From contig JBNGIO010006342.1 of NCBI GenBank assembly GCA_049999805.1, positions 467,449 through 529,940 of the forward strand: 62,492 bases of DNA. The letters run 5' to 3'. Every line of letters starts with the position of its first letter. Within the stretch, counting starts at the first letter, position 1. Source of the stretch: Folioceros fuciformis (Eukaryota). A program made the position numbers and the translations under genes. Shown one piece after another: positions 1 to 62,492 of the stretch. Below the pieces are notes generated by a model. That model was not told the origin of the DNA and did not search any database. It saw only the letters and a list, made by a program, of their open reading frames with translations.

Positions 1-3000
1 TCCATCTCCTGTCTTTGGCGGGGCAATGGAGTCATGACTCACGAGCCACCACCCATCCCAACAACCTGACCTTGCGGGCCAGCAAATGGCAAAGAGGAGC
101 GCGCTCTGCTCTGCTCTCTTCACCTCCTCTGAGCTCCACACAATTGTCATATGTACACCCAAAAAGCACATCGGGAATACCGAATTAGAAGTCTCCGGTT
201 TCCGGATGGAGCCCACCTCGAAGGGAAGGGAAGGGCATAGATCCCAGCGACAGCGGCTGACTGTGTGGGCAAGCAAGAGACTCTCTGCTTGCAAGAAGGC
301 AGACAACACAACACGGAGCAAGCTCAACCTCCCCGCAGCACAGCACACTTAGGGGTCGAGTGCGATTCCCGAAACACGGTCCTTCTGGAGCCCGTAATCC
401 TGGAAGTGGGGCCGTTTCCGGAGCTTCTGATTAGCAACGCCTGGACGGAGTTATGAGTTATTACTGCCCACATTGAGCAACGCGGATTTGACGCCGGCTA
501 TTCGATGAGCGTCTATTCCTGCATTCAGATCCTGGACATTCAGACACGGAATGGAGTTCACAGAACCAAAACCAGAACCGTCGTGCACGACTGTACACAG
601 TGGGGACCAGGACCAGTTCCTTCTTAGTCACGGTTTTGTGGGTGGAAGTGGATGTGGACGTAATAAAGAGCCATGTGGGGCACCCCTACTTGCCACTTGT
701 GATCGTAACTGCTTCCAACATTTTGGAGCATTGCTCAGTTTCTGGTGAATATCTAAGGGGGAATGGAGTATCCAAGGAGACTATCTCAGTTTCTGGTGAA
801 TATCTAAGGGGGAATGGAGTATCCAAGGAGACTATGTGCCACATGTTGCTGCGATGGGCTGCTCTGCGACAGACATCTCTCCAATTCTCCCTTCTTCTTC
901 GTCTTCGTGTCCGGCTGTGGATGATCCCTTGCAGTGTACGTGTACGTGTACAGGCAGCGCAGTACAGGACAGTACCAGTATATGACACCCAACTCGGAGG
1001 TTGTAAACCCACCAGATTAAACAGCTGCTTGTATGAAGACGGAGGTCAATTTCGTGTGAAACGCCGACTTGGAACTGTGTCGATGCTCGACTGCTTCCTT
1101 CCATGTCACTCACTGGTAGCTGCACTAACACCCGGCGCTGCACATACATGTGACCGTGTAGCTATCCACATTTTATCCTTCACCCCAGAATTATGGAGAC
1201 CTGGGCATGCCAGGTGCTCCACTGCCCTCCACGCCCTGCACACATTGCTCACTGCTGCAGCTCCAGTGCTAGAATCCTGAAGCAGCTGAAGCATGTACTC
1301 CGAATTCCTTGGTCCTGGACCACCAGAGTGAAGGACCAAAGATACCAAAGTTGGACTCAACTTTTGGTCCGTCATTCTCACTCAAACAAAGTCTCATGGT
1401 GGGTGCCTCCTTATGAGGCCAAAGGACTGCAATGTCACAGGTTTCGTAGACACACGTACCATGTTAAGCCGAAGTCATTTAGCTGCCAATAAATAAACAA
1501 CACGGCACTTCATCACATGGGGATGGAGTTCAGATGGTAGTGCGCTCGCTCAGAATGTGAAAGGTACGGGTGTTGTTACCCTCCATCTCCGTGTCTGCAA
1601 GGTAATGAAACCCGAAGATGTTTTCCGGCTCTCACGCTTCTTTCAGCACCCTCAAAATGTCAACATCCTACCATGCAGATCGGTTTGTGGAGTTAGATGC
1701 TGGAGATCCCGTACTGCTCTTCAAGGTGGGGATACCAGGCAGTCAGTGTATGGGGTTGGCATGAATTTGCTGGAGGCCGTCCGCAGGATGTAAGGGTTTC
1801 AGATCTTTCTGGTTCTTCCAGAGAGGGAGGGCCACCGAGCTCAGCCTGGAAGCTCATGATTGTCGTATTGTGGACCTGTTAGATGATAGCATGGCGCTGG
1901 TCTTCGTCAAAGCGATCTTCGAAATGGATGTTCAAGTTGAAGCTGGCGCCACGGATGTACAGTGGGTCAGGGAGCAAGATTTGACTCTCTGGTGAGGACT
2001 TCTTGTTCTGTGAGGAGCTTCGGGACTTTGGGAACAAGGCTTTAATGTAATGCTTTCTTACGTCGGCATTCGCGGTGGACACAATTCCAAGGCAGACTTG
2101 CGGGTCTGGGTTCCTCCTTGTTTCGTCCACGGGAGGACACTTTCCCATCTCCAGACTTGGGTTAGAAACCGGCTCCCTCCACATGCGTTGGTACGGCTCT
2201 ACTCAAACACATATGCCCTCTTGTGCCTTTGGCGGGCTCCGCAGAGATCCCCAGTCACACTCTTCCCAACGAGCTGACCTTTTTGGCCAGCCAATAAGAA
2301 AAGAGTAGCTACACATGTGGAAATAGCGCTCTGCTGAGCTCCACACAATTGTCGTATGTGCACCCCAAAAGCACATGGAGGTAACCATATTGGAAGTCTC
2401 CAATCTCTCATCTTCAAATGGAGCCCAACTTCAAGAGGACCGCATGGATCCCAGCGACACCGGTTGACTCCGTGCACTGGAGACAGTGTGCAAGATAAAG
2501 GTCTGCATGCAAGCAGGCAGACAACACAACAGGCAGCAAGCCTCCTGGAGCAGATTTAAGACTCCCAGTCCGATTCCCGAAACCCGGTTCTGCTGGAGCC
2601 CGTAAGCCTGGAAGGAGGACCTGATCATCATGTGCATGAGAAAGGGGAGAGAAGGGGCATTTGCACTCACTCTTGTTAGCCGTGCCCCCGACAGAGACCT
2701 GGTATGGAGACAGGTTATCAGACAGGCCTTGCGTATGTCGCTGTAATCACCGGTAGACGTTAGGCTCACATGCACAATGCTGGCAGGCTACGAGAGGGGA
2801 CACAATCAGCATGCAGCCGCTTCTCGAGAATGCACTTATCAGCGAGCAGTGCATTGGATTCGGCACGCACCATCCCAACCTATATGTGCACAGCATTTCA
2901 CCAGGGAGAAACGTTAGCCATCAGCAGCCCGTTAGGATAACACGGCACAGACACCGAAAGTGCGTCAGTCATGAGAATGGAACGTGGTCGGTTGGCATTG

Positions 3001-3868
3001 CGAAACGAGAGAAGTGATGGTTCTTCCCGTTTTTGTAGATCAGAGAGGGCCGAATGTAAACGAGTATGGCAAACGCTAGGTTGGAAGCTCTTCCTCGCTG
3101 CGATGCTGCTAATCGTGTCCCCGTCGAAAATAAATAGCTCGGCAACTGTATGCCATCCATTCCCAATTTGAATGAACGCTAGAACATGACGAGCGGCAGC
3201 TTCTCGGAAGGCACAGCCATGGCCGTGGAACCAGGAGAGGACATAGGCAGCCACGAAGACCAATTCTCTTCGAAGCTCGCCTCGATTGTTCAAGGTCGTC
3301 TCGACCGCTGGCGTTGTCATGGACGTCTTGTATGTTTTCCATTTCCTTCCGGTGCATGACTTCTTTCTCGAGCTGGACCGCCATGTCTCTGTTGCTGCTA
3401 CAGACCTGAGCCAGGAGACAGAGGCAGCCATGGAGACCCTTCTCCCCACGGTCAGGTGAGGCATTGGCACAGTCTGGCTCCATCTTTGCCTGGCTGAAAC
3501 CTTCAAGCTCTATCGTGCATCACTAACTCACGTCTAGCACAGCGAGGTCGGTTTGACCTCACGAGACATAACCGAAGACCTCAACCGCGCCAAGGAGTTT
3601 GAGCTGGAGCGCAAGAGCACGCTTGATGAAGCTAGAGAGAAAATGCAGCAAGCAGCATGTAGAGTGATGGATATACTGAGTATCCCGTCGTCTGCGACCA
3701 ACGTGACTGCCTCTCCTTGACATCCCTCTGTTCGCATTCGGGCTGATGACTGGGAAATTTGTGTTCTCCTGTACTGTGATCTTCTTCCTGCAGATGTTTC
3801 TAACTTGCTCCTGGCTGCAGGTCTCTGGTGATCCGGCCTCCAGTGAGAAGGAAAACTCGGATCGATGA
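1..3868 (+). pseudogene. Unidentified multi-exon gene or pseudogene; 5' end probably outside the window
   Basis: Exon-like segments with AG/GT borders read as protein, e.g. ~1830-1991 RATELSLEAHDCRIVDLLDDSMALVFVKAIFEMDVQVEAG, ~3183-3294 NMTSGSFSEGTAMAVEPGEDIGSHEDQFSSKLASIVQ, ~3537-3663 HSEVGLTSRDITEDLNRAKEFELERKSTLDEAREKMQQ, and last exon 3821-3868 VSGDPASSEKENSDR*. Frame breaks upstream. No family recognised. Confidence 0.3.
734..835. repeat. Perfect tandem duplication, 2 x 51 bp
   Basis: ctcagtttctggtgaatatctaagggggaatggagtatccaaggagactat at 734-784 and 785-835. Confidence 0.95.
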
Positions 3869-4464
3869 GGCGCCAACGCTGGTTTCAAATTCCAAGACAA
3901 CAGTAGGGAGTGGGCACCGGAAGGATGCAAATATACTTGTAGGAAGTCACCTTCTCAGCAATCCACTTCGAATTGAAGAGGGCGGTTTAACTAGTTTGCA
4001 GACAATCGAGCATCCCAGATTTGAACGGTGGCTCTCCCCCGTGTACCAAGTGAACCTGACGATTATGTTTGATGACATTCCACTGGAAGCAAGACCACTG
4101 GGAAGTTGTGTGTGACCTTTAACAGAGAGCCAGATCGTAAGCAAAACCAGTGGCAAGCTGTGCGATAGCTCTCATCATCAGTATCACTTTCATCACACAC
4201 TTCGGCGTTGTGGAGCAATCACCGCAAAACGGAAACATCCTAATTGTCAGAAAGAATCTGAACAATGAGCGACGCGCACAAACAATGAAGTTGTACCAAT
4301 CATTCAGATGAGGCTTGTAAGATGACCTGGAGTGGCAGTGCCCGCTCATTGGCAGAGCATACCAATGCTAAGCACGTTCTATGCTTCACCGAATGCACAT
4401 ACTAAAATCTCGTCGCCTTAGGAACCTCTAGACCGGGACTGAACCATTCAGAACCATGTCCTAC

Positions 4465-5962
4465 CTAGTCTAAATTCTCATCGTCCTCATCTGGCAATGG
4501 CTGAGCAGCAGCGGCAAGCAGATCTGCCTCACACCTGCATGATCATGTAACACACATTGAGAAGAGGAATGATACAGGATCAGAACTGCAAAACTGGAAG
4601 ATAAGCCAAATCAGGTGGAACAGGTTGTACTTACTGTTGTTGGGCAGCCATGTCGATTTGAACCTCTGGCGGGGCTAGAGCAGGTGACTCGACGAAATGC
4701 AGATTCGGATCCCTTTTCCAACAATGAAGCCGCAAATTAGCCAGAGCCTTCAGCGTCCGACCGGTAAAGGGAAAGAAAGGATGCCAAAGTTCTTACCCAG
4801 CAAGCTTTCTGGCAAGATACAGAAAAGGTTTCTCGAAGTTGTAGTTGCTCTTTGCTGATATCTCATAGTACTGAAGGTTCTTTTTCCTGTGGAAAGTAAC
4901 TTGCTTGGCCTTCACCTGCCGATTCTTCACATCGACCTTGTTGCCACAGAGCACAACCGGGACATTCTCACATACTCTGCAAAGACGTCTCCGATGTGAG
5001 AATCTGAAAGGCATCCATCCAGCCTCTTTTGAGAGCAAAACAGGAGGGGATGAATACTATTGAAATGGACACCACCTACTCACCGGCACAGATCACGATG
5101 CCAGGTTGGGACATTCTTGTACGTCAGCCTTGCTGTCACGTCAAACATGATGATCGCACATTGCCCATGGATGCTGCAGAACAACAGTGTTAATACCAGC
5201 AGCATATCACATTCTGCAAGAAGCGAATCCCCGGAAACACAGAGAAGAACGGGGGTTCAACAATCAGTCAGACTGGAACTCACTAGTAGCCATCACGGAG
5301 ACCTCCAAATTTCTCCTGACCGGCTGTGTCCCAGCAATAGAAGCGGATGCGCCCACAATTGGTGTAAAAATCGAGAGGGTGAACCTCTACACCGATGGTA
5401 GCTGCACAAACAAGCACATCATGAACTCTCTCCAAGCTCCACTACCAAACATAAAAGAAGAACCTCATAAGGAGCCCATTTAATCAGCCAACAAGCACTT
5501 GTTCATACTCACGTTCATACTTCTTCTCGAACTCTCCAGTCAAATGGCGCTTAACAAAGGTGGTTTTCCCTGGCGATTCAAAAAACGACTAAACCCATCG
5601 AGCCCGTGGACTGAGGAAGAAGAAATTCAAGAAGTATGAAAGGACCCAGAGTGGTTTCTGCAAGTACGTACCCGTTCCTCCATCTCCAACGAGTACAAGC
5701 TTAAAGCTTGGACAGTTTTCAGGTGTGGTCTGGCCTGGCAAAGCCTGCAGGGTACACGCCATTACCCATCACACGGATCAGAACACACAAGAAAGGCACG
5801 AATTTCCTAGACCCACTGGCCGAAAGAACCCATCAGCCTGACCCTCGAAGCGAAACAATTAGCCTTTGCGAGTCACCTATCAACCATCAAGTCCTCCTAT
5901 TCCTTGAAAAGGAGTCTACAATCCAGCGGTCATTGGATGGGCAGGGCAGGAGATATTACCAT
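4465..5962 (-). CDS. RAN: Ran GTPase (GTP-binding nuclear protein), multi-exon
   Basis: ATG (5962-5960) is followed directly by an intron. Exons encode [89 protein letters not shown], and the acidic tail [11 protein letters not shown] (TAG 4467-4465). Confidence 0.97.
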
Positions 5963-6081
5963 GATTGTACAAGGGCAGCGACACCGTGGGAACACTTGAC
6001 CTTGGATATTTTTGGAGTCCTGTTCAAGGTCGCGACGGTGTAAGGGCTGCTTCCCGTAAAACCCCTAAATCTCAAACTCGA

Positions 6082-6090
6082 AAACCCTAA
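6082..6090. promoter_or_regulatory. Telo-box (AAACCCTAA) upstream of Ran
   Basis: Exact telo-box ~120 bp upstream of the Ran ATG; a common element in plant growth and housekeeping gene promoters. Confidence 0.5.
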
Positions 6091-7460
6091 TTCGTGCTTG
6101 CTGTCTACATATTAGCGCTCAGCAACACCTACCTGGTACCTGACGCTCCTTATAGCAGGACGCTCCACCGGCCCGTCGTTGTGTGTCCTTCGGTCGTCTT
6201 GTATCTGTAGGTCTTCCGTAGGTGCATACAGTAGTTTGTTGAACATTTATGAATTATGATTAATATTGTGATAATGAACGAAACGAGAATCACGTCCCGG
6301 ATGTGACCGAGTCGTGCGGGCAAGACGCTTTTCGAATGTTTTATTTTTCCTGGTGAGGTGGAAACGAGATGGCCCGATTCAACAACCAGGAGCTCCAACA
6401 CGACAAGCCGGGGCAGCTACTGTGCCCCAGCAAACTTCGTCGGTCTGATAGTAACCCGCGAGCGATCGGTCCGGCGATGGCGGCGCAGAATGCCACTCTC
6501 TCCTTGCTCAAAGATCAGGTCAAGGTCAAGCGTTTCCATTGCCTTGTCCGTCCAACAAACGAATGGAACCCCATGCGTTTCAGGAAGAGTGCAACACCAC
6601 GTCCCCCAGTGGGAACACCGCCTCTTGGAGTAGCTTTCGTAACTGGTGGACCGTGGCTGGCATAGCGCGGCGTACTGGAGGCCAAGGAGTCGGCGGGGAG
6701 TCGGCGGTCACTGCTGTCCTGCCCCTGTCGATCTGACTGCTAAGAACTTTCGTGGGCTCCTGCTGCCAAACCTAAGCAAGGGCAACTCCACCAAGCCGGC
6801 TGCACCGAACTAAAAGGGATGGGATGGCGTTTCCAACGCATACGCTAGAAGCTCGACGACGAGGGGAAAATGAGCTGAGTATACACATGGACAAGATGGG
6901 ACAGCATCGGGCTACATTAAGAAACCCCACGAAATTGGGCCACAAGTCAGTTGAGAAACCGGGTAGCACGGTATCACTGGAAGGATGGCAAAGTGTGGGT
7001 GACTAATCAAAACATAACTAAGGAAGTTCCCCTCATCTAGGAACGTGAGGGAATCATGCTCAAAACTCACCGGACATTGGGGCACTTTGGTGTGAAGCGA
7101 ACGCACCACATGCTGAAAAACATGTGTATCTCGACAGGCACGTACGCAAATGTAGAGAAGGTGGTGGCCAGGTGTGCAGCATGCTATGCGGTCAAAGCAA
7201 GGTTTAAAGCCAAGACCCGGTGTTGCATTCATTGCCGATACGGGGTTTGTTCTTTTGTTGGTCCGTTGATTTGATGCTAGAATTACCCTTGACGAAACAA
7301 GGCAATTTGACATTGTATGCTCATGATTGAGCACTTTTCGAAGTGGGTGGAGGTGGCATTCCTACCAGCCAGGACATCACAATACATTGCTAGAGTCTTC
7401 TTGCAATGTGTGTTAAGCAGATTCAAAAGATGTGCGGAGGTGTTGATAGACGATGGGAAC

Positions 7461-7550
7461 GAATCATGGGGAGAGTTCCAATACCTACTAGAATTATGGG
7501 GAGAGTTCCAATCGCTACTAGAATCATGGGGAGAGTTCCAATCGCTACTA
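7461..7550. repeat. 3 x 30 bp tandem repeat inside the integrase catalytic core
   Basis: Units of gaatcatggggagagttccaatcgctacta (few mismatches) at 7461, 7491 and 7521, encoding ESWGEFQSLL-like repeats. Confidence 0.95.
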
Positions 7551-7700
7551 TACAAGAGTCTCATTGACCATCGCAAGATGTCACGAGACCATCCTCAAGC
7601 TGATGGGTTGGCGGAGAGATTGGTGCGAACGTTCAAGAGTTCGCTTAGAAAATACTGTCTCGAGGTACGGTCAAAGTGTTGGGATGAATTGGTCCCATAT

Positions 7701-7807
7701 GTAGCTTTGGGATATGGAGTGAGTGCTCAGGCTGCCCTTGGCAAATTCAACCCGTAGCTTTGGGATATCGAGTGAGTGTTCAGGCTGCCCCTTGGCAAAT
7801 TCAGCCC
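7701..7807. repeat. ~53 bp tandem duplication in the integrase
   Basis: gtagctttgggatat...ggcaaattca(a/g)ccc at 7701-7753 and 7754-7807. Confidence 0.9.
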
Positions 7808-7910
7808 GTACTTCATAATGTTTGGTAGAAATGTTGTGCTACTAAACATTGTTGCAGACAGGTACTCCAAGGTTGTGAACTGGGCCTAAGACCCATCAGA
7901 GTGCTTGCAG

Positions 7911-8171
7911 TGTTAGAAATCAAGCTCTAACTGAATTGTTATTAAGAGCATACAACACTTAGGATAGTGTAGCTTATCCCATATTGAACTCGTAGTTATC
8001 TATCACTTAAATATTATCAAGATATATCAGGATATACTAGGATATTGCACCCCCGAGACTAAGGCTTACCTTATCGAGGGTTGCCCTGCTTGAAGGCTAT
8101 ATATGTAGCATCCTATGCACCATAAGTAAGGCACTGTGGAGTCCTTTTAAGACTGTGGTGCTATTTCAACA
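7911..8171 (+). repeat. 5' LTR of copia-1
   Basis: Direct repeat of 12603-12863, about 11 differences in 261 bp by manual count. Confidence 0.97.
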
Positions 8172-8315
8172 TGGTATCAGAGCGAGAGAGAGAGTGCCGG
8201 TGCCACCGGTGTTTAGGGTTTAGGGTTTAGGGTGCTAAACCCGCTACAGGCGCAAGAGCGCGCGAGAGGCGCGAGAGGGAGAGAGACTCAGGAGGAGCGT
8301 AAAGAAGCCTAAATC

Positions 8316-11300
8316 ATGGCTAATGTGCAGGGATCAGACAATATCTCTCAGGTCGTGGGAGAGAAGTTGAATAACAAGAATTTTGCTTTATGGAAGTTCA
8401 GGATGAAGAACTTCTTAGTAGGTAGAGGCTATTGGGACCTCTGCACAGGTGATGAGAGTGAACCAGAGATGGATCGTACTCCATCACAAGAGCAAAAGAC
8501 TGCTCACAACCATTGGACTGAGAGAGCATGTAAAGTGTTACCCTGGCTCTCCTTAAGCATTTCAGATACTATGGTCATGCAGATCACAGGATGTGAGTCT
8601 CCGAAGGATGCATGGGACATACTCATGAGGAACTATGGAAATGTCACACATGCTAGGAAAATCCAGTTGAAGCAGCAATTCAACAACTTGTCACGAGGTA
8701 GCAGATCCATACTTGTGTACACAACAGAGGTGAAGACCATAGCTGATCAGCTTGCTACAATCAGTGCAAGTGTGATAGAAGATGACATGGTTGCAGTTAC
8801 TCTGAACGAACTTGGCAAGGAGTACAAGTCCTTTGACACATCAATCTCTGTGAGAGTTGAGTTCCCAAGTTGGGATGAATTGGTTGCTTTATTGCTGCAT
8901 GAGGAAGTTAAGCTTGGTCTGAACACAGGTTCAGGTATATCTCAAGGGAGAGACATTGTTTTGTTTTCTAACCAGCGTAGGAGAAGCCACAGAGGTCGTG
9001 GTTCATTACGAGGACGGGGTGATGCTCAGAATACGCAAAATCAGCAAGGCAATTGGCGTGGAGGAAATGCGCAAGGCCAGAGAGAATCTGGAAGTTTTAG
9101 AGGCGTAGGTAGAGCCACAAGAGGAAGAGATGGTTCTTTTCAATCTCATGACCATTCCAATAGAGACAAGGAGTGTTACTACTGTGGTAAGGTTGGTCAT
9201 ATTGCTAAGGACTGCTATAAGCAACAAGCAGACATGAGAGGAAAAGGAAGGCAGCATGGGAACTATGCCTCCTCTAGTAATGCTAGAAATGACTAGGATA
9301 GGTTGTTTGCCATGCAACATCTCTCGAAACAAGATGGGCAGAATGATGAGAGATGGTACATTGATTCAGGAGCATCAAACCACATGACTCCGCATGGCGA
9401 GTGGTTTAACAAGATGGATGCAGGTTTCCATGGTTATGTGTGTACAGGAGATGACACACAACATGACATAAAGCACAGAGGAATTGTTCCTCTTAGGATG
9501 CCGAATGGTCAGCAGAAGAGTCTGCAAGATGTGTTGCATGTTCCAACCATTACGAAGAACCTGTTGTCTGTTGGGTAGATGGCTGAACAAAATCTGCAAG
9601 TTCAATTCAATAAAGATGGATGCTTTACTGAAGAATATGACAGAGGGCGCAAACTGATTGCTAAAGGTAGTAGGAATGGACGGATGTTCACTCTGGATGC
9701 ATCCATTCCAGAGCTAAATGCAGCAATGTTTGCAAATGATGCAGGTGCCATACGTGATGTTGAAATATAGCATAAGAGGATTGGGCATGTGAACATAGCG
9801 AAGCTGAAATCTATGCAACAGAAAAGCGTGGTGAAAGGATTGCCCAAGTTCAACTATGCTGATCTTGGTCATGTGTGTTCTGCATGTCAATTTGGAAAAC
9901 AGTCAAGGTTTCCATTTGTGCGACACGTGCAGAACAGCTCGAGACCTTTGCAATTGATACACTCTGATGTATGGGGTCCTGCACAAAATGCATCGTTTGG
10001 AGGAGCCCACTACTCTGTCTCCTTCATTGATGATTTCAGCAGGTACACGTGGCTGTACGTACTGAAGCATAAGGATGAAGTGTTCGAATCTTTCAAGGAC
10101 TTCAAAAAGCATGCTGAAAATGAATTCAGCTGCTCCATCTCTTGTCTAAGATTAGATGGAGGGGGAGAATACGTCTCAAATGAGTTTGAGAGGTATCTTG
10201 CAGATCATGGTATACGAAGACAGCTGACTTGCAGATACACACCACTGCAGAATGGTGTTGCAAAGAGGAAGAACAGGGTAGTCATGGAAACAGCAAGGGC
10301 AATGCTGAATGAGAAGTGCTTACCTAATGATTATTGGGCAGAAGCAGTGATGACAGCAGTGTATGTACTGAATCGAACTCCTACGGCAAGAATTCATGAT
10401 GCTACACCAATTGAGAGACTGTATGGCTATAAGCCGGATATTAGGCACTTGAAAGTGTTTGGGTGCATTGCATATGTGCATGTACCTGATGAGAAGCGTA
10501 CGAAGCTGGATCCTAAAGCAGTGAAGAGTGTTTTTCTAGGGTATGCACAAAATAGGAAGGCATATAAGTGTTATGTGCCATCCACACATGAGATCCTGAT
10601 AAGCAGGGATGTGGTATTTGATGAGTTAGCCTCCTGGTATAGCAACTCATTTGCACTACCCTATGACGAATCCACAGTGGAGAGTACTGTTAAGAGTACT
10701 CCAGCAAAGAGTGAGGATGTGACCAATGGTGGACCACCAACGGTGAATCCATAGTCTGGAAGACTACAGAATGGTAAACCGAAGACCATTGACTCGGATA
10801 TGTCAGTGAGGGGGAGAGTAGAAAGTAGCAAAACTGGAAATGAGGGATATGAATCCTCAAGTAGTGAGAGCATTAACAGTGAGTTTGGCATTCCGTCTGT
10901 GGAAACGCCAGGTGCTAAGGAGCAACAATATGCAAGGCAGGTTCAAAATGAACCAAGACCCAGGAGATCTGAGAGGGTTAGGAAACCCATTGACAGGTAC
11001 ACCTATACAAGCTACAATGCGCAACATTATGCGTATATGACAAGGGTCACAGCTTGTAAGGAGCCAACCAAGCTTGCTGAGGCAGTGACAGATGATAAGT
11101 GGTGTCAAGCCATGGATGAAGAATACTCAGCATTAGTTGAGAACGGAACGTGGGATTTGGTTCAATTGCCTGATGGCAAGGTTCCTATTGGTTCTAAGTG
11201 GATGTACAAGCTGAAGTTCAAGTCAGATGGAACGCTGGAGCGTTACAAGGCCAAGTTGGTTGCAAAGGGATATGCACAACAATATGGTCTTGATTATGAG

Positions 11301-12589
11301 GAAACCTTTAGTCCAGTAGCCAAGATGACAACTGTAAGGACAGTCATAGCATTAGCAGCAGCTAAAGGATGGAAATTATGACAAATGGATGTCAAGAATG
11401 CCTTCTTGAATGGTGAGTTGCAGGAGGAAGTGTACGTGGAACAGCCTGAAGGCTATGTTCATCCTAAGTTTCCAACATACGTCTGCAAACTGAAGAAGGC
11501 ATTGTATGAACTCAAACAGGCACCTAGAGCATGGAATGCTCGTATCACAAGCTATTTGAAGGAGCGAGGGTTTGTGATTGGAGACGCAGATCACAGTTTG
11601 TTTGTAAAACAGACCAAGGTAGGACAAGTGTGTCTTGTCGTTTATGTTGACGACCTGATCATCACAGGAGATGATGCAGATGGTATTGCAGATGTCAAGG
11701 CGAATCTGCAAAAGAGTTCAAGGTGAAGGATCTTGGTGAACTCAGATACTTCTTATGAATTGAGGTTGTGTCTACACCTCAAGGAATCTGGCTATTCCAA
11801 AAACAATATGCTAAGGATATGTTGCAGAAGTATGGCATGGCAGATTGCAAAGTGATGGATACACCATTGGGGCAGAACGTCAAGCTGCAAATGGATGTAG
11901 GAGCTGAGCTAGAAAATGTGACTATGTATCGACAGATGGTCGGAAGTTTGATCTACTTGACTATCACATGTCCTGACTTAAGTTATGCAGTGGGACTGAT
12001 TAGTCAATTCATGCAGAACCCAAGGAAACCGCACTTGGATGCAGGTAGAAGAATCATGAGATGTGTGAAAGGAACTACTGAGTTTGGATTGCTCTATGAG
12101 CATAGGAAGCATCTTGAACTGACAGGATATACAGATGCTGATTGGGCTGGTTGCGCGTATGACAGAAGATCAACCAGTGGATATGCATTCAGTCTGGGAA
12201 GTAGTATGATCAGCTGGCAAAGCAAGAAACAACCGACAGTTGCTTTGTCAAGCACAGAAGCAGAGTATCGAGGAGCTGCAATGGCAGCCTGTGAAGCAGC
12301 TTGGTTGCAGAAGTTGCTACATGATCTTGGAAATATAGTGAACAGCAAGGTTACAATCTGCTGTGACAACATGAGTAGCATGAAGTTAGCTACTAATCCT
12401 TTGTTTCATGCTCGTTCGAAGCACATAGAAGTACATTATCACTTCATTAGGGAAGCGGTATTATCTGAGAAGATAGATCTTCGGCACGTGAAGACCGAAG
12501 ACCAGGTAGCAGATATCTTTACTAAGTCCCTAGGTAAAGATAAGTTCTTACACTTTCGTGAACTACTTGGAGTGTTACAAATAGTCTGA
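8316..12589 (+). pseudogene. copia-1 gag-pol polyprotein with premature stops and a frameshift
   Basis: Zinc knuckle CYYCGKVGHIAKDC; protease WYIDSGAS; integrase [43 protein letters not shown]; RNase H YTDADWAG, SSTEAEY. In-frame stops at ~9294, 9576, 9768, 10752 and 11379; frameshift ~11710. Confidence 0.95.
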
Positions 12590-12602
12590 GCTTGAGGGGG
12601 AG

Positions 12603-12863
12603 TGTTAGAAATCAAGCTCTAACTGAATTGTTATTAAGAGCATACAACACTTAGGATAGTGTAGCTTATCCCATATTGAACTCGTAGTTATCTATCACCT
12701 AAGTGTTATCAGGATATATCAGGATATACTAGAATATTGCACCCCCGAGGCTAAGGCTTACCTTATCGAGGGTTGCCCCGCCTGAAGGCTATATATGTAG
12801 CATCCTGTGCACCATAAGTAAGGCACGGTGGAGTCCTTCTAAGACTGTGGTGCTATTTCAACA
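12603..12863 (+). repeat. 3' LTR of copia-1
   Basis: Follows the PPT; direct repeat of 7911-8171. Confidence 0.97.
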
Positions 12864-13091
12864 TGCAAGAGCTAAGTAGTCGAGCGGAGACACTTCAGAG
12901 GGTACTACTGATGGTCATGGAGAACTTGGCTATAGCCCAACACAGGGATCAACTAAGGTATGCTTTTACAAGGGGCGGCTCTAGGAGGCATAAGGCCAAA
13001 AAATTTGAGCAAGGAGACTTCGTATTCGTGTAGCACAAGCCAGCGAACACGCTGGAGGTGAATGTTGGTAGGCTGATCTGCGAGTACTAAA

Positions 13092-13373
13092 TAATGAAAT
13101 ATGACCTATTTAGGGTAGTCTTCACTACGTCACCTACGACTACTAATTAATTTAGTTCTTAGGGTTTTAAGTAGTTTATTGAGTAGTTAGTTATTAAAAC
13201 CACTTAGAGGTTAGAACTACTTATGGTTACAACCATCTTATGGTGATAACCACCTAGCCTGTGTAAAGGTTTTGTACTTTCTATTATAATCAATGCATAC
13301 AACTCTTTTGTGCAAAGCTTTCTACTATCTCCTTGCTATGTTTTGCGACTTAGAGCAGTTATGATTCTCATCA
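13092..13373 (+). repeat. 5' LTR of copia-2
   Basis: Direct repeat of 19168-19449, about 25 differences in 282 bp by manual count. Confidence 0.95.
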
Positions 13374-13573
13374 TGGTATCGGAGCATTGTTGCTCTCTAT
13401 TTGCATTGGGCAACTTAACACGCTAATCTACTCTTCTTCTTCATCTTCTCCTTCATTCTTTTTAGAAGATGTATAGATTCTTTAGATTGCATGTCATAGA
13501 TTGTTGTCATGTTTGCAGGTTCCTTAATCTTCAATAATGCACACCCAATGCATCCAATCCTTGGTTCAACGCA

Positions 13574-14110
13574 ATGGATTCCTTCAATCCTCGCAAGCAA
13601 GGCTATTGGAAGAAGATCAAGGCTGCAAGACAAGAGATAGAATATAGGAATGCAAAGATTAGAATTGCTAGGAAGTCTAGTCAAATAGAAGGAGATTCCA
13701 TACTTATTGCTAACTTCATTGGCTCTATTCTAATCAAAGTAGAAGATCAAGGGAGGCAGATAGAAATTGCTAGAAGAAACTTGCTTACTATCTTTAGTTT
13801 AAGTCAAGTGAAAGCAATAGAACTCGCTCTTGATCATATCCCAAATCTACGAGCAGGTCCTCTTTCTTCTATCTCCAATGCAAGTTCACAACAACGCAAG
13901 CAAGAAATCTTCAGTTCCATAAAGACTCTCACCAGAGAACCACGTCATCGACACACCCTACGTAGAACAAGCATAGAGGAGTTAGCAAGAGAAGAGCGTG
14001 ATCTTAATAAGCACCTCCTTCAGCATACTGATCCACACATGCTGAGCTGTCTTCATCACAAACTTTCCCTTACTGCTACTCGTCATCCTCACAAATACTC
14101 CTGTAAATAA
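13574..14110 (+). CDS. Uncharacterised 178-aa ORF in the copia-2 leader, upstream of gag
   Basis: ATG-initiated open frame between the PBS and gag; no recognised motif. Confidence 0.35.
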   Translation: MDSFNPRKQGYWKKIKAARQEIEYRNAKIRIARKSSQIEGDSILIANFIGSILIKVEDQGRQIEIARRNLLTIFSLSQVKAIELALDHIPNLRAGPLSSISNASSQQRKQEIFSSIKTLTREPRHRHTLRRTSIEELAREERDLNKHLLQHTDPHMLSCLHHKLSLTATRHPHKYSCK

Positions 14111-14216
14111 AAGGTTTCTTCTTCCCTTGATCCTTGCGCCCAGTATTTCCTGCATGATGATGAGGAAATGCGAAGGCGCTTTGCAGCTCTCTAGGCTGCA
14201 ATAGTGACCACTTGCA

Positions 14217-17200
14217 ATGGTTGGTTTTTACTTGGACGAACGAGAAGAGAAACAACAACATGAAGACAGAAGAGAGAGAGAGAAGAGGAAGGATCCACCC
14301 AAAGATGAAGCACTACCTTCCGTGGTGAATCGCAACTATGGGGATAGTTTTAAGGAGAAGGACATATTCAATGGGCAGGCGTACGACGTTTGGCGCTTGC
14401 AAATGCATGCATTCGAGATCTATGGGACGTTGTAAGTGGGTCCACACCCAAACCACAGTGGGGCTCCGAGAGCAAAGAAACCTGGGACTTCAGGGATGAA
14501 AAAGCTCAAGACCTCTTGATCAGTGGACTAGCACAGAACATGGTAAGACAATGTAGTCAAATGAAAACTTCTAAACAGATGTGGGATCACCTTGCTCAGT
14601 TATATTCTTCAAGAGATGTGATGAGTATGTTGACCACGATGCTCAACCTCTTCAATATGAAGATGAAGGAATCTGACTCCGTTGAACACCATATCAACAC
14701 TTTCCAGCAAGCTAGATCTCAATATGAAGCTGCCACCAACACCTCCATCTCTGAACTTATTGCATTCCTTGTTCTCTTGATATCCCTCCCACCCTCCTAC
14801 ACACCATTTCTCACCACATAGAACGCTGTGGTTAGACAAGCCCAAAAGAATTCGGGCGGCTTCGATGCAGACGAAGACCTCGACATCAGTGTCGCAGAAC
14901 TCATCGGAGCCATGATTCAGGAGGAGTCCAGTCGACGCCATGGGCCCAAGTCCAGCCGACAGCATGTGATGTACACTAGAAGAGGCAGAGGAAGAGGACG
15001 CGGCAAAAGTTTCACTTCCCACAAACTTGCTTATTCCACACAAGACAAATCTCATGGCGACTCCAGCTCTTCTACACCTTCTAGGAGTAACAAAAAGAGT
15101 GGAATTATTTGTAATTGGTGCAAAATTCCTAGTCACATGGAAAAGGACTGTAGAAAGAAGAAGAATGGGGAACCTAGATCAAAGGCCTCGCCTGCAGCTC
15201 ATGTTGCTTCAAAGAGACACTCTTCATCAACAACACATGTGCTCACTATTTGCCTTGCATCCTCTAAGCTGGCCAACGCTTATTGGTACCTGGACAGTGG
15301 AGCAACATCACATATCTACTACAACAAAGACTCCTTTGAGTCATACACCCTAGCCATAGAACATCAAACTGTTCTTCTGGGTGATAATCACAACCTTCCC
15401 ATCGTGGGTCTCGGTTCTGTTGTACTCAATTGTGACTCATGTCAGACTCTTCATCTTCACCACGTCCTCCATGTCCCTGCAATGTGTAAAAACCTAGTGT
15501 CAACCGCTAGTCTTTGCCACCAACACCACATGCAGGTCCTTTTATATGCAGATAGTTGTTTCCTTTCCTACCTCAAGAATAGAACACACAATATCTGCAC
15601 TGGTATCTTAGAAGATGGTCTCTACATATTGTCAGTTAAATTAGGAGCCACACATTTTGTCAATGTAGCCTCCCAACATTTTGCAATACCAACACACACA
15701 ATGCTCTCGCATTGTAGATTAGGTCATCCTAACAGACAAAAGTTAATACAAATGTCTAGAGCCAATCTGTATAGAACACCTTGTCTCTCCAAGGTTCACA
15801 ACTTAGACTGATGCAAATCATGTGTCATCACAAAACGTCACTAAGAACCTTTCAAACATACATCTCCACAAAGGGCCAAGTCACCTTTACAGATAGTACA
15901 CACAGACATTTGCGGACCCCTCTCTACACCCTCCTTTAGCGGTAGTAGATACTTCTTGACTTTCACTAACAACTATTCCCGTTTCTGCCTCTCCTACATC
16001 CTCACCAAAAAGAGTGAAACTTATTAGTTTTTCAAGGATTACATGGCATGGGCATAAAGGCTTACAGATCACAAACTCAAGACCTTACATTCCGACAATG
16101 GTGGAGAGTTTACATCTCATAGATTTGCTGAATTTTGTCGAGCTGAAGGCGTAGCTCAACAACTAAGTGTAGTATACACTTCTCAGCAAAATGGTGTAGC
16201 AGAAAATAAGAATCTCTGCCTCCAAGAGATCATAGGTTGCTTGTTAACACTAGCTAACTTATCCAAAGCTTATTGGGCTGAGGCCCTCCTTACAACAACC
16301 TATCTCATGAATCGCATGTTGCCTTCATCAATTCAAGTTATGACTCCATAAGAAGCATTCACCGGCAACAAGCCTTCCATCGATCACCTTCGAATTTTTG
16401 GTTCTCTCGCATATGTCTTTATCCCTAAAGTACAACGCAATAAGTTAGATCCAAAAGCTGCCAAATATATATTCATTGGCTACACCGAAGGCATCAAAGA
16501 TTACAAGCTATTTGAAACCACCACATGGAAGCTTACATATGCTAGGAGTGTTACTTTTCATGAGTCTTACCTATTTTCCCTAGCAGTGGGAGCTGGTACA
16601 TCCGGCCTTGAGGACATCTCTTCCGAAGAGCCCTCAGATACCTCCTCATTTGATGATAATGACTATATCACTCAATTTCTAGTTCCTACTTTACGTGTTC
16701 CCCTAGTTGAACCTATTATGCAAGAGGAGGAGGAGTTAGCATCCATTCCACATGATACACCGCCTGATGATGACAACATTCTAGCTGAGGAGCCAGTAGA
16801 CACTCTTGATGCAGAGCATGATGACCCTCTAGTGATTGACATGGAGCATCCCGATCCTACCGATTATCCTACTCACATGGAAGATGCACCTGAACCTACG
16901 CCAACGTACAACTTAAGAACCCATCCTGCAATCTCCGGACCCACAGGATGGAAAGAACCTCCTCTAGGATATCTAGCTGTATTTGATGACGCTATTCACC
17001 CTACATCACTGTACTCAGAAGCAGTATACAAGGCAGCAGTGGATCCTGCAGAACCTCTCTCCCTCAAACAAGCTTTCTCATCTTTTGAAAAAGACTTATG
17101 GAAGGTTGCTGTACATTTCGAATACAACTCCCTAGTTAGCAACTCAACTTGCGAATTAGTCAAGCCACCCAAGAGTAGAAAAATCATAACCAACACGTGG

Positions 17201-18410
17201 GTATTCAAAATAAAAAGAAAAGGGGATGGTTCCATTGAGAGATACAAAGCACGCCTTGTGGCCAAGGGATTCACCCAGATACCAGGTTTAGATTACCTCC
17301 CATGGGCCACATTCGCTCCAGTAGCAAAGTTTGCTTCCCTTAGAATGATCTTCGCCTTAACAGCTCAGCATGATCTTGAGCTTCATATGATGGATGTGAA
17401 GACAACCTATCTCTATGGTCGTCTTCAAGAAGAAATCTACATGAAACAGCTCGAAGGTTATGAGGTTCAAGGCAAGGAAGATTGGGTATGCAGACTCATT
17501 AAAGGCCTGTATGGTCTCAAGCAATCTGGTAAAAATTGGAATATGGGCATACATGTGAAACTCATCAAAAGAGGCTTCCGGCAAAGTGATGCCGATGCAT
17601 GCATGTATATCCTAATATCAGGCAATGATATCTTTTACCTATTGCTCTACGTCGACGACGTGTTCATGGCGACAAACTCCCTTACTCTCCTAGCCGAGAT
17701 CAAAAGCTGGCTCAAGACTTTTAATGAAATGTCTGATTTAGGAGAAATGACATATGCACTTGGTGTTAACATTATTAGAGATCGAGCAAAAAAGACTCTA
17801 AGTATTGTTCAAACCAAGTACATCAAAGAGAGTTTATCCAAGTTTGGACTTGAAGATGCGAAACTTGCCCCTACACCTTTTGCTAGGGGGGTTAGGCTTA
17901 CCTTAGATATGAGTCCAAAGACAACACAAGACAAGTTGGAAATGTCAGCAATCCCATATTGACATGCTGTTGGCACACTTATCTATTTATCCAACCTCAC
18001 TAGACCACGCATATCTTTTGAAGTCAGCTCCTATTCACAATTCCTGGAGAATCCTGGACGTGAACACTCGATGTCAACTAAGCGCATATTCAGATACCTC
18101 AAGGGTACCATGCACACAAGATTGACATTCAAATATACACTAGGCATAAAGACATTGACATTAAGAGCGTACGCTGACATCGATTGTGCTGGTGACCCCG
18201 ACACACGCAGATCCGTATTAGGTTACGTACTGCTATTGGGGGGAGCACCAATATCCTGGTCAAGTAAGAAACAACCAACCATAGCCTTGTCCAGCACTGA
18301 GTCAGAGTATAGAGTACTAACCTCAGTTGTTAAAGACATAGTATGGACTAGGCTAACCTTGAATGAACTTCATCACTTGCAGGGACAACCTCTACCTCTT
18401 CACATGTGAC
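14217..18410 (+). pseudogene. copia-2 gag-pol, multiply disrupted, RNase H truncated
   Basis: gag FNGQAYDVWRLQM and LWDVVSG; zinc knuckle CNWCKIPSHMEKDC; protease WYLDSGAT; GAG-pre-integrase HCRLGH; integrase HTDICGP, HSDNGGEF; RT RYKARLVAKGF, YVDD; RNase H YADIDCAG, SSTESEY. Confidence 0.93.
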
Positions 18411-19167
18411 TTCAACCTCGACACGAGTGCCAGACCACTTCCTACCACCAGGAAATCGTGGTGGGCTCTCCACAGAGGTTGGAATCCATCTAGAGGCAGG
18501 TAGAGGATCACCAGGGTACTGCCCAGGAGGGGCGTTCTGCTCCTCAGAGGGGCACGGTCCCCTCCCCAGGGGCCGCACTCCCTCTCTTTTCTTCTTTCCA
18601 CTGCAGGCTAGCCGGCATCCATCTCCCTATAGCATCGGCACCAAGTGACCACAGGCCAATTTGGACACACGAGAAGTAGCGTGCCGGAGGCGCGACCCTG
18701 CCAATAGCCGCGCGTCCCTACAACGGGCACGCATGCCCCTTGCCGCACCGGATCTGCGAGCCATGGCTGGAAGGAGCGTGTTTTGCTTCAAGCGGGGGAG
18801 CGCGACAGGAGCGGGAAGCGAAGAGGAGGAATCAAACCGTATGGGAATGCCCATTAACAATATGACCCCCCCAGGGCATACAAACGGGCATCACATGGCC
18901 CAGGCCGTTACCCATTTAATGGTTTTCATTTTCACCTTTTTCAAGTTTTACTTTTACCTTTTTATATTGTTTAGAAATTTACCATTTCCTTCTTGAGTTT
19001 TCTAGTAATACATTTTGATTACATTAAATTTTGTTTTAAAGTAACTTAATACAGTTTTTAATTCTTTTCTTAGTTAGTGGATAGCTTTCAAGTTAGTGGG
19101 AGCTAACTAACATTTTTAGGCTTATTTTGAAGCTAATTCTTCACACCTAGTTCATAGTGAGTGGGAG

Positions 19168-19449
19168 TGATGAAATATGACCTATTTAGGGCACTCTTCA
19201 CTAGGCACCTAAGACTATTAATTAATTTAGTTCTTAGGGCTTTAGGTAGTTTATTGAGGAGTTAGTTGTTACAACCACTTAGAGGTTAGAACTACTTATG
19301 GTTACAACCACCTTTATGGTTCTAACCACCTAGCCTATGTAAAGGCTTTGTACTTTCTATTATAATCGATGCATACAACTCTTTTGCGCAAAGCTTTCTA
19401 CTATGTGCTTGCTATGTTTTGCTACCTAGAGCAGCTATGATTCTCATCA
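19168..19449 (+). repeat. 3' LTR of copia-2
   Basis: TG...CA termini; direct repeat of 13092-13373. Confidence 0.95.
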
Positions 19450-20470
19450 GTAAACGTAGGAGACCAAGGAGTGGCTGAATTAGAGGGTCAGGATGGGCAA
19501 CGGTGCAAAGAGCATATAAAGCATTTGGCTCCTTATCACCTACCCAATCTTGATACCAGGATCCAACCACAAGGTTGGAAGCCGCTTGCTGATTTGCCTT
19601 GCGAACAATGTGAAAGGATTGAAGACGAAGACAACATGCTGTTGTGTGACAAGTGCAACCAAGGATTCTACATGTGTTGTCTATAGATACCCTAGAAAGA
19701 TATGCCCGAAAGAGACTAGATCTGCTCGCTGTGCAGTAAAAGCAAAACCACAGCCAGTGTCATGATAGGGAGCACATGATAACCAAATGACAAACAAACA
19801 CTAGGTTTAGTTAGGGGTTAGTGTGCATGTCTAGAAACGTCATTAACGAATAATAAATCTTAGGGCGAACAAACACGTCCATGACAGCACAAGAAAATAA
19901 TCGGGGTGTTAAAGGCTAATGAGTCAAAGGAAGAGAGTCTTCCAAACCATGACAAGGAGCAACGAGATCAAGGCGTGATGGTGTGGGCGGCTCACCTGAA
20001 GGCGGGGCAAGGTCGGAAACAAAACTTAGAGGCAGTAGCACATGAAGGTGGGATGGGCTGCCATGAGCGCTGTAGGTTGAGAGGTCTTTGAGTTGTGATG
20101 GTATGATGCTGTTATAATTGTCGAGGTGAGGACAGTGAGTGTTGACGATGCCTGAAATAGGACATCCGCTGGCCTAATTGAAGCGTTGTTGTGTGGAGAA
20201 AGGCCGCAAGGGGTTGACAAGCAGTCAGCCAATCGAGGAGGAACATGGGGGACAGGAGTTGTCTTCACCGACAAGTTAGACCCAAAAATGAAGACCTAGA
20301 AATCCTACCACACAACAGTGCTCACAAGGGGTGCTGCCTGTGTTGCGGACAAATAAACCCACCCAAATCACGCTATGTTCACAAGCCCCAATTTTTAGAA
20401 AACGAAGACATTGAAAAAAGGACACAGGAGTTTGTTAGGAAGTATTGCCCCGACAAACCCCTGGTGCCCA

Positions 20471-21039
20471 ACTGAGATGTCCATCACAATCTTCCATTCA
20501 GGATGCATGCACATCGCTGCAGGAGAAAGCACCATTGCACCACTATACAACGTGTTTGAGCAGCTGCATCCCATCATGATGGCACACCGAATGAAGAGGA
20601 GGGTGCTAGCAAACCCCGGCGCGCCTCGGAGGGTGTGATTGTGAGCAGTCAGGGCCCCGCGCAAGAGAAAGCGGTTGTAGGCTAGGGGCACTAAGGTAGT
20701 TACGACCGACGCAGCCTGCCAATGTCATCCTGCCGATTGTGATAGAGCATGCATGGCCCACGCCGGCCTTGCATTTTGATCCGTTTGGTCGGCCACGCAA
20801 TTGGTGGTTGGACGGAGTTATGAGTAGTAAACAAAAGAAGGAAGAAGATTTTATGGAAGCAACGAAACATTCGTCACACTTGGGAACCCTGCAACGCCGA
20901 GGGTTAGGGCCTAGGGGGAAAGCCGGGAAAAAGGGGTTGCGTGCGGGAGGAGCAGTGCCATTCGCTGAACACGGTTGTCCTTGGGTCACGATGCATGTGA
21001 TATTTATCACGTACGACACGTAGATTTATCGAGATACAA
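20471..21039 (+). pseudogene. 5'-truncated tandem copy of the 3' end and 3' flank of the TBP-like gene
   Basis: Highly similar to 21955-22530; encodes [36 protein letters not shown]... with TGA at 20636-20638 where the full copy has CGA. Confidence 0.9.
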
Positions 21040-21089
21040 GTTCTAGCCTACTCGCAAAGCACTTGCCAAAGGCCAAGGATGAGTGGTCC

Positions 21090-21100
21090 TATATATATAT
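21090..21100 (+). promoter_or_regulatory. Candidate TATA box for the TBP-like gene
   Basis: TATATATATAT ~190 bp upstream of the ATG at 21289, embedded in GC-richer DNA. Confidence 0.35.
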
Positions 21101-21288
21101 GTGTTGGCGTGCGGTGTATGCACATAGAGCTAGTAGTTGCTGTCGTGGGCCGGTACTAACGTGCTCCTACGGACGAAATCCAAAGGACGTCCCTGCGCGC
21201 ACCTGGAATAGCTTCCGCATGTGCCAGCGCTCCAACGAAAGGACGACGCCGTGCGGCACTTGGGATCGCTCCCGCGCGCGCGTGCGTC

Positions 21289-22164
21289 ATGTCGGGCTCG
21301 GCCGACGTGGAGATGCATGACTCGTGCGACATGGCCACCACAACTGAGACGAGCCACACGAGGACCATGGTGCGGTACGTGTATAAAGACACGCCCACGG
21401 GATTAGCATTGGTCGACGCTGACGAGGATGCATGTGCACTTCGAACAGAGCATCCATCGGGGGTGATACCCAAGCTAGTCAACGTGGTGGCAAGCACCAC
21501 GCTTCACGTGCGATTCAACTTGACTCACTTGGGTCTCCACCTTCCCAACGTGGAATACCATCCTGAGCAAAACGATGGAGGCATGGCAACGGTGACGGTG
21601 CGACTCAGTGGGTCCTCGAGGCCTTACTTGACGCTGCGCGTGTTCAGGACAGGGCGCGTGATCGTACTAGGACTAGCATCGCGTGAGCAGCAAAATGGTG
21701 CTTGCGAGAAGCTAGTTGCGATGGTGAAGAGGCTGGGGTACAAAGCACACTTTGATCCCAATGACCTCAAGGTCACCGATATTGTGGTGCATGTAGCAGT
21801 GCATGAAGACAACGCGGATGCGGACGCAATTGACTTGGTAGGGCTTCACGCAACCCTAGTTGACGGCTTGAGCCAGCTCAAGTTGAAACGAGTGCGCTTA
21901 GACCCACCGGCATTGAGAGGGTCCAGTGGGTTGATAGCTATGTTCGAGGGCATCACCGAGATGTTCGTCACAATCTTCCATTTGGGATGCATGCACATCG
22001 CTGCTGGAGAAAGCACCATTGCACCACTATACAACGTGTTTGAGCAGCTGCATCCCATCATGAAGGCACACCGAATGAAGAGGAGGGCGCTAGCAAACCC
22101 CGGCGCGCCTCGGAGGGTGCGATCGCGAGCAGTCAGGGCCCCGCGCAAGAGAAAGCGGTCGTAG
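21289..22164 (+). CDS. Divergent intronless TATA-binding protein (TBP)-like protein, 291 aa
   Basis: [41 protein letters not shown] matches plant TBP [55 protein letters not shown] ~ [23 protein letters not shown] ~ [22 protein letters not shown] ~ TYTAFENIYPVL; basic NLS-like tail PRKRKRS. Confidence 0.85.
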   Translation: [291 protein letters not shown]

Positions 22165-23237
22165 GCTAGGGGCACTGAGTTAGTTACGACTGACGCGGCC
22201 TGCCAATGTAATCATGCCGATTGTGATAGAGCATGCATGGCCCACGTCGGCCTCACATTTTGATCCATTTGGTCGGCCGCACAATTGGTGGTTGTACGGA
22301 GTTATGAGTAGTAAACAAGAGAAGGAAGAAGATTTCATGGAAGCAACGAAACGTTCGTCACACTCGGGAACCCTGCAGCGCCAAGGGTTAGGCCTAAGGG
22401 AAAAGCCGGGAAAAAAGGGTTGCGCTCGGGAGGAGCGGTGCCATTCGCTGAACACGGTTGCCCTTGGGTCATGATGTATTTGATATTCATCATGTACGAC
22501 ACGTAGATTTATTGATTTATCGAGATACAAACTCTTTCTAGTGTTGAGTTAGGTCCCTTCCACACACTAATGTTGTTTTAGTGATTGCATGAAGTAAACC
22601 TTTATTAGGCTCTAAGTTAAGTCTTAGTATTGTCATGCATGCCTTTCTTAGAAGTAAGTTAATTATTACCACACTTATATCATGCTTATTATCTAGGTTA
22701 CATGCCTTTCTTAAGCTCTAAGTTAAGTCTTAGAACTCATGCTTGCTCCTTGTGCTCGACATGCATATTACAGAAAGATTAAAAAGATTAAAACGTGCAA
22801 ACCTCCTTTAAGTAGGTGATACATACGTTGTTAGTACGCAGACGTAGCGATTCTGTCAAGGGGTGGATTGTTTAAGCGCGGAAGTTCAAACGAACAAAGG
22901 GCCGTTGGAGCCTGGTTTTGGCGCACAAAACAGGTGCATGCAATATTATTAGGAAGCCAGCAAATGTGATCCCCCTTTCCCGACGAGTCCTGAACCCTAA
23001 ACCCGTAACTTGCTTTTCCTGAGCAGCGGTCCACGTGCGCGTTGCGTGCTCTGAAAGTTGCACCTAAAGCTTAGGTTATGGTGGGAAGCGATGATATGGG
23101 GAACAATCCCAGCATGTGCCAGGGGTGGGGTAGCGTTGGCGAGGTCAGATCCAGCTAGTGAGTAGCCTGTGTCGTCCGAGAAGCGGGAAAACTGTGAGAC
23201 TTGACCGGTTTGTGGGAGGAGCTGGCGGTGAGCAGAT

Positions 23238-26200
23238 ATGCAGGGCCCGGATGCTGGGGTGCTGTCGCAATGGTTTCTGCAGACGCTGTCTCCAGATTTG
23301 GAGCCAAGAAAACAGGCAGAAGAGCACCTGAAGCTGGCGGGGGAGCGGCCGGATTTCGGGCGTGTCCTGCTGCAGCTCTTGTCTGAGCGTGCCGTTGGGG
23401 AACAAGTTCGGCTGGCTGCTGCCGTGAACTTCAAGAACAGGGTGAAGTACAGATGGCGCGCGGAGGATGCGGAGAGTGCTCAGGTGTTGCCCATGGGGGA
23501 GGAGGAGAAGGAGCAAGTGAAGCTGTGTATTGTCGGCCTCATGTGCTCTATGCCTCCCAAGATACAGTCTCAGTTGAGCGAAGCTCTTGTGATCATGAGC
23601 AAGTTCGACTTTCCGCACAACTGGCCGTATTTGCTCGATCAGCTTGTGGCCGGAATTCAGAACCGCGCAGACTATAGTGTGATCAATGGTATTCTGCAGT
23701 CTGCGAATTCGATTTTCAAGCGGTTTAGGTACGAGTTTAAAAGCCAGGAGCTGTACCGTAACCTCAAGTATTGTCTTGATGGATTTGCTGCCCCGTTGCT
23801 AGAGCTGTTCACCGCCACTGGGATCTTGATTGATTCCAATCCAGAGTCGCCAGCTGTTCTGAAGCCTCTGTTGGAGTGCCAGCGGCTTTGTTGCCGTATC
23901 TTCTATTCTTTGAATTTTCAGGAACTTCCAGAGTTTTTTGAGAATCATATGGCAGAGTGGATGGCAGGGTTTCACAAGTATTTGATCTATACCAACCCAC
24001 TATTGAAGGAGAGCGATGAGACTAAGGAGAGCATCGTGGATCAAGTGAAAGTGGCGATTTGTGAGAACATCAATCTGTACATGGAGAAGAACGAAGAGGA
24101 GTTTCAGAGCTTCCTTACAGAATTTGCCACGGATGTCTGGAACCTTTTGATGACTGTGTCCCAAGCTCCGAGCCACGATCGCCTTGCTACCACTGCCATT
24201 AAGTTTCTGACTACGGTCAGCAAAAGTGTCCACCATGCGCTCTTCAGAAGTCCATCCACGCTGAAGCAAATCTGTGAAAGCATCATCATTCCGAATCTGA
24301 AAATTCGAGAAGAAGATGAGGAGCTCTTTGAGATGAATCACATCGAGTACATCAGAAGAGACATGGAGGGTAGTGATTTGGAAACCAGGAGGAGGATGGC
24401 GTGTGAGCTTATCAAGGGCCTTTCCACACAATATCAAGAACAGGCATGCCTCTCTCCCGCCTTCCCCTGATGTCCAGTGTGCAAGTGGTTCTCTAACGGT
24501 GATTTGTTTGTCTTTGAAGGTCACGAGGATGTTTTCTGCTTATACCCAGGAAATGTTGGCAGAATATGCTCTCAATCCGAGATTAAACTGGAAAGCGAAA
24601 AACTGCGCTGTTTATCTTGTGGTCTCCCTGGCATCCCGGCAGGCTTCCGAAGGAGTAGCAGCCTCTGATCTTGTGGATGTGGAGCAGTTTTTTACGACGC
24701 AAATTGTGCCTGAGCTGCGAACCTATGAACCTGATGTACAGGCAATTCTCAAAGCCGATGCCTTGAAGTTTTTGACAACTTTTAGGAGACAAATACCGAA
24801 GGGTATGATGCTGGAGTTACTGCCTCAGGTCATGGGGTTTCTATTGGCTGAATCCAATGTTGTTCATTCATATGCTGCTAGCTGCATTGAGAAATTACTG
24901 GTGCTCAAAGATGGGAGAGCACTTCGATACCTAGCTGGAGACCTGGCTCCATTTGTGCAGCCTTTGTTGACAAATCTTTTTGGTGCCCTGAAGCTACCTG
25001 AGTCTCAGGAGAACGCTTATGTCATGAAGTGCATCATGAGAGTGCTTTCTGTTACAGACGTTGGGGACATGGGAAAAATTGTCATGGAAGAGCTGACTCG
25101 CATTCTTGCTGAAGTGTGCAAGAATCCTACAAATCCCAGCTTCAATCACTATGTCTTTGAGGCCATAGCTGCCCTTGTTAGAAGGGGTTGTGCAGTCAAT
25201 CCTGAGCTTATCAAGGAGTTCGAGAAGCTGCTGTTTCCCGTTTTTGAGAACATCTTGCAGCTAGACGTCGTTGAATTTGCCCCATATGTCTTCCAGGTCC
25301 TTGCGCAGCTTCTAGAAACCAGACAGCCTCCACTTCCACTTGAGTACACCAGTATTTTCCCTGTGTTTCTCAACCCAACTCTCTGGAAGCGGCCAGCTAA
25401 TGTTCCAGCATTGGTCAGGCTCTTACAGGCCTATCTTCAGAAGGCACCTGAACAGATCAATCAGGGACAGGTGAGTCTCTTGCCTTGAAAGTCTTTCCTC
25501 TTGTCAGTTAGATTGTGCACAAGAACCTAATGAGCGCATTCCGTCCATGTCTCAGCTGCCACAAGTGCTGGGAGTCTTTGACATGCTTATAAAGTCAAGA
25601 AACAACGAGCACGAAGGGTTCTTCATACTCCACACTATTGTGGAAAATCTTCCATACCGGTTGATTGAGGGATATCTTCCGGAAATATTCAGTATTCTGT
25701 TTTTCAAGCTTCATAGCCATCGGACCTTGAGGTTCATCAAGTCATTGATCATCTTCATGTCTCTGTTTGTCGTAAAGCATGGGCATGCAAGATTGACGGA
25801 AACAGTGGATAAAGTGCAATCCAATATGTTTTCCATGGTCCTGGAAAGCATTTGGATATCAAATTTGACTGCCATTGCAGGGGAGCTTGAGACTAAACTT
25901 TGTGCAGTGGCAGCGACAATGTTGTTGTCTGAGTCACCTGTCCTACTACGAGATACTGGAGTCTCCACTTGGACCAAATTGCTCGACAATGTAGTAACTC
26001 TTCTAACCCGACCAGAGGATCAGGGAGTCGAAGAAGAACCAGAGATCCCAGACTTGGATGAGGTTGTGGGCCACATGGCTGTATTTGCGCGGTTGTACAA
26101 TGCGGGAAAGCAGGAAGATGACCCAGTGAAGGAGATTCAGGATGCCCGGGAGTTTCTGGTGACGTCTCTTAGCCGAACTGGTATACAGCAGCCCGGGACG

Positions 26201-26290
26201 CTGCCGTTTAGGATACAGCAAGGTCTAGATCCCAAGAGCCAGGCAGCACTTCACCAGTTTTGCACCACATTCGGGGTCAGCTTTGTTTAA
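23238..26290 (+). CDS. CSE1: Exportin-2 / CAS / CSE1 (importin-alpha re-exporter); exons 23238-24443, 24520-25470, 25556-26290
   Basis: Importin-beta N-terminal domain ([11 protein letters not shown]), [79 protein letters not shown]; introns 24444-24519 (GC-AG) and 25471-25555 (GT-AG). Confidence 0.96.
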
Positions 26291-28785
26291 TCTCTAGTCT
26301 TCTTGAAATTCCTGTAGGTCAATTGTTCTCATGCTACCTCCTGTTTTGACTGGAGCTGCATCGAAGTACGGGTCCCTGGTAGGTTGGAAGAGATAGGAAA
26401 GGTCGTGTCCGTCGTCGGAAAATAGCAACCCGTGAACTGCAACTTGCGGTCTTTTTTGATGGATCTCTGCGGGGAAGTCTGGCGAAAGCCGTCAGTTGCT
26501 TCGGCCTACTGCTGTTGCTTAGTGCGCATGATGACATCCCGAAGGTATCACTACACCGTCCACGACGGCCAAGTGAAAGCGGAGGATAAACGAGCTTGAT
26601 TTTTTTCAATTAGTTATCACGGGCAGTATGCCCCAAGGCATTGCCGGCAGAGTATGCCGACCTTGAGAAACCGATTATCGTAGGGCCTTCAATAAAGAAC
26701 TGAGCTTTATTCCGGCCTTACTCGTAGGTAGTCTTATTTGTAGGATTCCTTAGTCCATTAAGAAGTGCAGTCTTAGAGACCGATTAGCTCCGACTTGCCA
26801 TGTATGTTTGTTGTCTTGTTGTATAATTCGAGGAATGTGTATCTCAGAGGAGTTCTTAAATCTTAACGGTAAGGTAACTTTGCCAATTTAGACGACAAGG
26901 GAAAAATTGCGGAGATGGGGCCAACTTCTTCTCAAACGTTCCATTTCCTTCAGGCAATGGCTTCCTACATTGGCCATAAACGCTCCTCTTCCTTCTCCAA
27001 CACCGGCGCGACCGTCACCGCAGGAGGCGCACGAGTGTTACAGAATTGAGTCCAACCACACTTCTTGCAAACCCCATAACACCTTGCGTACTCATTGCGT
27101 CCCTGCATTCTTCTCACGGAGTCCAGCAAACACACCAGCCTGAAGTCCAGTGCGGCCAGGCGACGTGAAGGTTCCCTGAAAATCCCATAAGTCGGCCAAG
27201 AATGGAAAACATCAGATCTGCCTGGGCTTGGGCCCGCTCACACCAGACCAGGACGACAGGAGCTCTACTAGCCATTTCTGGATTGTCTGCAATCCACTTG
27301 AAAGTTGCCCATTTCTAATACCCCATATTGCTCAAGTTGACGCCGTGTCCACCGAACCAATAAGCAGTCGAGAAAATGGAGCAGACTTTGCTCGTCGACG
27401 ATCCATAGAAACTCAAAAAACGTGTCAAACCTCGGCCAATTATTTTTGGCCGGGCCCTTAAATCCCCGTTTTCTAATTTCTCAAGACATTTCATACTTCA
27501 GAAATGTGTCTAATAGGCCCTTTTAGTTCCAAGTTGGGGCTGTTTTATCTTACAAACAAAAAACAGGTTCCCAAAGTTGGATGTTATTTTACCTTCAAAG
27601 GAAGAAAAAGCTTGATACATGTGTCTAATAGACCCGTTTAATCCAAACTTCGAGGTCATTTTATTTTTTAAAGAATATTTTATTTTTCTCATAAAAATTA
27701 AATCAACTATTAAAATGGAAAACCATCATATTTTTCTTCAAAGAAAAACTTTTATTTATTTTAGAAAAAAATATAACCCATATACCCTTATAGAGGGAGG
27801 TAAACCATACACTAGGGCTTAGCCTCTTCAAGCCTAATGACTACCAATAATTGATTTGAGGTGTTGACGCTGCCTCTCTTACCAAAGTTGTCGTCTTGGA
27901 AACCCTTTGTCGAATGGAAACTCTATTTAAAAAATGGAAACCCTCTTTCGAAAAAATGCTATAATATATTGAAGAGGAAGACGAAGCCCAATTTTCGTAT
28001 TATGAACCACCTTCACGAAGATTTCAAAAACTTGGAAAATGTCTTGCATACGGTCCCATGGGTCTCAAATGGGAAAGAGAATAAACATGTGTCCAACATG
28101 TAGAGGGCTGTACTTGTGAACTTTGGCCAATGTGCTGCTCCTCTGGTGCCCAATCCAAGGAGTTGAGATAACATGCTCATAGACTATAATTTGTATGGGG
28201 TCAATTATGACCCAATTACGACCACATCAACAATAAAAACTTGTTGTTCTTCGTAGATGAGGAAAAAGGTCAACATGCAGAGAAATGCTGTAATAGCATT
28301 ACGTAGAGTGCCTCTTTGAAAAAAACCAACCTCCTTGGCCAATGACTCCCAATCAGGCATCAGGCAAGATGATATACCATAGTTGATTAGTGGCGCTCCG
28401 CAATTGCAAGAGGAGAAAGAAGAGACTCAACTAAATGGACAGCAGGAATGACATATTTTCAGAAGATATATGTATAATGCTATATGAGATTGTTGAAATA
28501 AATAAAATTCAACTCCAAAATACTTAGCATGGTAAATGGCCCACAAGCTATTGAGGGCAGTCAAGGTTTCAAGGACATCTAGTTAGAACTTTAAAATTTA
28601 TTTTATCCCAAACGTAGCTATGCAAACATGAGTTCATTAAAACGGAACAACCCATCCATCCATCGGTAGATAGAAGTACTTAAAAAATGCTTCTTATCCA
28701 AGAAGGATACCCTCCTATCTAAGAGGATCTGCCAATGTTCTCACAAGGAAATTACTAAAAAACCCTAACTGCATCTCGCTCTACA

Positions 28786-28911
28786 GTGATGTTCACCTTG
28801 GAATGTGATGTTCACCTTGGAATGTGATGTTCACCTTGTTCCCAGTCCTCAGTATACGGGGTTCTGTACCCTTCTTGTTCCCAGTCCTTAGTATACGGGG
28901 TTCTGTACCCT
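28786..28911. repeat. Compound short tandem repeats (19-bp unit ~2.7x, then ~39-bp unit 2x)
   Basis: gtgatgttcaccttggaat repeated, followed by ttgttcccagtcct(c/t)agtatacggggttctgtaccct twice. Confidence 0.85.
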
Positions 28912-29594
28912 CGGGAGACAGCAACATTTGATGAGACATCCGAGGCTCCAATATCCTCCCGCTACATGGGGAGCGCAGGCGCTGCAACTGTCTGGCATTT
29001 TCACGTATTTTCCTGCACTGAACATCTACATCCAATTGTAATTTTAGATAGTTAAACTCAGTCAAGCATACAACATATACTACATCTCTATCCAACAAGC
29101 TTCTCCGCGCTAGTATTTCCACAATCCTACCGCTTTCTGCTAAGATGATGGAATCAAAGACATCAAGCGTAAGGCATGCTACATTCCACTGCACATCTCT
29201 GCCTACAATGCACTCATGTTCTAGAAACCTGGACCCTGTTCCAATAGTTGCGTGTGAAGGCTCCCGTGAAAAGCGACAACCATCTTTGTCTTGATGACAA
29301 ACTCAATGTGCCCCGAGCCATCAACATAGGCACTATCCCAACATGATATACATCATAAATTCTTCTATTCTCGTCCTGCCTGACTCCACCAGAAATCAAC
29401 TCGGCTTGTCCCCTGAGCATCCGCGGGCACATCGTTAACAGGGAGCCATGTCACATCCTACTTGAAGGTGGATCGAGATTGGAGAAGATAGTTAGCTTAC
29501 CCGGTGGAAAGTTCCGTCTCTCATGCCATACTCCGTCCACATTCGTGACAAGGCCAGCTGTTTCATTTTCTTCTGCAACCTGGGGATCAGCAGG

Positions 29595-31766
29595 TCAAAC
29601 TTTTGCTGCAACCACATCAATCGGCGAGTGTAAGGCAATCACCGAAGTTGGAGAGCTTACCAAGATATCTGCGGATTCCTGGGCAGAGTCATCGAAGATC
29701 GGAACTGGCTGCTCCACCATACTTGGGTGCTGGGACAGATCATAGTTCGATCCATCCAGAGGCAAGTCCTCCCTGAGCGTAGCCTCGGAAGACAACGTCG
29801 TCGTGGAGCTGGAGGCCGTCAGGACTGGGGACTCGTAATCAGACGTACTCAAGGAAGCTTCAGAAGGGATTGCTTGAAACGACGCAGACAAGTCTACCTC
29901 TACCTCTACCTCTACAGACACTTGCGCACTCGACTGCGTCTCTGGCTCCTGCGAACAGGCCAATGTCTCCGCAGGCGAGGAAGACTCCGGCTGCCTCAGG
30001 TGATGGAACACTGCAATTGCATCTGCCAACACCCCGGCCTCGGAGAAAGAAGTTGCTGTTCTCAAACGCCGGATGGGAGACGGCAGCTTCTCAGGCTCAG
30101 GGGCAGGGATGATGAGGGGGATAGGGACCGCGGTCAGCACGGGGATGGACAGGGACGATTCCTCCGGCTCCAGAGGCAAAAATAGCGGCAGACTGGCAGC
30201 AAGTGCCTGCCCGGATGTGGATGCCTCTGAAGCAAGCACCGGGACAGGGACAGGGATTGTGGTCGGCTCGGTGGGCACCACCGGCACTGGCACCAGCACT
30301 GGAAGCCCCGCAGAGGAGGACTGGCTCAAGGTTTTGAGCGCAAACACAAGCTCGTAAGCAGCAAGACAGCAGCGCGCACCCTGCACGGGGCTGAGCAGCG
30401 CGTAGAGCTCTTGAAGAGTGTGAAGACGCAGCTGGTCCACCTCCGCCAGCAGGTCACGTATACGCGCCACCTTAGAATCCACCACCTCCTTAGCTTGAGG
30501 CATGTTCTGAGCACTACTGGAGGACGCCCCCAGGTCCAGCGCCGACACGAGCTCATCATCCGGCACAAACATCTGCGTCAAGAAACACCGAAGGATCAGC
30601 ATCAGCAAGCCAGATTCATTTCCTTCTATCTCCAACCCTGGAACAAAATTCCCGCTTGCAACCAGCGTCCCTAGCGCGACACAATTCAGCAGCAGCACAT
30701 TCTTAGAAACTGCACAGCTCCAGAGGCATCCAGTAATTCCCATCCCTGCTACCGTGGGAGTAGGACGGTGGGCAAAGGCGAGGAGAAAGTGTGACAAGAC
30801 AAGCCAAAGCAATGTGCCACTGTGCGCTACAAGTGAAGCCTAGGTCTTGGATGGCCACTGCAGAAGGTTAGCAACCTGTATCACGGCCAGCCGATCCGAC
30901 AGCTCGGCCTCAGCCCGGCGAGAATGCAGTAGAAGAGCGTTGATCCGAGAGAGCTGCCTGTCGGAGAGAAGGGGCATCGACAGGGGGACCTGCGCGAGCA
31001 CAGGCTGCTGCGTGTCCTCGTTGATTTGTAATCCCATGAGTGAGTACACCAGCACAATTGCCGAGGTAGCTCTCCAACCACCCAGCCACATGAATGCAGC
31101 CTCAAGAGGCGAATGCCTCTGGCCTGCGTTCACTTTGCCCTACGGATTGTTAGACAGTGCACGTCCGTCACTACCTCCTACACCTCCAAATCCAGGATTC
31201 TACCTACCCTCACGAGCCTATCCTTCTAGATTAGTGCCACCCCTCCCTCACAATTCCACTCCTAAACAGACCCCTCCCTGCTCCACCTGCGCCCATTCCC
31301 TTGCGCAGATACTCCAAGCCGTCTCAATTCCACAATTCTGACTCGGGCATTCATAATTCACGCACAAATACGCACACCATCCGTCACTCGCAATTCCATA
31401 ATTCACCACAACGCACCCGCAATCACCGACACTGCGCCATCTTCATGCACAGCCATCACGGACTGAACAGCAACATACAGCAGACTCCACAGGAGGTGCA
31501 GCCTGAGGGCGTAACTTACCGGACACTATGGCCATGGCGTCCTCCAGCGACACGAACCCGAGCTGGCAAATGTATTCCTCCAGGCAGGCAGCAAGCAGGT
31601 CCCTAATTTCCTGCTCGGCGGCGCCAGAGATGAGTGCGGCTCGGAGCCGCCGGACGTGAACTCTCCAGAGCTGCCACCACTCCGACCGGGGGCTTCCGTT
31701 CTGATCGCCATCCCCAGAGCCGCCGGCCTCCCCGCTCCAGCTGGCCGGGCCCTTGTCCTTCTCCAT
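29595..31766 (-). CDS. DOG1-domain (TGA C-terminal-like) protein without bZIP; exons 31766-31520, 31123-30876, 30572-29595
   Basis: SPLEAAFMWLGGWRAT, LSDRQLSRINALL...RRAEAELSDRLAVIQ and AEVDQLRLHTLQELYALLSPVQGARCCLA are DOG1-domain hallmarks; canonical GT-AG introns; long P/S/E-rich tail. Confidence 0.85.
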
Positions 31767-32754
31767 GGCACGGTGAGAGCGGCAGGCAGGCAGGCTGATC
31801 GTCGGCGGCCTCAATTGCTGGCACCTAACGTTGGGCCTCCCAATGGCGCCATGCCGCTCGAACTGGGAATCGCGGCCTGATCCAAATCCAATCCACAACC
31901 GGTACAAATTACGATGGCCGTGTGTCGTGTCGTGGTCAGATAGAAATCTGAAGCTCTTGAGTCACGGACGCCGGGAGCCTTCGGGACTCTGTGGCGCCAG
32001 GCGGTCTTATACTGAGCTTGTGTCGGCCTGGCGAGGGGCGTGAGTGCGGGAAGCCCGGCGGCGGCAGCCTACAACTCCCCCTCGGGGACCTCAGCCAATG
32101 GGGGTGCCACAGGTGCCGCTCTCCGCGTAGGGCTGGCTGGGCCCGGCATCCAGGCCCGCGCCACGTGGTCGCGACCAGCAGTCGCCGACCAACGGTCGGC
32201 GACAGCTTAGGGCGGGACTGATCGCGTCGGAGAAATATCTGGCCACAATCGCGGGAATGACACACAGATATCAGGGTGCGATGCCAGATGCGGTGTCCGC
32301 GTGGCTCTCGCTGGCCGAGATCTTTACTGGGCTACTTATACGGAACACGTGTACACAGCCTCGTTGCCAACTTCCAACACGTGGGATCTGCGCCTTGTCC
32401 CTACCAGTCGAGGAAACTGACACTCTGGTTCTCTGAAAGAGCCTTCTCCCGTTGCAGGGAGAAGAAGAATGTTATTCCAATCCACCAAGGACGAGTTTCA
32501 ATCGTGACGCCGTCATTAGATTAAGCACGTTGCTTGTCTCCACTCCCACCAGCTTCCGAAAAGTCCCGCCATCCTCGGGGACAACAGGGCCGTCCAATCG
32601 GGGCGTGATACGTGGGTCCCTTTTCGGTATTTGCTCCAATATTGTGTTCTGCTCGGAGGAGGCCGCAAGGACGTGACAGGCTCATCAGGCTCCGTCCAGG
32701 CGTCATACACCGGTGCCGCCCAAATCCCAGCTGCAAGGCGCGGAAAGCAACTTT

Positions 32755-35700
32755 CTACTCCCAGCCTATTGCGCTGAATGATTCTGCCAGATTCTCCTCG
32801 GTTGGCAGCTGCGCTGACGACTTTTCGCTTAGTGCTGGATTCTCGGGTCCCCACCTTGCAGGAATGACGGTCTCTTCGTCGGCCCATCTGGAGGGGTGCA
32901 GGAGGCGGTGGGTTAGAGCAGGGGAAAATGGACGAAAAGCGCGAGATGAGACACGAATGTGGGTGTGGGAATATGGAACCTGTCGTGGGTCACTGTCAGG
33001 CAGTAGTCCACGTATGATGGAGAAAAGGTGGAGAAGTTGCGCTCCACGATCCTCACCACCTCCTGTGCGAGGGATACGCTCTCCACTGCATCCCACACCT
33101 CCAAAATTTGGATAAGTTCGTCGCCCACCTGTTCGATGCCGATGGTCCACACCACATGGAAGTTCTCTCCCTCCAATACCCACACAGGTTTGGAGGAAGT
33201 CGGGTAAGACACCAGGGACGCTGGCCTGAGGCCCTTGGCCAATCGTAGAATGTCACCAATTACTTGCTCGTACGCATGCGAGGCAAGTCGATCCAGTTTC
33301 AATTTCACCTCCTGGCTCCAGAAAATCTACAAGCCATAAGCGAGTCATTACAATACACAAGAAAGCGTGAGACGCCCGAAACAACAAACAAGACCCGTAT
33401 GTGTACCTTCCACCTAGCACTCTTGGAGAGCTCTTCAAAGGGCAGCTTCCTTACTGGAGCTTCGTTTGTCTGCCCGACGTCCTGCGTGCTGTCCACATCT
33501 GAACTCTCGGTGCTTTCCGATTCTGACCTATCCGTGCTGTTCGACTCTAGACTGTGTGTGCTGTCCTCCTCTAAACTCTGCGTGCTGTCCGGCTCAAAAC
33601 TCTGCAAGCCGTCTAGCTCTGAACTCCGCGTGCCGTCCGGCTCTGAACTCCGCGTGCCGCCCGGCTCTGAACTCCGCGTGCTCTCCGGCTCTGAACTCCG
33701 CGTGCTCTCCGGCTCTGAACTCCGCGTGCTCTCCCGCTCTGAACTCCGCGTGCTCTCCGGCTCTAGACTCTGCGTGCTCTCCACCTCCGAGCCGTGCGTG
33801 CTTCCCACCTCTGAACTCTTAGAGCTGCCCACTTCCGAAATTCGACAGACTTCCACTTCCGAGCAAGTGGGAGTCCGAGGCCTATATATTCTTTTCGACT
33901 TCAGCGCCTCCGTCTTTGCTCTGCTTGCTGCGGCTTCCAATCTGTTAGTCGGAGCTTCTAACCTGCTTGCTCCCTTACTCTCCTCTGGCCAATCATAATC
34001 ACAGAAACAGCCCCTGGCTCTAGCGTTCTTTAGTAGTCTCCACCACAATCTATCAGCAGCTTCCAGCGTATCTGCGTTCCCGACGATCCAGAGACAGTAT
34101 CTGCATACCAAGGGGACGAAGTTAGCACTGGTAATCTATATGTTTCATGCGTCAGCTTCCAAGATCGCTATAACATGAGCTCTGGTTGGCTTAAAACACG
34201 CACCTTGCACGAGTTAGTGCCACGTTCAGCCTCCGATGGTCGTTTAGAAATCCAATATGCCTCCCCCTGTTGGCTCGAACTGTCGAAAAGATGATGACAT
34301 CTTTCTCCCCTCCTTGAAATCCATCGACTGTGTTTACTTCCACATGTTGCCCTTGCCCGCTCGTCGACTTAAGCTGTTTCTTCAGACAATCCACTTGCCC
34401 AGAATATGGAGATATTACACCAACACTCAACCTTGAAGTGTCTTTCCCTGTCGTCAAAGAGTTCCGTGTTATGAGACAAGTTTTCCGGACTGAAGAAAGG
34501 CATCAATGACGCGATGAGTGGCTCACCAGTCTGCAGCAAATGAACTAATTTGACAATCGCCGCAACCTCCTTATAGTTGATTCTGCTTGTGGTATTTGGG
34601 GCTTCGTCTTCAACTCCGTCCTTGACATTCAAAAACATATAAGGACCATATAATTGCAACGGCTTTCGATAGTCCGACTTGCTAACGTTTGGGCCGTTGC
34701 GAAGGAGGCCATTATAAAAAGTCGCATTTGGGAAGGAACAAATATCTGGATGCATCCTGTATTGGATGTCTAGCAAGTGGCATGGTTGATCCTTCCTCAA
34801 CTTCAGCAACCGTTCAAAGAGGCTTCGTCCATAGCCGCAATTTTCAGCAAGCTGCGTTTTTGAAAGGACAGATGCAATTAGAGAATGCTAGAAAACGGAC
34901 AAACATGCATTATCATCCACCATGCAGCTAAGTTTGTCGAGAAGCATTCTGTTAAGTCAGCCTAGCTCGGGGCAGATTTCAGTCAGGATACCGTAGGTAC
35001 TTCACCAAACCACGAACACCATTACCTTACCTTGCTCACGACCGTCGAGGGAAGTTGTTGATGATCTCCTACCAATATCAACTGCTTTAATCCTCCCAGC
35101 TGGGACACAATTGCTGTTTCCGCTTCAACAAGCTGAGCCGCCTCATCAACTATGACACAATCATACGGCGCTCCTTGCTTGACACACCTAAGACCTGCTG
35201 AAGACACGGTGCAAAAAATGATTCTGGCGTGCCTGACACACTCTAATTCCCAAAAATCCTCCAGATGAACATCGGTATCCGTCAGCCTTTTCTCGTGCAA
35301 GAAAGGGTTAAAGGACCCAGGGATATCATGTAAACACTTGCAGAAGTGCTTTGTCATGTCAGTGAAGTTGCTTACGATCTCATATGAGGTCTTCCTGTCC
35401 TTCTCAGACAGATTCTCCAAGGGAGGAAGCTTCATAATATCGTCTAGAGTCTCATAAGCATCCCATAAAATCTGCCGAGCACTATTGGACAGGTAATATG
35501 ACGGCAAGTCATGCAGTATGACCTCTGTTGCTGTCATCATCTCGGGTGCCAGTCCCTCCATATCATTTTTGACAGAATCCATGTAACTAAACCTTTCAGC
35601 CTCTGTGCGGAACTTCCTCATCTGCAAAGTCAGGAAACTGCATTGCAAGAGCTGAAGCATCTTCTGCTTTGCTTTATCAAACCTGGATAAGGCAGGAATC

Positions 35701-37292
35701 AAACGCTCACTCCGGGCAGGAACAAATAAGGATTCCAAGAGAGTGCCCCCAACAGGAAGTCTGTCCTTGTTACCTACCATAGCTATATCTCCTAAGTGAA
35801 ATGGAGAACAAAGCCTTCTATTACCACCTATGCTCAAACTGGTACTGAAATGCGCAAACTGAGTCGGCTGTTGTGCCTGGCGAGAAGTCACGATGCTGGT
35901 CCCAACGAACTTAAAAAACTCTAGAAGTCTGCTAGCAAGTTCACTTACAGCTTTGTTAGTGGGTGCACAAACTAAAGTACGAAAAGGAGTTTCATCATCG
36001 GCGTCTCCTGGATCTAAAGAGCCAAGAATAGAAAGCAGGGAGATGATTGTCGAAGTCTTCCCGGTTCCAGGGGGGCCCTGGATGATTTTTATCTGGGGCC
36101 TCAGAGGTCCAGCCACTGGGCCCTGGAGCAGGTTAAAAACTGTGCTTCTTATAGCATGGGTTTGAGATTCATTCAGCTTTCGATGATCAAAGCAGTAGCT
36201 CTCAATCTCTGAGTGCGGGAAGCGATTTGCAGATATCTGCAAGGCGAATATATAATAAGACCATCTGTTCAGAGGATGAATTCAAACCACCGTATTTTCA
36301 ATGTAGGGGTACATCGGGTTACCTGTGGCGTGTAGCGTCCGCAGATCAACACCTCCTCAATAACTTGCAGCGAACGCTCAAGAACGGCCAAATAAGCAAT
36401 TGGAGGCCTCAGAGCCTCCCATATTCTCACAAACGTAGTGAAGCTTGTGCCGAGATGGATTGCAAACCATTGAGACTTGTTGCGGATGCAACTTGTCAAA
36501 GCTTGCGCAAACCCACTCCTCTTCTCCGTATAGACTGTAGCCCAAAGCCGTGAATCTGTTCGATCCCACCTGTGCTTCAGCACTCCTAAAGCATAGTGGC
36601 ACGCAGTGTGTGTCCATCCTCTATTGGCCAAGTACTTTGGTGCTACATTGGAAATTAGGACAATATCCGAGCCCAAAAATTCCTCAAGAACAGAACCACT
36701 AATACTTCGAGATCTGCATTCTTGAATTTCACAAGCGCGAATGTGGAGGCTGACTACATCAGGGTTAGCCTTCGGAATGTCGCACTTTTTGAAGGTGAAG
36801 TTCCCGGGGAACTTTGGTGTCACAGATTCCTCCACTTTCAGAATCTTGATAGACAAATATGGTGATCCAGGTACCCTCAGGAAGCCTTTGCACAGTTCAG
36901 CTCGAATTTCTTCTATCATCGGCGCCTGGAAGGTGCTCAAATATTTCCCCACTGAGTCATACTCAAAAGGTATGTCCGTGACCTACAGCCAAGACTAGCT
37001 TCATGTAAGCAAAAAGCAGCCACTGATTTGACGGTTGTCGTAGAGAGACCACAAAGTCCGCCCTGCCTACAAGGACCCCCCATTTCCGGCAGAACAAACT
37101 CACCTTACCAGAAAAGTACTCATCGTTCAGCAAGTCCTCGATTTTCCACCTCAGCACCTGGTTCAACAAAGCATGTTTCTGAACTATTGTATGAGTTTTC
37201 CTCAGAAATGCGATGGACGCGGCACAGTCTCTGTAGTCCTGCTCGGTTTTCTGCTGGTTTGAAATAGGTGGCTGCGCCGGAAAAACGCCCAT
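32755..37292 (-). CDS. DNA2/NAM7 (UPF1/SEN1-like) superfamily-1 helicase of the plant TRANK1-like group, multi-exon; start uncertain
   Basis: N-terminal [11 protein letters not shown] and [92 protein letters not shown]; tail [12 protein letters not shown]...GLRP...VVWTIGI...IQILEVWD; last exon ends SAIGWE* (32755). Confidence 0.9.
33490..33830. repeat. 24-bp coding minisatellite encoding (SSEPESTR)n in the helicase
   Basis: ctctgaactccgcgtgctctccgg-type units, near-perfect at ~33617-33775 and degenerate outward. Confidence 0.9.
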
Positions 37293-38636
37293 CCTTGCAG
37301 AAATAACGTACCCAAGCTCGTTCTGCAAGTCGAAACGGTCCCAACAACCCAGTCTGTGGGAATCAGGCCTACGTGCAGGCTGTAACTGGAAGGTCTCCCT
37401 CACAAGCTACACAAGCATTGCTGAATACGGAGAATCCTTCGGCATTCCAAATCCTCCATTCCAAACACATCGAAATCACTCGCCTTCACATGAGCGAAGT
37501 ACCGTACGGTACCGAGAATTCAGACGTCCAGCTTACGCCCGCATGCCAGATCACTGCTCGCCCTACCTGCCAGCTTCAACCTTCACAGACCCAGCGCCAC
37601 ACCAAGGAATAATAATCAACATCCAAGCCCACTACCGGCGACTTCTGACGCCGACTGGAAGCACGACACCAGGACAATTCCATTCGAAATAGGCAGCATG
37701 TTTCAACACACATGGAGTTGGGTCTCGTATTCTTCTAACCAGACCGACATAAGATCCACACGGAGCAGAGCATTTGCGGTGCAGAGGTCTCCTCACCGAA
37801 AGGAAAAACTCATGAGGGTGGCAACTCGCACCTTTCCGTCCAGAACATCCCCATTGTACAGGACCCCTCCGAGCCTCCAGAGCCGTCGTTGGGATACGTT
37901 TACACCTCCTGACGCCCTCCACAGGCCCGGAGCGCAGTAATGGCAGCAACTTGCAGTGACAAGATCATTGCTGCTCAGTTATGCAGAGAATTTTGTCTCC
38001 TTCACCGAATTTTCCAAGAAAAGTAGCGCTAACCATGCCACTTCCTCCGGGATGCCATGGGGCGCTGCGATGGCCCCGGGCGATGAAGCTTGACAGCCAG
38101 ATTCCGTCCGCCAGGATTGCGGCAACCCAAGAAGGCCGCCCCCTCTTTGCTTCCGTTCCCGCGAAGACGTTGTGCCACGGCGAAACTGGAAATAGCTCTC
38201 CATAATTGTTTTCTATGTTAATGGCTGTCTCCATAAATGCTCAGCGGAGGAGTATCGACATGGATTGAATGGACATGACGACCACCTTTATACACATGAA
38301 TGTAACTATATATGAATCGCAGAAGCTCCAGTACGGCTATTGCGAATTTCGAGAACGTTTCTTCTGACGACCTCAGTTCGTTCTCCTCAACAGGTTGCAT
38401 ACAGTGTGCGGGGTTGTGGAGGAAGAGCATAACGTGCCCAGTTCATGCTTCAGCTCAATGTAGGCACTAATCGTGTGACGGACTGGGAAGGGCCGTTAGG
38501 ATTGGGCTGGAAGTGCCAATCCCGATGGCTTCTATGGTACATCTCCAAGAGGGCAAACCCTAGAAATCACTGCAGTATTTGACCGTCGTCGTTGTCTAGC
38601 ACCGACTCCAACACCACTGACATGGAATGATTCATT

Positions 38637-41600
38637 TCAAGGAGTACCCGCCCTCTCTGCGTTTGCCATGGCTGCGACGAGCTCTTCTTTACCAAAAAAT
38701 GTAAAAGCCGCTTCATCCTCAGCGCCATCCAGGTCCCCTCGAGGAGTGCCGTCACCAGCAATGTCCGACGCAGGGTTTTCGTCAGGATAATCCCTGTAGA
38801 GGTGCTTGACAATGAAAAGCGCTGTGTCCTGATCCTGCCAGTACGCCCTGAACACCAGAGGCACATCAGGTGACGAAATTGCTCAGGTCAGCACCCACAC
38901 ACACACACAGGAGACGGCTAATCCATCTGCACATACGTGTGAGAGCTGATGGCTGCGATGTACTGATGTTCAAAAGTTGCGTCCTGCAAATCACAAGTAG
39001 TGCACGTCAGGATGGAGAGCCACGTGGCATTTGCTTCCATCTACTACAAGATGCAGGCAGTCGTCATGGCATGGTCGATGCAACTGCGGCACACCTGAAG
39101 CATATGATCAATCCGGCCGTGACGATCCCCTGTTAACATTTCCATCATTAAAGAGCCATACGTTGGCTTCACATCATCTGGATCGGAACCATCTGCAGAA
39201 ACAGAACCACAGTCAACATCAGACGATACAGGATCAAAAGAGCGGTAACTCAGAGCTGTCTTCCTCCCAGTGGTCGATCGGATACCTTTCTTTTCACCAG
39301 ATGGAGAAGAAAAGGCACTCGCCATTCGAGTCTGGAAAAGCAGAAAGCACCCATCAAGTAGAGTGAGAGTGAGAAGACAAACTTCTTCACAGGGCTGGTT
39401 ACAGCTAACCCAAGGGCAGTCGTGAAACTCACCCTCACAGATGTTATCGAGCTCACAATTGCCTTTGACTGAGCGGATAAGTTCTCTCCCAGCTCCTGAG
39501 GACATAATTGCACACATATCCTCAATCCACACGTCCCAACTTTTTATCGTCCACGCAGCACTGTAAGGTGTGAGTATGCGTGGAAAACCTGCATGCCAAT
39601 ATGTATACGCTTGCCTCCTTTATGATATGGTACAAAAACAGGTCTTCTGCTCACCAGCTCCTTGCAAACAAGAGGTTCAATCCTGCCTCAATCCACAATT
39701 ACGTAAGGTCCTTACGAGAGCTAGTTTTCCCTTCATTCAACTGGACCATGGTGCATAGAACATACCGGTAGGCAACAGGATCATACGGATGAAATATATT
39801 CATCAGTTGTCGACAAGCTGGGAGCTCTTCCTCAATAGTGTCATCTTCCCAGTATTCCTGTCCTTCCCCTGGATCACAAAAGCTGACTTCAGACTAATGC
39901 TCCTGGTAACCGTGAACAGCAAGGAGAGACTTGTGCGCCAAACTCAACTTGAAGCACTAGCTCAATCGAAATAAACGACACCTGTTCCTAGCCGAATATT
40001 TCTGAGAGACAAAAAGACACCCAGGGGTGATCCAACAGCGAAGAAGGTATCAACCTGCCAGCACGTTAGACATTAATCCTTAGGAAAGGCACAAAAGACA
40101 TTCAGCTTGGTGTTCACACCACCATCAGTGGTACAAGGCCCCCTTTCCCACCTCGAATTCCAACTTGGTGTATGAGATCTGAAAATCGTGCTTCCGTGAA
40201 CTTGAAAGAGAATCACTGTTAGTCAACTGGTCTCGCCTTCCACTGCTGCTGCCTTTTGGAGAATGCTTCGAATTTTGAAGCACCTCCTTTCTGTGATTCT
40301 CACTGTGATCCGCTCGGGACGACTGCACCTCGTCCTGAGACTTCTGTTCTAAAGCCCGAAGCTTTGCTTGAAGAGCACCTACCTGTCAAGATGATGTGGC
40401 CTTCCGTAAGCACTCCGTACATGGGAAGGGCCAACGCGCAGCAGCATCTCTGACACACCAAGATGTTCTACTAGAAACAGGGAAATGTCACCTGTTCTCT
40501 GAGACTCTCCAACTCTGAAAGACCCCCTTTGTTTAGCTCTACATCATGTTCTCCTGAGCCTAGGTCTATGCCTGTAGCCGGCAACTCTTCAATTTGTTGC
40601 GTGACAGTATCATGTTTCTTCTCATCTGAGACAGAGTTGTCCATCCCAGGAACAGATTCTGTTTTAGTAAGAGACTCCTTGAACTCCCTTGACGTGGCAG
40701 AAGTTACGTCTTGTAGAGGCAACGTGGAAACCGAATCACGTTGGTGACAGAGAATATCATAAGAAAGCACACTCCCCAGTGAATGGCCATAAATGGAAAT
40801 CTGAAAGCGCATAACACATTCAAAGTCATATCAGATAGCTGAGATGTTGCAACACATCATGCACTGAGTAATTTAACATCTACTTCACCTTGCCATCATA
40901 GAATGGATTCCTTTTGATGAATTTTCTGTAAAGCTTGTTTAGAGAGGATGAAACCTTTACACAATCACACCCAATTAGTCACAGATTGCAGAAATAGCTT
41001 GTCATACATTCAGGGCACATTCACGAGAGAGTGAAGTGTCTACCGAGTCGATTATGTCTTGACAAAAAACTGGGCTCATGTAGTATAACACATCATGTAC
41101 AGTGGCACTAAGCATCGTACGCAGTGCTCTAACGCCATCCAGGGTACAATTCTCCACCGCAGTTTCACCACGCAACTTCAACTCCCTCCGCCACTGCAGA
41201 GAGGTCACAAATCTCAGAAGAATTTCTTTGCACCAAACGTCTACAGTTTCCTTTCACCTTGTTAACTACAGACAAAACTACACCAGTCCGTATAAGTCTA
41301 AAACAGAAGTTACCTGGCAAGGTATAAACAAGACCCGCTGGGCATTTCGCTGGTGTGCAGTGAGATGTTGTTCTGCCATGGCAGCTGCAGTTCTTCGAAA
41401 TGTGCCCACGTCATCTACAAGGTTGGCCTTCTCTAGTCTTTGACCAATGCCATGCACCATAAATACAACATGTCGAACAGGAACCTGCAGAGTTGCATAG
41501 ACGACAGCATTGATCCAGTTCAAAACTGTTTTGTAAGTACAATGCATTACATGGTGTACCAACACGCGAGGTGCCACTGTATGATCAAAAGGACAAGGAA

Positions 41601-44078
41601 ATAAATTAGGGGGAGCCAACAAACCTCTGAGCAGTAGTCGTCCATATCCTCCTCCTTACGTTGAGCCTGCTCCTCCTGCAGATAGGAAACGTTCAAGTTT
41701 GAGATTCAGATTCTTTCCCAGTATCCAGAAAGGGAGGCCAGTTGCTGGTAGCAGGATTCAGGCTGCAACCGATATAGACAGACATATGTAGGAATTTGGG
41801 ACGTGAACAAATGTACATGCAGCATCGCTACACCCCCATGCACTACAATACAACACTGCATGGCCCCTCTATCAGTACAAAGCGTTTGGAAGGCCATTAT
41901 TCTGTACATCGGTGAGTACCTGGCTAGGCTGAGCAGCTTCAGACGGTGAAAATCCACGTCGCAGTTTGAATCCAGTTCCCCGTATTCCCAGGACAGAAGC
42001 CACACGAGTAGCATCAATAGACAGCACCGCTTCCCAAGTATCATCCTCTCCAAAAAACAGGGCATGGAGTCCCTGCAGGATATCAAACAAATGAGTAAAA
42101 GCTTCTAGTCAACATTTCACGCATCTATTAAATCCCACTTTGTTCTGTAAGTGACCTCTATTCGTCATTTCAGGACTCGACTGTTAAGTGGAATGTGGAA
42201 ATCCGAAAGAAACCCTGACAGACTGACCTGTGTGGAACTTTTCAGGTTCACCCGAGCAGCAAACTGCCCTGAAGGTTGGTAAGACCTCCTTCTCCACACC
42301 TGTTAAAGAAAACCATCTGCAAGCTCCTTCAGAATGGACATCAAATATCCTAAATCTAGGTGAATGCGGTCCATTTAACCAATGCAGGTGGGTGAAGTAT
42401 CAGCGCATGATTCACCTGGCTTGCATAGGCGGACTCAAGCTGCTCAGCTACATCTTCACGTAGTGGGAACCAATCAAGTCCAGTCCTACGAGCAAACCAA
42501 TGGCCTCGCAACACGCGCATGTTGTCTCCCCTCCAGTACACTGGTTTACATCGCCTCCTGAGTAAATCAACCTGTTGAAACACAGGTCTCACCATCATGC
42601 TACATTTGACGAGAACATAGCCAACTCTCAAATGCACGGAACGTCCATAGGCATGGGAGATATTATGCCGGCCAAAGCAATCAGGCCCTTGACCCAGTTT
42701 CTTAGTCATCCGCCTCACCAGAGGAGAAATCCAACCTACAATGAAAAATGGTCCAAGGTGCTCAGTATCAAGAACAGTCTGCCTACCTCATGGAGTCCAC
42801 CTTTGACCAGCACTCCCACATTCTCCTCTTCATCTTGTAGTAGGCCTTCACGTTTGGGTGAAAAAGAATCTTTTCCATGGCCATAAGCAAGGGACCTCTC
42901 AGAAGATTCAGCAGGGGGCGACAGATCTCCAGGGCCTTCCACATGTGATATTACACCCGCAGCAGAGGGACCTTCACTACATTCCGCATATTCCTTCCAC
43001 CATGCTGATACCAGCTCTTCTTCCCGCTAAAACATGTGCATAATCAACATAAGCACATTGCCTTTCGCTCAATAGCTTCACACAAATTGTGAAAGAGGAA
43101 ATCTGCAAGGGAAGGCATCATTTAAAAACTAACCTGGAGGAAAGCTGCCTCAAGGGATAGAGAATCACGCTTGCTGAAGCGCAAGTACTCTGCTTTCCCC
43201 ACCACGTCTGTTGCTGGTACTTTCGCTGCAACGTCTGCAACCCAGACCCTATCCCCATCATACATCATTCCATCATACCCCAACTTAATTGACAGAACCG
43301 GACAGAAAAGGAAGTGGCCAAAATGTAGCTCGCCTAGAAAGACAGAGCTTAAAGACCTCTGACACTCGTATCACCTAGATGGTCCCTGTCTGGTCAGCAA
43401 AGTGACGTCCAGGCAACAGACTCATGTAGCTAGAAACGAAAATCTTGCAGTCTCAAGACTGCCATGCTTACAGGTTCCAGCTCACAATTCACAATCTGTC
43501 TACTCTGCAGCTCATACAACATAAAAAATTTCCTTACAACAGAGATGTAGAAGACTAAACTCTGCAACCTCCTCCTGCTCCTACGATCCGAAGAATTCAA
43601 AGGTCTACAATTTAACCTAAATTTGAAAGCCACCGCGCATAGGAAATGCGCAGAAACGAGCACCACGCGGGGCCATTCTAAACTAGTGCAATCACAAGAT
43701 AAAGGAAGCAGAAGTACCATTACGGTCTAGGCGAGCTTTGGAGAAGTACCATCGCACTTCCGCTCCATCCGAAGGGCTCTTGGTCACAGGACGATATTTC
43801 GCAAACATTGGAGACGAAAATGACTGGCTGCCGCTAGCAAGATCCTCATTTCCCAAGTTTGAAGCGGATGCAGATGAGGAAATCGGTGGAGAGTGACTGA
43901 ACGACAATTTTTCACCGCCTTGGGACTGCTTCTCTCCGGAGGTCGACGGGGAATTGAGAGCAGCAGGACTCGAAGGCGCAGACTCTGGTGTGGCGCTCTG
44001 CACCGAATCCTTACCCGTATCACCTTCCACAGGTGGCACGGGCGAATCCACCAATTTTTCGTCAGAATTGTCCGCCAT
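38637..44078 (-). CDS. SGR2: Phospholipase A1 SGR2-like (DDHD domain), many exons
   Basis: EVRWYFSK, VLVKGGLHEV, VLRGHWFAR, VRHVVFMVHGIGQRLEKANLVDDVG, lipase motif GHSLG (IYGHSLGSVLSYDILCHQ), SATVHDVLYYMSP, YWQDQDTALFIVKHLYRD. Confidence 0.93.
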
Positions 44079-44828
44079 AGCACACGATAAAGTGGAGCTG
44101 CCTCAAGAAAGACCTACCACTCCAGGGCATTCACACCATAGGACACTTCAAGTCCTCGCTCAGTCCCGGTGCCAACCATCCCGGGAGATGCCCCCCCATC
44201 ACCGCAATAAGTCTAGCATAGACTCGCATGTACAAGTGCCCAGAACAAGACAAGTGAACAAAATACGGCTACGTGGGTCCTTTTCCCACATAAACGCAAC
44301 ACGGTGGCTTCTCGCCCCGGAAACAACCCGGTCCTTCGCGACAGAATTCACAGCCCGTCCGAAAGGAAGAGATTGCAGGACACGCAGCTGTGGGAGGAAT
44401 AAAGAATATCCAAGTCTACACAGCCCTCGTGTGAGTGCTGGTTTCCGATGCAGGCTTCTGCTGGAAACAGGCGTCAGGTTGAGCAGAACATAAGTGCAAC
44501 ATCCGTCGTGCCAAGTGTCGAGGTAACATGAGCCTGCCCCTTTTCATCAGATAGTGCAGCCTGCTGTCTTTTACTCCGGCAGCTGCAAAGAAAAATCAGC
44601 TGTGTGGGCAGCGTCAGGAATAAGAAACCCACAGCGAAAAAATCCGGTGCTACCGCAACGAACGTCACCCACATTCCACAGCTACCTCAGCGCACGAGAC
44701 GAGCCCGAGGTTGCCTCATTTCCGAATGACTCCTCTTGTGTCACACGCCTCATGGGTGGCGGAGTACTTTGGTGAGCGGTGACTGTTGCGGGTAAATGGC
44801 GGAGTGACGCACTGGTAGGTTCTGACTG

Positions 44829-46496
44829 TTACATTTCTCTTGGAACACTAGCAAGTGACTCTACGAGTAGCTTCCGAACCTCGTCCCCGCCACCTTCCCT
44901 TCCTTCCCCAGGTGGTGCCGGCGGTTCTTCTGTTGGATCATCCTCATCCGTGGGCCCTATCTCTTGCAGCATGCCTGCCACGTCTACGTCCTTAAATTGA
45001 ACTCTGATGTTGTGCAGAATGCAGCAGGCATACACTAGTTCAGGTATGAAGTCCAGTCTGTTGTTCACAGTGACTCCAACCAATGGAAAACTCTTCTTCA
45101 GGATAGCCAAGGTCTCTGTTATGAACTTTCGTGCCCTAGCAAGCTTCCGGTTGAAAATAGCTTGTGTTCTAGGCAGGGAGAGCACGACATCTCTCTCATT
45201 GACATCACTGGCGTAAGGCACCATGAGCCAGGGTAGCAAGGGGTATGCCGAATCTCCGACTATGTAGGGAGGAACTCGGGAGCCCGGTGACGAGTACTGG
45301 GCCAGGGGAAACATGTCAGCTGATGACGCATTGCCGGCATGTATGGTGTCGAGGACAGAGGACGCAATACCATGAATGGAGTTGACGATACCCAATGCCT
45401 GTCCGGTCGCATGGATGCTGCTCGTGGAGGAGGCATCACTTTCGTGCACAACAGCATTCAGCAGGGCAGTCATGGACGTGTCATCAATGTTGGAGACGTC
45501 ATCTGAGTCCATGGCTCTGGCCGTGCTATCAAATGCTTGCTCCCCTCCTCTTCCGTCACTGAAAAAAGAATGTAGAGAAGCCACGGTGGAGGAAGAGGAA
45601 GCATCGGCGCTGGCGTTGAGTACGTCACCACGCAAAGCCTTCTCATACAAGCCAGAGTCGCGCAGTATAGTACTATCCCGTACGGAACCCGGATACCCTA
45701 CAAATACGTCAGTGAACGTGTGATTGGAGTCGCAAACGGCTTGCATCTTGATCGAAAAGGTCTGCCGACTGTTGAGGTAATCTGTGGACCCGGGCTCACT
45801 GGGCTTGATAATATCCACATGGACCGTGTCCATGGCTCCAACGCAGTAGGGCAAGCCAGAAGCAGCTTGAAACCCAGCTGCCACCTTGTCTTGCAATGCC
45901 TGCCCTTCAGGCCACCTGATGGATCTTCCAAACACCTGATTGATAGCCCTAACGGTCTCCTTGACAATTTTGAAAGCCGACGATTTCCCGATCCCGAACT
46001 TCTCACTGATTTCCATCAAGGTTGCATCCCTGACAAGCCTGTACAGTGTGATAGCCACTCGGCAGTCCACCGACACAGCTTCCCTCCAATTGGTGTTCTG
46101 CTTAAAAATCACCGGCTCCAACTGATCACGAATCATGTCGAACGTGCTCCTGGACACACCCAGCATGTCACGCCACCTGTCCCGATTGTGGATGTCACGC
46201 AGGAAATTGTAATGATCGAACGAAGAGGATCGCGGCTTCACCCACCACCGTCCATCCAGTTCCAGTGCGTTGGCGGCGCAGATGGTGGACATGCTGGACA
46301 TGATGGAGGACATGACCACCATCACAGCCCCAGCATCCTCCTCCTCTTCCTTGGTCAGGCACCTGTTAGAGGAAGACGGCGCAAATCCCAGTCCGGGGAA
46401 AGAAATCAGCACGTGGTGGATTGCCAGGACCGTCTGGCCCAGAAGGAAGTGGAAGGACCTACCGCCCTTGGAATCCGCCTTGAATAGCGCCTCCAT
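44829..46496 (-). CDS. Harbinger transposase-derived protein (ALP1/HARBI1-like, DDE_Tnp_4), 555 aa, intronless
   Basis: WWVKPRS; VSRSTFDMIRDQL; HTH VAITLYRL...EISEKFGIGKSSA; GLPYCVGAMDTVHV; QAVCD; GYPGSVRDSTIL; IVGDSAYPLLPWLMVPY; ACCILHN; intact ORF, no TIRs seen. Confidence 0.9.
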   Translation of the reverse strand: MEALFKADSKGGRSFHFLLGQTVLAIHHVLISFPGLGFAPSSSNRCLTKEEEEDAGAVMVVMSSIMSSMSTICAANALELDGRWWVKPRSSSFDHYNFLRDIHNRDRWRDMLGVSRSTFDMIRDQLEPVIFKQNTNWREAVSVDCRVAITLYRLVRDATLMEISEKFGIGKSSAFKIVKETVRAINQVFGRSIRWPEGQALQDKVAAGFQAASGLPYCVGAMDTVHVDIIKPSEPGSTDYLNSRQTFSIKMQAVCDSNHTFTDVFVGYPGSVRDSTILRDSGLYEKALRGDVLNASADASSSSTVASLHSFFSDGRGGEQAFDSTARAMDSDDVSNIDDTSMTALLNAVVHESDASSTSSIHATGQALGIVNSIHGIASSVLDTIHAGNASSADMFPLAQYSSPGSRVPPYIVGDSAYPLLPWLMVPYASDVNERDVVLSLPRTQAIFNRKLARARKFITETLAILKKSFPLVGVTVNNRLDFIPELVYACCILHNIRVQFKDVDVAGMLQEIGPTDEDDPTEEPPAPPGEGREGGGDEVRKLLVESLASVPREM

Positions 46497-46838
46497 CTGC
46501 CAAAGTCCCTGCTGAAGTTCTTGCTACACAAAGCTTAAATCCTGAGGGAGGAGGAAACCCGGGCGGGAACCTCGAGTTCGAACTTGCTGGGACGCATGCC
46601 GGATGACGCGAGGCACATGAAGCGTTTATGAGGGGCTCATCCCCTGTCCGCCATATCCCCGATAAATCGCAAGCTTGCACACTTGGCAAGTGGCCTACGA
46701 GATGATGAGATACGACGGCGGCTAGCGTCTTGCCGCGGCCCAACCTCTGAGCTCACAGCCTTCAAATGGCAGGGCCCCCTGCAGACAAAGACAAATGTTG
46801 TCTACACGGGGAGAGGCCTGGGACTGAAGAGCGTGCGC

Positions 46839-47974
46839 ATGGCGAGCCTGCGGTATCTGCTTAGATCTGGAGTGCAATCTGGCAGGAACTGCAGGCGAAT
46901 TGGATTAGCCCTTTCTCCGCTGCGGCATCTCCATAGCGCGGCCGCTGCGGGAGCTCCTGTTTCCGATGGCAAAGCTGACCAGGTGTCGGACANNNNNNNN
47001 NNNNNNNNNNNNNNNNNNNNNNNNNNNNNNNNNNNNNNNNNNNNNNNNNNNNNNNNNNNNNNNNNNNNNNNNNNNNNNNNNNNNNNNNNNNNCGTCACCG
47101 GAGGAGCGAGCGGGATAGGGGCGGCCACTGCCAGGCTGTTCGCGCTCCACGGAGCCAAGGTTGTGATAGCCGACATCCAAGAGCAGCTGGGAGAGCAGGT
47201 GGCAGCTGAGATCGGCAGCGCCAGATTTGTGCGATGTGATGTGACGGAGGAGAGGCAGATCGAGGCCGCTGTGGAGGCCGCGGTTTCCACCTACGGAGGG
47301 CTGGACGTGCTGCTCAACATCGCCGGCGTGTCGGGGAGCTTCCACAGCATCCAGAGCCTGGACGCCGACGTGTTCGACAGAGTGTGGGCCGCGAACGCGC
47401 GGGGGAGCGTGCTGGGAGTGAAGCACGCGGCGCGCGCCATGATTCCGGCTCGCCGAGGCTCCATCATCTGCATGGCGAGCGTGGCGGCTCTCATGGCCTT
47501 GCCAGGCAACATGAGCTACGCTGTGAGCAAGGCCGCGGTGACGGGGCTGGTGAAGTTTGCTGCTGGCGATCTCGACAGGTGAGTGAAGGACTCAGTCGAC
47601 TTCTATGTCGCAACCATAGCCTCTTGTTCCTTCCCTTCCGCATGCGCACGGAATCAGATTCCGAGGTTTGTTTTATCTACAGGTTCGGGATTCGTGTAAA
47701 CGGGATCGCGCCAATGACGCTGGCTTCGCCGCTCCTGCTCAATTACATGAGGGACCAGGTGAATCCGGAGCTGAGTATGAAGGAGTTGGAAGCGAAGCTG
47801 GCTGAGTACTGGGACTACAAGGGGCCCCCCTTGACAGCCAGCGATGTAGCGGAGGCGGCCTTGTTTCTCGCCTCAGACGAGGCCTCTTACGTTAGCGGCC
47901 ACACCCTTGTCCTCGACGGGGGCTACACCATCAAGAAGGGATGGAGTTTCAAAAAGATTTTCGGCCAACAATGA
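46839..47974 (+). CDS. Short-chain dehydrogenase/reductase (ABA2/tasselseed2-like group); spans an assembly gap; intron 47579-47682
   Basis: VTGGASGIG, CDVT, NIAG, catalytic YAVSK, GIRVNGIAP, ALFLASDEASYVSGHTLVLDGG. Confidence 0.9.
46993..47092. other. Assembly gap (100 N)
   Basis: Run of N. Confidence 1.
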
Positions 47975-49287
47975 CTCGCCTATCGACACAAAATGTGAGC
48001 ATGTATTTTACATCACTTCTTTCTTCCTTGGCCACAGAAATGCTACTCCATGCATTCTGCCGCCATGACACTCGATTCAAAGCCTTATGTCCTAACTCAT
48101 TCCTATGGATAGGTCTTTTACATTCTTATGTAAAAGATCAATCCCTTGTATGTCAAGGAACTATATCAACATATTTTTACAAATCTATTAATATATTTAT
48201 TTTCTTATATTTTTATTTCTAGATTCACATGCTTATTGTATATAGGATTCTAGCCCATGGCCATGCTGTAGAAGGGACTTCATGTGGACGTATTTATGAA
48301 GTCTCTAAACTTTAGAAATTGGATGTCCTTTCGCTCAAAGACATTTCCGTTCTTTAACTCCATATTGATGGAGGAGTTTTGGAAGGGAAGGAAAGTCACT
48401 ATGATCAATTTTCCAATGGTTGAGTCTCAAGGAACAATTCTCCTAGATTCTTCCAGCTTTTACTTAAGCTCTTTGCCCATAGATTGTTCTAGCGTTTGCT
48501 CAAAGCTTTTTATAATAGATCCTTCTATGAGCAAACTTTTTACCTTCTAGCTTTCACTTGAGATCTCTGGCAATAGATACTTCTAGCTTTCAGTCGAAGT
48601 TCCATGCCCACATATCGAGCATGGAGGAAGGAACACTTGCACCATGCCAAAATTGCAAGCATTCGGAACTAGTGAGGTGAGTACCATTCCCACTCAAGAT
48701 GATCTAGAACTCTCTTTGCCTGCCTTCTTCAACCATGCCAAAGAAGCACTTTCTACTTTGAAGCGATGTGATGCCGACATTGGTGGAAACCAGTTGGCCT
48801 CTTCCCACATAGCTATAGGCATTGGCATCCAATTGTAGAGAACATTGGTATCCAATTGTAGAGAACATTGGTGTGGCGTAGGCAGGCAACAGGACACCAT
48901 GGTGGCACAGCTGATTTGACCCCAATGAAGTTGGAGCGATGGAAAGGATTAAGTTAAGGGTTAAAACTGAGTCCTAAGATGGTACTAGGTACATATTATA
49001 CGCTTCTTGTTTGGCTTATCTTACTTGGTGAAACTCAGACAGAAACAGGCCAGCAAAGACTGAAACATTCATCACCGGATAGCTCAGCCCCCACTACCTG
49101 CCACCCACTAACCAGGTATGCACCTAGTTTAGGAACGATTCTGGCTGGCAAGGTATCTTTTTTCCTCTGAATCATAGAAAACCCATCAACGGGAAGGTGA
49201 TGAGAGGTCCTAACACATCGGCACGGGCGTAATGCGTCACGTTCTCTAGCACGCACCAGCTCTGGACGCCGTTGCAGAGTCGCGAGC

Positions 49288-51534
49288 ATGGGTTTGGATG
49301 GCGGCACCATCATTTCTAGGTCTGATGTATTGCGTGGATCTTCATGGCGGGTGGCCTCTCAGACGTCGCAGCAAAGATCTACTCGTGGAGGACAACTTTC
49401 CTCGGACTTTGTGGCGGCTAACAGCTCGGCCAACACGGATGATCCTGCTGCTTGTTGGAACGTCTGTTCTCTCACCGGCCTGCCTTTGAGGTGCGGTTAT
49501 TTGTCCCGACGAGATGCTAGGCTTACAGAGTCACCTGCAGTGACGGATTTTTTTCAGCGTTCATGCTTTCTTGGATACTTGAGGAGGTTCACCAATTGTC
49601 TATGTGATATGCAGGGAGCCCGTGATGGTCTGTCACCTTGGAAGATTGTAAGCAATCTCGCTCTCTCTCTCTCTTTTCCTTCTGTGATATGGAAATGATC
49701 TGTGTTGCAAGAATTCGACGCTCCTGGTGGCTCTGCACCGTGTGGACACTTTTTTTGGGTGCATGTCTATGGATATGAACGAGAGACAGGGTCGTGCCTT
49801 AGTTTCTCCAGTATCTGGTTACTCATGTGAGTCCATTTTAAGCATGAAGCCATGCCAAGATGAGGTGTGCCCAGCGCTTAGTCCAGTGAGCAGTTTGGTC
49901 AGCACCTCTTTCTCGAAGCGATTTCGTCACATCGTTGCGCCTGAAGTCATACAGGTGGCCATTTTCCAGTGGGTCAATTTAGTTCGTGCCTGCAATGAGG
50001 TCCGAAACTGTGGCGCAGGGAATCCCCTTAGCTTCTGCCGTTATGGTATCAGCAGCAGCATTCTCTTGGCACTGGAGTTTGTAACCTTATTATTGACAGG
50101 ACACGGAAATTTGCTGTACGGGTGGTCATTGTGGTCGGAGGGGATTAGCTGTATAGGTTTAGGAAATGAAAGCTGCCTGTGACAGTTCTCCCTTGCTGCA
50201 AAGTGTCAACATATGAGTCACTTGACTTCAGACGGAGGCAGGTCCGATTGCAGGTCTTAAGCATATGCATCTCGTGGATGGTTCATTCTTCAGGTATAAC
50301 AAGGAGAGTGTTCTGGAGTTCTTGCTGGCGAAGAATGAAATCTTTCTTGACAACAATGCAAAGGTTAGTCGTTTACTTGTGAAGATAAGTACCAGTCGTG
50401 TTACCCTTATTACATGATACAACATGAGCAAGTGGTGACTTCTCTCAAACGTCAAGTCGGCTAGTGGTTGTTACGTGAATGTATGTTTCGTCTACTGCAG
50501 TGGAGACACATGAATCGGGAGCAGTGGGAGGCAGACTATGGCCACATTCGGTCTCTTAAGGTGAGGCATAGTTGAGCTTGCTTTAAAACACACCGTAGCC
50601 AGGTGCTCTGTAACGTTCTTGATCGCACTCAAGGTTCACACGTCAGTTTTGTGAGCCAACTGACCCTGCACCTGGCTCAGGATGTGTTTGAGTTGCGATT
50701 TTGCAGGGACCCTAAAGCATCCACGAATGAGGAATCAACAGACAAAGACAAGGGACAGAGTCTCCTGCAATGGATTTGTCCACTGACTGGCTCCTCCTTC
50801 GCCAACAGGCATGAACTACGCTGTGGTTATTGCAATTCTGCTCACCAATTCGCTCGTCACGTTGCACAGTTGACGAGGATGCATCTGTCCCTCCTGCAGG
50901 TTATCAGCCATAAGGACTTGTGGGCATTTTTTCAACACCCAGACTCTCCAACAGGTCTGCCCCTGACTGTATGAAACGTGAATGGTCTTGGACTTCCAGA
51001 TAGTACATCCTCGGTTCGGGCAGGGAATGTTCAGAAAGTAGTACAGGGCTGCTGAGAATGATTTCCGCTTGCGCCTTGCATGGTAGGGGGAACCAGGTCA
51101 AATTCACAGCCCATGTTTTGCAGGTGAGGGATGGAAACTGTCCTCTTTGCAATATGGGTTACTCGGACGACGACGTAGTTTATCTACACGGCTCCGAAGA
51201 CGAGGTACGTAATGCGGGAAAGGGCGCAGCGACCCAACCCAGCCAGAAGCCATGTGCCATTCGCTGTCCTGACATCCCGAGCATTTACTCACATCCATGT
51301 GCCTACTTGTGATGCGGGGCAGAAGCAGACACTGTTGGACAGACTTCAAAAGCGTCGGAGCAACAGACAGAAAAAGGTTGCCATCGGATGCCAACGGATG
51401 GAATCTCTGTGTTGGAATGTGTGCTGAACGCTTTCTGTTGCGTGTGTGGTGTCAGTTGTATCGATTGAAGTTTGTGGTGTTTGGTGAAACAGGGCAGCAG
51501 CAAACGACCCAAGCTTGATGTGGCGCCTTCATAG
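49288..51534 (+). CDS. RTF2: RTF2-like (replication termination factor 2, Rtf2 RING-like) protein, multi-exon
   Basis: MGLDGGTI start; WNVCSLTGLPL; RYNKESVLEFLL; GHIRSLK|DVFEL; WICPLTG; IRTCGH; CPLCNMGYSDDDVVYLHG; basic tail ending KRPKLDVAPS* (51534). Confidence 0.82.
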
Positions 51535-52352
51535 ACGTAGACAGTCGGGCAAGTGGCACGTTCCGAACATCCGGACGCAATGGCTTCAACGGGCGTACGT
51601 AACCCGTCCTTTCCCCCTTGTTATCAGTGAGTGCCTTTTCGGACTCTTACCCGCCGCTCAGCCTTGATCTCCTGCAGCTTCAGCTGGAATCCTCGGACAT
51701 TCTCGAAATAGTAGGCTGCTTGCTTTCGTATGGACCGCCGCAAGATCCTAAAAAGCGCTGGAGAGCCGCTGTCATTTGCCGCATTGGCAGGCTCCCCGCA
51801 TTGGTCGCTAACTGCATGCCGAGATGACCAAGTCACGGGGATGGGGATGATCTTAGCTGTCTGTGGTATGGGTTGGATAGCCTCCTTGTCCCTTCTTTCT
51901 CTACATGATTCCATCTCACGCTTCCGATGAGAGTGAGGATAAGGCTCTGTTTCTCAGACCTCATATGATTCATAGGACTAGACCAACTCCCTTGCCGGAT
52001 GGGATGGAAGTGGGACGCAATTCTCGACGGGTATATCCTCACTGGTTTTGGTGTCTGAGCTTTTGGATAAAGCTTCGAAGACTGAGAGGAATCCACAGAG
52101 ATAAGGTCCAGCTGAAGTAGATGCTACGCGTCCCGAGCTGATTTTAATTTGATTTTGGATGGGCGTAGTGTTTGTTTCTTCGGAGCTGTTTAAATCCCAA
52201 AATTTTGAAATGGTTGGGACGCTAGCCGGTGTTCGCGGCGTGGTGGCCTGTAATGCAGTCGAGCAAAGAGTGAACGGGACTGGATACCTGTTGGGCTTGA
52301 TTACCGCGCGTCGACGTCTTTGGAATGCTTGGATAGCGTTGAAAAGGAGAGG

Positions 52353-54055
52353 ATGGATCGGCGAGCTGCATTTCGGGTTGCAACAGTGTCGCACCATTTG
52401 GCGCCTTCCAGAAGGGATTTGGAGCTCCCTCCTCTGGAATCCCTGTCGCTAAGCAGCTGCGCCAGCACCTACAACAACAGCTATGGCCGGGTGCACGGGC
52501 AGGTGTCCTCCCAGCCCGTCGTCTGGGAGACGGTGGCCTTGCCTGGGCCGGAGCTCCAGGAAGTGGTGTACGAGAAGGCGGTGGGCGAGGGGATTGTCAA
52601 GGTAGGACAGCGGAATGCGGCGGAATGGAAGGGAAGAACGCTGCGTTGAATGGTCTGCAATTTTCTTGTGGGCTCGCTGGTTTGTGCAGATAACCATCAA
52701 CAGGCCGGAGAGGCGGAATGCGTTCACCCCGCTTACTGTGGCAGAGCTGGAGAGGTCGTTCTCTGCCGCTCGGGACGACCCGAAAGTGGGTGTCGTTATC
52801 CTCACCGGCAAGGTAGATGCTGCTCGGGGTTGGGATGGGATGGGATGGAGATGGTGTTCTAGTTTCCTCGCATTTCCTCACATGGGCTACGTTGTTGCAG
52901 GGCACGGAGGCGTTTTGCAGTGGAGGGGATCAGGCAGTTCGGGGGAAGCAGGGGTATGAAGGCCTCGGAGGGAGCGGGAGACTGAACGTGCTGGACTTGC
53001 AGGTACTATTCTCAAGGTGCAGTGGTTGGGACCGGGCCATGCCATGCCATGCGAATGAAGCCGTGACCTGCTTTCTTCGCAGGTTCAGATGAAACGGCTG
53101 CCCAAGCCCATCATCGCCATGGTGAGTGTCCCGTTGGTATGCGGAGTGGGAGCTCTGCAGCAGCAGCTGCCGCTGGGGGGCCTCATGGCTCATCTTCTCT
53201 TGGTTGTGCGTGGAATGGAACCCTAGGTGGCCGGGTATGCCGTCGGCGGTGGACACATTCTTCACATGGTTTCTGACCTCACAATTGCGGCTGACAATGC
53301 CGTGTTTGGCCAAACTGGCCCAAAGGTGATCACCGCCGCCATTCTACGCCCCTGGCAAGTGCTGTCGTCTGAATCTCCCTGCCACATCCTCACCACGTCG
53401 TCCTGCCCTGTCCCCTGCGCCTCCAGGTGGGAAGCTTCGATGCTGGGTATGGGTGCACGATGATGGCAAGACTGGTGAGACCCCTTTGCAGCCTGTGACA
53501 CGCATCCAATGCCCGCCCCCTATCCACACTTCGCACGCTTGTCCCAACAGGTAGGTCAGAAGAAAGCTCGGGAGATGTGGTTCCTGGCCAGGTTCTACGA
53601 CGCACAGGAGGCCAAGGAAATGGGCCTTGTCAACACCGTAGTTCCAGTAAGCCAACCTGTGCCCCCTCCCGTCCAAGCCTACCTTCATGCTGTGTGCTCA
53701 AACTCGCTCCTTCTTTCGCAGCTTGCAGAGTTGGAGCAAGAGACCGTGAAATGGTGCAGGGAGATCCTCCGCAACAGCCCGACTGCCGTCCGGGTTTGCA
53801 AGTCTGCCCTGAATGCTGCCGAGGATGGCCATGCAGGCCTGCAGGTACACGTTGGTGTTGCCCATCCCTCACATACTCGTGCCTCAAGCATGATCTTGCT
53901 CTAAGTTAACTGCCCACCTCCTGCTCTCGCACTCGCAGGAGCTGGCCGGGAATGCAACGCTGCTCTTCTACGGCTCCGAGGAAGGCCAGGAGGGAAGGAA
54001 CGCCTACATGGAAGGTCGAAGGCCTGACTTCTCTCGATTCCCCTGGCTGCCTTGA
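52353..54055 (+). CDS. MENB: 1,4-dihydroxy-2-naphthoyl-CoA synthase (naphthoate synthase, phylloquinone pathway) with PTS2, multi-exon
   Basis: [85 protein letters not shown]2 RVATVSHHL. Confidence 0.96.
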
Positions 54056-56099
54056 CCCTGCCTGACGCCAACCCCCAGCCGTAACAATGGTGACCTGGTT
54101 GGAATCTGTGGTCGACAACGATTTGTTATCCATTCGTCTGCCATATTAATTGATTCAAAAGCTACCTACACAGATTCATAATTTGTACCCTCCCTCTGTC
54201 ACGTACATCCACGTCCCATCGAGTGCGACAGATATGGATTCTGATCACTTCGAGATAGAGATGCCTGCCTATTTTTCTCAATTTTCGAAGTGAACATATT
54301 ATGGCAAGTATGGTATCTTTTGCACCATTCAAGCTGTTCTAACGCGTCCCTCCTCGAGCGTGGGGTGGTAGGCATACCTGGTGGACACCTGAGCCATCCT
54401 GGGGTCAAGAGCACCTGAATACACATGTGTAGGAAATGGACAGCAGCTCGGAGGAAGGGACAGTACAGCCATCGCCACCAGCTGTCCATATTTCACCTGT
54501 TGCAAAATGCTGCGAGTAGCCTTCCTCTTGTGATGCTGCACCTACCTCCTTCGCCCCCCAACTTGCGTGTCCTTGCCCGTGTGTCGTGGGCTGAAATGGA
54601 GGGGAGGGATCAGGGAGGCGCTGCGCCCAGCAGGCACTGCTGCAGCACTACCAAGTCCGGACTCCGGCTGCTTTGACCGGCCTTCCCCATGAATGATCCA
54701 ATTTGACTGTCCTACTTCAAGTTGGCAGAAAACGCGGATCTGCAACCGGTGATGGACTTGGAATAATGCACCATCACGGCAACCTTAGTGCCGATGATCA
54801 ATCATGGGGCTCCGGCTGGAGCTGGAGCTGGAGATGGAGATGGTTAGTACTAGTGTAATTGGGTTTGGGTTCAAATTAGTGAGAACATGTTGTATGTGTG
54901 TACGTTTGTAGATGGAGTATGCGTTTTTTGTGGATTCCAAGAGACTGGTGGAAGCCAGGGGGCCACGATGCCGGCCAGCCAGCCATGTCTCTGCCTTGAC
55001 TGGATTGACTGGACGGACGGAGTGCTTGCTGTGGCACGAGCCGAGCCAGGTGGCGGCCCGCACGCCCAGGCTCCTCGCATGTGCAGCATCATTCCAGTTC
55101 CAGGCTCGATCGCGAACTTCTGCTGGCCAGTTCGGTTCCACTCTCGACTTCAGCATGGCTCTGATGCTCTCTTTGATTGTGTTTGTGGGCAGTTGTGGGC
55201 TTTCATGTCTCTGTGTCTGTCGGCTGCGAGGCAGTGACCACGCCTCGCGGGGCGGGAGGGGAAGCATCCCGTTTGTTACCGTTCTGGGGTCTGGATGTTC
55301 TAGGTCCAGGGCAGACATGCCGCCCGCTCATGTACATACATGTGGGTTGATGTATGGAGGGCATGTGGGCGGTGGTGATGGCGTCACGGTGAAGGGTGGA
55401 GTCTGGAGGGAGAGAACAGATATGGAGTGCCACCACTGACACGAGGTGACGAGAGAATCAGCAGCGTTGGCTTGTCAAAGGCTGTTTTGCAGCGGTCAAG
55501 TTCCTTGAGCGCGAAACTCCAGAGAACTGGACAATGTACAGAGCAGAGTGATGAGCCCAGCGCATCATCAGTCCTTGAATTAGAGCCCCATTATGGTTCT
55601 GATTACGCCGTGGTAGATCAGGCAGCTGATTCTGTACGGCGAGGCTGGGCCGCGGTAGATCGGAGACCTCGCGAGTGGCAGAGGCCGCGGAACGGATGCA
55701 TGCCAGGAAACAAGTACTGTCCGCACTCCTGAATTGAAGTTGGAACGAACGCACTGCAACTCTGCCACAGCCCGGGCCCCGGCCCCGGCCCCGGCTCCGG
55801 CCTTCGCCGGCCCGAAGCAGGCCGCCTTTGGAGTCTGCAGTGCTCTCACTTCTGCCACTTCCTCCTGCTTCCCTCACTCGTGTCAATCCACCAGGCTCCC
55901 ACTGCACAGTACCGTTCTTCTCTCACCTTTTCCCCCCACCTCTCTCGCCTGTCTTCTTTCATTTGGCTCCCACCTGTCTTCCAGAGCCCCCCCAGAGTCC
56001 GGACAGAAACGAAAAGGCCTTGGGTCGCAGCGGTCCACACTCAACATCGTCCAGTCAGCAAGAATGTCACCATCTCAGTCGTCGTGTACCTGCAGGGAC

Positions 56100-56340
56100 G
56101 CAGACTTGGCTGCCACATGTGCCTCACAACCGCTTGCGAATTCTGCAACGTCCGTTTCAGAAACTTGGCTGAGCTGAGCGTAAGGACGAAGAGAAAGACC
56201 AGATTCGAGACCGTCTGATGCGCTTGCAAGCAGGCTTGGCCACCACATCTGTCTCACCACTGCTTGCGACTTCTGCAACGTTTATTTCAGAATTGATTGA
56301 GCATAAGGAAGAAGAGAAAGACCACATTCAAGACCGTCTC
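56100..56340. repeat. Diverged tandem duplication (~131 bp period)
   Basis: 56100-56217 resembles 56231-56340 (ttctgcaacg...gaagagaaagacca...agaccgtct). Confidence 0.75.
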
Positions 56341-56779
56341 TTGCATTTGCCACAATCATGCACACTGGGGACGGGATGGCGCTCAAAACCTCCTTCATTT
56401 CATATATCACACAGTTCAGAGAACCTTTCCCTACCACCGTGACGACACAGCTGCCCAAATGATCTAACAAAGCGGCTTGTACCTCCCTACCTAGCTAGCT
56501 AACTGGAGGCTTGAGCCTAATAATCTGGTGCTGCTTCCTTGCTGACAAAACTAACCTACCCTCTGGGTTGTGGATTATACAAGCCTGCGGTTCTGATAGT
56601 GTTACAATCCTAACCCCTAATTCCTAATTCCTACGCCTAATGCTGCAGCCTGACAAAAAAGGAGAGACATGGCGCCAGAGAGGCCCGGCAAGGGCAAGGC
56701 AAGGCAGCCTGAGTGCTCTGTACAATCACGTAGGACTCCACTCCTCCTGCCTGGCAGAAATGGCCTCAAGACGAGACGA

Positions 56780-58069
56780 TCAGAAGGGTGCGATGTCGGT
56801 GCGGCCGAATTGGGCAGAGCAAGGATCGGCAGCCCAGACCTTCCAGAGCAACTTGAGCAACTCCATGCTCTTCCTCTTGGCTCTGGACGTGCAGTCGCTC
56901 TGGAGAAGCAGCAAAAGCTGGGTGAACAAACCGGCCTGCACCGCCTCCTGCTGGAGAGCCTCGCTGTGGGAGCACACGGCGAGCAGCGCTCCCGTGGCGT
57001 ACTCCGTGGCGCCCCCGGGGAAGGTGAGGATCATCCTGGTGAGAGCGGGCAGGGCCAGAGCGTGGGCGGCGATTGCCTCCCGGCCTTCCGCCGTCTTGCA
57101 CACCAGCTCCAGCGTGGCTAGAGCTGTCTCCGCATCTCCCTGCTGCCTGAGGTTGGGAAGGAGCTCGATTAGCGCGCTGCAGACTCCGGCCTTGACCGCC
57201 CGCTCCCGGTTGGAGCGCTCCAGGCAGACGGAGAGCAGGGCCCTGATCCCGGTCTTCACAGCCGTGGGGTAAAAATCTTGCTTAACCAAGGCGACCAGGC
57301 CGTCCATGACGCCTCGAGTGGCCCCGACCAGCTGCTTGAGATGGTCATCGGCGGAGGAGGTGAGGAGCCCCAGGATGGCTCCGGCATTCACCCTCGCCTC
57401 CATGCTGCCTCTGCAGAGCAAGGACGCGAGGGCGAGGCGGGTGTCCTTCCGAAAGAGGAACATGCTGGGAGCCTCGGAGTCGGAGGATAGCGCAGCGCTG
57501 GGATGGGAATCGGGCCCGCGCCCGGGCAGGGGCAGGGGCAGTATAGCCAGGGCGGCCAGAGCCTCTTCCGCCAGGAGATTCTCCCCGTCCCGCGCCCACT
57601 CCTGCCTGCAAAATTCAGCCGACAGGGCGTCCATGAGCACCGCGGCGGCTCCCCCCCGCGCGATAAGCAGCCGGTTCTTGTCGCTCTCCTTGGCCAGCGC
57701 CCGGATGGCCTTGACCGCGGCGAGGCAGAGTGCGGGGGCCCCGGACTTAACCTCCCGCAGCAGCGCCGCAACCCGATCGGGATCCGCCGGCTGCTTGGGG
57801 GTGGGAATCCGCTCCACGCCCTGCGATCTGTTGGCGACGCACCACTCCTGGATGAGCCGCCGGAGCGTGTGGTTGGGGATGAGGGACTTGTCGTGCAGGC
57901 GCTGCATGGTGGCGGGGCAGGTGGAATTGCCGTCCTCCACCCACTTCTCGATGCTCTCCCTGTCGTAGGTCTGGCCTGTGCTGAGAGTCACCGGGTCCCG
58001 CATCAGATCCAGCGAGATGGGGCAGCGGAAGTGGTGCGGGATCTGGATCCGCAGCTCCTTGCTCTTCAT
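56780..58069 (-). CDS. U-box/ARM E3 ubiquitin ligase (PUB25/26-like), intronless
   Basis: IPHHFRCPISLDLMRDPVTLSTGQTYDRESIEKW...LIPNHTLRRLIQEWCVANRSQGVERIPTPKQPA; C-terminal LLLLLQSDCTSRAKRKSMELLKLL; likely start MKSKEL at 58069. Confidence 0.95.
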   Translation of the reverse strand: MKSKELRIQIPHHFRCPISLDLMRDPVTLSTGQTYDRESIEKWVEDGNSTCPATMQRLHDKSLIPNHTLRRLIQEWCVANRSQGVERIPTPKQPADPDRVAALLREVKSGAPALCLAAVKAIRALAKESDKNRLLIARGGAAAVLMDALSAEFCRQEWARDGENLLAEEALAALAILPLPLPGRGPDSHPSAALSSDSEAPSMFLFRKDTRLALASLLCRGSMEARVNAGAILGLLTSSADDHLKQLVGATRGVMDGLVALVKQDFYPTAVKTGIRALLSVCLERSNRERAVKAGVCSALIELLPNLRQQGDAETALATLELVCKTAEGREAIAAHALALPALTRMILTFPGGATEYATGALLAVCSHSEALQQEAVQAGLFTQLLLLLQSDCTSRAKRKSMELLKLLWKVWAADPCSAQFGRTDIAPF

Positions 58070-58582
58070 GGCGGTGGGGAGTGGCGAGCGGCAGCAGCAG
58101 GCCTCGCTCCCGAGCTTTTCCTCCCGCCCAGAGCGCAAAATCGGTTGGAGCAGGGGCTGCAGCCCACGAGCGCGATTTAGAGCAGAGCAGGCGGCGGCAG
58201 CGGGGGCGGGAGCGGGAGTGGGAGCGGGAGCAGGAACTGGAACATGGGCAGGCTCATCTGACGCGCGCCTTGAGCTGGAGAAGCAGCCACGGCAATGGCT
58301 ATATCCGGTGCGTGGAGCCTGCAGCATCTGCGGACTCTGCAGTGGGCTCTGGGGCGTCGGGCGTGCGCATCAGGAACAAGGCCGCATTGGGCGTCGCTGG
58401 ATTCAAGAGCTCCGGGGAGAGGGGGCCCGGGAACGGGCCAAGTTGAGGTGGGCCTCGGGAAGGGCACCCTGCCGCTGGGTCCTGGACTGGGCTGGGTTGC
58501 CTGGGCTGGTCTGGCCTGGCCCGGCCTGGCCTCCGCGGCCTGGCAACAGGCTTGCGGCAGAGACAAAAAGAGAGCTGGGCCA

Positions 58583-58866
58583 AGGCAGAGGCAGAGGCAG
58601 AGGCAGAGGCAGAGGCAGAGGCAGAGGCANNNNNNNNNNNNNNNNNNNNNNNNNNNNNNNNNNNNNNNNNNNNNNNNNNNNNNNNNNNNNNNNNNNNNNN
58701 NNNNNNNNNNNNNNNNNNNNNNNNNNNNNAGGCAGAGGCAGAGGCAGAGGCAGAGGCAGAGGCAGAGGCAGAGGCAGAGGCAGAGGCAGAGGCAGAGGCA
58801 GAGGCAGAGGCAGAGGCAGAGGCAGAGGCAGAGGCAGAGGCAGCGGCAGCGGCAGCGGCAGCGGCA
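58583..58866. repeat. (AGGCAG)n hexanucleotide microsatellite grading into (CGGCAG)n; contains 100-N gap 58630-58729
   Basis: Directly visible. Confidence 0.97.
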
Positions 58867-60585
58867 GTCACAGAGCTGGCGAACGACACAGAAAGCAAGG
58901 CCAGGGGCAGAGGCAGAGGCAGACGGGAGACAGAGGCAGGGCCAGAGCTTGTTGGTGAAGAGAATGATGGGGATCCTCGGCGCCACATGCTTTGCCGCGA
59001 GACGGAGGTGGGAGAGCCCAAAGATGGCCTGCCTCCTGCCAGAGTGCTCCTGGCTCCCCTCCGCCACCGCAGCCTGTTCCGGGCCGTGCCAGAATCGCAA
59101 GATCGAAGGCCTTCCTTGCGGCCTGCACCTGCTGCATTCCAGTCAAAGCCTGCCACAAGTCTGGTCAAGCCATGCCGCTCCATCTCTCTATTCTCTCTCT
59201 ACTCTCTCTCTCCCCTTCTTCGTCCGGACATCCCGCAGCCCTGGCGGCATCTCTTATCCCTTTCTTTTCCCCTCGTCTTCGCTTCTTTGCCGTTCTTTCC
59301 CCTTGGCATTGCCTTCCCTTCCCTCCCCCCTTCCCTTCCCTTCCCTTTCCCTTGCGTGTGGAACTCGGCTTTCGTCTGGGAATTGGGAGTCGCACCCCCC
59401 GGCATCTCACCACCAAACTTGGTGGACCCAAAAATGCGAGATGCCTCGCACCTTACGACGCACTGCCCACGCTTGGCCTCTCCAAAGTTCTCTAATCTGG
59501 GACTGCGCATTTCGTGGTGGATGTCTCCCTCCCTTTCCTAATTCCTCCTTCCCTCCCTCCCTTCCATCTTTCAGCCCTTCCTTCATCACCCCGCTCTGAG
59601 GCATGCAATGCTATACGAGGACACAAGGAGCCTACACGCTACCACTGACTGTACTAAACTGTGTTTGCTTAAATTCGTGTAGTCTCCTGCGGCAATGAAA
59701 ACTGCATATGGGCAGCCAGACCTGCTGTGCAGCGAACAAAACGAAGGGTGCCCACCCCCTGATGATGCTCCCTCCTGCTGCCCCGGGGCTTCACACCATA
59801 ACAAAATGCTCTCCTGGGCCACATGCTCTCATAAGCACCGGGCTGGGACTGGAGTCTTCGATATTACTACTCCCTGGGCTGACAGACTCTGTATGCCGCA
59901 TTATTTACTTATGCATTGCCTGGATGCCGCATTTCTTTCTTTGCCAGAGCTGGCGACCGTTTGCCCGGGTAAAGGGGCCCGCAGCCCGCAGCCCGCAGCC
60001 CCCGACCCGCGGCCCGGACCAGGCTCTAGATGCTAGTACACTCCATGTCTGTCCTCACATATTGTTTTCTTTCCCTGAGTATCTAAAAAAGAAGGACGGC
60101 TGCTCCGGCCTCCTGCCCACATTTGACCCTCTGTACGACAGTCAACGTGACCTGGCTCGTGGGGCGTGTGCCCGTTCCGTTCTCTGCTGGCTCGGCCTGC
60201 TCCCTGGGCCTCACTGCCCACGTACATACTACCCACGCCCAAACTGCTGCACACTCCACTCTAATGCCCAATACGGGTGCCTATCTGCGGCTTTCTGACG
60301 GAGAATTGGTACCGTAGAAGAAGAACCAGAAGAATTTTATTCAAGTTCATTAATAATCCGGGATTGGAATAGCTATTGCATAAATTAAATTAAATTTTAC
60401 AGAATATAAGTACTTTTTAGGAGTCCATGAAGTAGCTTCATGGGAGCATTTCAAGTCTTGGATTGGAGGATGAGGATGGCCGACATAGCCCCTCCTTTGC
60501 ATTGGATTGAAAGGATTCATTGTTGAGGGACTACAAATACTGCACTTCAACTATGAAAACGAACAATTTTACTTGTTTGCAAATG

Positions 60586-62211
60586 AGCATGCAGTTATAT
60601 ATTAGAATAATGTTACACTCTTTGGTATTAATTTAGTTGTTAGAAATGATTAGAATGAAAACTTCACTTTGTTGAAAAAGCACTTATAAACCTATGAACG
60701 GTAAATCTACATCACAGTCGTTCATGGTAGTATTAGTTAGACTCATTCCCAAGATAATAAGGTTTCATCCTAGTAAGTCATTTATTGTAGTATATTCTAG
60801 ACTCATTCCCAAGAAAATAAGGTTTCATCAATCGCAGATAAAAATAATTAAGTTAGCTCCTATTGACCAATTAGGTTAGTTTCTATTAACCAACTATGTT
60901 AGTTTTTATTGACCAACTACGTTGATTTCTATTGACTCAATTTGCTATTTGACAATTCGTAGAACTAGACGTTATTTCACAGGAGGTCATGGCATGCTTG
61001 GTGAACGTCTAACGAGACTTTATACCTAGCAAACCAATCTCCAATGAAGGTCATAACATACTTGTGGAACATTTAACTAGACTCTATACCTAGCAAACTA
61101 ATCTCAAGCAAATTGTTAGGCCTCGTATGAGAAATTGGTATTTAAGATGTTTAGAGGGGGAGTGGGAGCCTCAAGGGTTTTTCTCTCTAAACCTATCTAT
61201 ACTATTGTCTGTCTCACTTTCTTTCTATTTTCTAGCCTCAAGTCTTTGCAATCATGGCAAAGAATCATCGTTCCTAGTCCTAACGACGAAGCAATGGTTC
61301 AGATAGGGAGCGATATCATGGGGGTGGTAGCCAACAAAGAGTAGGGAGCGATATCATGGGGGTGGTAGCCAACAAAGAGTAGGGAGCGATATCATAGGGG
61401 TGGCAGCCAACAAAGTGTCCCTGGAAGGACTAGCCTCACTCAGACATCTCCCAACTATTGAGCTATAGGAGAGAATTAGGTGGATGTACTTACTACTACT
61501 TTACAAGATGAAGGTAGACTTCACCCTATGCTATCCATTAGTAGCCTAATTTGGGCTTAGATCACATAAGAGTGCATCTCAATTGCCACCACTAAGGAGC
61601 ACGATAATTATTCGTATTCGGAATTCAGCACACTTCATGTTTTAATCTCGACTAAAAAAGTGTTTCTCAAGCTGTCTCAATCAGCATAGGCCTCACAAGC
61701 GTTTGCACTCACTATCATGTTACCAATCACCAAAAAGTTTTATGGATTGGACAAAGAGTGATAAGGTTGTCATAGCCAATTCTCAAGTTTCTAGGCAACC
61801 ATGTCGATTATGGAGGTGTGAGATTGCTACAAGCACTAAAGAATCCTCCCTCATTTGGAAGACATGCATACACCGATAATTTGCTATTGGCAAACACCAT
61901 TCAAGACTATGAAGGCTCACTACTCCCAAGAAGCATACCCATTTTAGAAGGCGTAAACGTGTCCCGATTTGAGGTGGTGACAGGAGGCGTTACTACCAAT
62001 GTGGGCCTTGAATTCTGTAGATAAGAATCACTTAGAGGAGGCGTGCATGGAGCACCTCTTCTTGCATAAGACACTTATTTTCAAAGGAGCATGCAATTAT
62101 ATATTAGAATAATGCTAGACTCCTTATTATTAATCTAGTTGTTATGGATGATTGGAATGAGAACTTGACTTTGTTCAAGAGCACTTTTTAATCTATAAGC
62201 ACTAAACCTAC
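60586..62211. repeat. AT-rich repeat region bounded by diverged ~125-bp direct repeats (~60586-60712 and ~62087-62211); possible TE remnant
   Basis: gagcatgca(g/a)ttatatattagaataatg... occurs at both ends; internal 60-bp-period duplication ~60718-60830. Confidence 0.6.
61304..61415. repeat. 3 x 38 bp tandem repeat
   Basis: tagggagcgatatcatgggggtggtagccaacaaagag at 61304, 61342 and 61380. Confidence 0.95.
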
Positions 62212-62492
62212 ACTCTAGTAAGTCCTTCTTTGTAGCATAGGGCTAAAGGGTTTAGTGTAAACCTAAACCACCCTGTAGATCAAACATCTTCTTCAGCAAC
62301 AGCAATGGTAAGTAAGTCTATGGTAAGTAGGTCTTTTATTATTTCACATCATAACATTTTGGGAGTAAGTAGTACTGAAAATTATGTTCTTATATCTCTT
62401 TTGTTCTTTCGCTTGGCTCAAGTTATTCCTCCTTTTATCTTTGGAGTAGATAAGGCTTTTTTTTTTTTTTTTAAGAATAAAAAAAAAAAGAC

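Follow-up and report, generated by a model that had tools for sequence, protein, structure and literature searches.

Few eukaryotic proteins are as strongly conserved as TBP. For Arabidopsis thaliana, the TBP isoforms were described as near-identical, about 10% apart from each other, and Glu144 and Glu146 of TBP2 were described as the glutamate pair of the C-terminal stirrup that contacts TFIIB (PMC10005294). In animals, the TBP-related factors TRF1, TRF2/TLF and TRF3 are presented as inventions of this lineage acting in promoter switching in the germline and in development (PMC3142196; PMC4180970). TLF was reported to be ~40% identical to TBP (PMC3142196), and TLF/TRF2 is described as evolving faster than TBP and as a factor without TATA binding (PMC3142196; PMC4180970). 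In the account given in PMC4180970, the alteration of three specific phenylalanines is the signature of TRF2, TRF2 is reported from bilaterians only, and the sites for TFIIA and TFIIB are described as conserved in TBP-related factors. The same account describes that outside of TRF2 the TATA-interacting phenylalanines were replaced independently in Trypanosoma brucei TRF4 and Crypthecodinium cohnii TLF, and in each of these two organisms no other member of the TBP family is reported (PMC4180970). In the literature that was searched for plants, no report of a TRF-like or of an amplified divergent TBP was found.

Within contig JBNGIO010006342.1 of Folioceros fuciformis, a TBP-like gene is present in the window, i.e., the whole stretch of 62,492 nucleotides that was analyzed (Table 1). 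An earlier note on this DNA had described an intact ORF of 291 amino acids, and the frame is exactly as described, opened by an ATG and closed by a TAG after 291 codons, with the N-terminal tail, both repeats and the C-terminal tail in a single ORF and no introns in the coding region. The note had also proposed to check this ORF with HMMER against the Pfam TBP family and with AlphaFold/Foldseek for the saddle fold, and both checks returned TBP. The Pfam family PF00352 is matched with 55.7 bits (cut-off 22.9; E 4.6e-15) by residues 61–148, a match confined to the first repeat, and phmmer finds 35 TBP sequences of the PDB at E<=1 (best 6.3e-15). The second half of the protein alone is without a Pfam or PDB match, and in hhalign against a profile of 29 TBPs it reaches an E-value of 0.0023 and a probability of 12% with the register being correct. 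Aligned to the 29-TBP profile, with the query excluded from it, the full-length protein reaches a probability of 99.5% and an E-value of 4.2e-22 over query residues 51–281, collinear across both TBP repeats as had been read by eye; a single-stretch alignment across both repeats is found for 9 of the 150 listed library matches. The Pfam and hhalign E-values exclude a chance likeness to TBP. The 291-aa ORF is a genuine two-repeat member of the TBP-fold family, and the earlier description as an intronless, very divergent TBP-family gene stands.

Moreover, AlphaFold2 run with a 53-row alignment results in a model with two S-H-S-S-S-S-H repeats (pLDDT 79.4, pTM 0.69), which depends on an alignment made up of TBPs; from the single sequence the model is unusable (pLDDT 36.4). 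A Foldseek search of the PDB with the former model found 45 structures at E<=1e-3; those listed were almost exclusively TBPs, with Arabidopsis TBP 1vok_B as the best match (E 2.7e-13) and with target TM values of 0.77–0.81 at 25–28% identity for the PDB TBPs. The divergent protein is predicted to retain the TBP saddle fold, i.e., the same two-repeat fold as in canonical A. thaliana TBP (1VOK, 1QN3, 1VOL).

Table 1. Positions of the TBP-like gene, its protein regions and the surrounding repeat in the window.
Feature	Position	Strand	Basis
TBP-like protein gene, ORF of 291 aa and stop codon, intact and without introns	21289..22164	+	ORF, Pfam, hhalign, predicted fold
N-terminal tail, residues 1–53, acidic, low confidence, stops just ahead of HPSG	21289..21447	+	pLDDT, pI
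TBP repeat 1, residues 54–153, basic	21448..21747	+	Pfam, alignment, pI
TBP repeat 2, residues 154–262, degenerate and acidic, loop insertions	21748..22074	+	profile alignment, pI
Basic C-terminal tail, residues 263–291, NLS-like	22075..22161	+	composition
Truncated upstream copy: last ~70 codons, two premature stops, ~360 nt of 3' flank	20471..21039	+	self-comparison
Downstream direct-repeat arm: ORF 3' end and 3' flank	21955..22530	+	self-comparison
Repeat-family extent, covered by related contigs in two DNA runs	20543..22405	.	contig matches and k-mer depth
TA-repeat (TATA-like) run within the repeat unit, putative core promoter	21090..21099	+	read from sequence

The likeness to canonical TBP is distributed unequally over the protein. 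As had been noted from the letters alone, the HPSG motif ahead of the core is kept (residues 55–58), and two of the four intercalating phenylalanines are in place, Phe119 in VFRTG and Phe230 in IFHLG. At the KRF position the sequence reads EQ, a four-residue insert NDGG and then Met99 in place of the phenylalanine, and the ELF position reads PAL with Leu209. The second QNIV motif reads TDIV, turning the second central asparagine into Asp164, with Asn65 of repeat 1 being kept. The conserved threonine of repeat 2 is replaced by Ala239, and the corresponding position in repeat 1 reads leucine in the alignment as judged by eye; in TBP-DNA structures, the asparagine pair and the threonine pair are located on the concave face. 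In repeat 2 the Lys/Arg/Thr DNA contacts are replaced and the C-terminal stirrup sequence E-P-E-L is changed to D-P-P-A, so that the equivalents of Glu144/Glu146 of A. thaliana TBP2 are Asp205/Pro207. The N-terminal stirrup NVEYHP on the TFIIA side looks kept in repeat 1, yet it carries the four-residue insert. Compared with a canonical TATA-binding TBP, the protein departs in the set of four phenylalanines, in the Asn/Thr pairs and in the TFIIB-contacting stirrup glutamates. The loop insertions and the basic NLS-like tail noted earlier are present as well; this tail contains 13 Lys and Arg and no Asp or Glu (pI 12.0), and the N-terminal tail (pI 4.4) has a pLDDT below 50 at residues 13–46.

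Among the 23 alignment columns conserved at >=90%, 17 are identical in the query at an overall identity of ~26% (binomial P 2e-6), suggesting that the divergence is constrained rather than random. The six differing columns (F to M99, L to R117, V to I125, N to D164, Y to L204 and F to L209) are mostly DNA-contact or stirrup positions of TBP. For columns conserved at >=80%, 17 of 30 are identical in repeat 1 and 8 of 23 in repeat 2, and repeat 1 has an isoelectric point of 10.1 but repeat 2 one of 5.6, compared to 10.2 and 9.3 in a plant-type TBP. By its sequence, the protein is lopsided, with a nearly normal N-lobe and a degenerate, acidic C-lobe. It shares with Arabidopsis TBP the HPSG motif, Asn65, Phe119, Phe230, the Gly/Pro framework and the N-terminal stirrup NxEYxP; unlike Arabidopsis TBP, its gene is intronless, it carries Met99, Leu209 and Asp164, loop insertions, an acidic N-terminal tail and a basic C-terminal tail, its repeat 2 is acidic and the TFIIB glutamate pair is lost. 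Furthermore, the gene is a multi-copy repeat unit, whereas canonical plant TBP is a conserved one- or two-copy gene.

The gene makes up a single unit of a repeat of ~1.48 kb, and the period of the direct repeat is 1484 nt. The two arms of the direct repeat (Table 1) are 92% identical, and the truncated duplicate upstream amounts to 0.4 unit. In two DNA runs, related contigs that differ by about 7–11% from the window span the family extent, and their k-mer depth is roughly ten times as high as in the flanks. For contigs identical to the window the depth is 6.5–13.7 (runs X1 and X2), while contigs that are 7–10% different reach 111–128 in X1 and 57–72 in X2, one of the latter type spanning the unit junction 21039/21040. 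Two further runs, X4, presumably of RNA, and X6, gave no matching contigs, a result that has no bearing on expression. The ratio of the deep variant to the flanks is unequal between the runs, about 11 and about 8, contig depth does not equal copy number, and the deep variant may be episomal or organellar. Within these libraries, the main variant of the family appears to be roughly ten-fold commoner than single-copy DNA. The window copy is a dispersed member of this ~1.48 kb repeat family. This does not fit the idea of a lone, retroposed gene put forward in the earlier note: the flanks are tandem-duplication arms rather than target-site duplications, and the absence of introns is the one point for retroposition, with no poly(A) remnant or A-run being found in the 370 nt 3' of the stop codon. 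Reading the 570 nt direct repeats as an LTR element was discarded as well, the arms beginning within the TBP coding sequence; neither TG...CA ends nor a primer-binding site of the arms were seen by eye. A search for terminal inverted repeats at the borders of the unit gave none. The scan of positions 19400–23300 for Rfam families gave none, and a scan for bacterial-type promoters and terminators, a scan type not relevant to the host, gave nothing.

The reading frame is kept within the family. Seven indels were listed between the window and the family contigs. The five outside the coding frame are +1, +1, +1, −1 and +4, and the two inside it are +3 and −33; the latter is a 33-base in-frame gap at 22105–22137, by which codons 273–283 are missing from a deeper family variant. 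A further +5 duplication falls on the stop codon without abolishing the stop. The indel density of the 5' flank predicts about 12.7 indels per 876 nt, for which the Poisson probability of two or fewer is 3e-4 as a rough value. No frameshifting indel was found between the window copy and any family contig compared. Because the reading frame was kept, we infer that the repeat family was maintained as protein-coding. Our preferred explanation, to which we give about an even chance, is that of a maintained, lineage-specific family of TBP-like repeats encoding a lopsided protein, of which the window copy is a dispersed member, methylated now or in the past, with its frame still open. For this explanation we infer copy number, methylation, selection, partners and DNA binding alike.

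The substitutions of the window copy have a different character. Counted from window to contig, A>G (44) and T>C (39) exceed C>T (13) and G>A (5) in X1 (83 vs 18), and the same holds for X2 with 41 and 38 against 20 and 14 (79 vs 34), the spectrum expected from deamination of 5-methylcytosine in the lineage of the window copy. Within the 40 listed of 163 difference rows there are 36 such transitions, 21 of them at a CpG of the relatives (background 35%; P 0.003) and another 9 in CHG context. The window copy differs mostly by these CpG/CHG C-to-T changes, which suggest methylation in the present or the past; it has the look of a methylated, decaying copy and may already be silenced. Moreover, among the first 47 codons 13 changes are listed relative to the family, which hit 12 codons and alter the residue in 10 of them, and the coding core is 9–10% different from the deep contigs compared to roughly 3–7% in the flanks. 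Since coding divergence is no lower than that of the flanks, the substitutions do not point to purifying selection acting on the window copy. Of the signs of a decaying retrocopy that the earlier note had named (no expression, dN/dS near 1 and no orthologues), part applies, as no orthologue was found and 10 of the 12 changed codons alter the residue; the TBP fold, whose absence the note had named separately as speaking against its reading, is predicted.

These substitutions also speak for a dead or dying copy, i.e., a silenced, methylated and dispersed fragment that is open by chance and yields no functional protein, with only other copies or none being active. In the same direction, the adjacent truncated copy has already acquired its two stops, and the locus lies between a copia element (13131–19449) and a frameshifted, intronless CAS/Cse1 copy. 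Seven CGA and three CAG codons of the frame are at risk from such deamination, and the probability of an open frame by luck is about 0.15–0.2 by a rough estimate, so that luck would not be improbable. However, the 291-codon frame has persisted together with all fold-critical Gly, Pro and hydrophobic positions and without a frameshift relative to the family, and the unit carries its own ATG with the TATA-like run about 190 nt 5' of it. In addition, gene-body CpG methylation is compatible with expression. Taken together, we consider a dying copy to be possible but doubtful.

If the family is maintained, its rapid evolution, amplification and epigenetic targeting could be taken further, since together they might indicate a role in germline-specific transcription or in genetic conflict rather than decay. 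According to this reading, a plant lineage evolved TBP-like factors of its own, intact in the N-lobe but acidic and disabled in the C-lobe, and amplified them as units of ~1.5 kb; core-promoter factors of the TRF type, be they alternative or antagonistic, would thus be known from plants for the first time. We regard this as unlikely and put it forward tentatively. Action against transposons, or drive, would be examples of a genetic-conflict role under this reading.

Phylogeny and database searches bear on the origin of the family. A word-index protein search left 0 of 3577 word-sharing candidates at E<=0.01, and a HMMER scan of 1.84 billion protein representatives gave no match below 1e-30, the best real matches being ordinary TBPs with 31–40% identity; the lack of a close relative in this set agrees with the earlier remark that no well-characterized plant equivalent is known. 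The terminal branch of the query is 3.88, i.e., about 3.9 changes per site, compared to 0.01–0.3 for canonical plant-type TBPs, and in both trees the query is located among long-branch TBP-like rows, for which the long-branch warning of the program applies. Two of these rows are taken to be TLF/TRF2-like. The AU test rejected none of three alternative clades: p is 0.576 when the query is united with the two TLF-like rows, 0.372 when it is united with plant TBPs and 0.366 with two giant-virus TBPs.

The proteins of giant viruses were considered as a source, although we judge such an origin to be very unlikely. It would imply that a TBP of a giant virus (Nucleocytoviricota) or of a mobile element entered the plant genome, was amplified and then methylated as an invader. 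The TBP-like proteins of giant viruses are likewise very divergent and intronless with a TBP fold, and the lack of introns, the multiple copies and the methylation-type decay spectrum at this locus would be consistent with an invader. Furthermore, the three nearest clusters of the ESM Atlas by language-model features are TBP clusters consisting to 76–100% of viruses, most commonly Nucleocytoviricota, with a score of 0.94 that serves as a lead only, and with Foldseek, 66 TBP-like models from viruses are matched at E<=1e-3 (E down to 5.6e-10). However, the identity to the viral models (BFVD) is 7–17%, compared to 25–28% to cellular TBPs, and the clade with plant TBPs is likewise not rejected by the AU test. 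HPSG before the core is common to 20 of the 21 rows of the canonical plant-type cluster and is absent from the two viral TBPs, as it is from the TLF-like rows. Two scans of viral contigs led to no close locus: the protein alone gave one pattern match and no relative, and alignment A1 gave only L001 and L002, two distant giant-virus TBPs with 23–29% identity. Within the window, the neighbors are copia elements, the CAS/Cse1 copy and other host-type genes, not viral ones; no giant-virus hallmark domain was found in the 30 neighboring ORFs scanned, virus-named Pfam matches near the locus are weak and generic, and the unit lacks the bounding inverted repeats mentioned above.

Finally, a TRF2-type initiator that, together with TFIIA and TFIIB, nucleates pre-initiation complexes on promoters without a TATA box is most improbable: the predicted saddle with altered phenylalanines and the trees with their TLF-like neighbors would fit it, but the tree placement stands under the long-branch warning, the C-lobe is acidic, the TFIIB-contacting glutamates are lost whereas TBP-related factors are described as keeping such sites, and TRF2 is described for bilaterians only (PMC4180970). 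As a TBP paralogue with a saddle fold and altered intercalating phenylalanines, the protein resembles metazoan TLF/TRF2 (TBPL1), and the earlier note had suggested that it could be a TRF2-like factor. Membership in TRF2 fails because two phenylalanines (to Met and Leu) and not three are altered and the stirrup glutamates for TFIIB are lost; in addition, TLF/TRF2 is bilaterian with ~40% identity to TBP, and the present protein is from a plant with ~26%. By analogy it could still act like TLF/TRF2 as a non-TATA factor or as a sink for TFIIA. Unlike T. brucei TRF4 and C. cohnii TLF, it is an extra, amplified paralogue in a host that presumably also has a canonical TBP.

Returning to the maintained family, its fast-evolving, lineage-specific members probably act by sequestering partners or as non-TATA factors. 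If expressed, the protein would most likely enter the nucleus by means of its basic tail. With the Phe, Asn, Thr and Lys/Arg contacts of the C-lobe lost, clamping and kinking of TATA in the manner of TBP would not be expected, and with the glutamate pair lost, canonical recruitment of TFIIB would not be expected either. The protein might titrate partners of the N-lobe and of the convex surface, such as TFIIA and regulators of the NC2/Mot1/TAF1 type, or it might bind DNA loosely via the N-lobe and the tail as a non-TATA factor. Of the decoy idea in the earlier note, the part concerning TFIIA-side partners is plausible as judged from the residues, and the part concerning TFIIB is not. If these genes are expressed, they would represent an independent experiment in core-promoter diversification in plants and a natural half-functional TBP for dissecting the roles of each lobe. 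If they are silenced repeats, an essential general factor would have been duplicated, diverged by about 4 changes per site under constraint of the fold, amplified and shut down.

The rows closest to the query in the trees are two metagenomic TBP-like proteins, P0088 and P0157, which are placed as its sisters with supports of 97 and 88, a join that carries the long-branch warning. A scan of metagenome contigs with alignment A3 gave 87 pattern matches and no relative, and a scan with P0088 gave two loci, L003 and L004, that were both set aside, L004 being a phage-like bacterial contig matched in a spurious frame. A likeness of the stretch "LHA...LSQ" of P0088 to repeat 2 of the query was not retained, the fuller relative P0157 reading otherwise there, and we suspect that this stretch is a gene-model artefact. 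P0157 keeps YEPENFP in repeat 2, unlike the query. In repeat 1, both proteins are 31–35% identical to the query, have a stirrup insertion in place of the first phenylalanine and share with it the stretches LHLPNV and TLR-x-F-x-TG.

The intact ORF that the earlier note had aligned by eye to both TBP repeats is confirmed as TBP-like. At positions 21289-22164 of the forward strand 291 codons run without interruption from ATG to TAG, and the product matches the Pfam TBP family PF00352 with 55.7 bits (cut-off 22.9, E 4.6e-15), the match being confined to residues 61-148, i.e., repeat 1. In a phmmer search against all PDB chains, distinct TBP sequences matched at E<=1 numbered 35; an archaeal TBP (2z8u, 6.3e-15) ranks first, and TBPs from yeast, human and Arabidopsis come next at ~1e-12. 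Residues 149-291 alone have no match in Pfam or PDB, and residues 154-261 alone align in the correct register to a profile of 29 TBPs with E 0.0023 and a probability of 12%. The full protein aligns collinearly to this profile over residues 51-281, i.e., over both repeats, with 99.5% probability and E 4.2e-22. In the exhaustive HMMER scan, a single-stretch alignment across both repeats was found for 9 of the 150 matches listed.

Residues were mapped onto P0020, a canonical TBP from the match list which by recognition we take to be plant-type, with a numbering equal to that of A. thaliana TBP2 plus one. The HPSG, VFRTG, IFHLG and TDIV motifs described previously are all found, as is the added basic tail, the final 29 residues containing 13 Lys/Arg and no acidic residue. 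Both intercalating Phe reported as lost are indeed absent; they are substituted (Met99, Leu209) and not deleted. In A1, a 53-row TBP alignment, 23 columns are conserved in at least 90% of the 52 other rows, and the protein shares the conserved residue at 17 of them (binomial P 2e-6), at an overall identity of ~26%. The six departures are Phe to Met99, Leu to Arg117, Val to Ile125, Asn to Asp164, Tyr to Leu204 and Phe to Leu209, and judged by the map of TBP-DNA contacts these are presumably mostly DNA-contact or stirrup positions. Since the other conserved columns are kept and the losses cluster in this manner, the divergence has hit the DNA face and spared the fold, unlike random decay.

The damage is lopsided, repeat 2 being worse affected than repeat 1. 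At columns conserved in at least 80% of the rows, identity is 17/30 in repeat 1 versus 8/23 in repeat 2. Repeat 1 is still basic (pI 10.1; plant-type TBP 10.2) and repeat 2 is acidic (pI 5.6; plant-type TBP 9.3), with conserved Arg, Lys, Thr and Lys of its strands replaced by Met218, Cys234, Ala239 and Ser242. The N-terminal stirrup NVEYHP is retained save for a four-residue insert. In the C-terminal stirrup E-P-E-L has become D-P-P-A. In A. thaliana TBP2 these positions are occupied by Glu144 and Glu146, the latter being assigned the strongest TFIIB contact in a review (PMC10005294).

Without an alignment, AlphaFold2 gave a useless model (pLDDT 36.4). Supplied with the library TBPs of the 53-row alignment it reached pLDDT 79.4 and pTM 0.69, with pLDDT of at least 90 at 150 residues and a twofold strand-helix-four strands-helix pattern. 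The TBP fold expected from the first reading is thus predicted: Foldseek returned 45 PDB matches at E<=1e-3, nearly all of those listed being TBPs, with Arabidopsis TBP 1vok_B as best match (E 2.7e-13), target-normalised TM values of 0.77-0.81 and identities of 25-28%. Because TBPs made up the alignment supplied, the model shows that the sequence is compatible with the saddle and does not prove the fold independently; the profile statistics were obtained without the model.

The protein is a TBP saddle with a near-normal N-lobe (repeat 1, residues 54-153), a C-lobe (repeat 2, residues 154-262) whose DNA-contact residues, TFIIB-contact residues and positive charge have been lost, and a strongly basic tail. 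Such a protein would be unable to clamp and kink the TATA box on both sides or to grip TFIIB as canonical TBPs do. The tail would direct it to the nucleus and could add non-specific DNA affinity, and the kept N-lobe and stirrup could still engage partners on the TFIIA side, or regulators that act on the convex and concave surfaces. Given the loss of the C-lobe contacts and the kept N-lobe, a role as modulator or decoy, or as a non-TATA factor that binds loosely, seems likelier to us than that of a TRF2-style initiator. According to passages of PMC4180970, TRF2 has three altered Phe with the TFIIA and TFIIB sites kept, evolves about five times faster than TBP and occurs in bilaterians only. The protein is similar in kind; however, it lacks the TRF2 signature, and the TRF2-like role proposed before is unlikely, as two Phe are altered instead of three and the Glu positions of the TFIIB stirrup are lost. 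A passage of PMC3142196 describes that TLF can repress via sequestration of TFIIA. In the literature searched, among it PMC10005294, PMC3142196, PMC7221094 and PMC4180970, no plant TBP-related factor of such kind was met; PMC4180970 refers to plant TBP paralogues but gives no detail.

Relatives are remote. A word-index protein search gave no relative among 3577 candidates, and when 1.84 billion representatives were scanned exhaustively with HMMER, 269 proteins matched at E<=1e-3 and five at <=1e-10, whereas <=1e-30 was reached by none. The top match (P0001, 1.2e-17) is an artefactually doubled plant-type TBP and the others are ordinary or divergent TBPs with identities of 25-41%. Two trees were calculated. 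One was a FastTree in which the query and two viral ORFs were joined by 133 of 153 stored proteins, P0001 (the doubled sequence), P0151-P0153 (cluster members) and matches of less than 170 or more than 480 aa having been left out; the other was a quick IQ-TREE of 44 hand-chosen rows. In both, the query falls on the eukaryotic side with a branch that is very long (3.88 changes per site versus 0.01-0.3 for plant-type TBPs), adjoining the metagenomic TBP-like proteins P0088/P0157 and near rows which by recognition we take to be TLF/TRF2-like, with a long-branch warning on both. P0088/P0157 are very divergent and eukaryote-type, carry a ~15-residue first-stirrup insertion at the expected first intercalating Phe and retain YEPENFP in repeat 2. 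Phylogeny is uninformative on the origin of the gene, because AU tests rejected neither a clade with plant-type TBPs (p 0.372) nor one with the TLF-like rows (p 0.576) or the two viral TBPs (p 0.366).

On sequence grounds, descent from a host TBP is favoured by the higher identity to cellular TBPs and by the HPSG-type motif. This motif occurs in 42 of the 153 stored matches, among them all but one of the 21 rows that form the canonical plant-type cluster, and neither the two giant-virus TBPs nor the TLF-like rows have it. An acquisition from a giant virus is a lead suggested by the nearest ESM Atlas hits, which are giant-virus TBP clusters (score 0.94); however, searches of viral contigs found no close viral sequence, the neighbours of the gene within the window include no viral gene, and the 66 viral BFVD models matched by Foldseek at E<=1e-3 (best 5.6e-10) are only 7-17% identical, compared with 25-28% for cellular TBPs.

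The gene is a repeat unit and not a lone retrocopy. Its last ~70 codons and ~360 nt of 3' flank (21955-22530) are repeated just upstream at 20471-21039 with 92% identity and a period of 1484 nt. The upstream partial copy contains two premature stops and differs from the full copy by eight non-synonymous and two synonymous single changes. No A-run follows the stop codon, no inverted repeats bound the ~1.48 kb unit and no Rfam family was found within 19400-23300.

Contigs from two DNA sequencing runs (X1, X2) of one sample were compared with 20300-22700. Window-identical contigs have k-mer depths of 10-13.7 (X1) and 6.5-8.8 (X2), and contigs ~7-10% different from the window reach 111.7, 127.7 and 111.2 (X1) and 63, 72.2 and 56.7 (X2), a depth which is not copy number and whose ratio to the window-identical contigs differs between the runs. 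One deep contig spans the unit junction 21039/21040, and further contigs, of single-copy depth, show 9-11% difference from the window. Most simply, these data would reflect one near-homogeneous variant present ~8-12 times, perhaps as a tandem array, together with a few diverged dispersed copies, the window copy being one of these. Alternatively, the deep variant may be episomal or organellar, as its unequal depth ratio in X1 and X2 could indicate. It lacks 11 basic-tail codons (residues 273-283; 22105-22137) and has one additional codon after residue 191 (21861), so that the main family protein would be ~281 aa if otherwise open.

The best evidence that the family was kept as coding sequence is the indel pattern. 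Seven indels are listed between the window and the family contigs, and the two inside the coding frame (a 3-base insertion and a 33-base gap at the codons mentioned) are both in frame; elsewhere non-coding changes of +1, +1, +1, -1 and +4 occur, plus a +5 duplication at the stop codon. The 5' flank density (4 in 276 nt) predicts ~12.7 indels over the 876 coding bases, giving a rough Poisson P(<=2) of ~3e-4. The substitutions are strongly asymmetric: from window to relative, A>G and T>C number 44 and 39 versus 13 C>T and 5 G>A in X1, and 41 and 38 versus 20 and 14 in X2. Among 40 listed of the 163 difference rows, 36 are such transitions, 21 of them at CpG in the relatives (P 0.003 against a background of 35%); of the remaining 15, nine are in CHG context (P 0.04). 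This asymmetry and context point to a probable footprint of 5-methylcytosine deamination in the lineage of the window copy. Moreover, the 13 listed changes in the first 47 codons affect 12 codons and alter the residue in 10, and between the coding core and the deep contigs the divergence is 9-10%, no lower than in the flanks, which suggests that the window copy is decaying. With seven CGA and three CAG as deamination-prone codons, the rough probability that the frame stayed open by luck is 0.15-0.2, which is not improbable. The picture, as far as sequence tells, is of a TBP-family paralogue whose C-lobe is disabled and whose gene has been amplified in units of ~1.5 kb. It is an unusual protein and its family looks selected, and the window copy, which bears marks of a silenced repeat, may itself not be.

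Motifs of the TBP-like protein (residue numbers) and features of the window (nucleotide positions)
Feature	Position	Strand	Remarks
HPSG motif	residues 55-58		
VFRTG	Phe119		retained
IFHLG	Phe230		retained
KRF position	Met99		EQ, then four-residue insert NDGG, then Met99
ELF position	Leu209		PAL
Second QNIV	Asp164		TDIV
Copia-type LTR element 1	7909-12865		LTRs 7909-8173 / 12601-12865, 96% identical
Copia-type LTR element 2	13131-19449		LTRs 13131-13373 / 19206-19449, 92-93% identical
TA-repeat run	21090-21099		~190 nt upstream of ATG
CAS/Cse1 exportin copy	23232-26290	+	IBN_N, Cse1 and CAS_CSE1 domains; ~1 kb downstream of TBP-like gene
AAA_11/AAA_12 helicase	34369-36982	-	adjoins 276-aa ORF 33305-34135
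PIF/Harbinger-type DDE transposase ORF	44829-46523	-	564 aa
Short-chain dehydrogenase (adh_short)	46632-47974	+	domain spans two frames
Plant U-box/ARM E3 ligase gene	56780-58369	-	529 aa, intact, intronless

The surroundings of the gene are plant-like and repeat-rich. The two copia-type retrotransposons lie back to back, with gag, integrase and RVT_2 ORFs spread across the pair, and directly after the second LTR a short Cys-rich, PHD-finger-like fragment was seen by eye at 19620-19700 (+). The CAS/Cse1 copy looks like a processed pseudogene, its complete coding sequence leaving no room for introns and lying in three overlapping shifted frames (two frameshifts). The dehydrogenase could be an intronless copy with a frameshift or else a gene whose intron is very short, and the transposase and the U-box/ARM gene lie in a stretch of 60-68% GC. 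Finally, a tandem array of at least 12 copies of a 24-nt unit (33458-33841) lies inside the 276-aa ORF on the minus strand, which weakly matches a cornifin-like proline-rich repeat.
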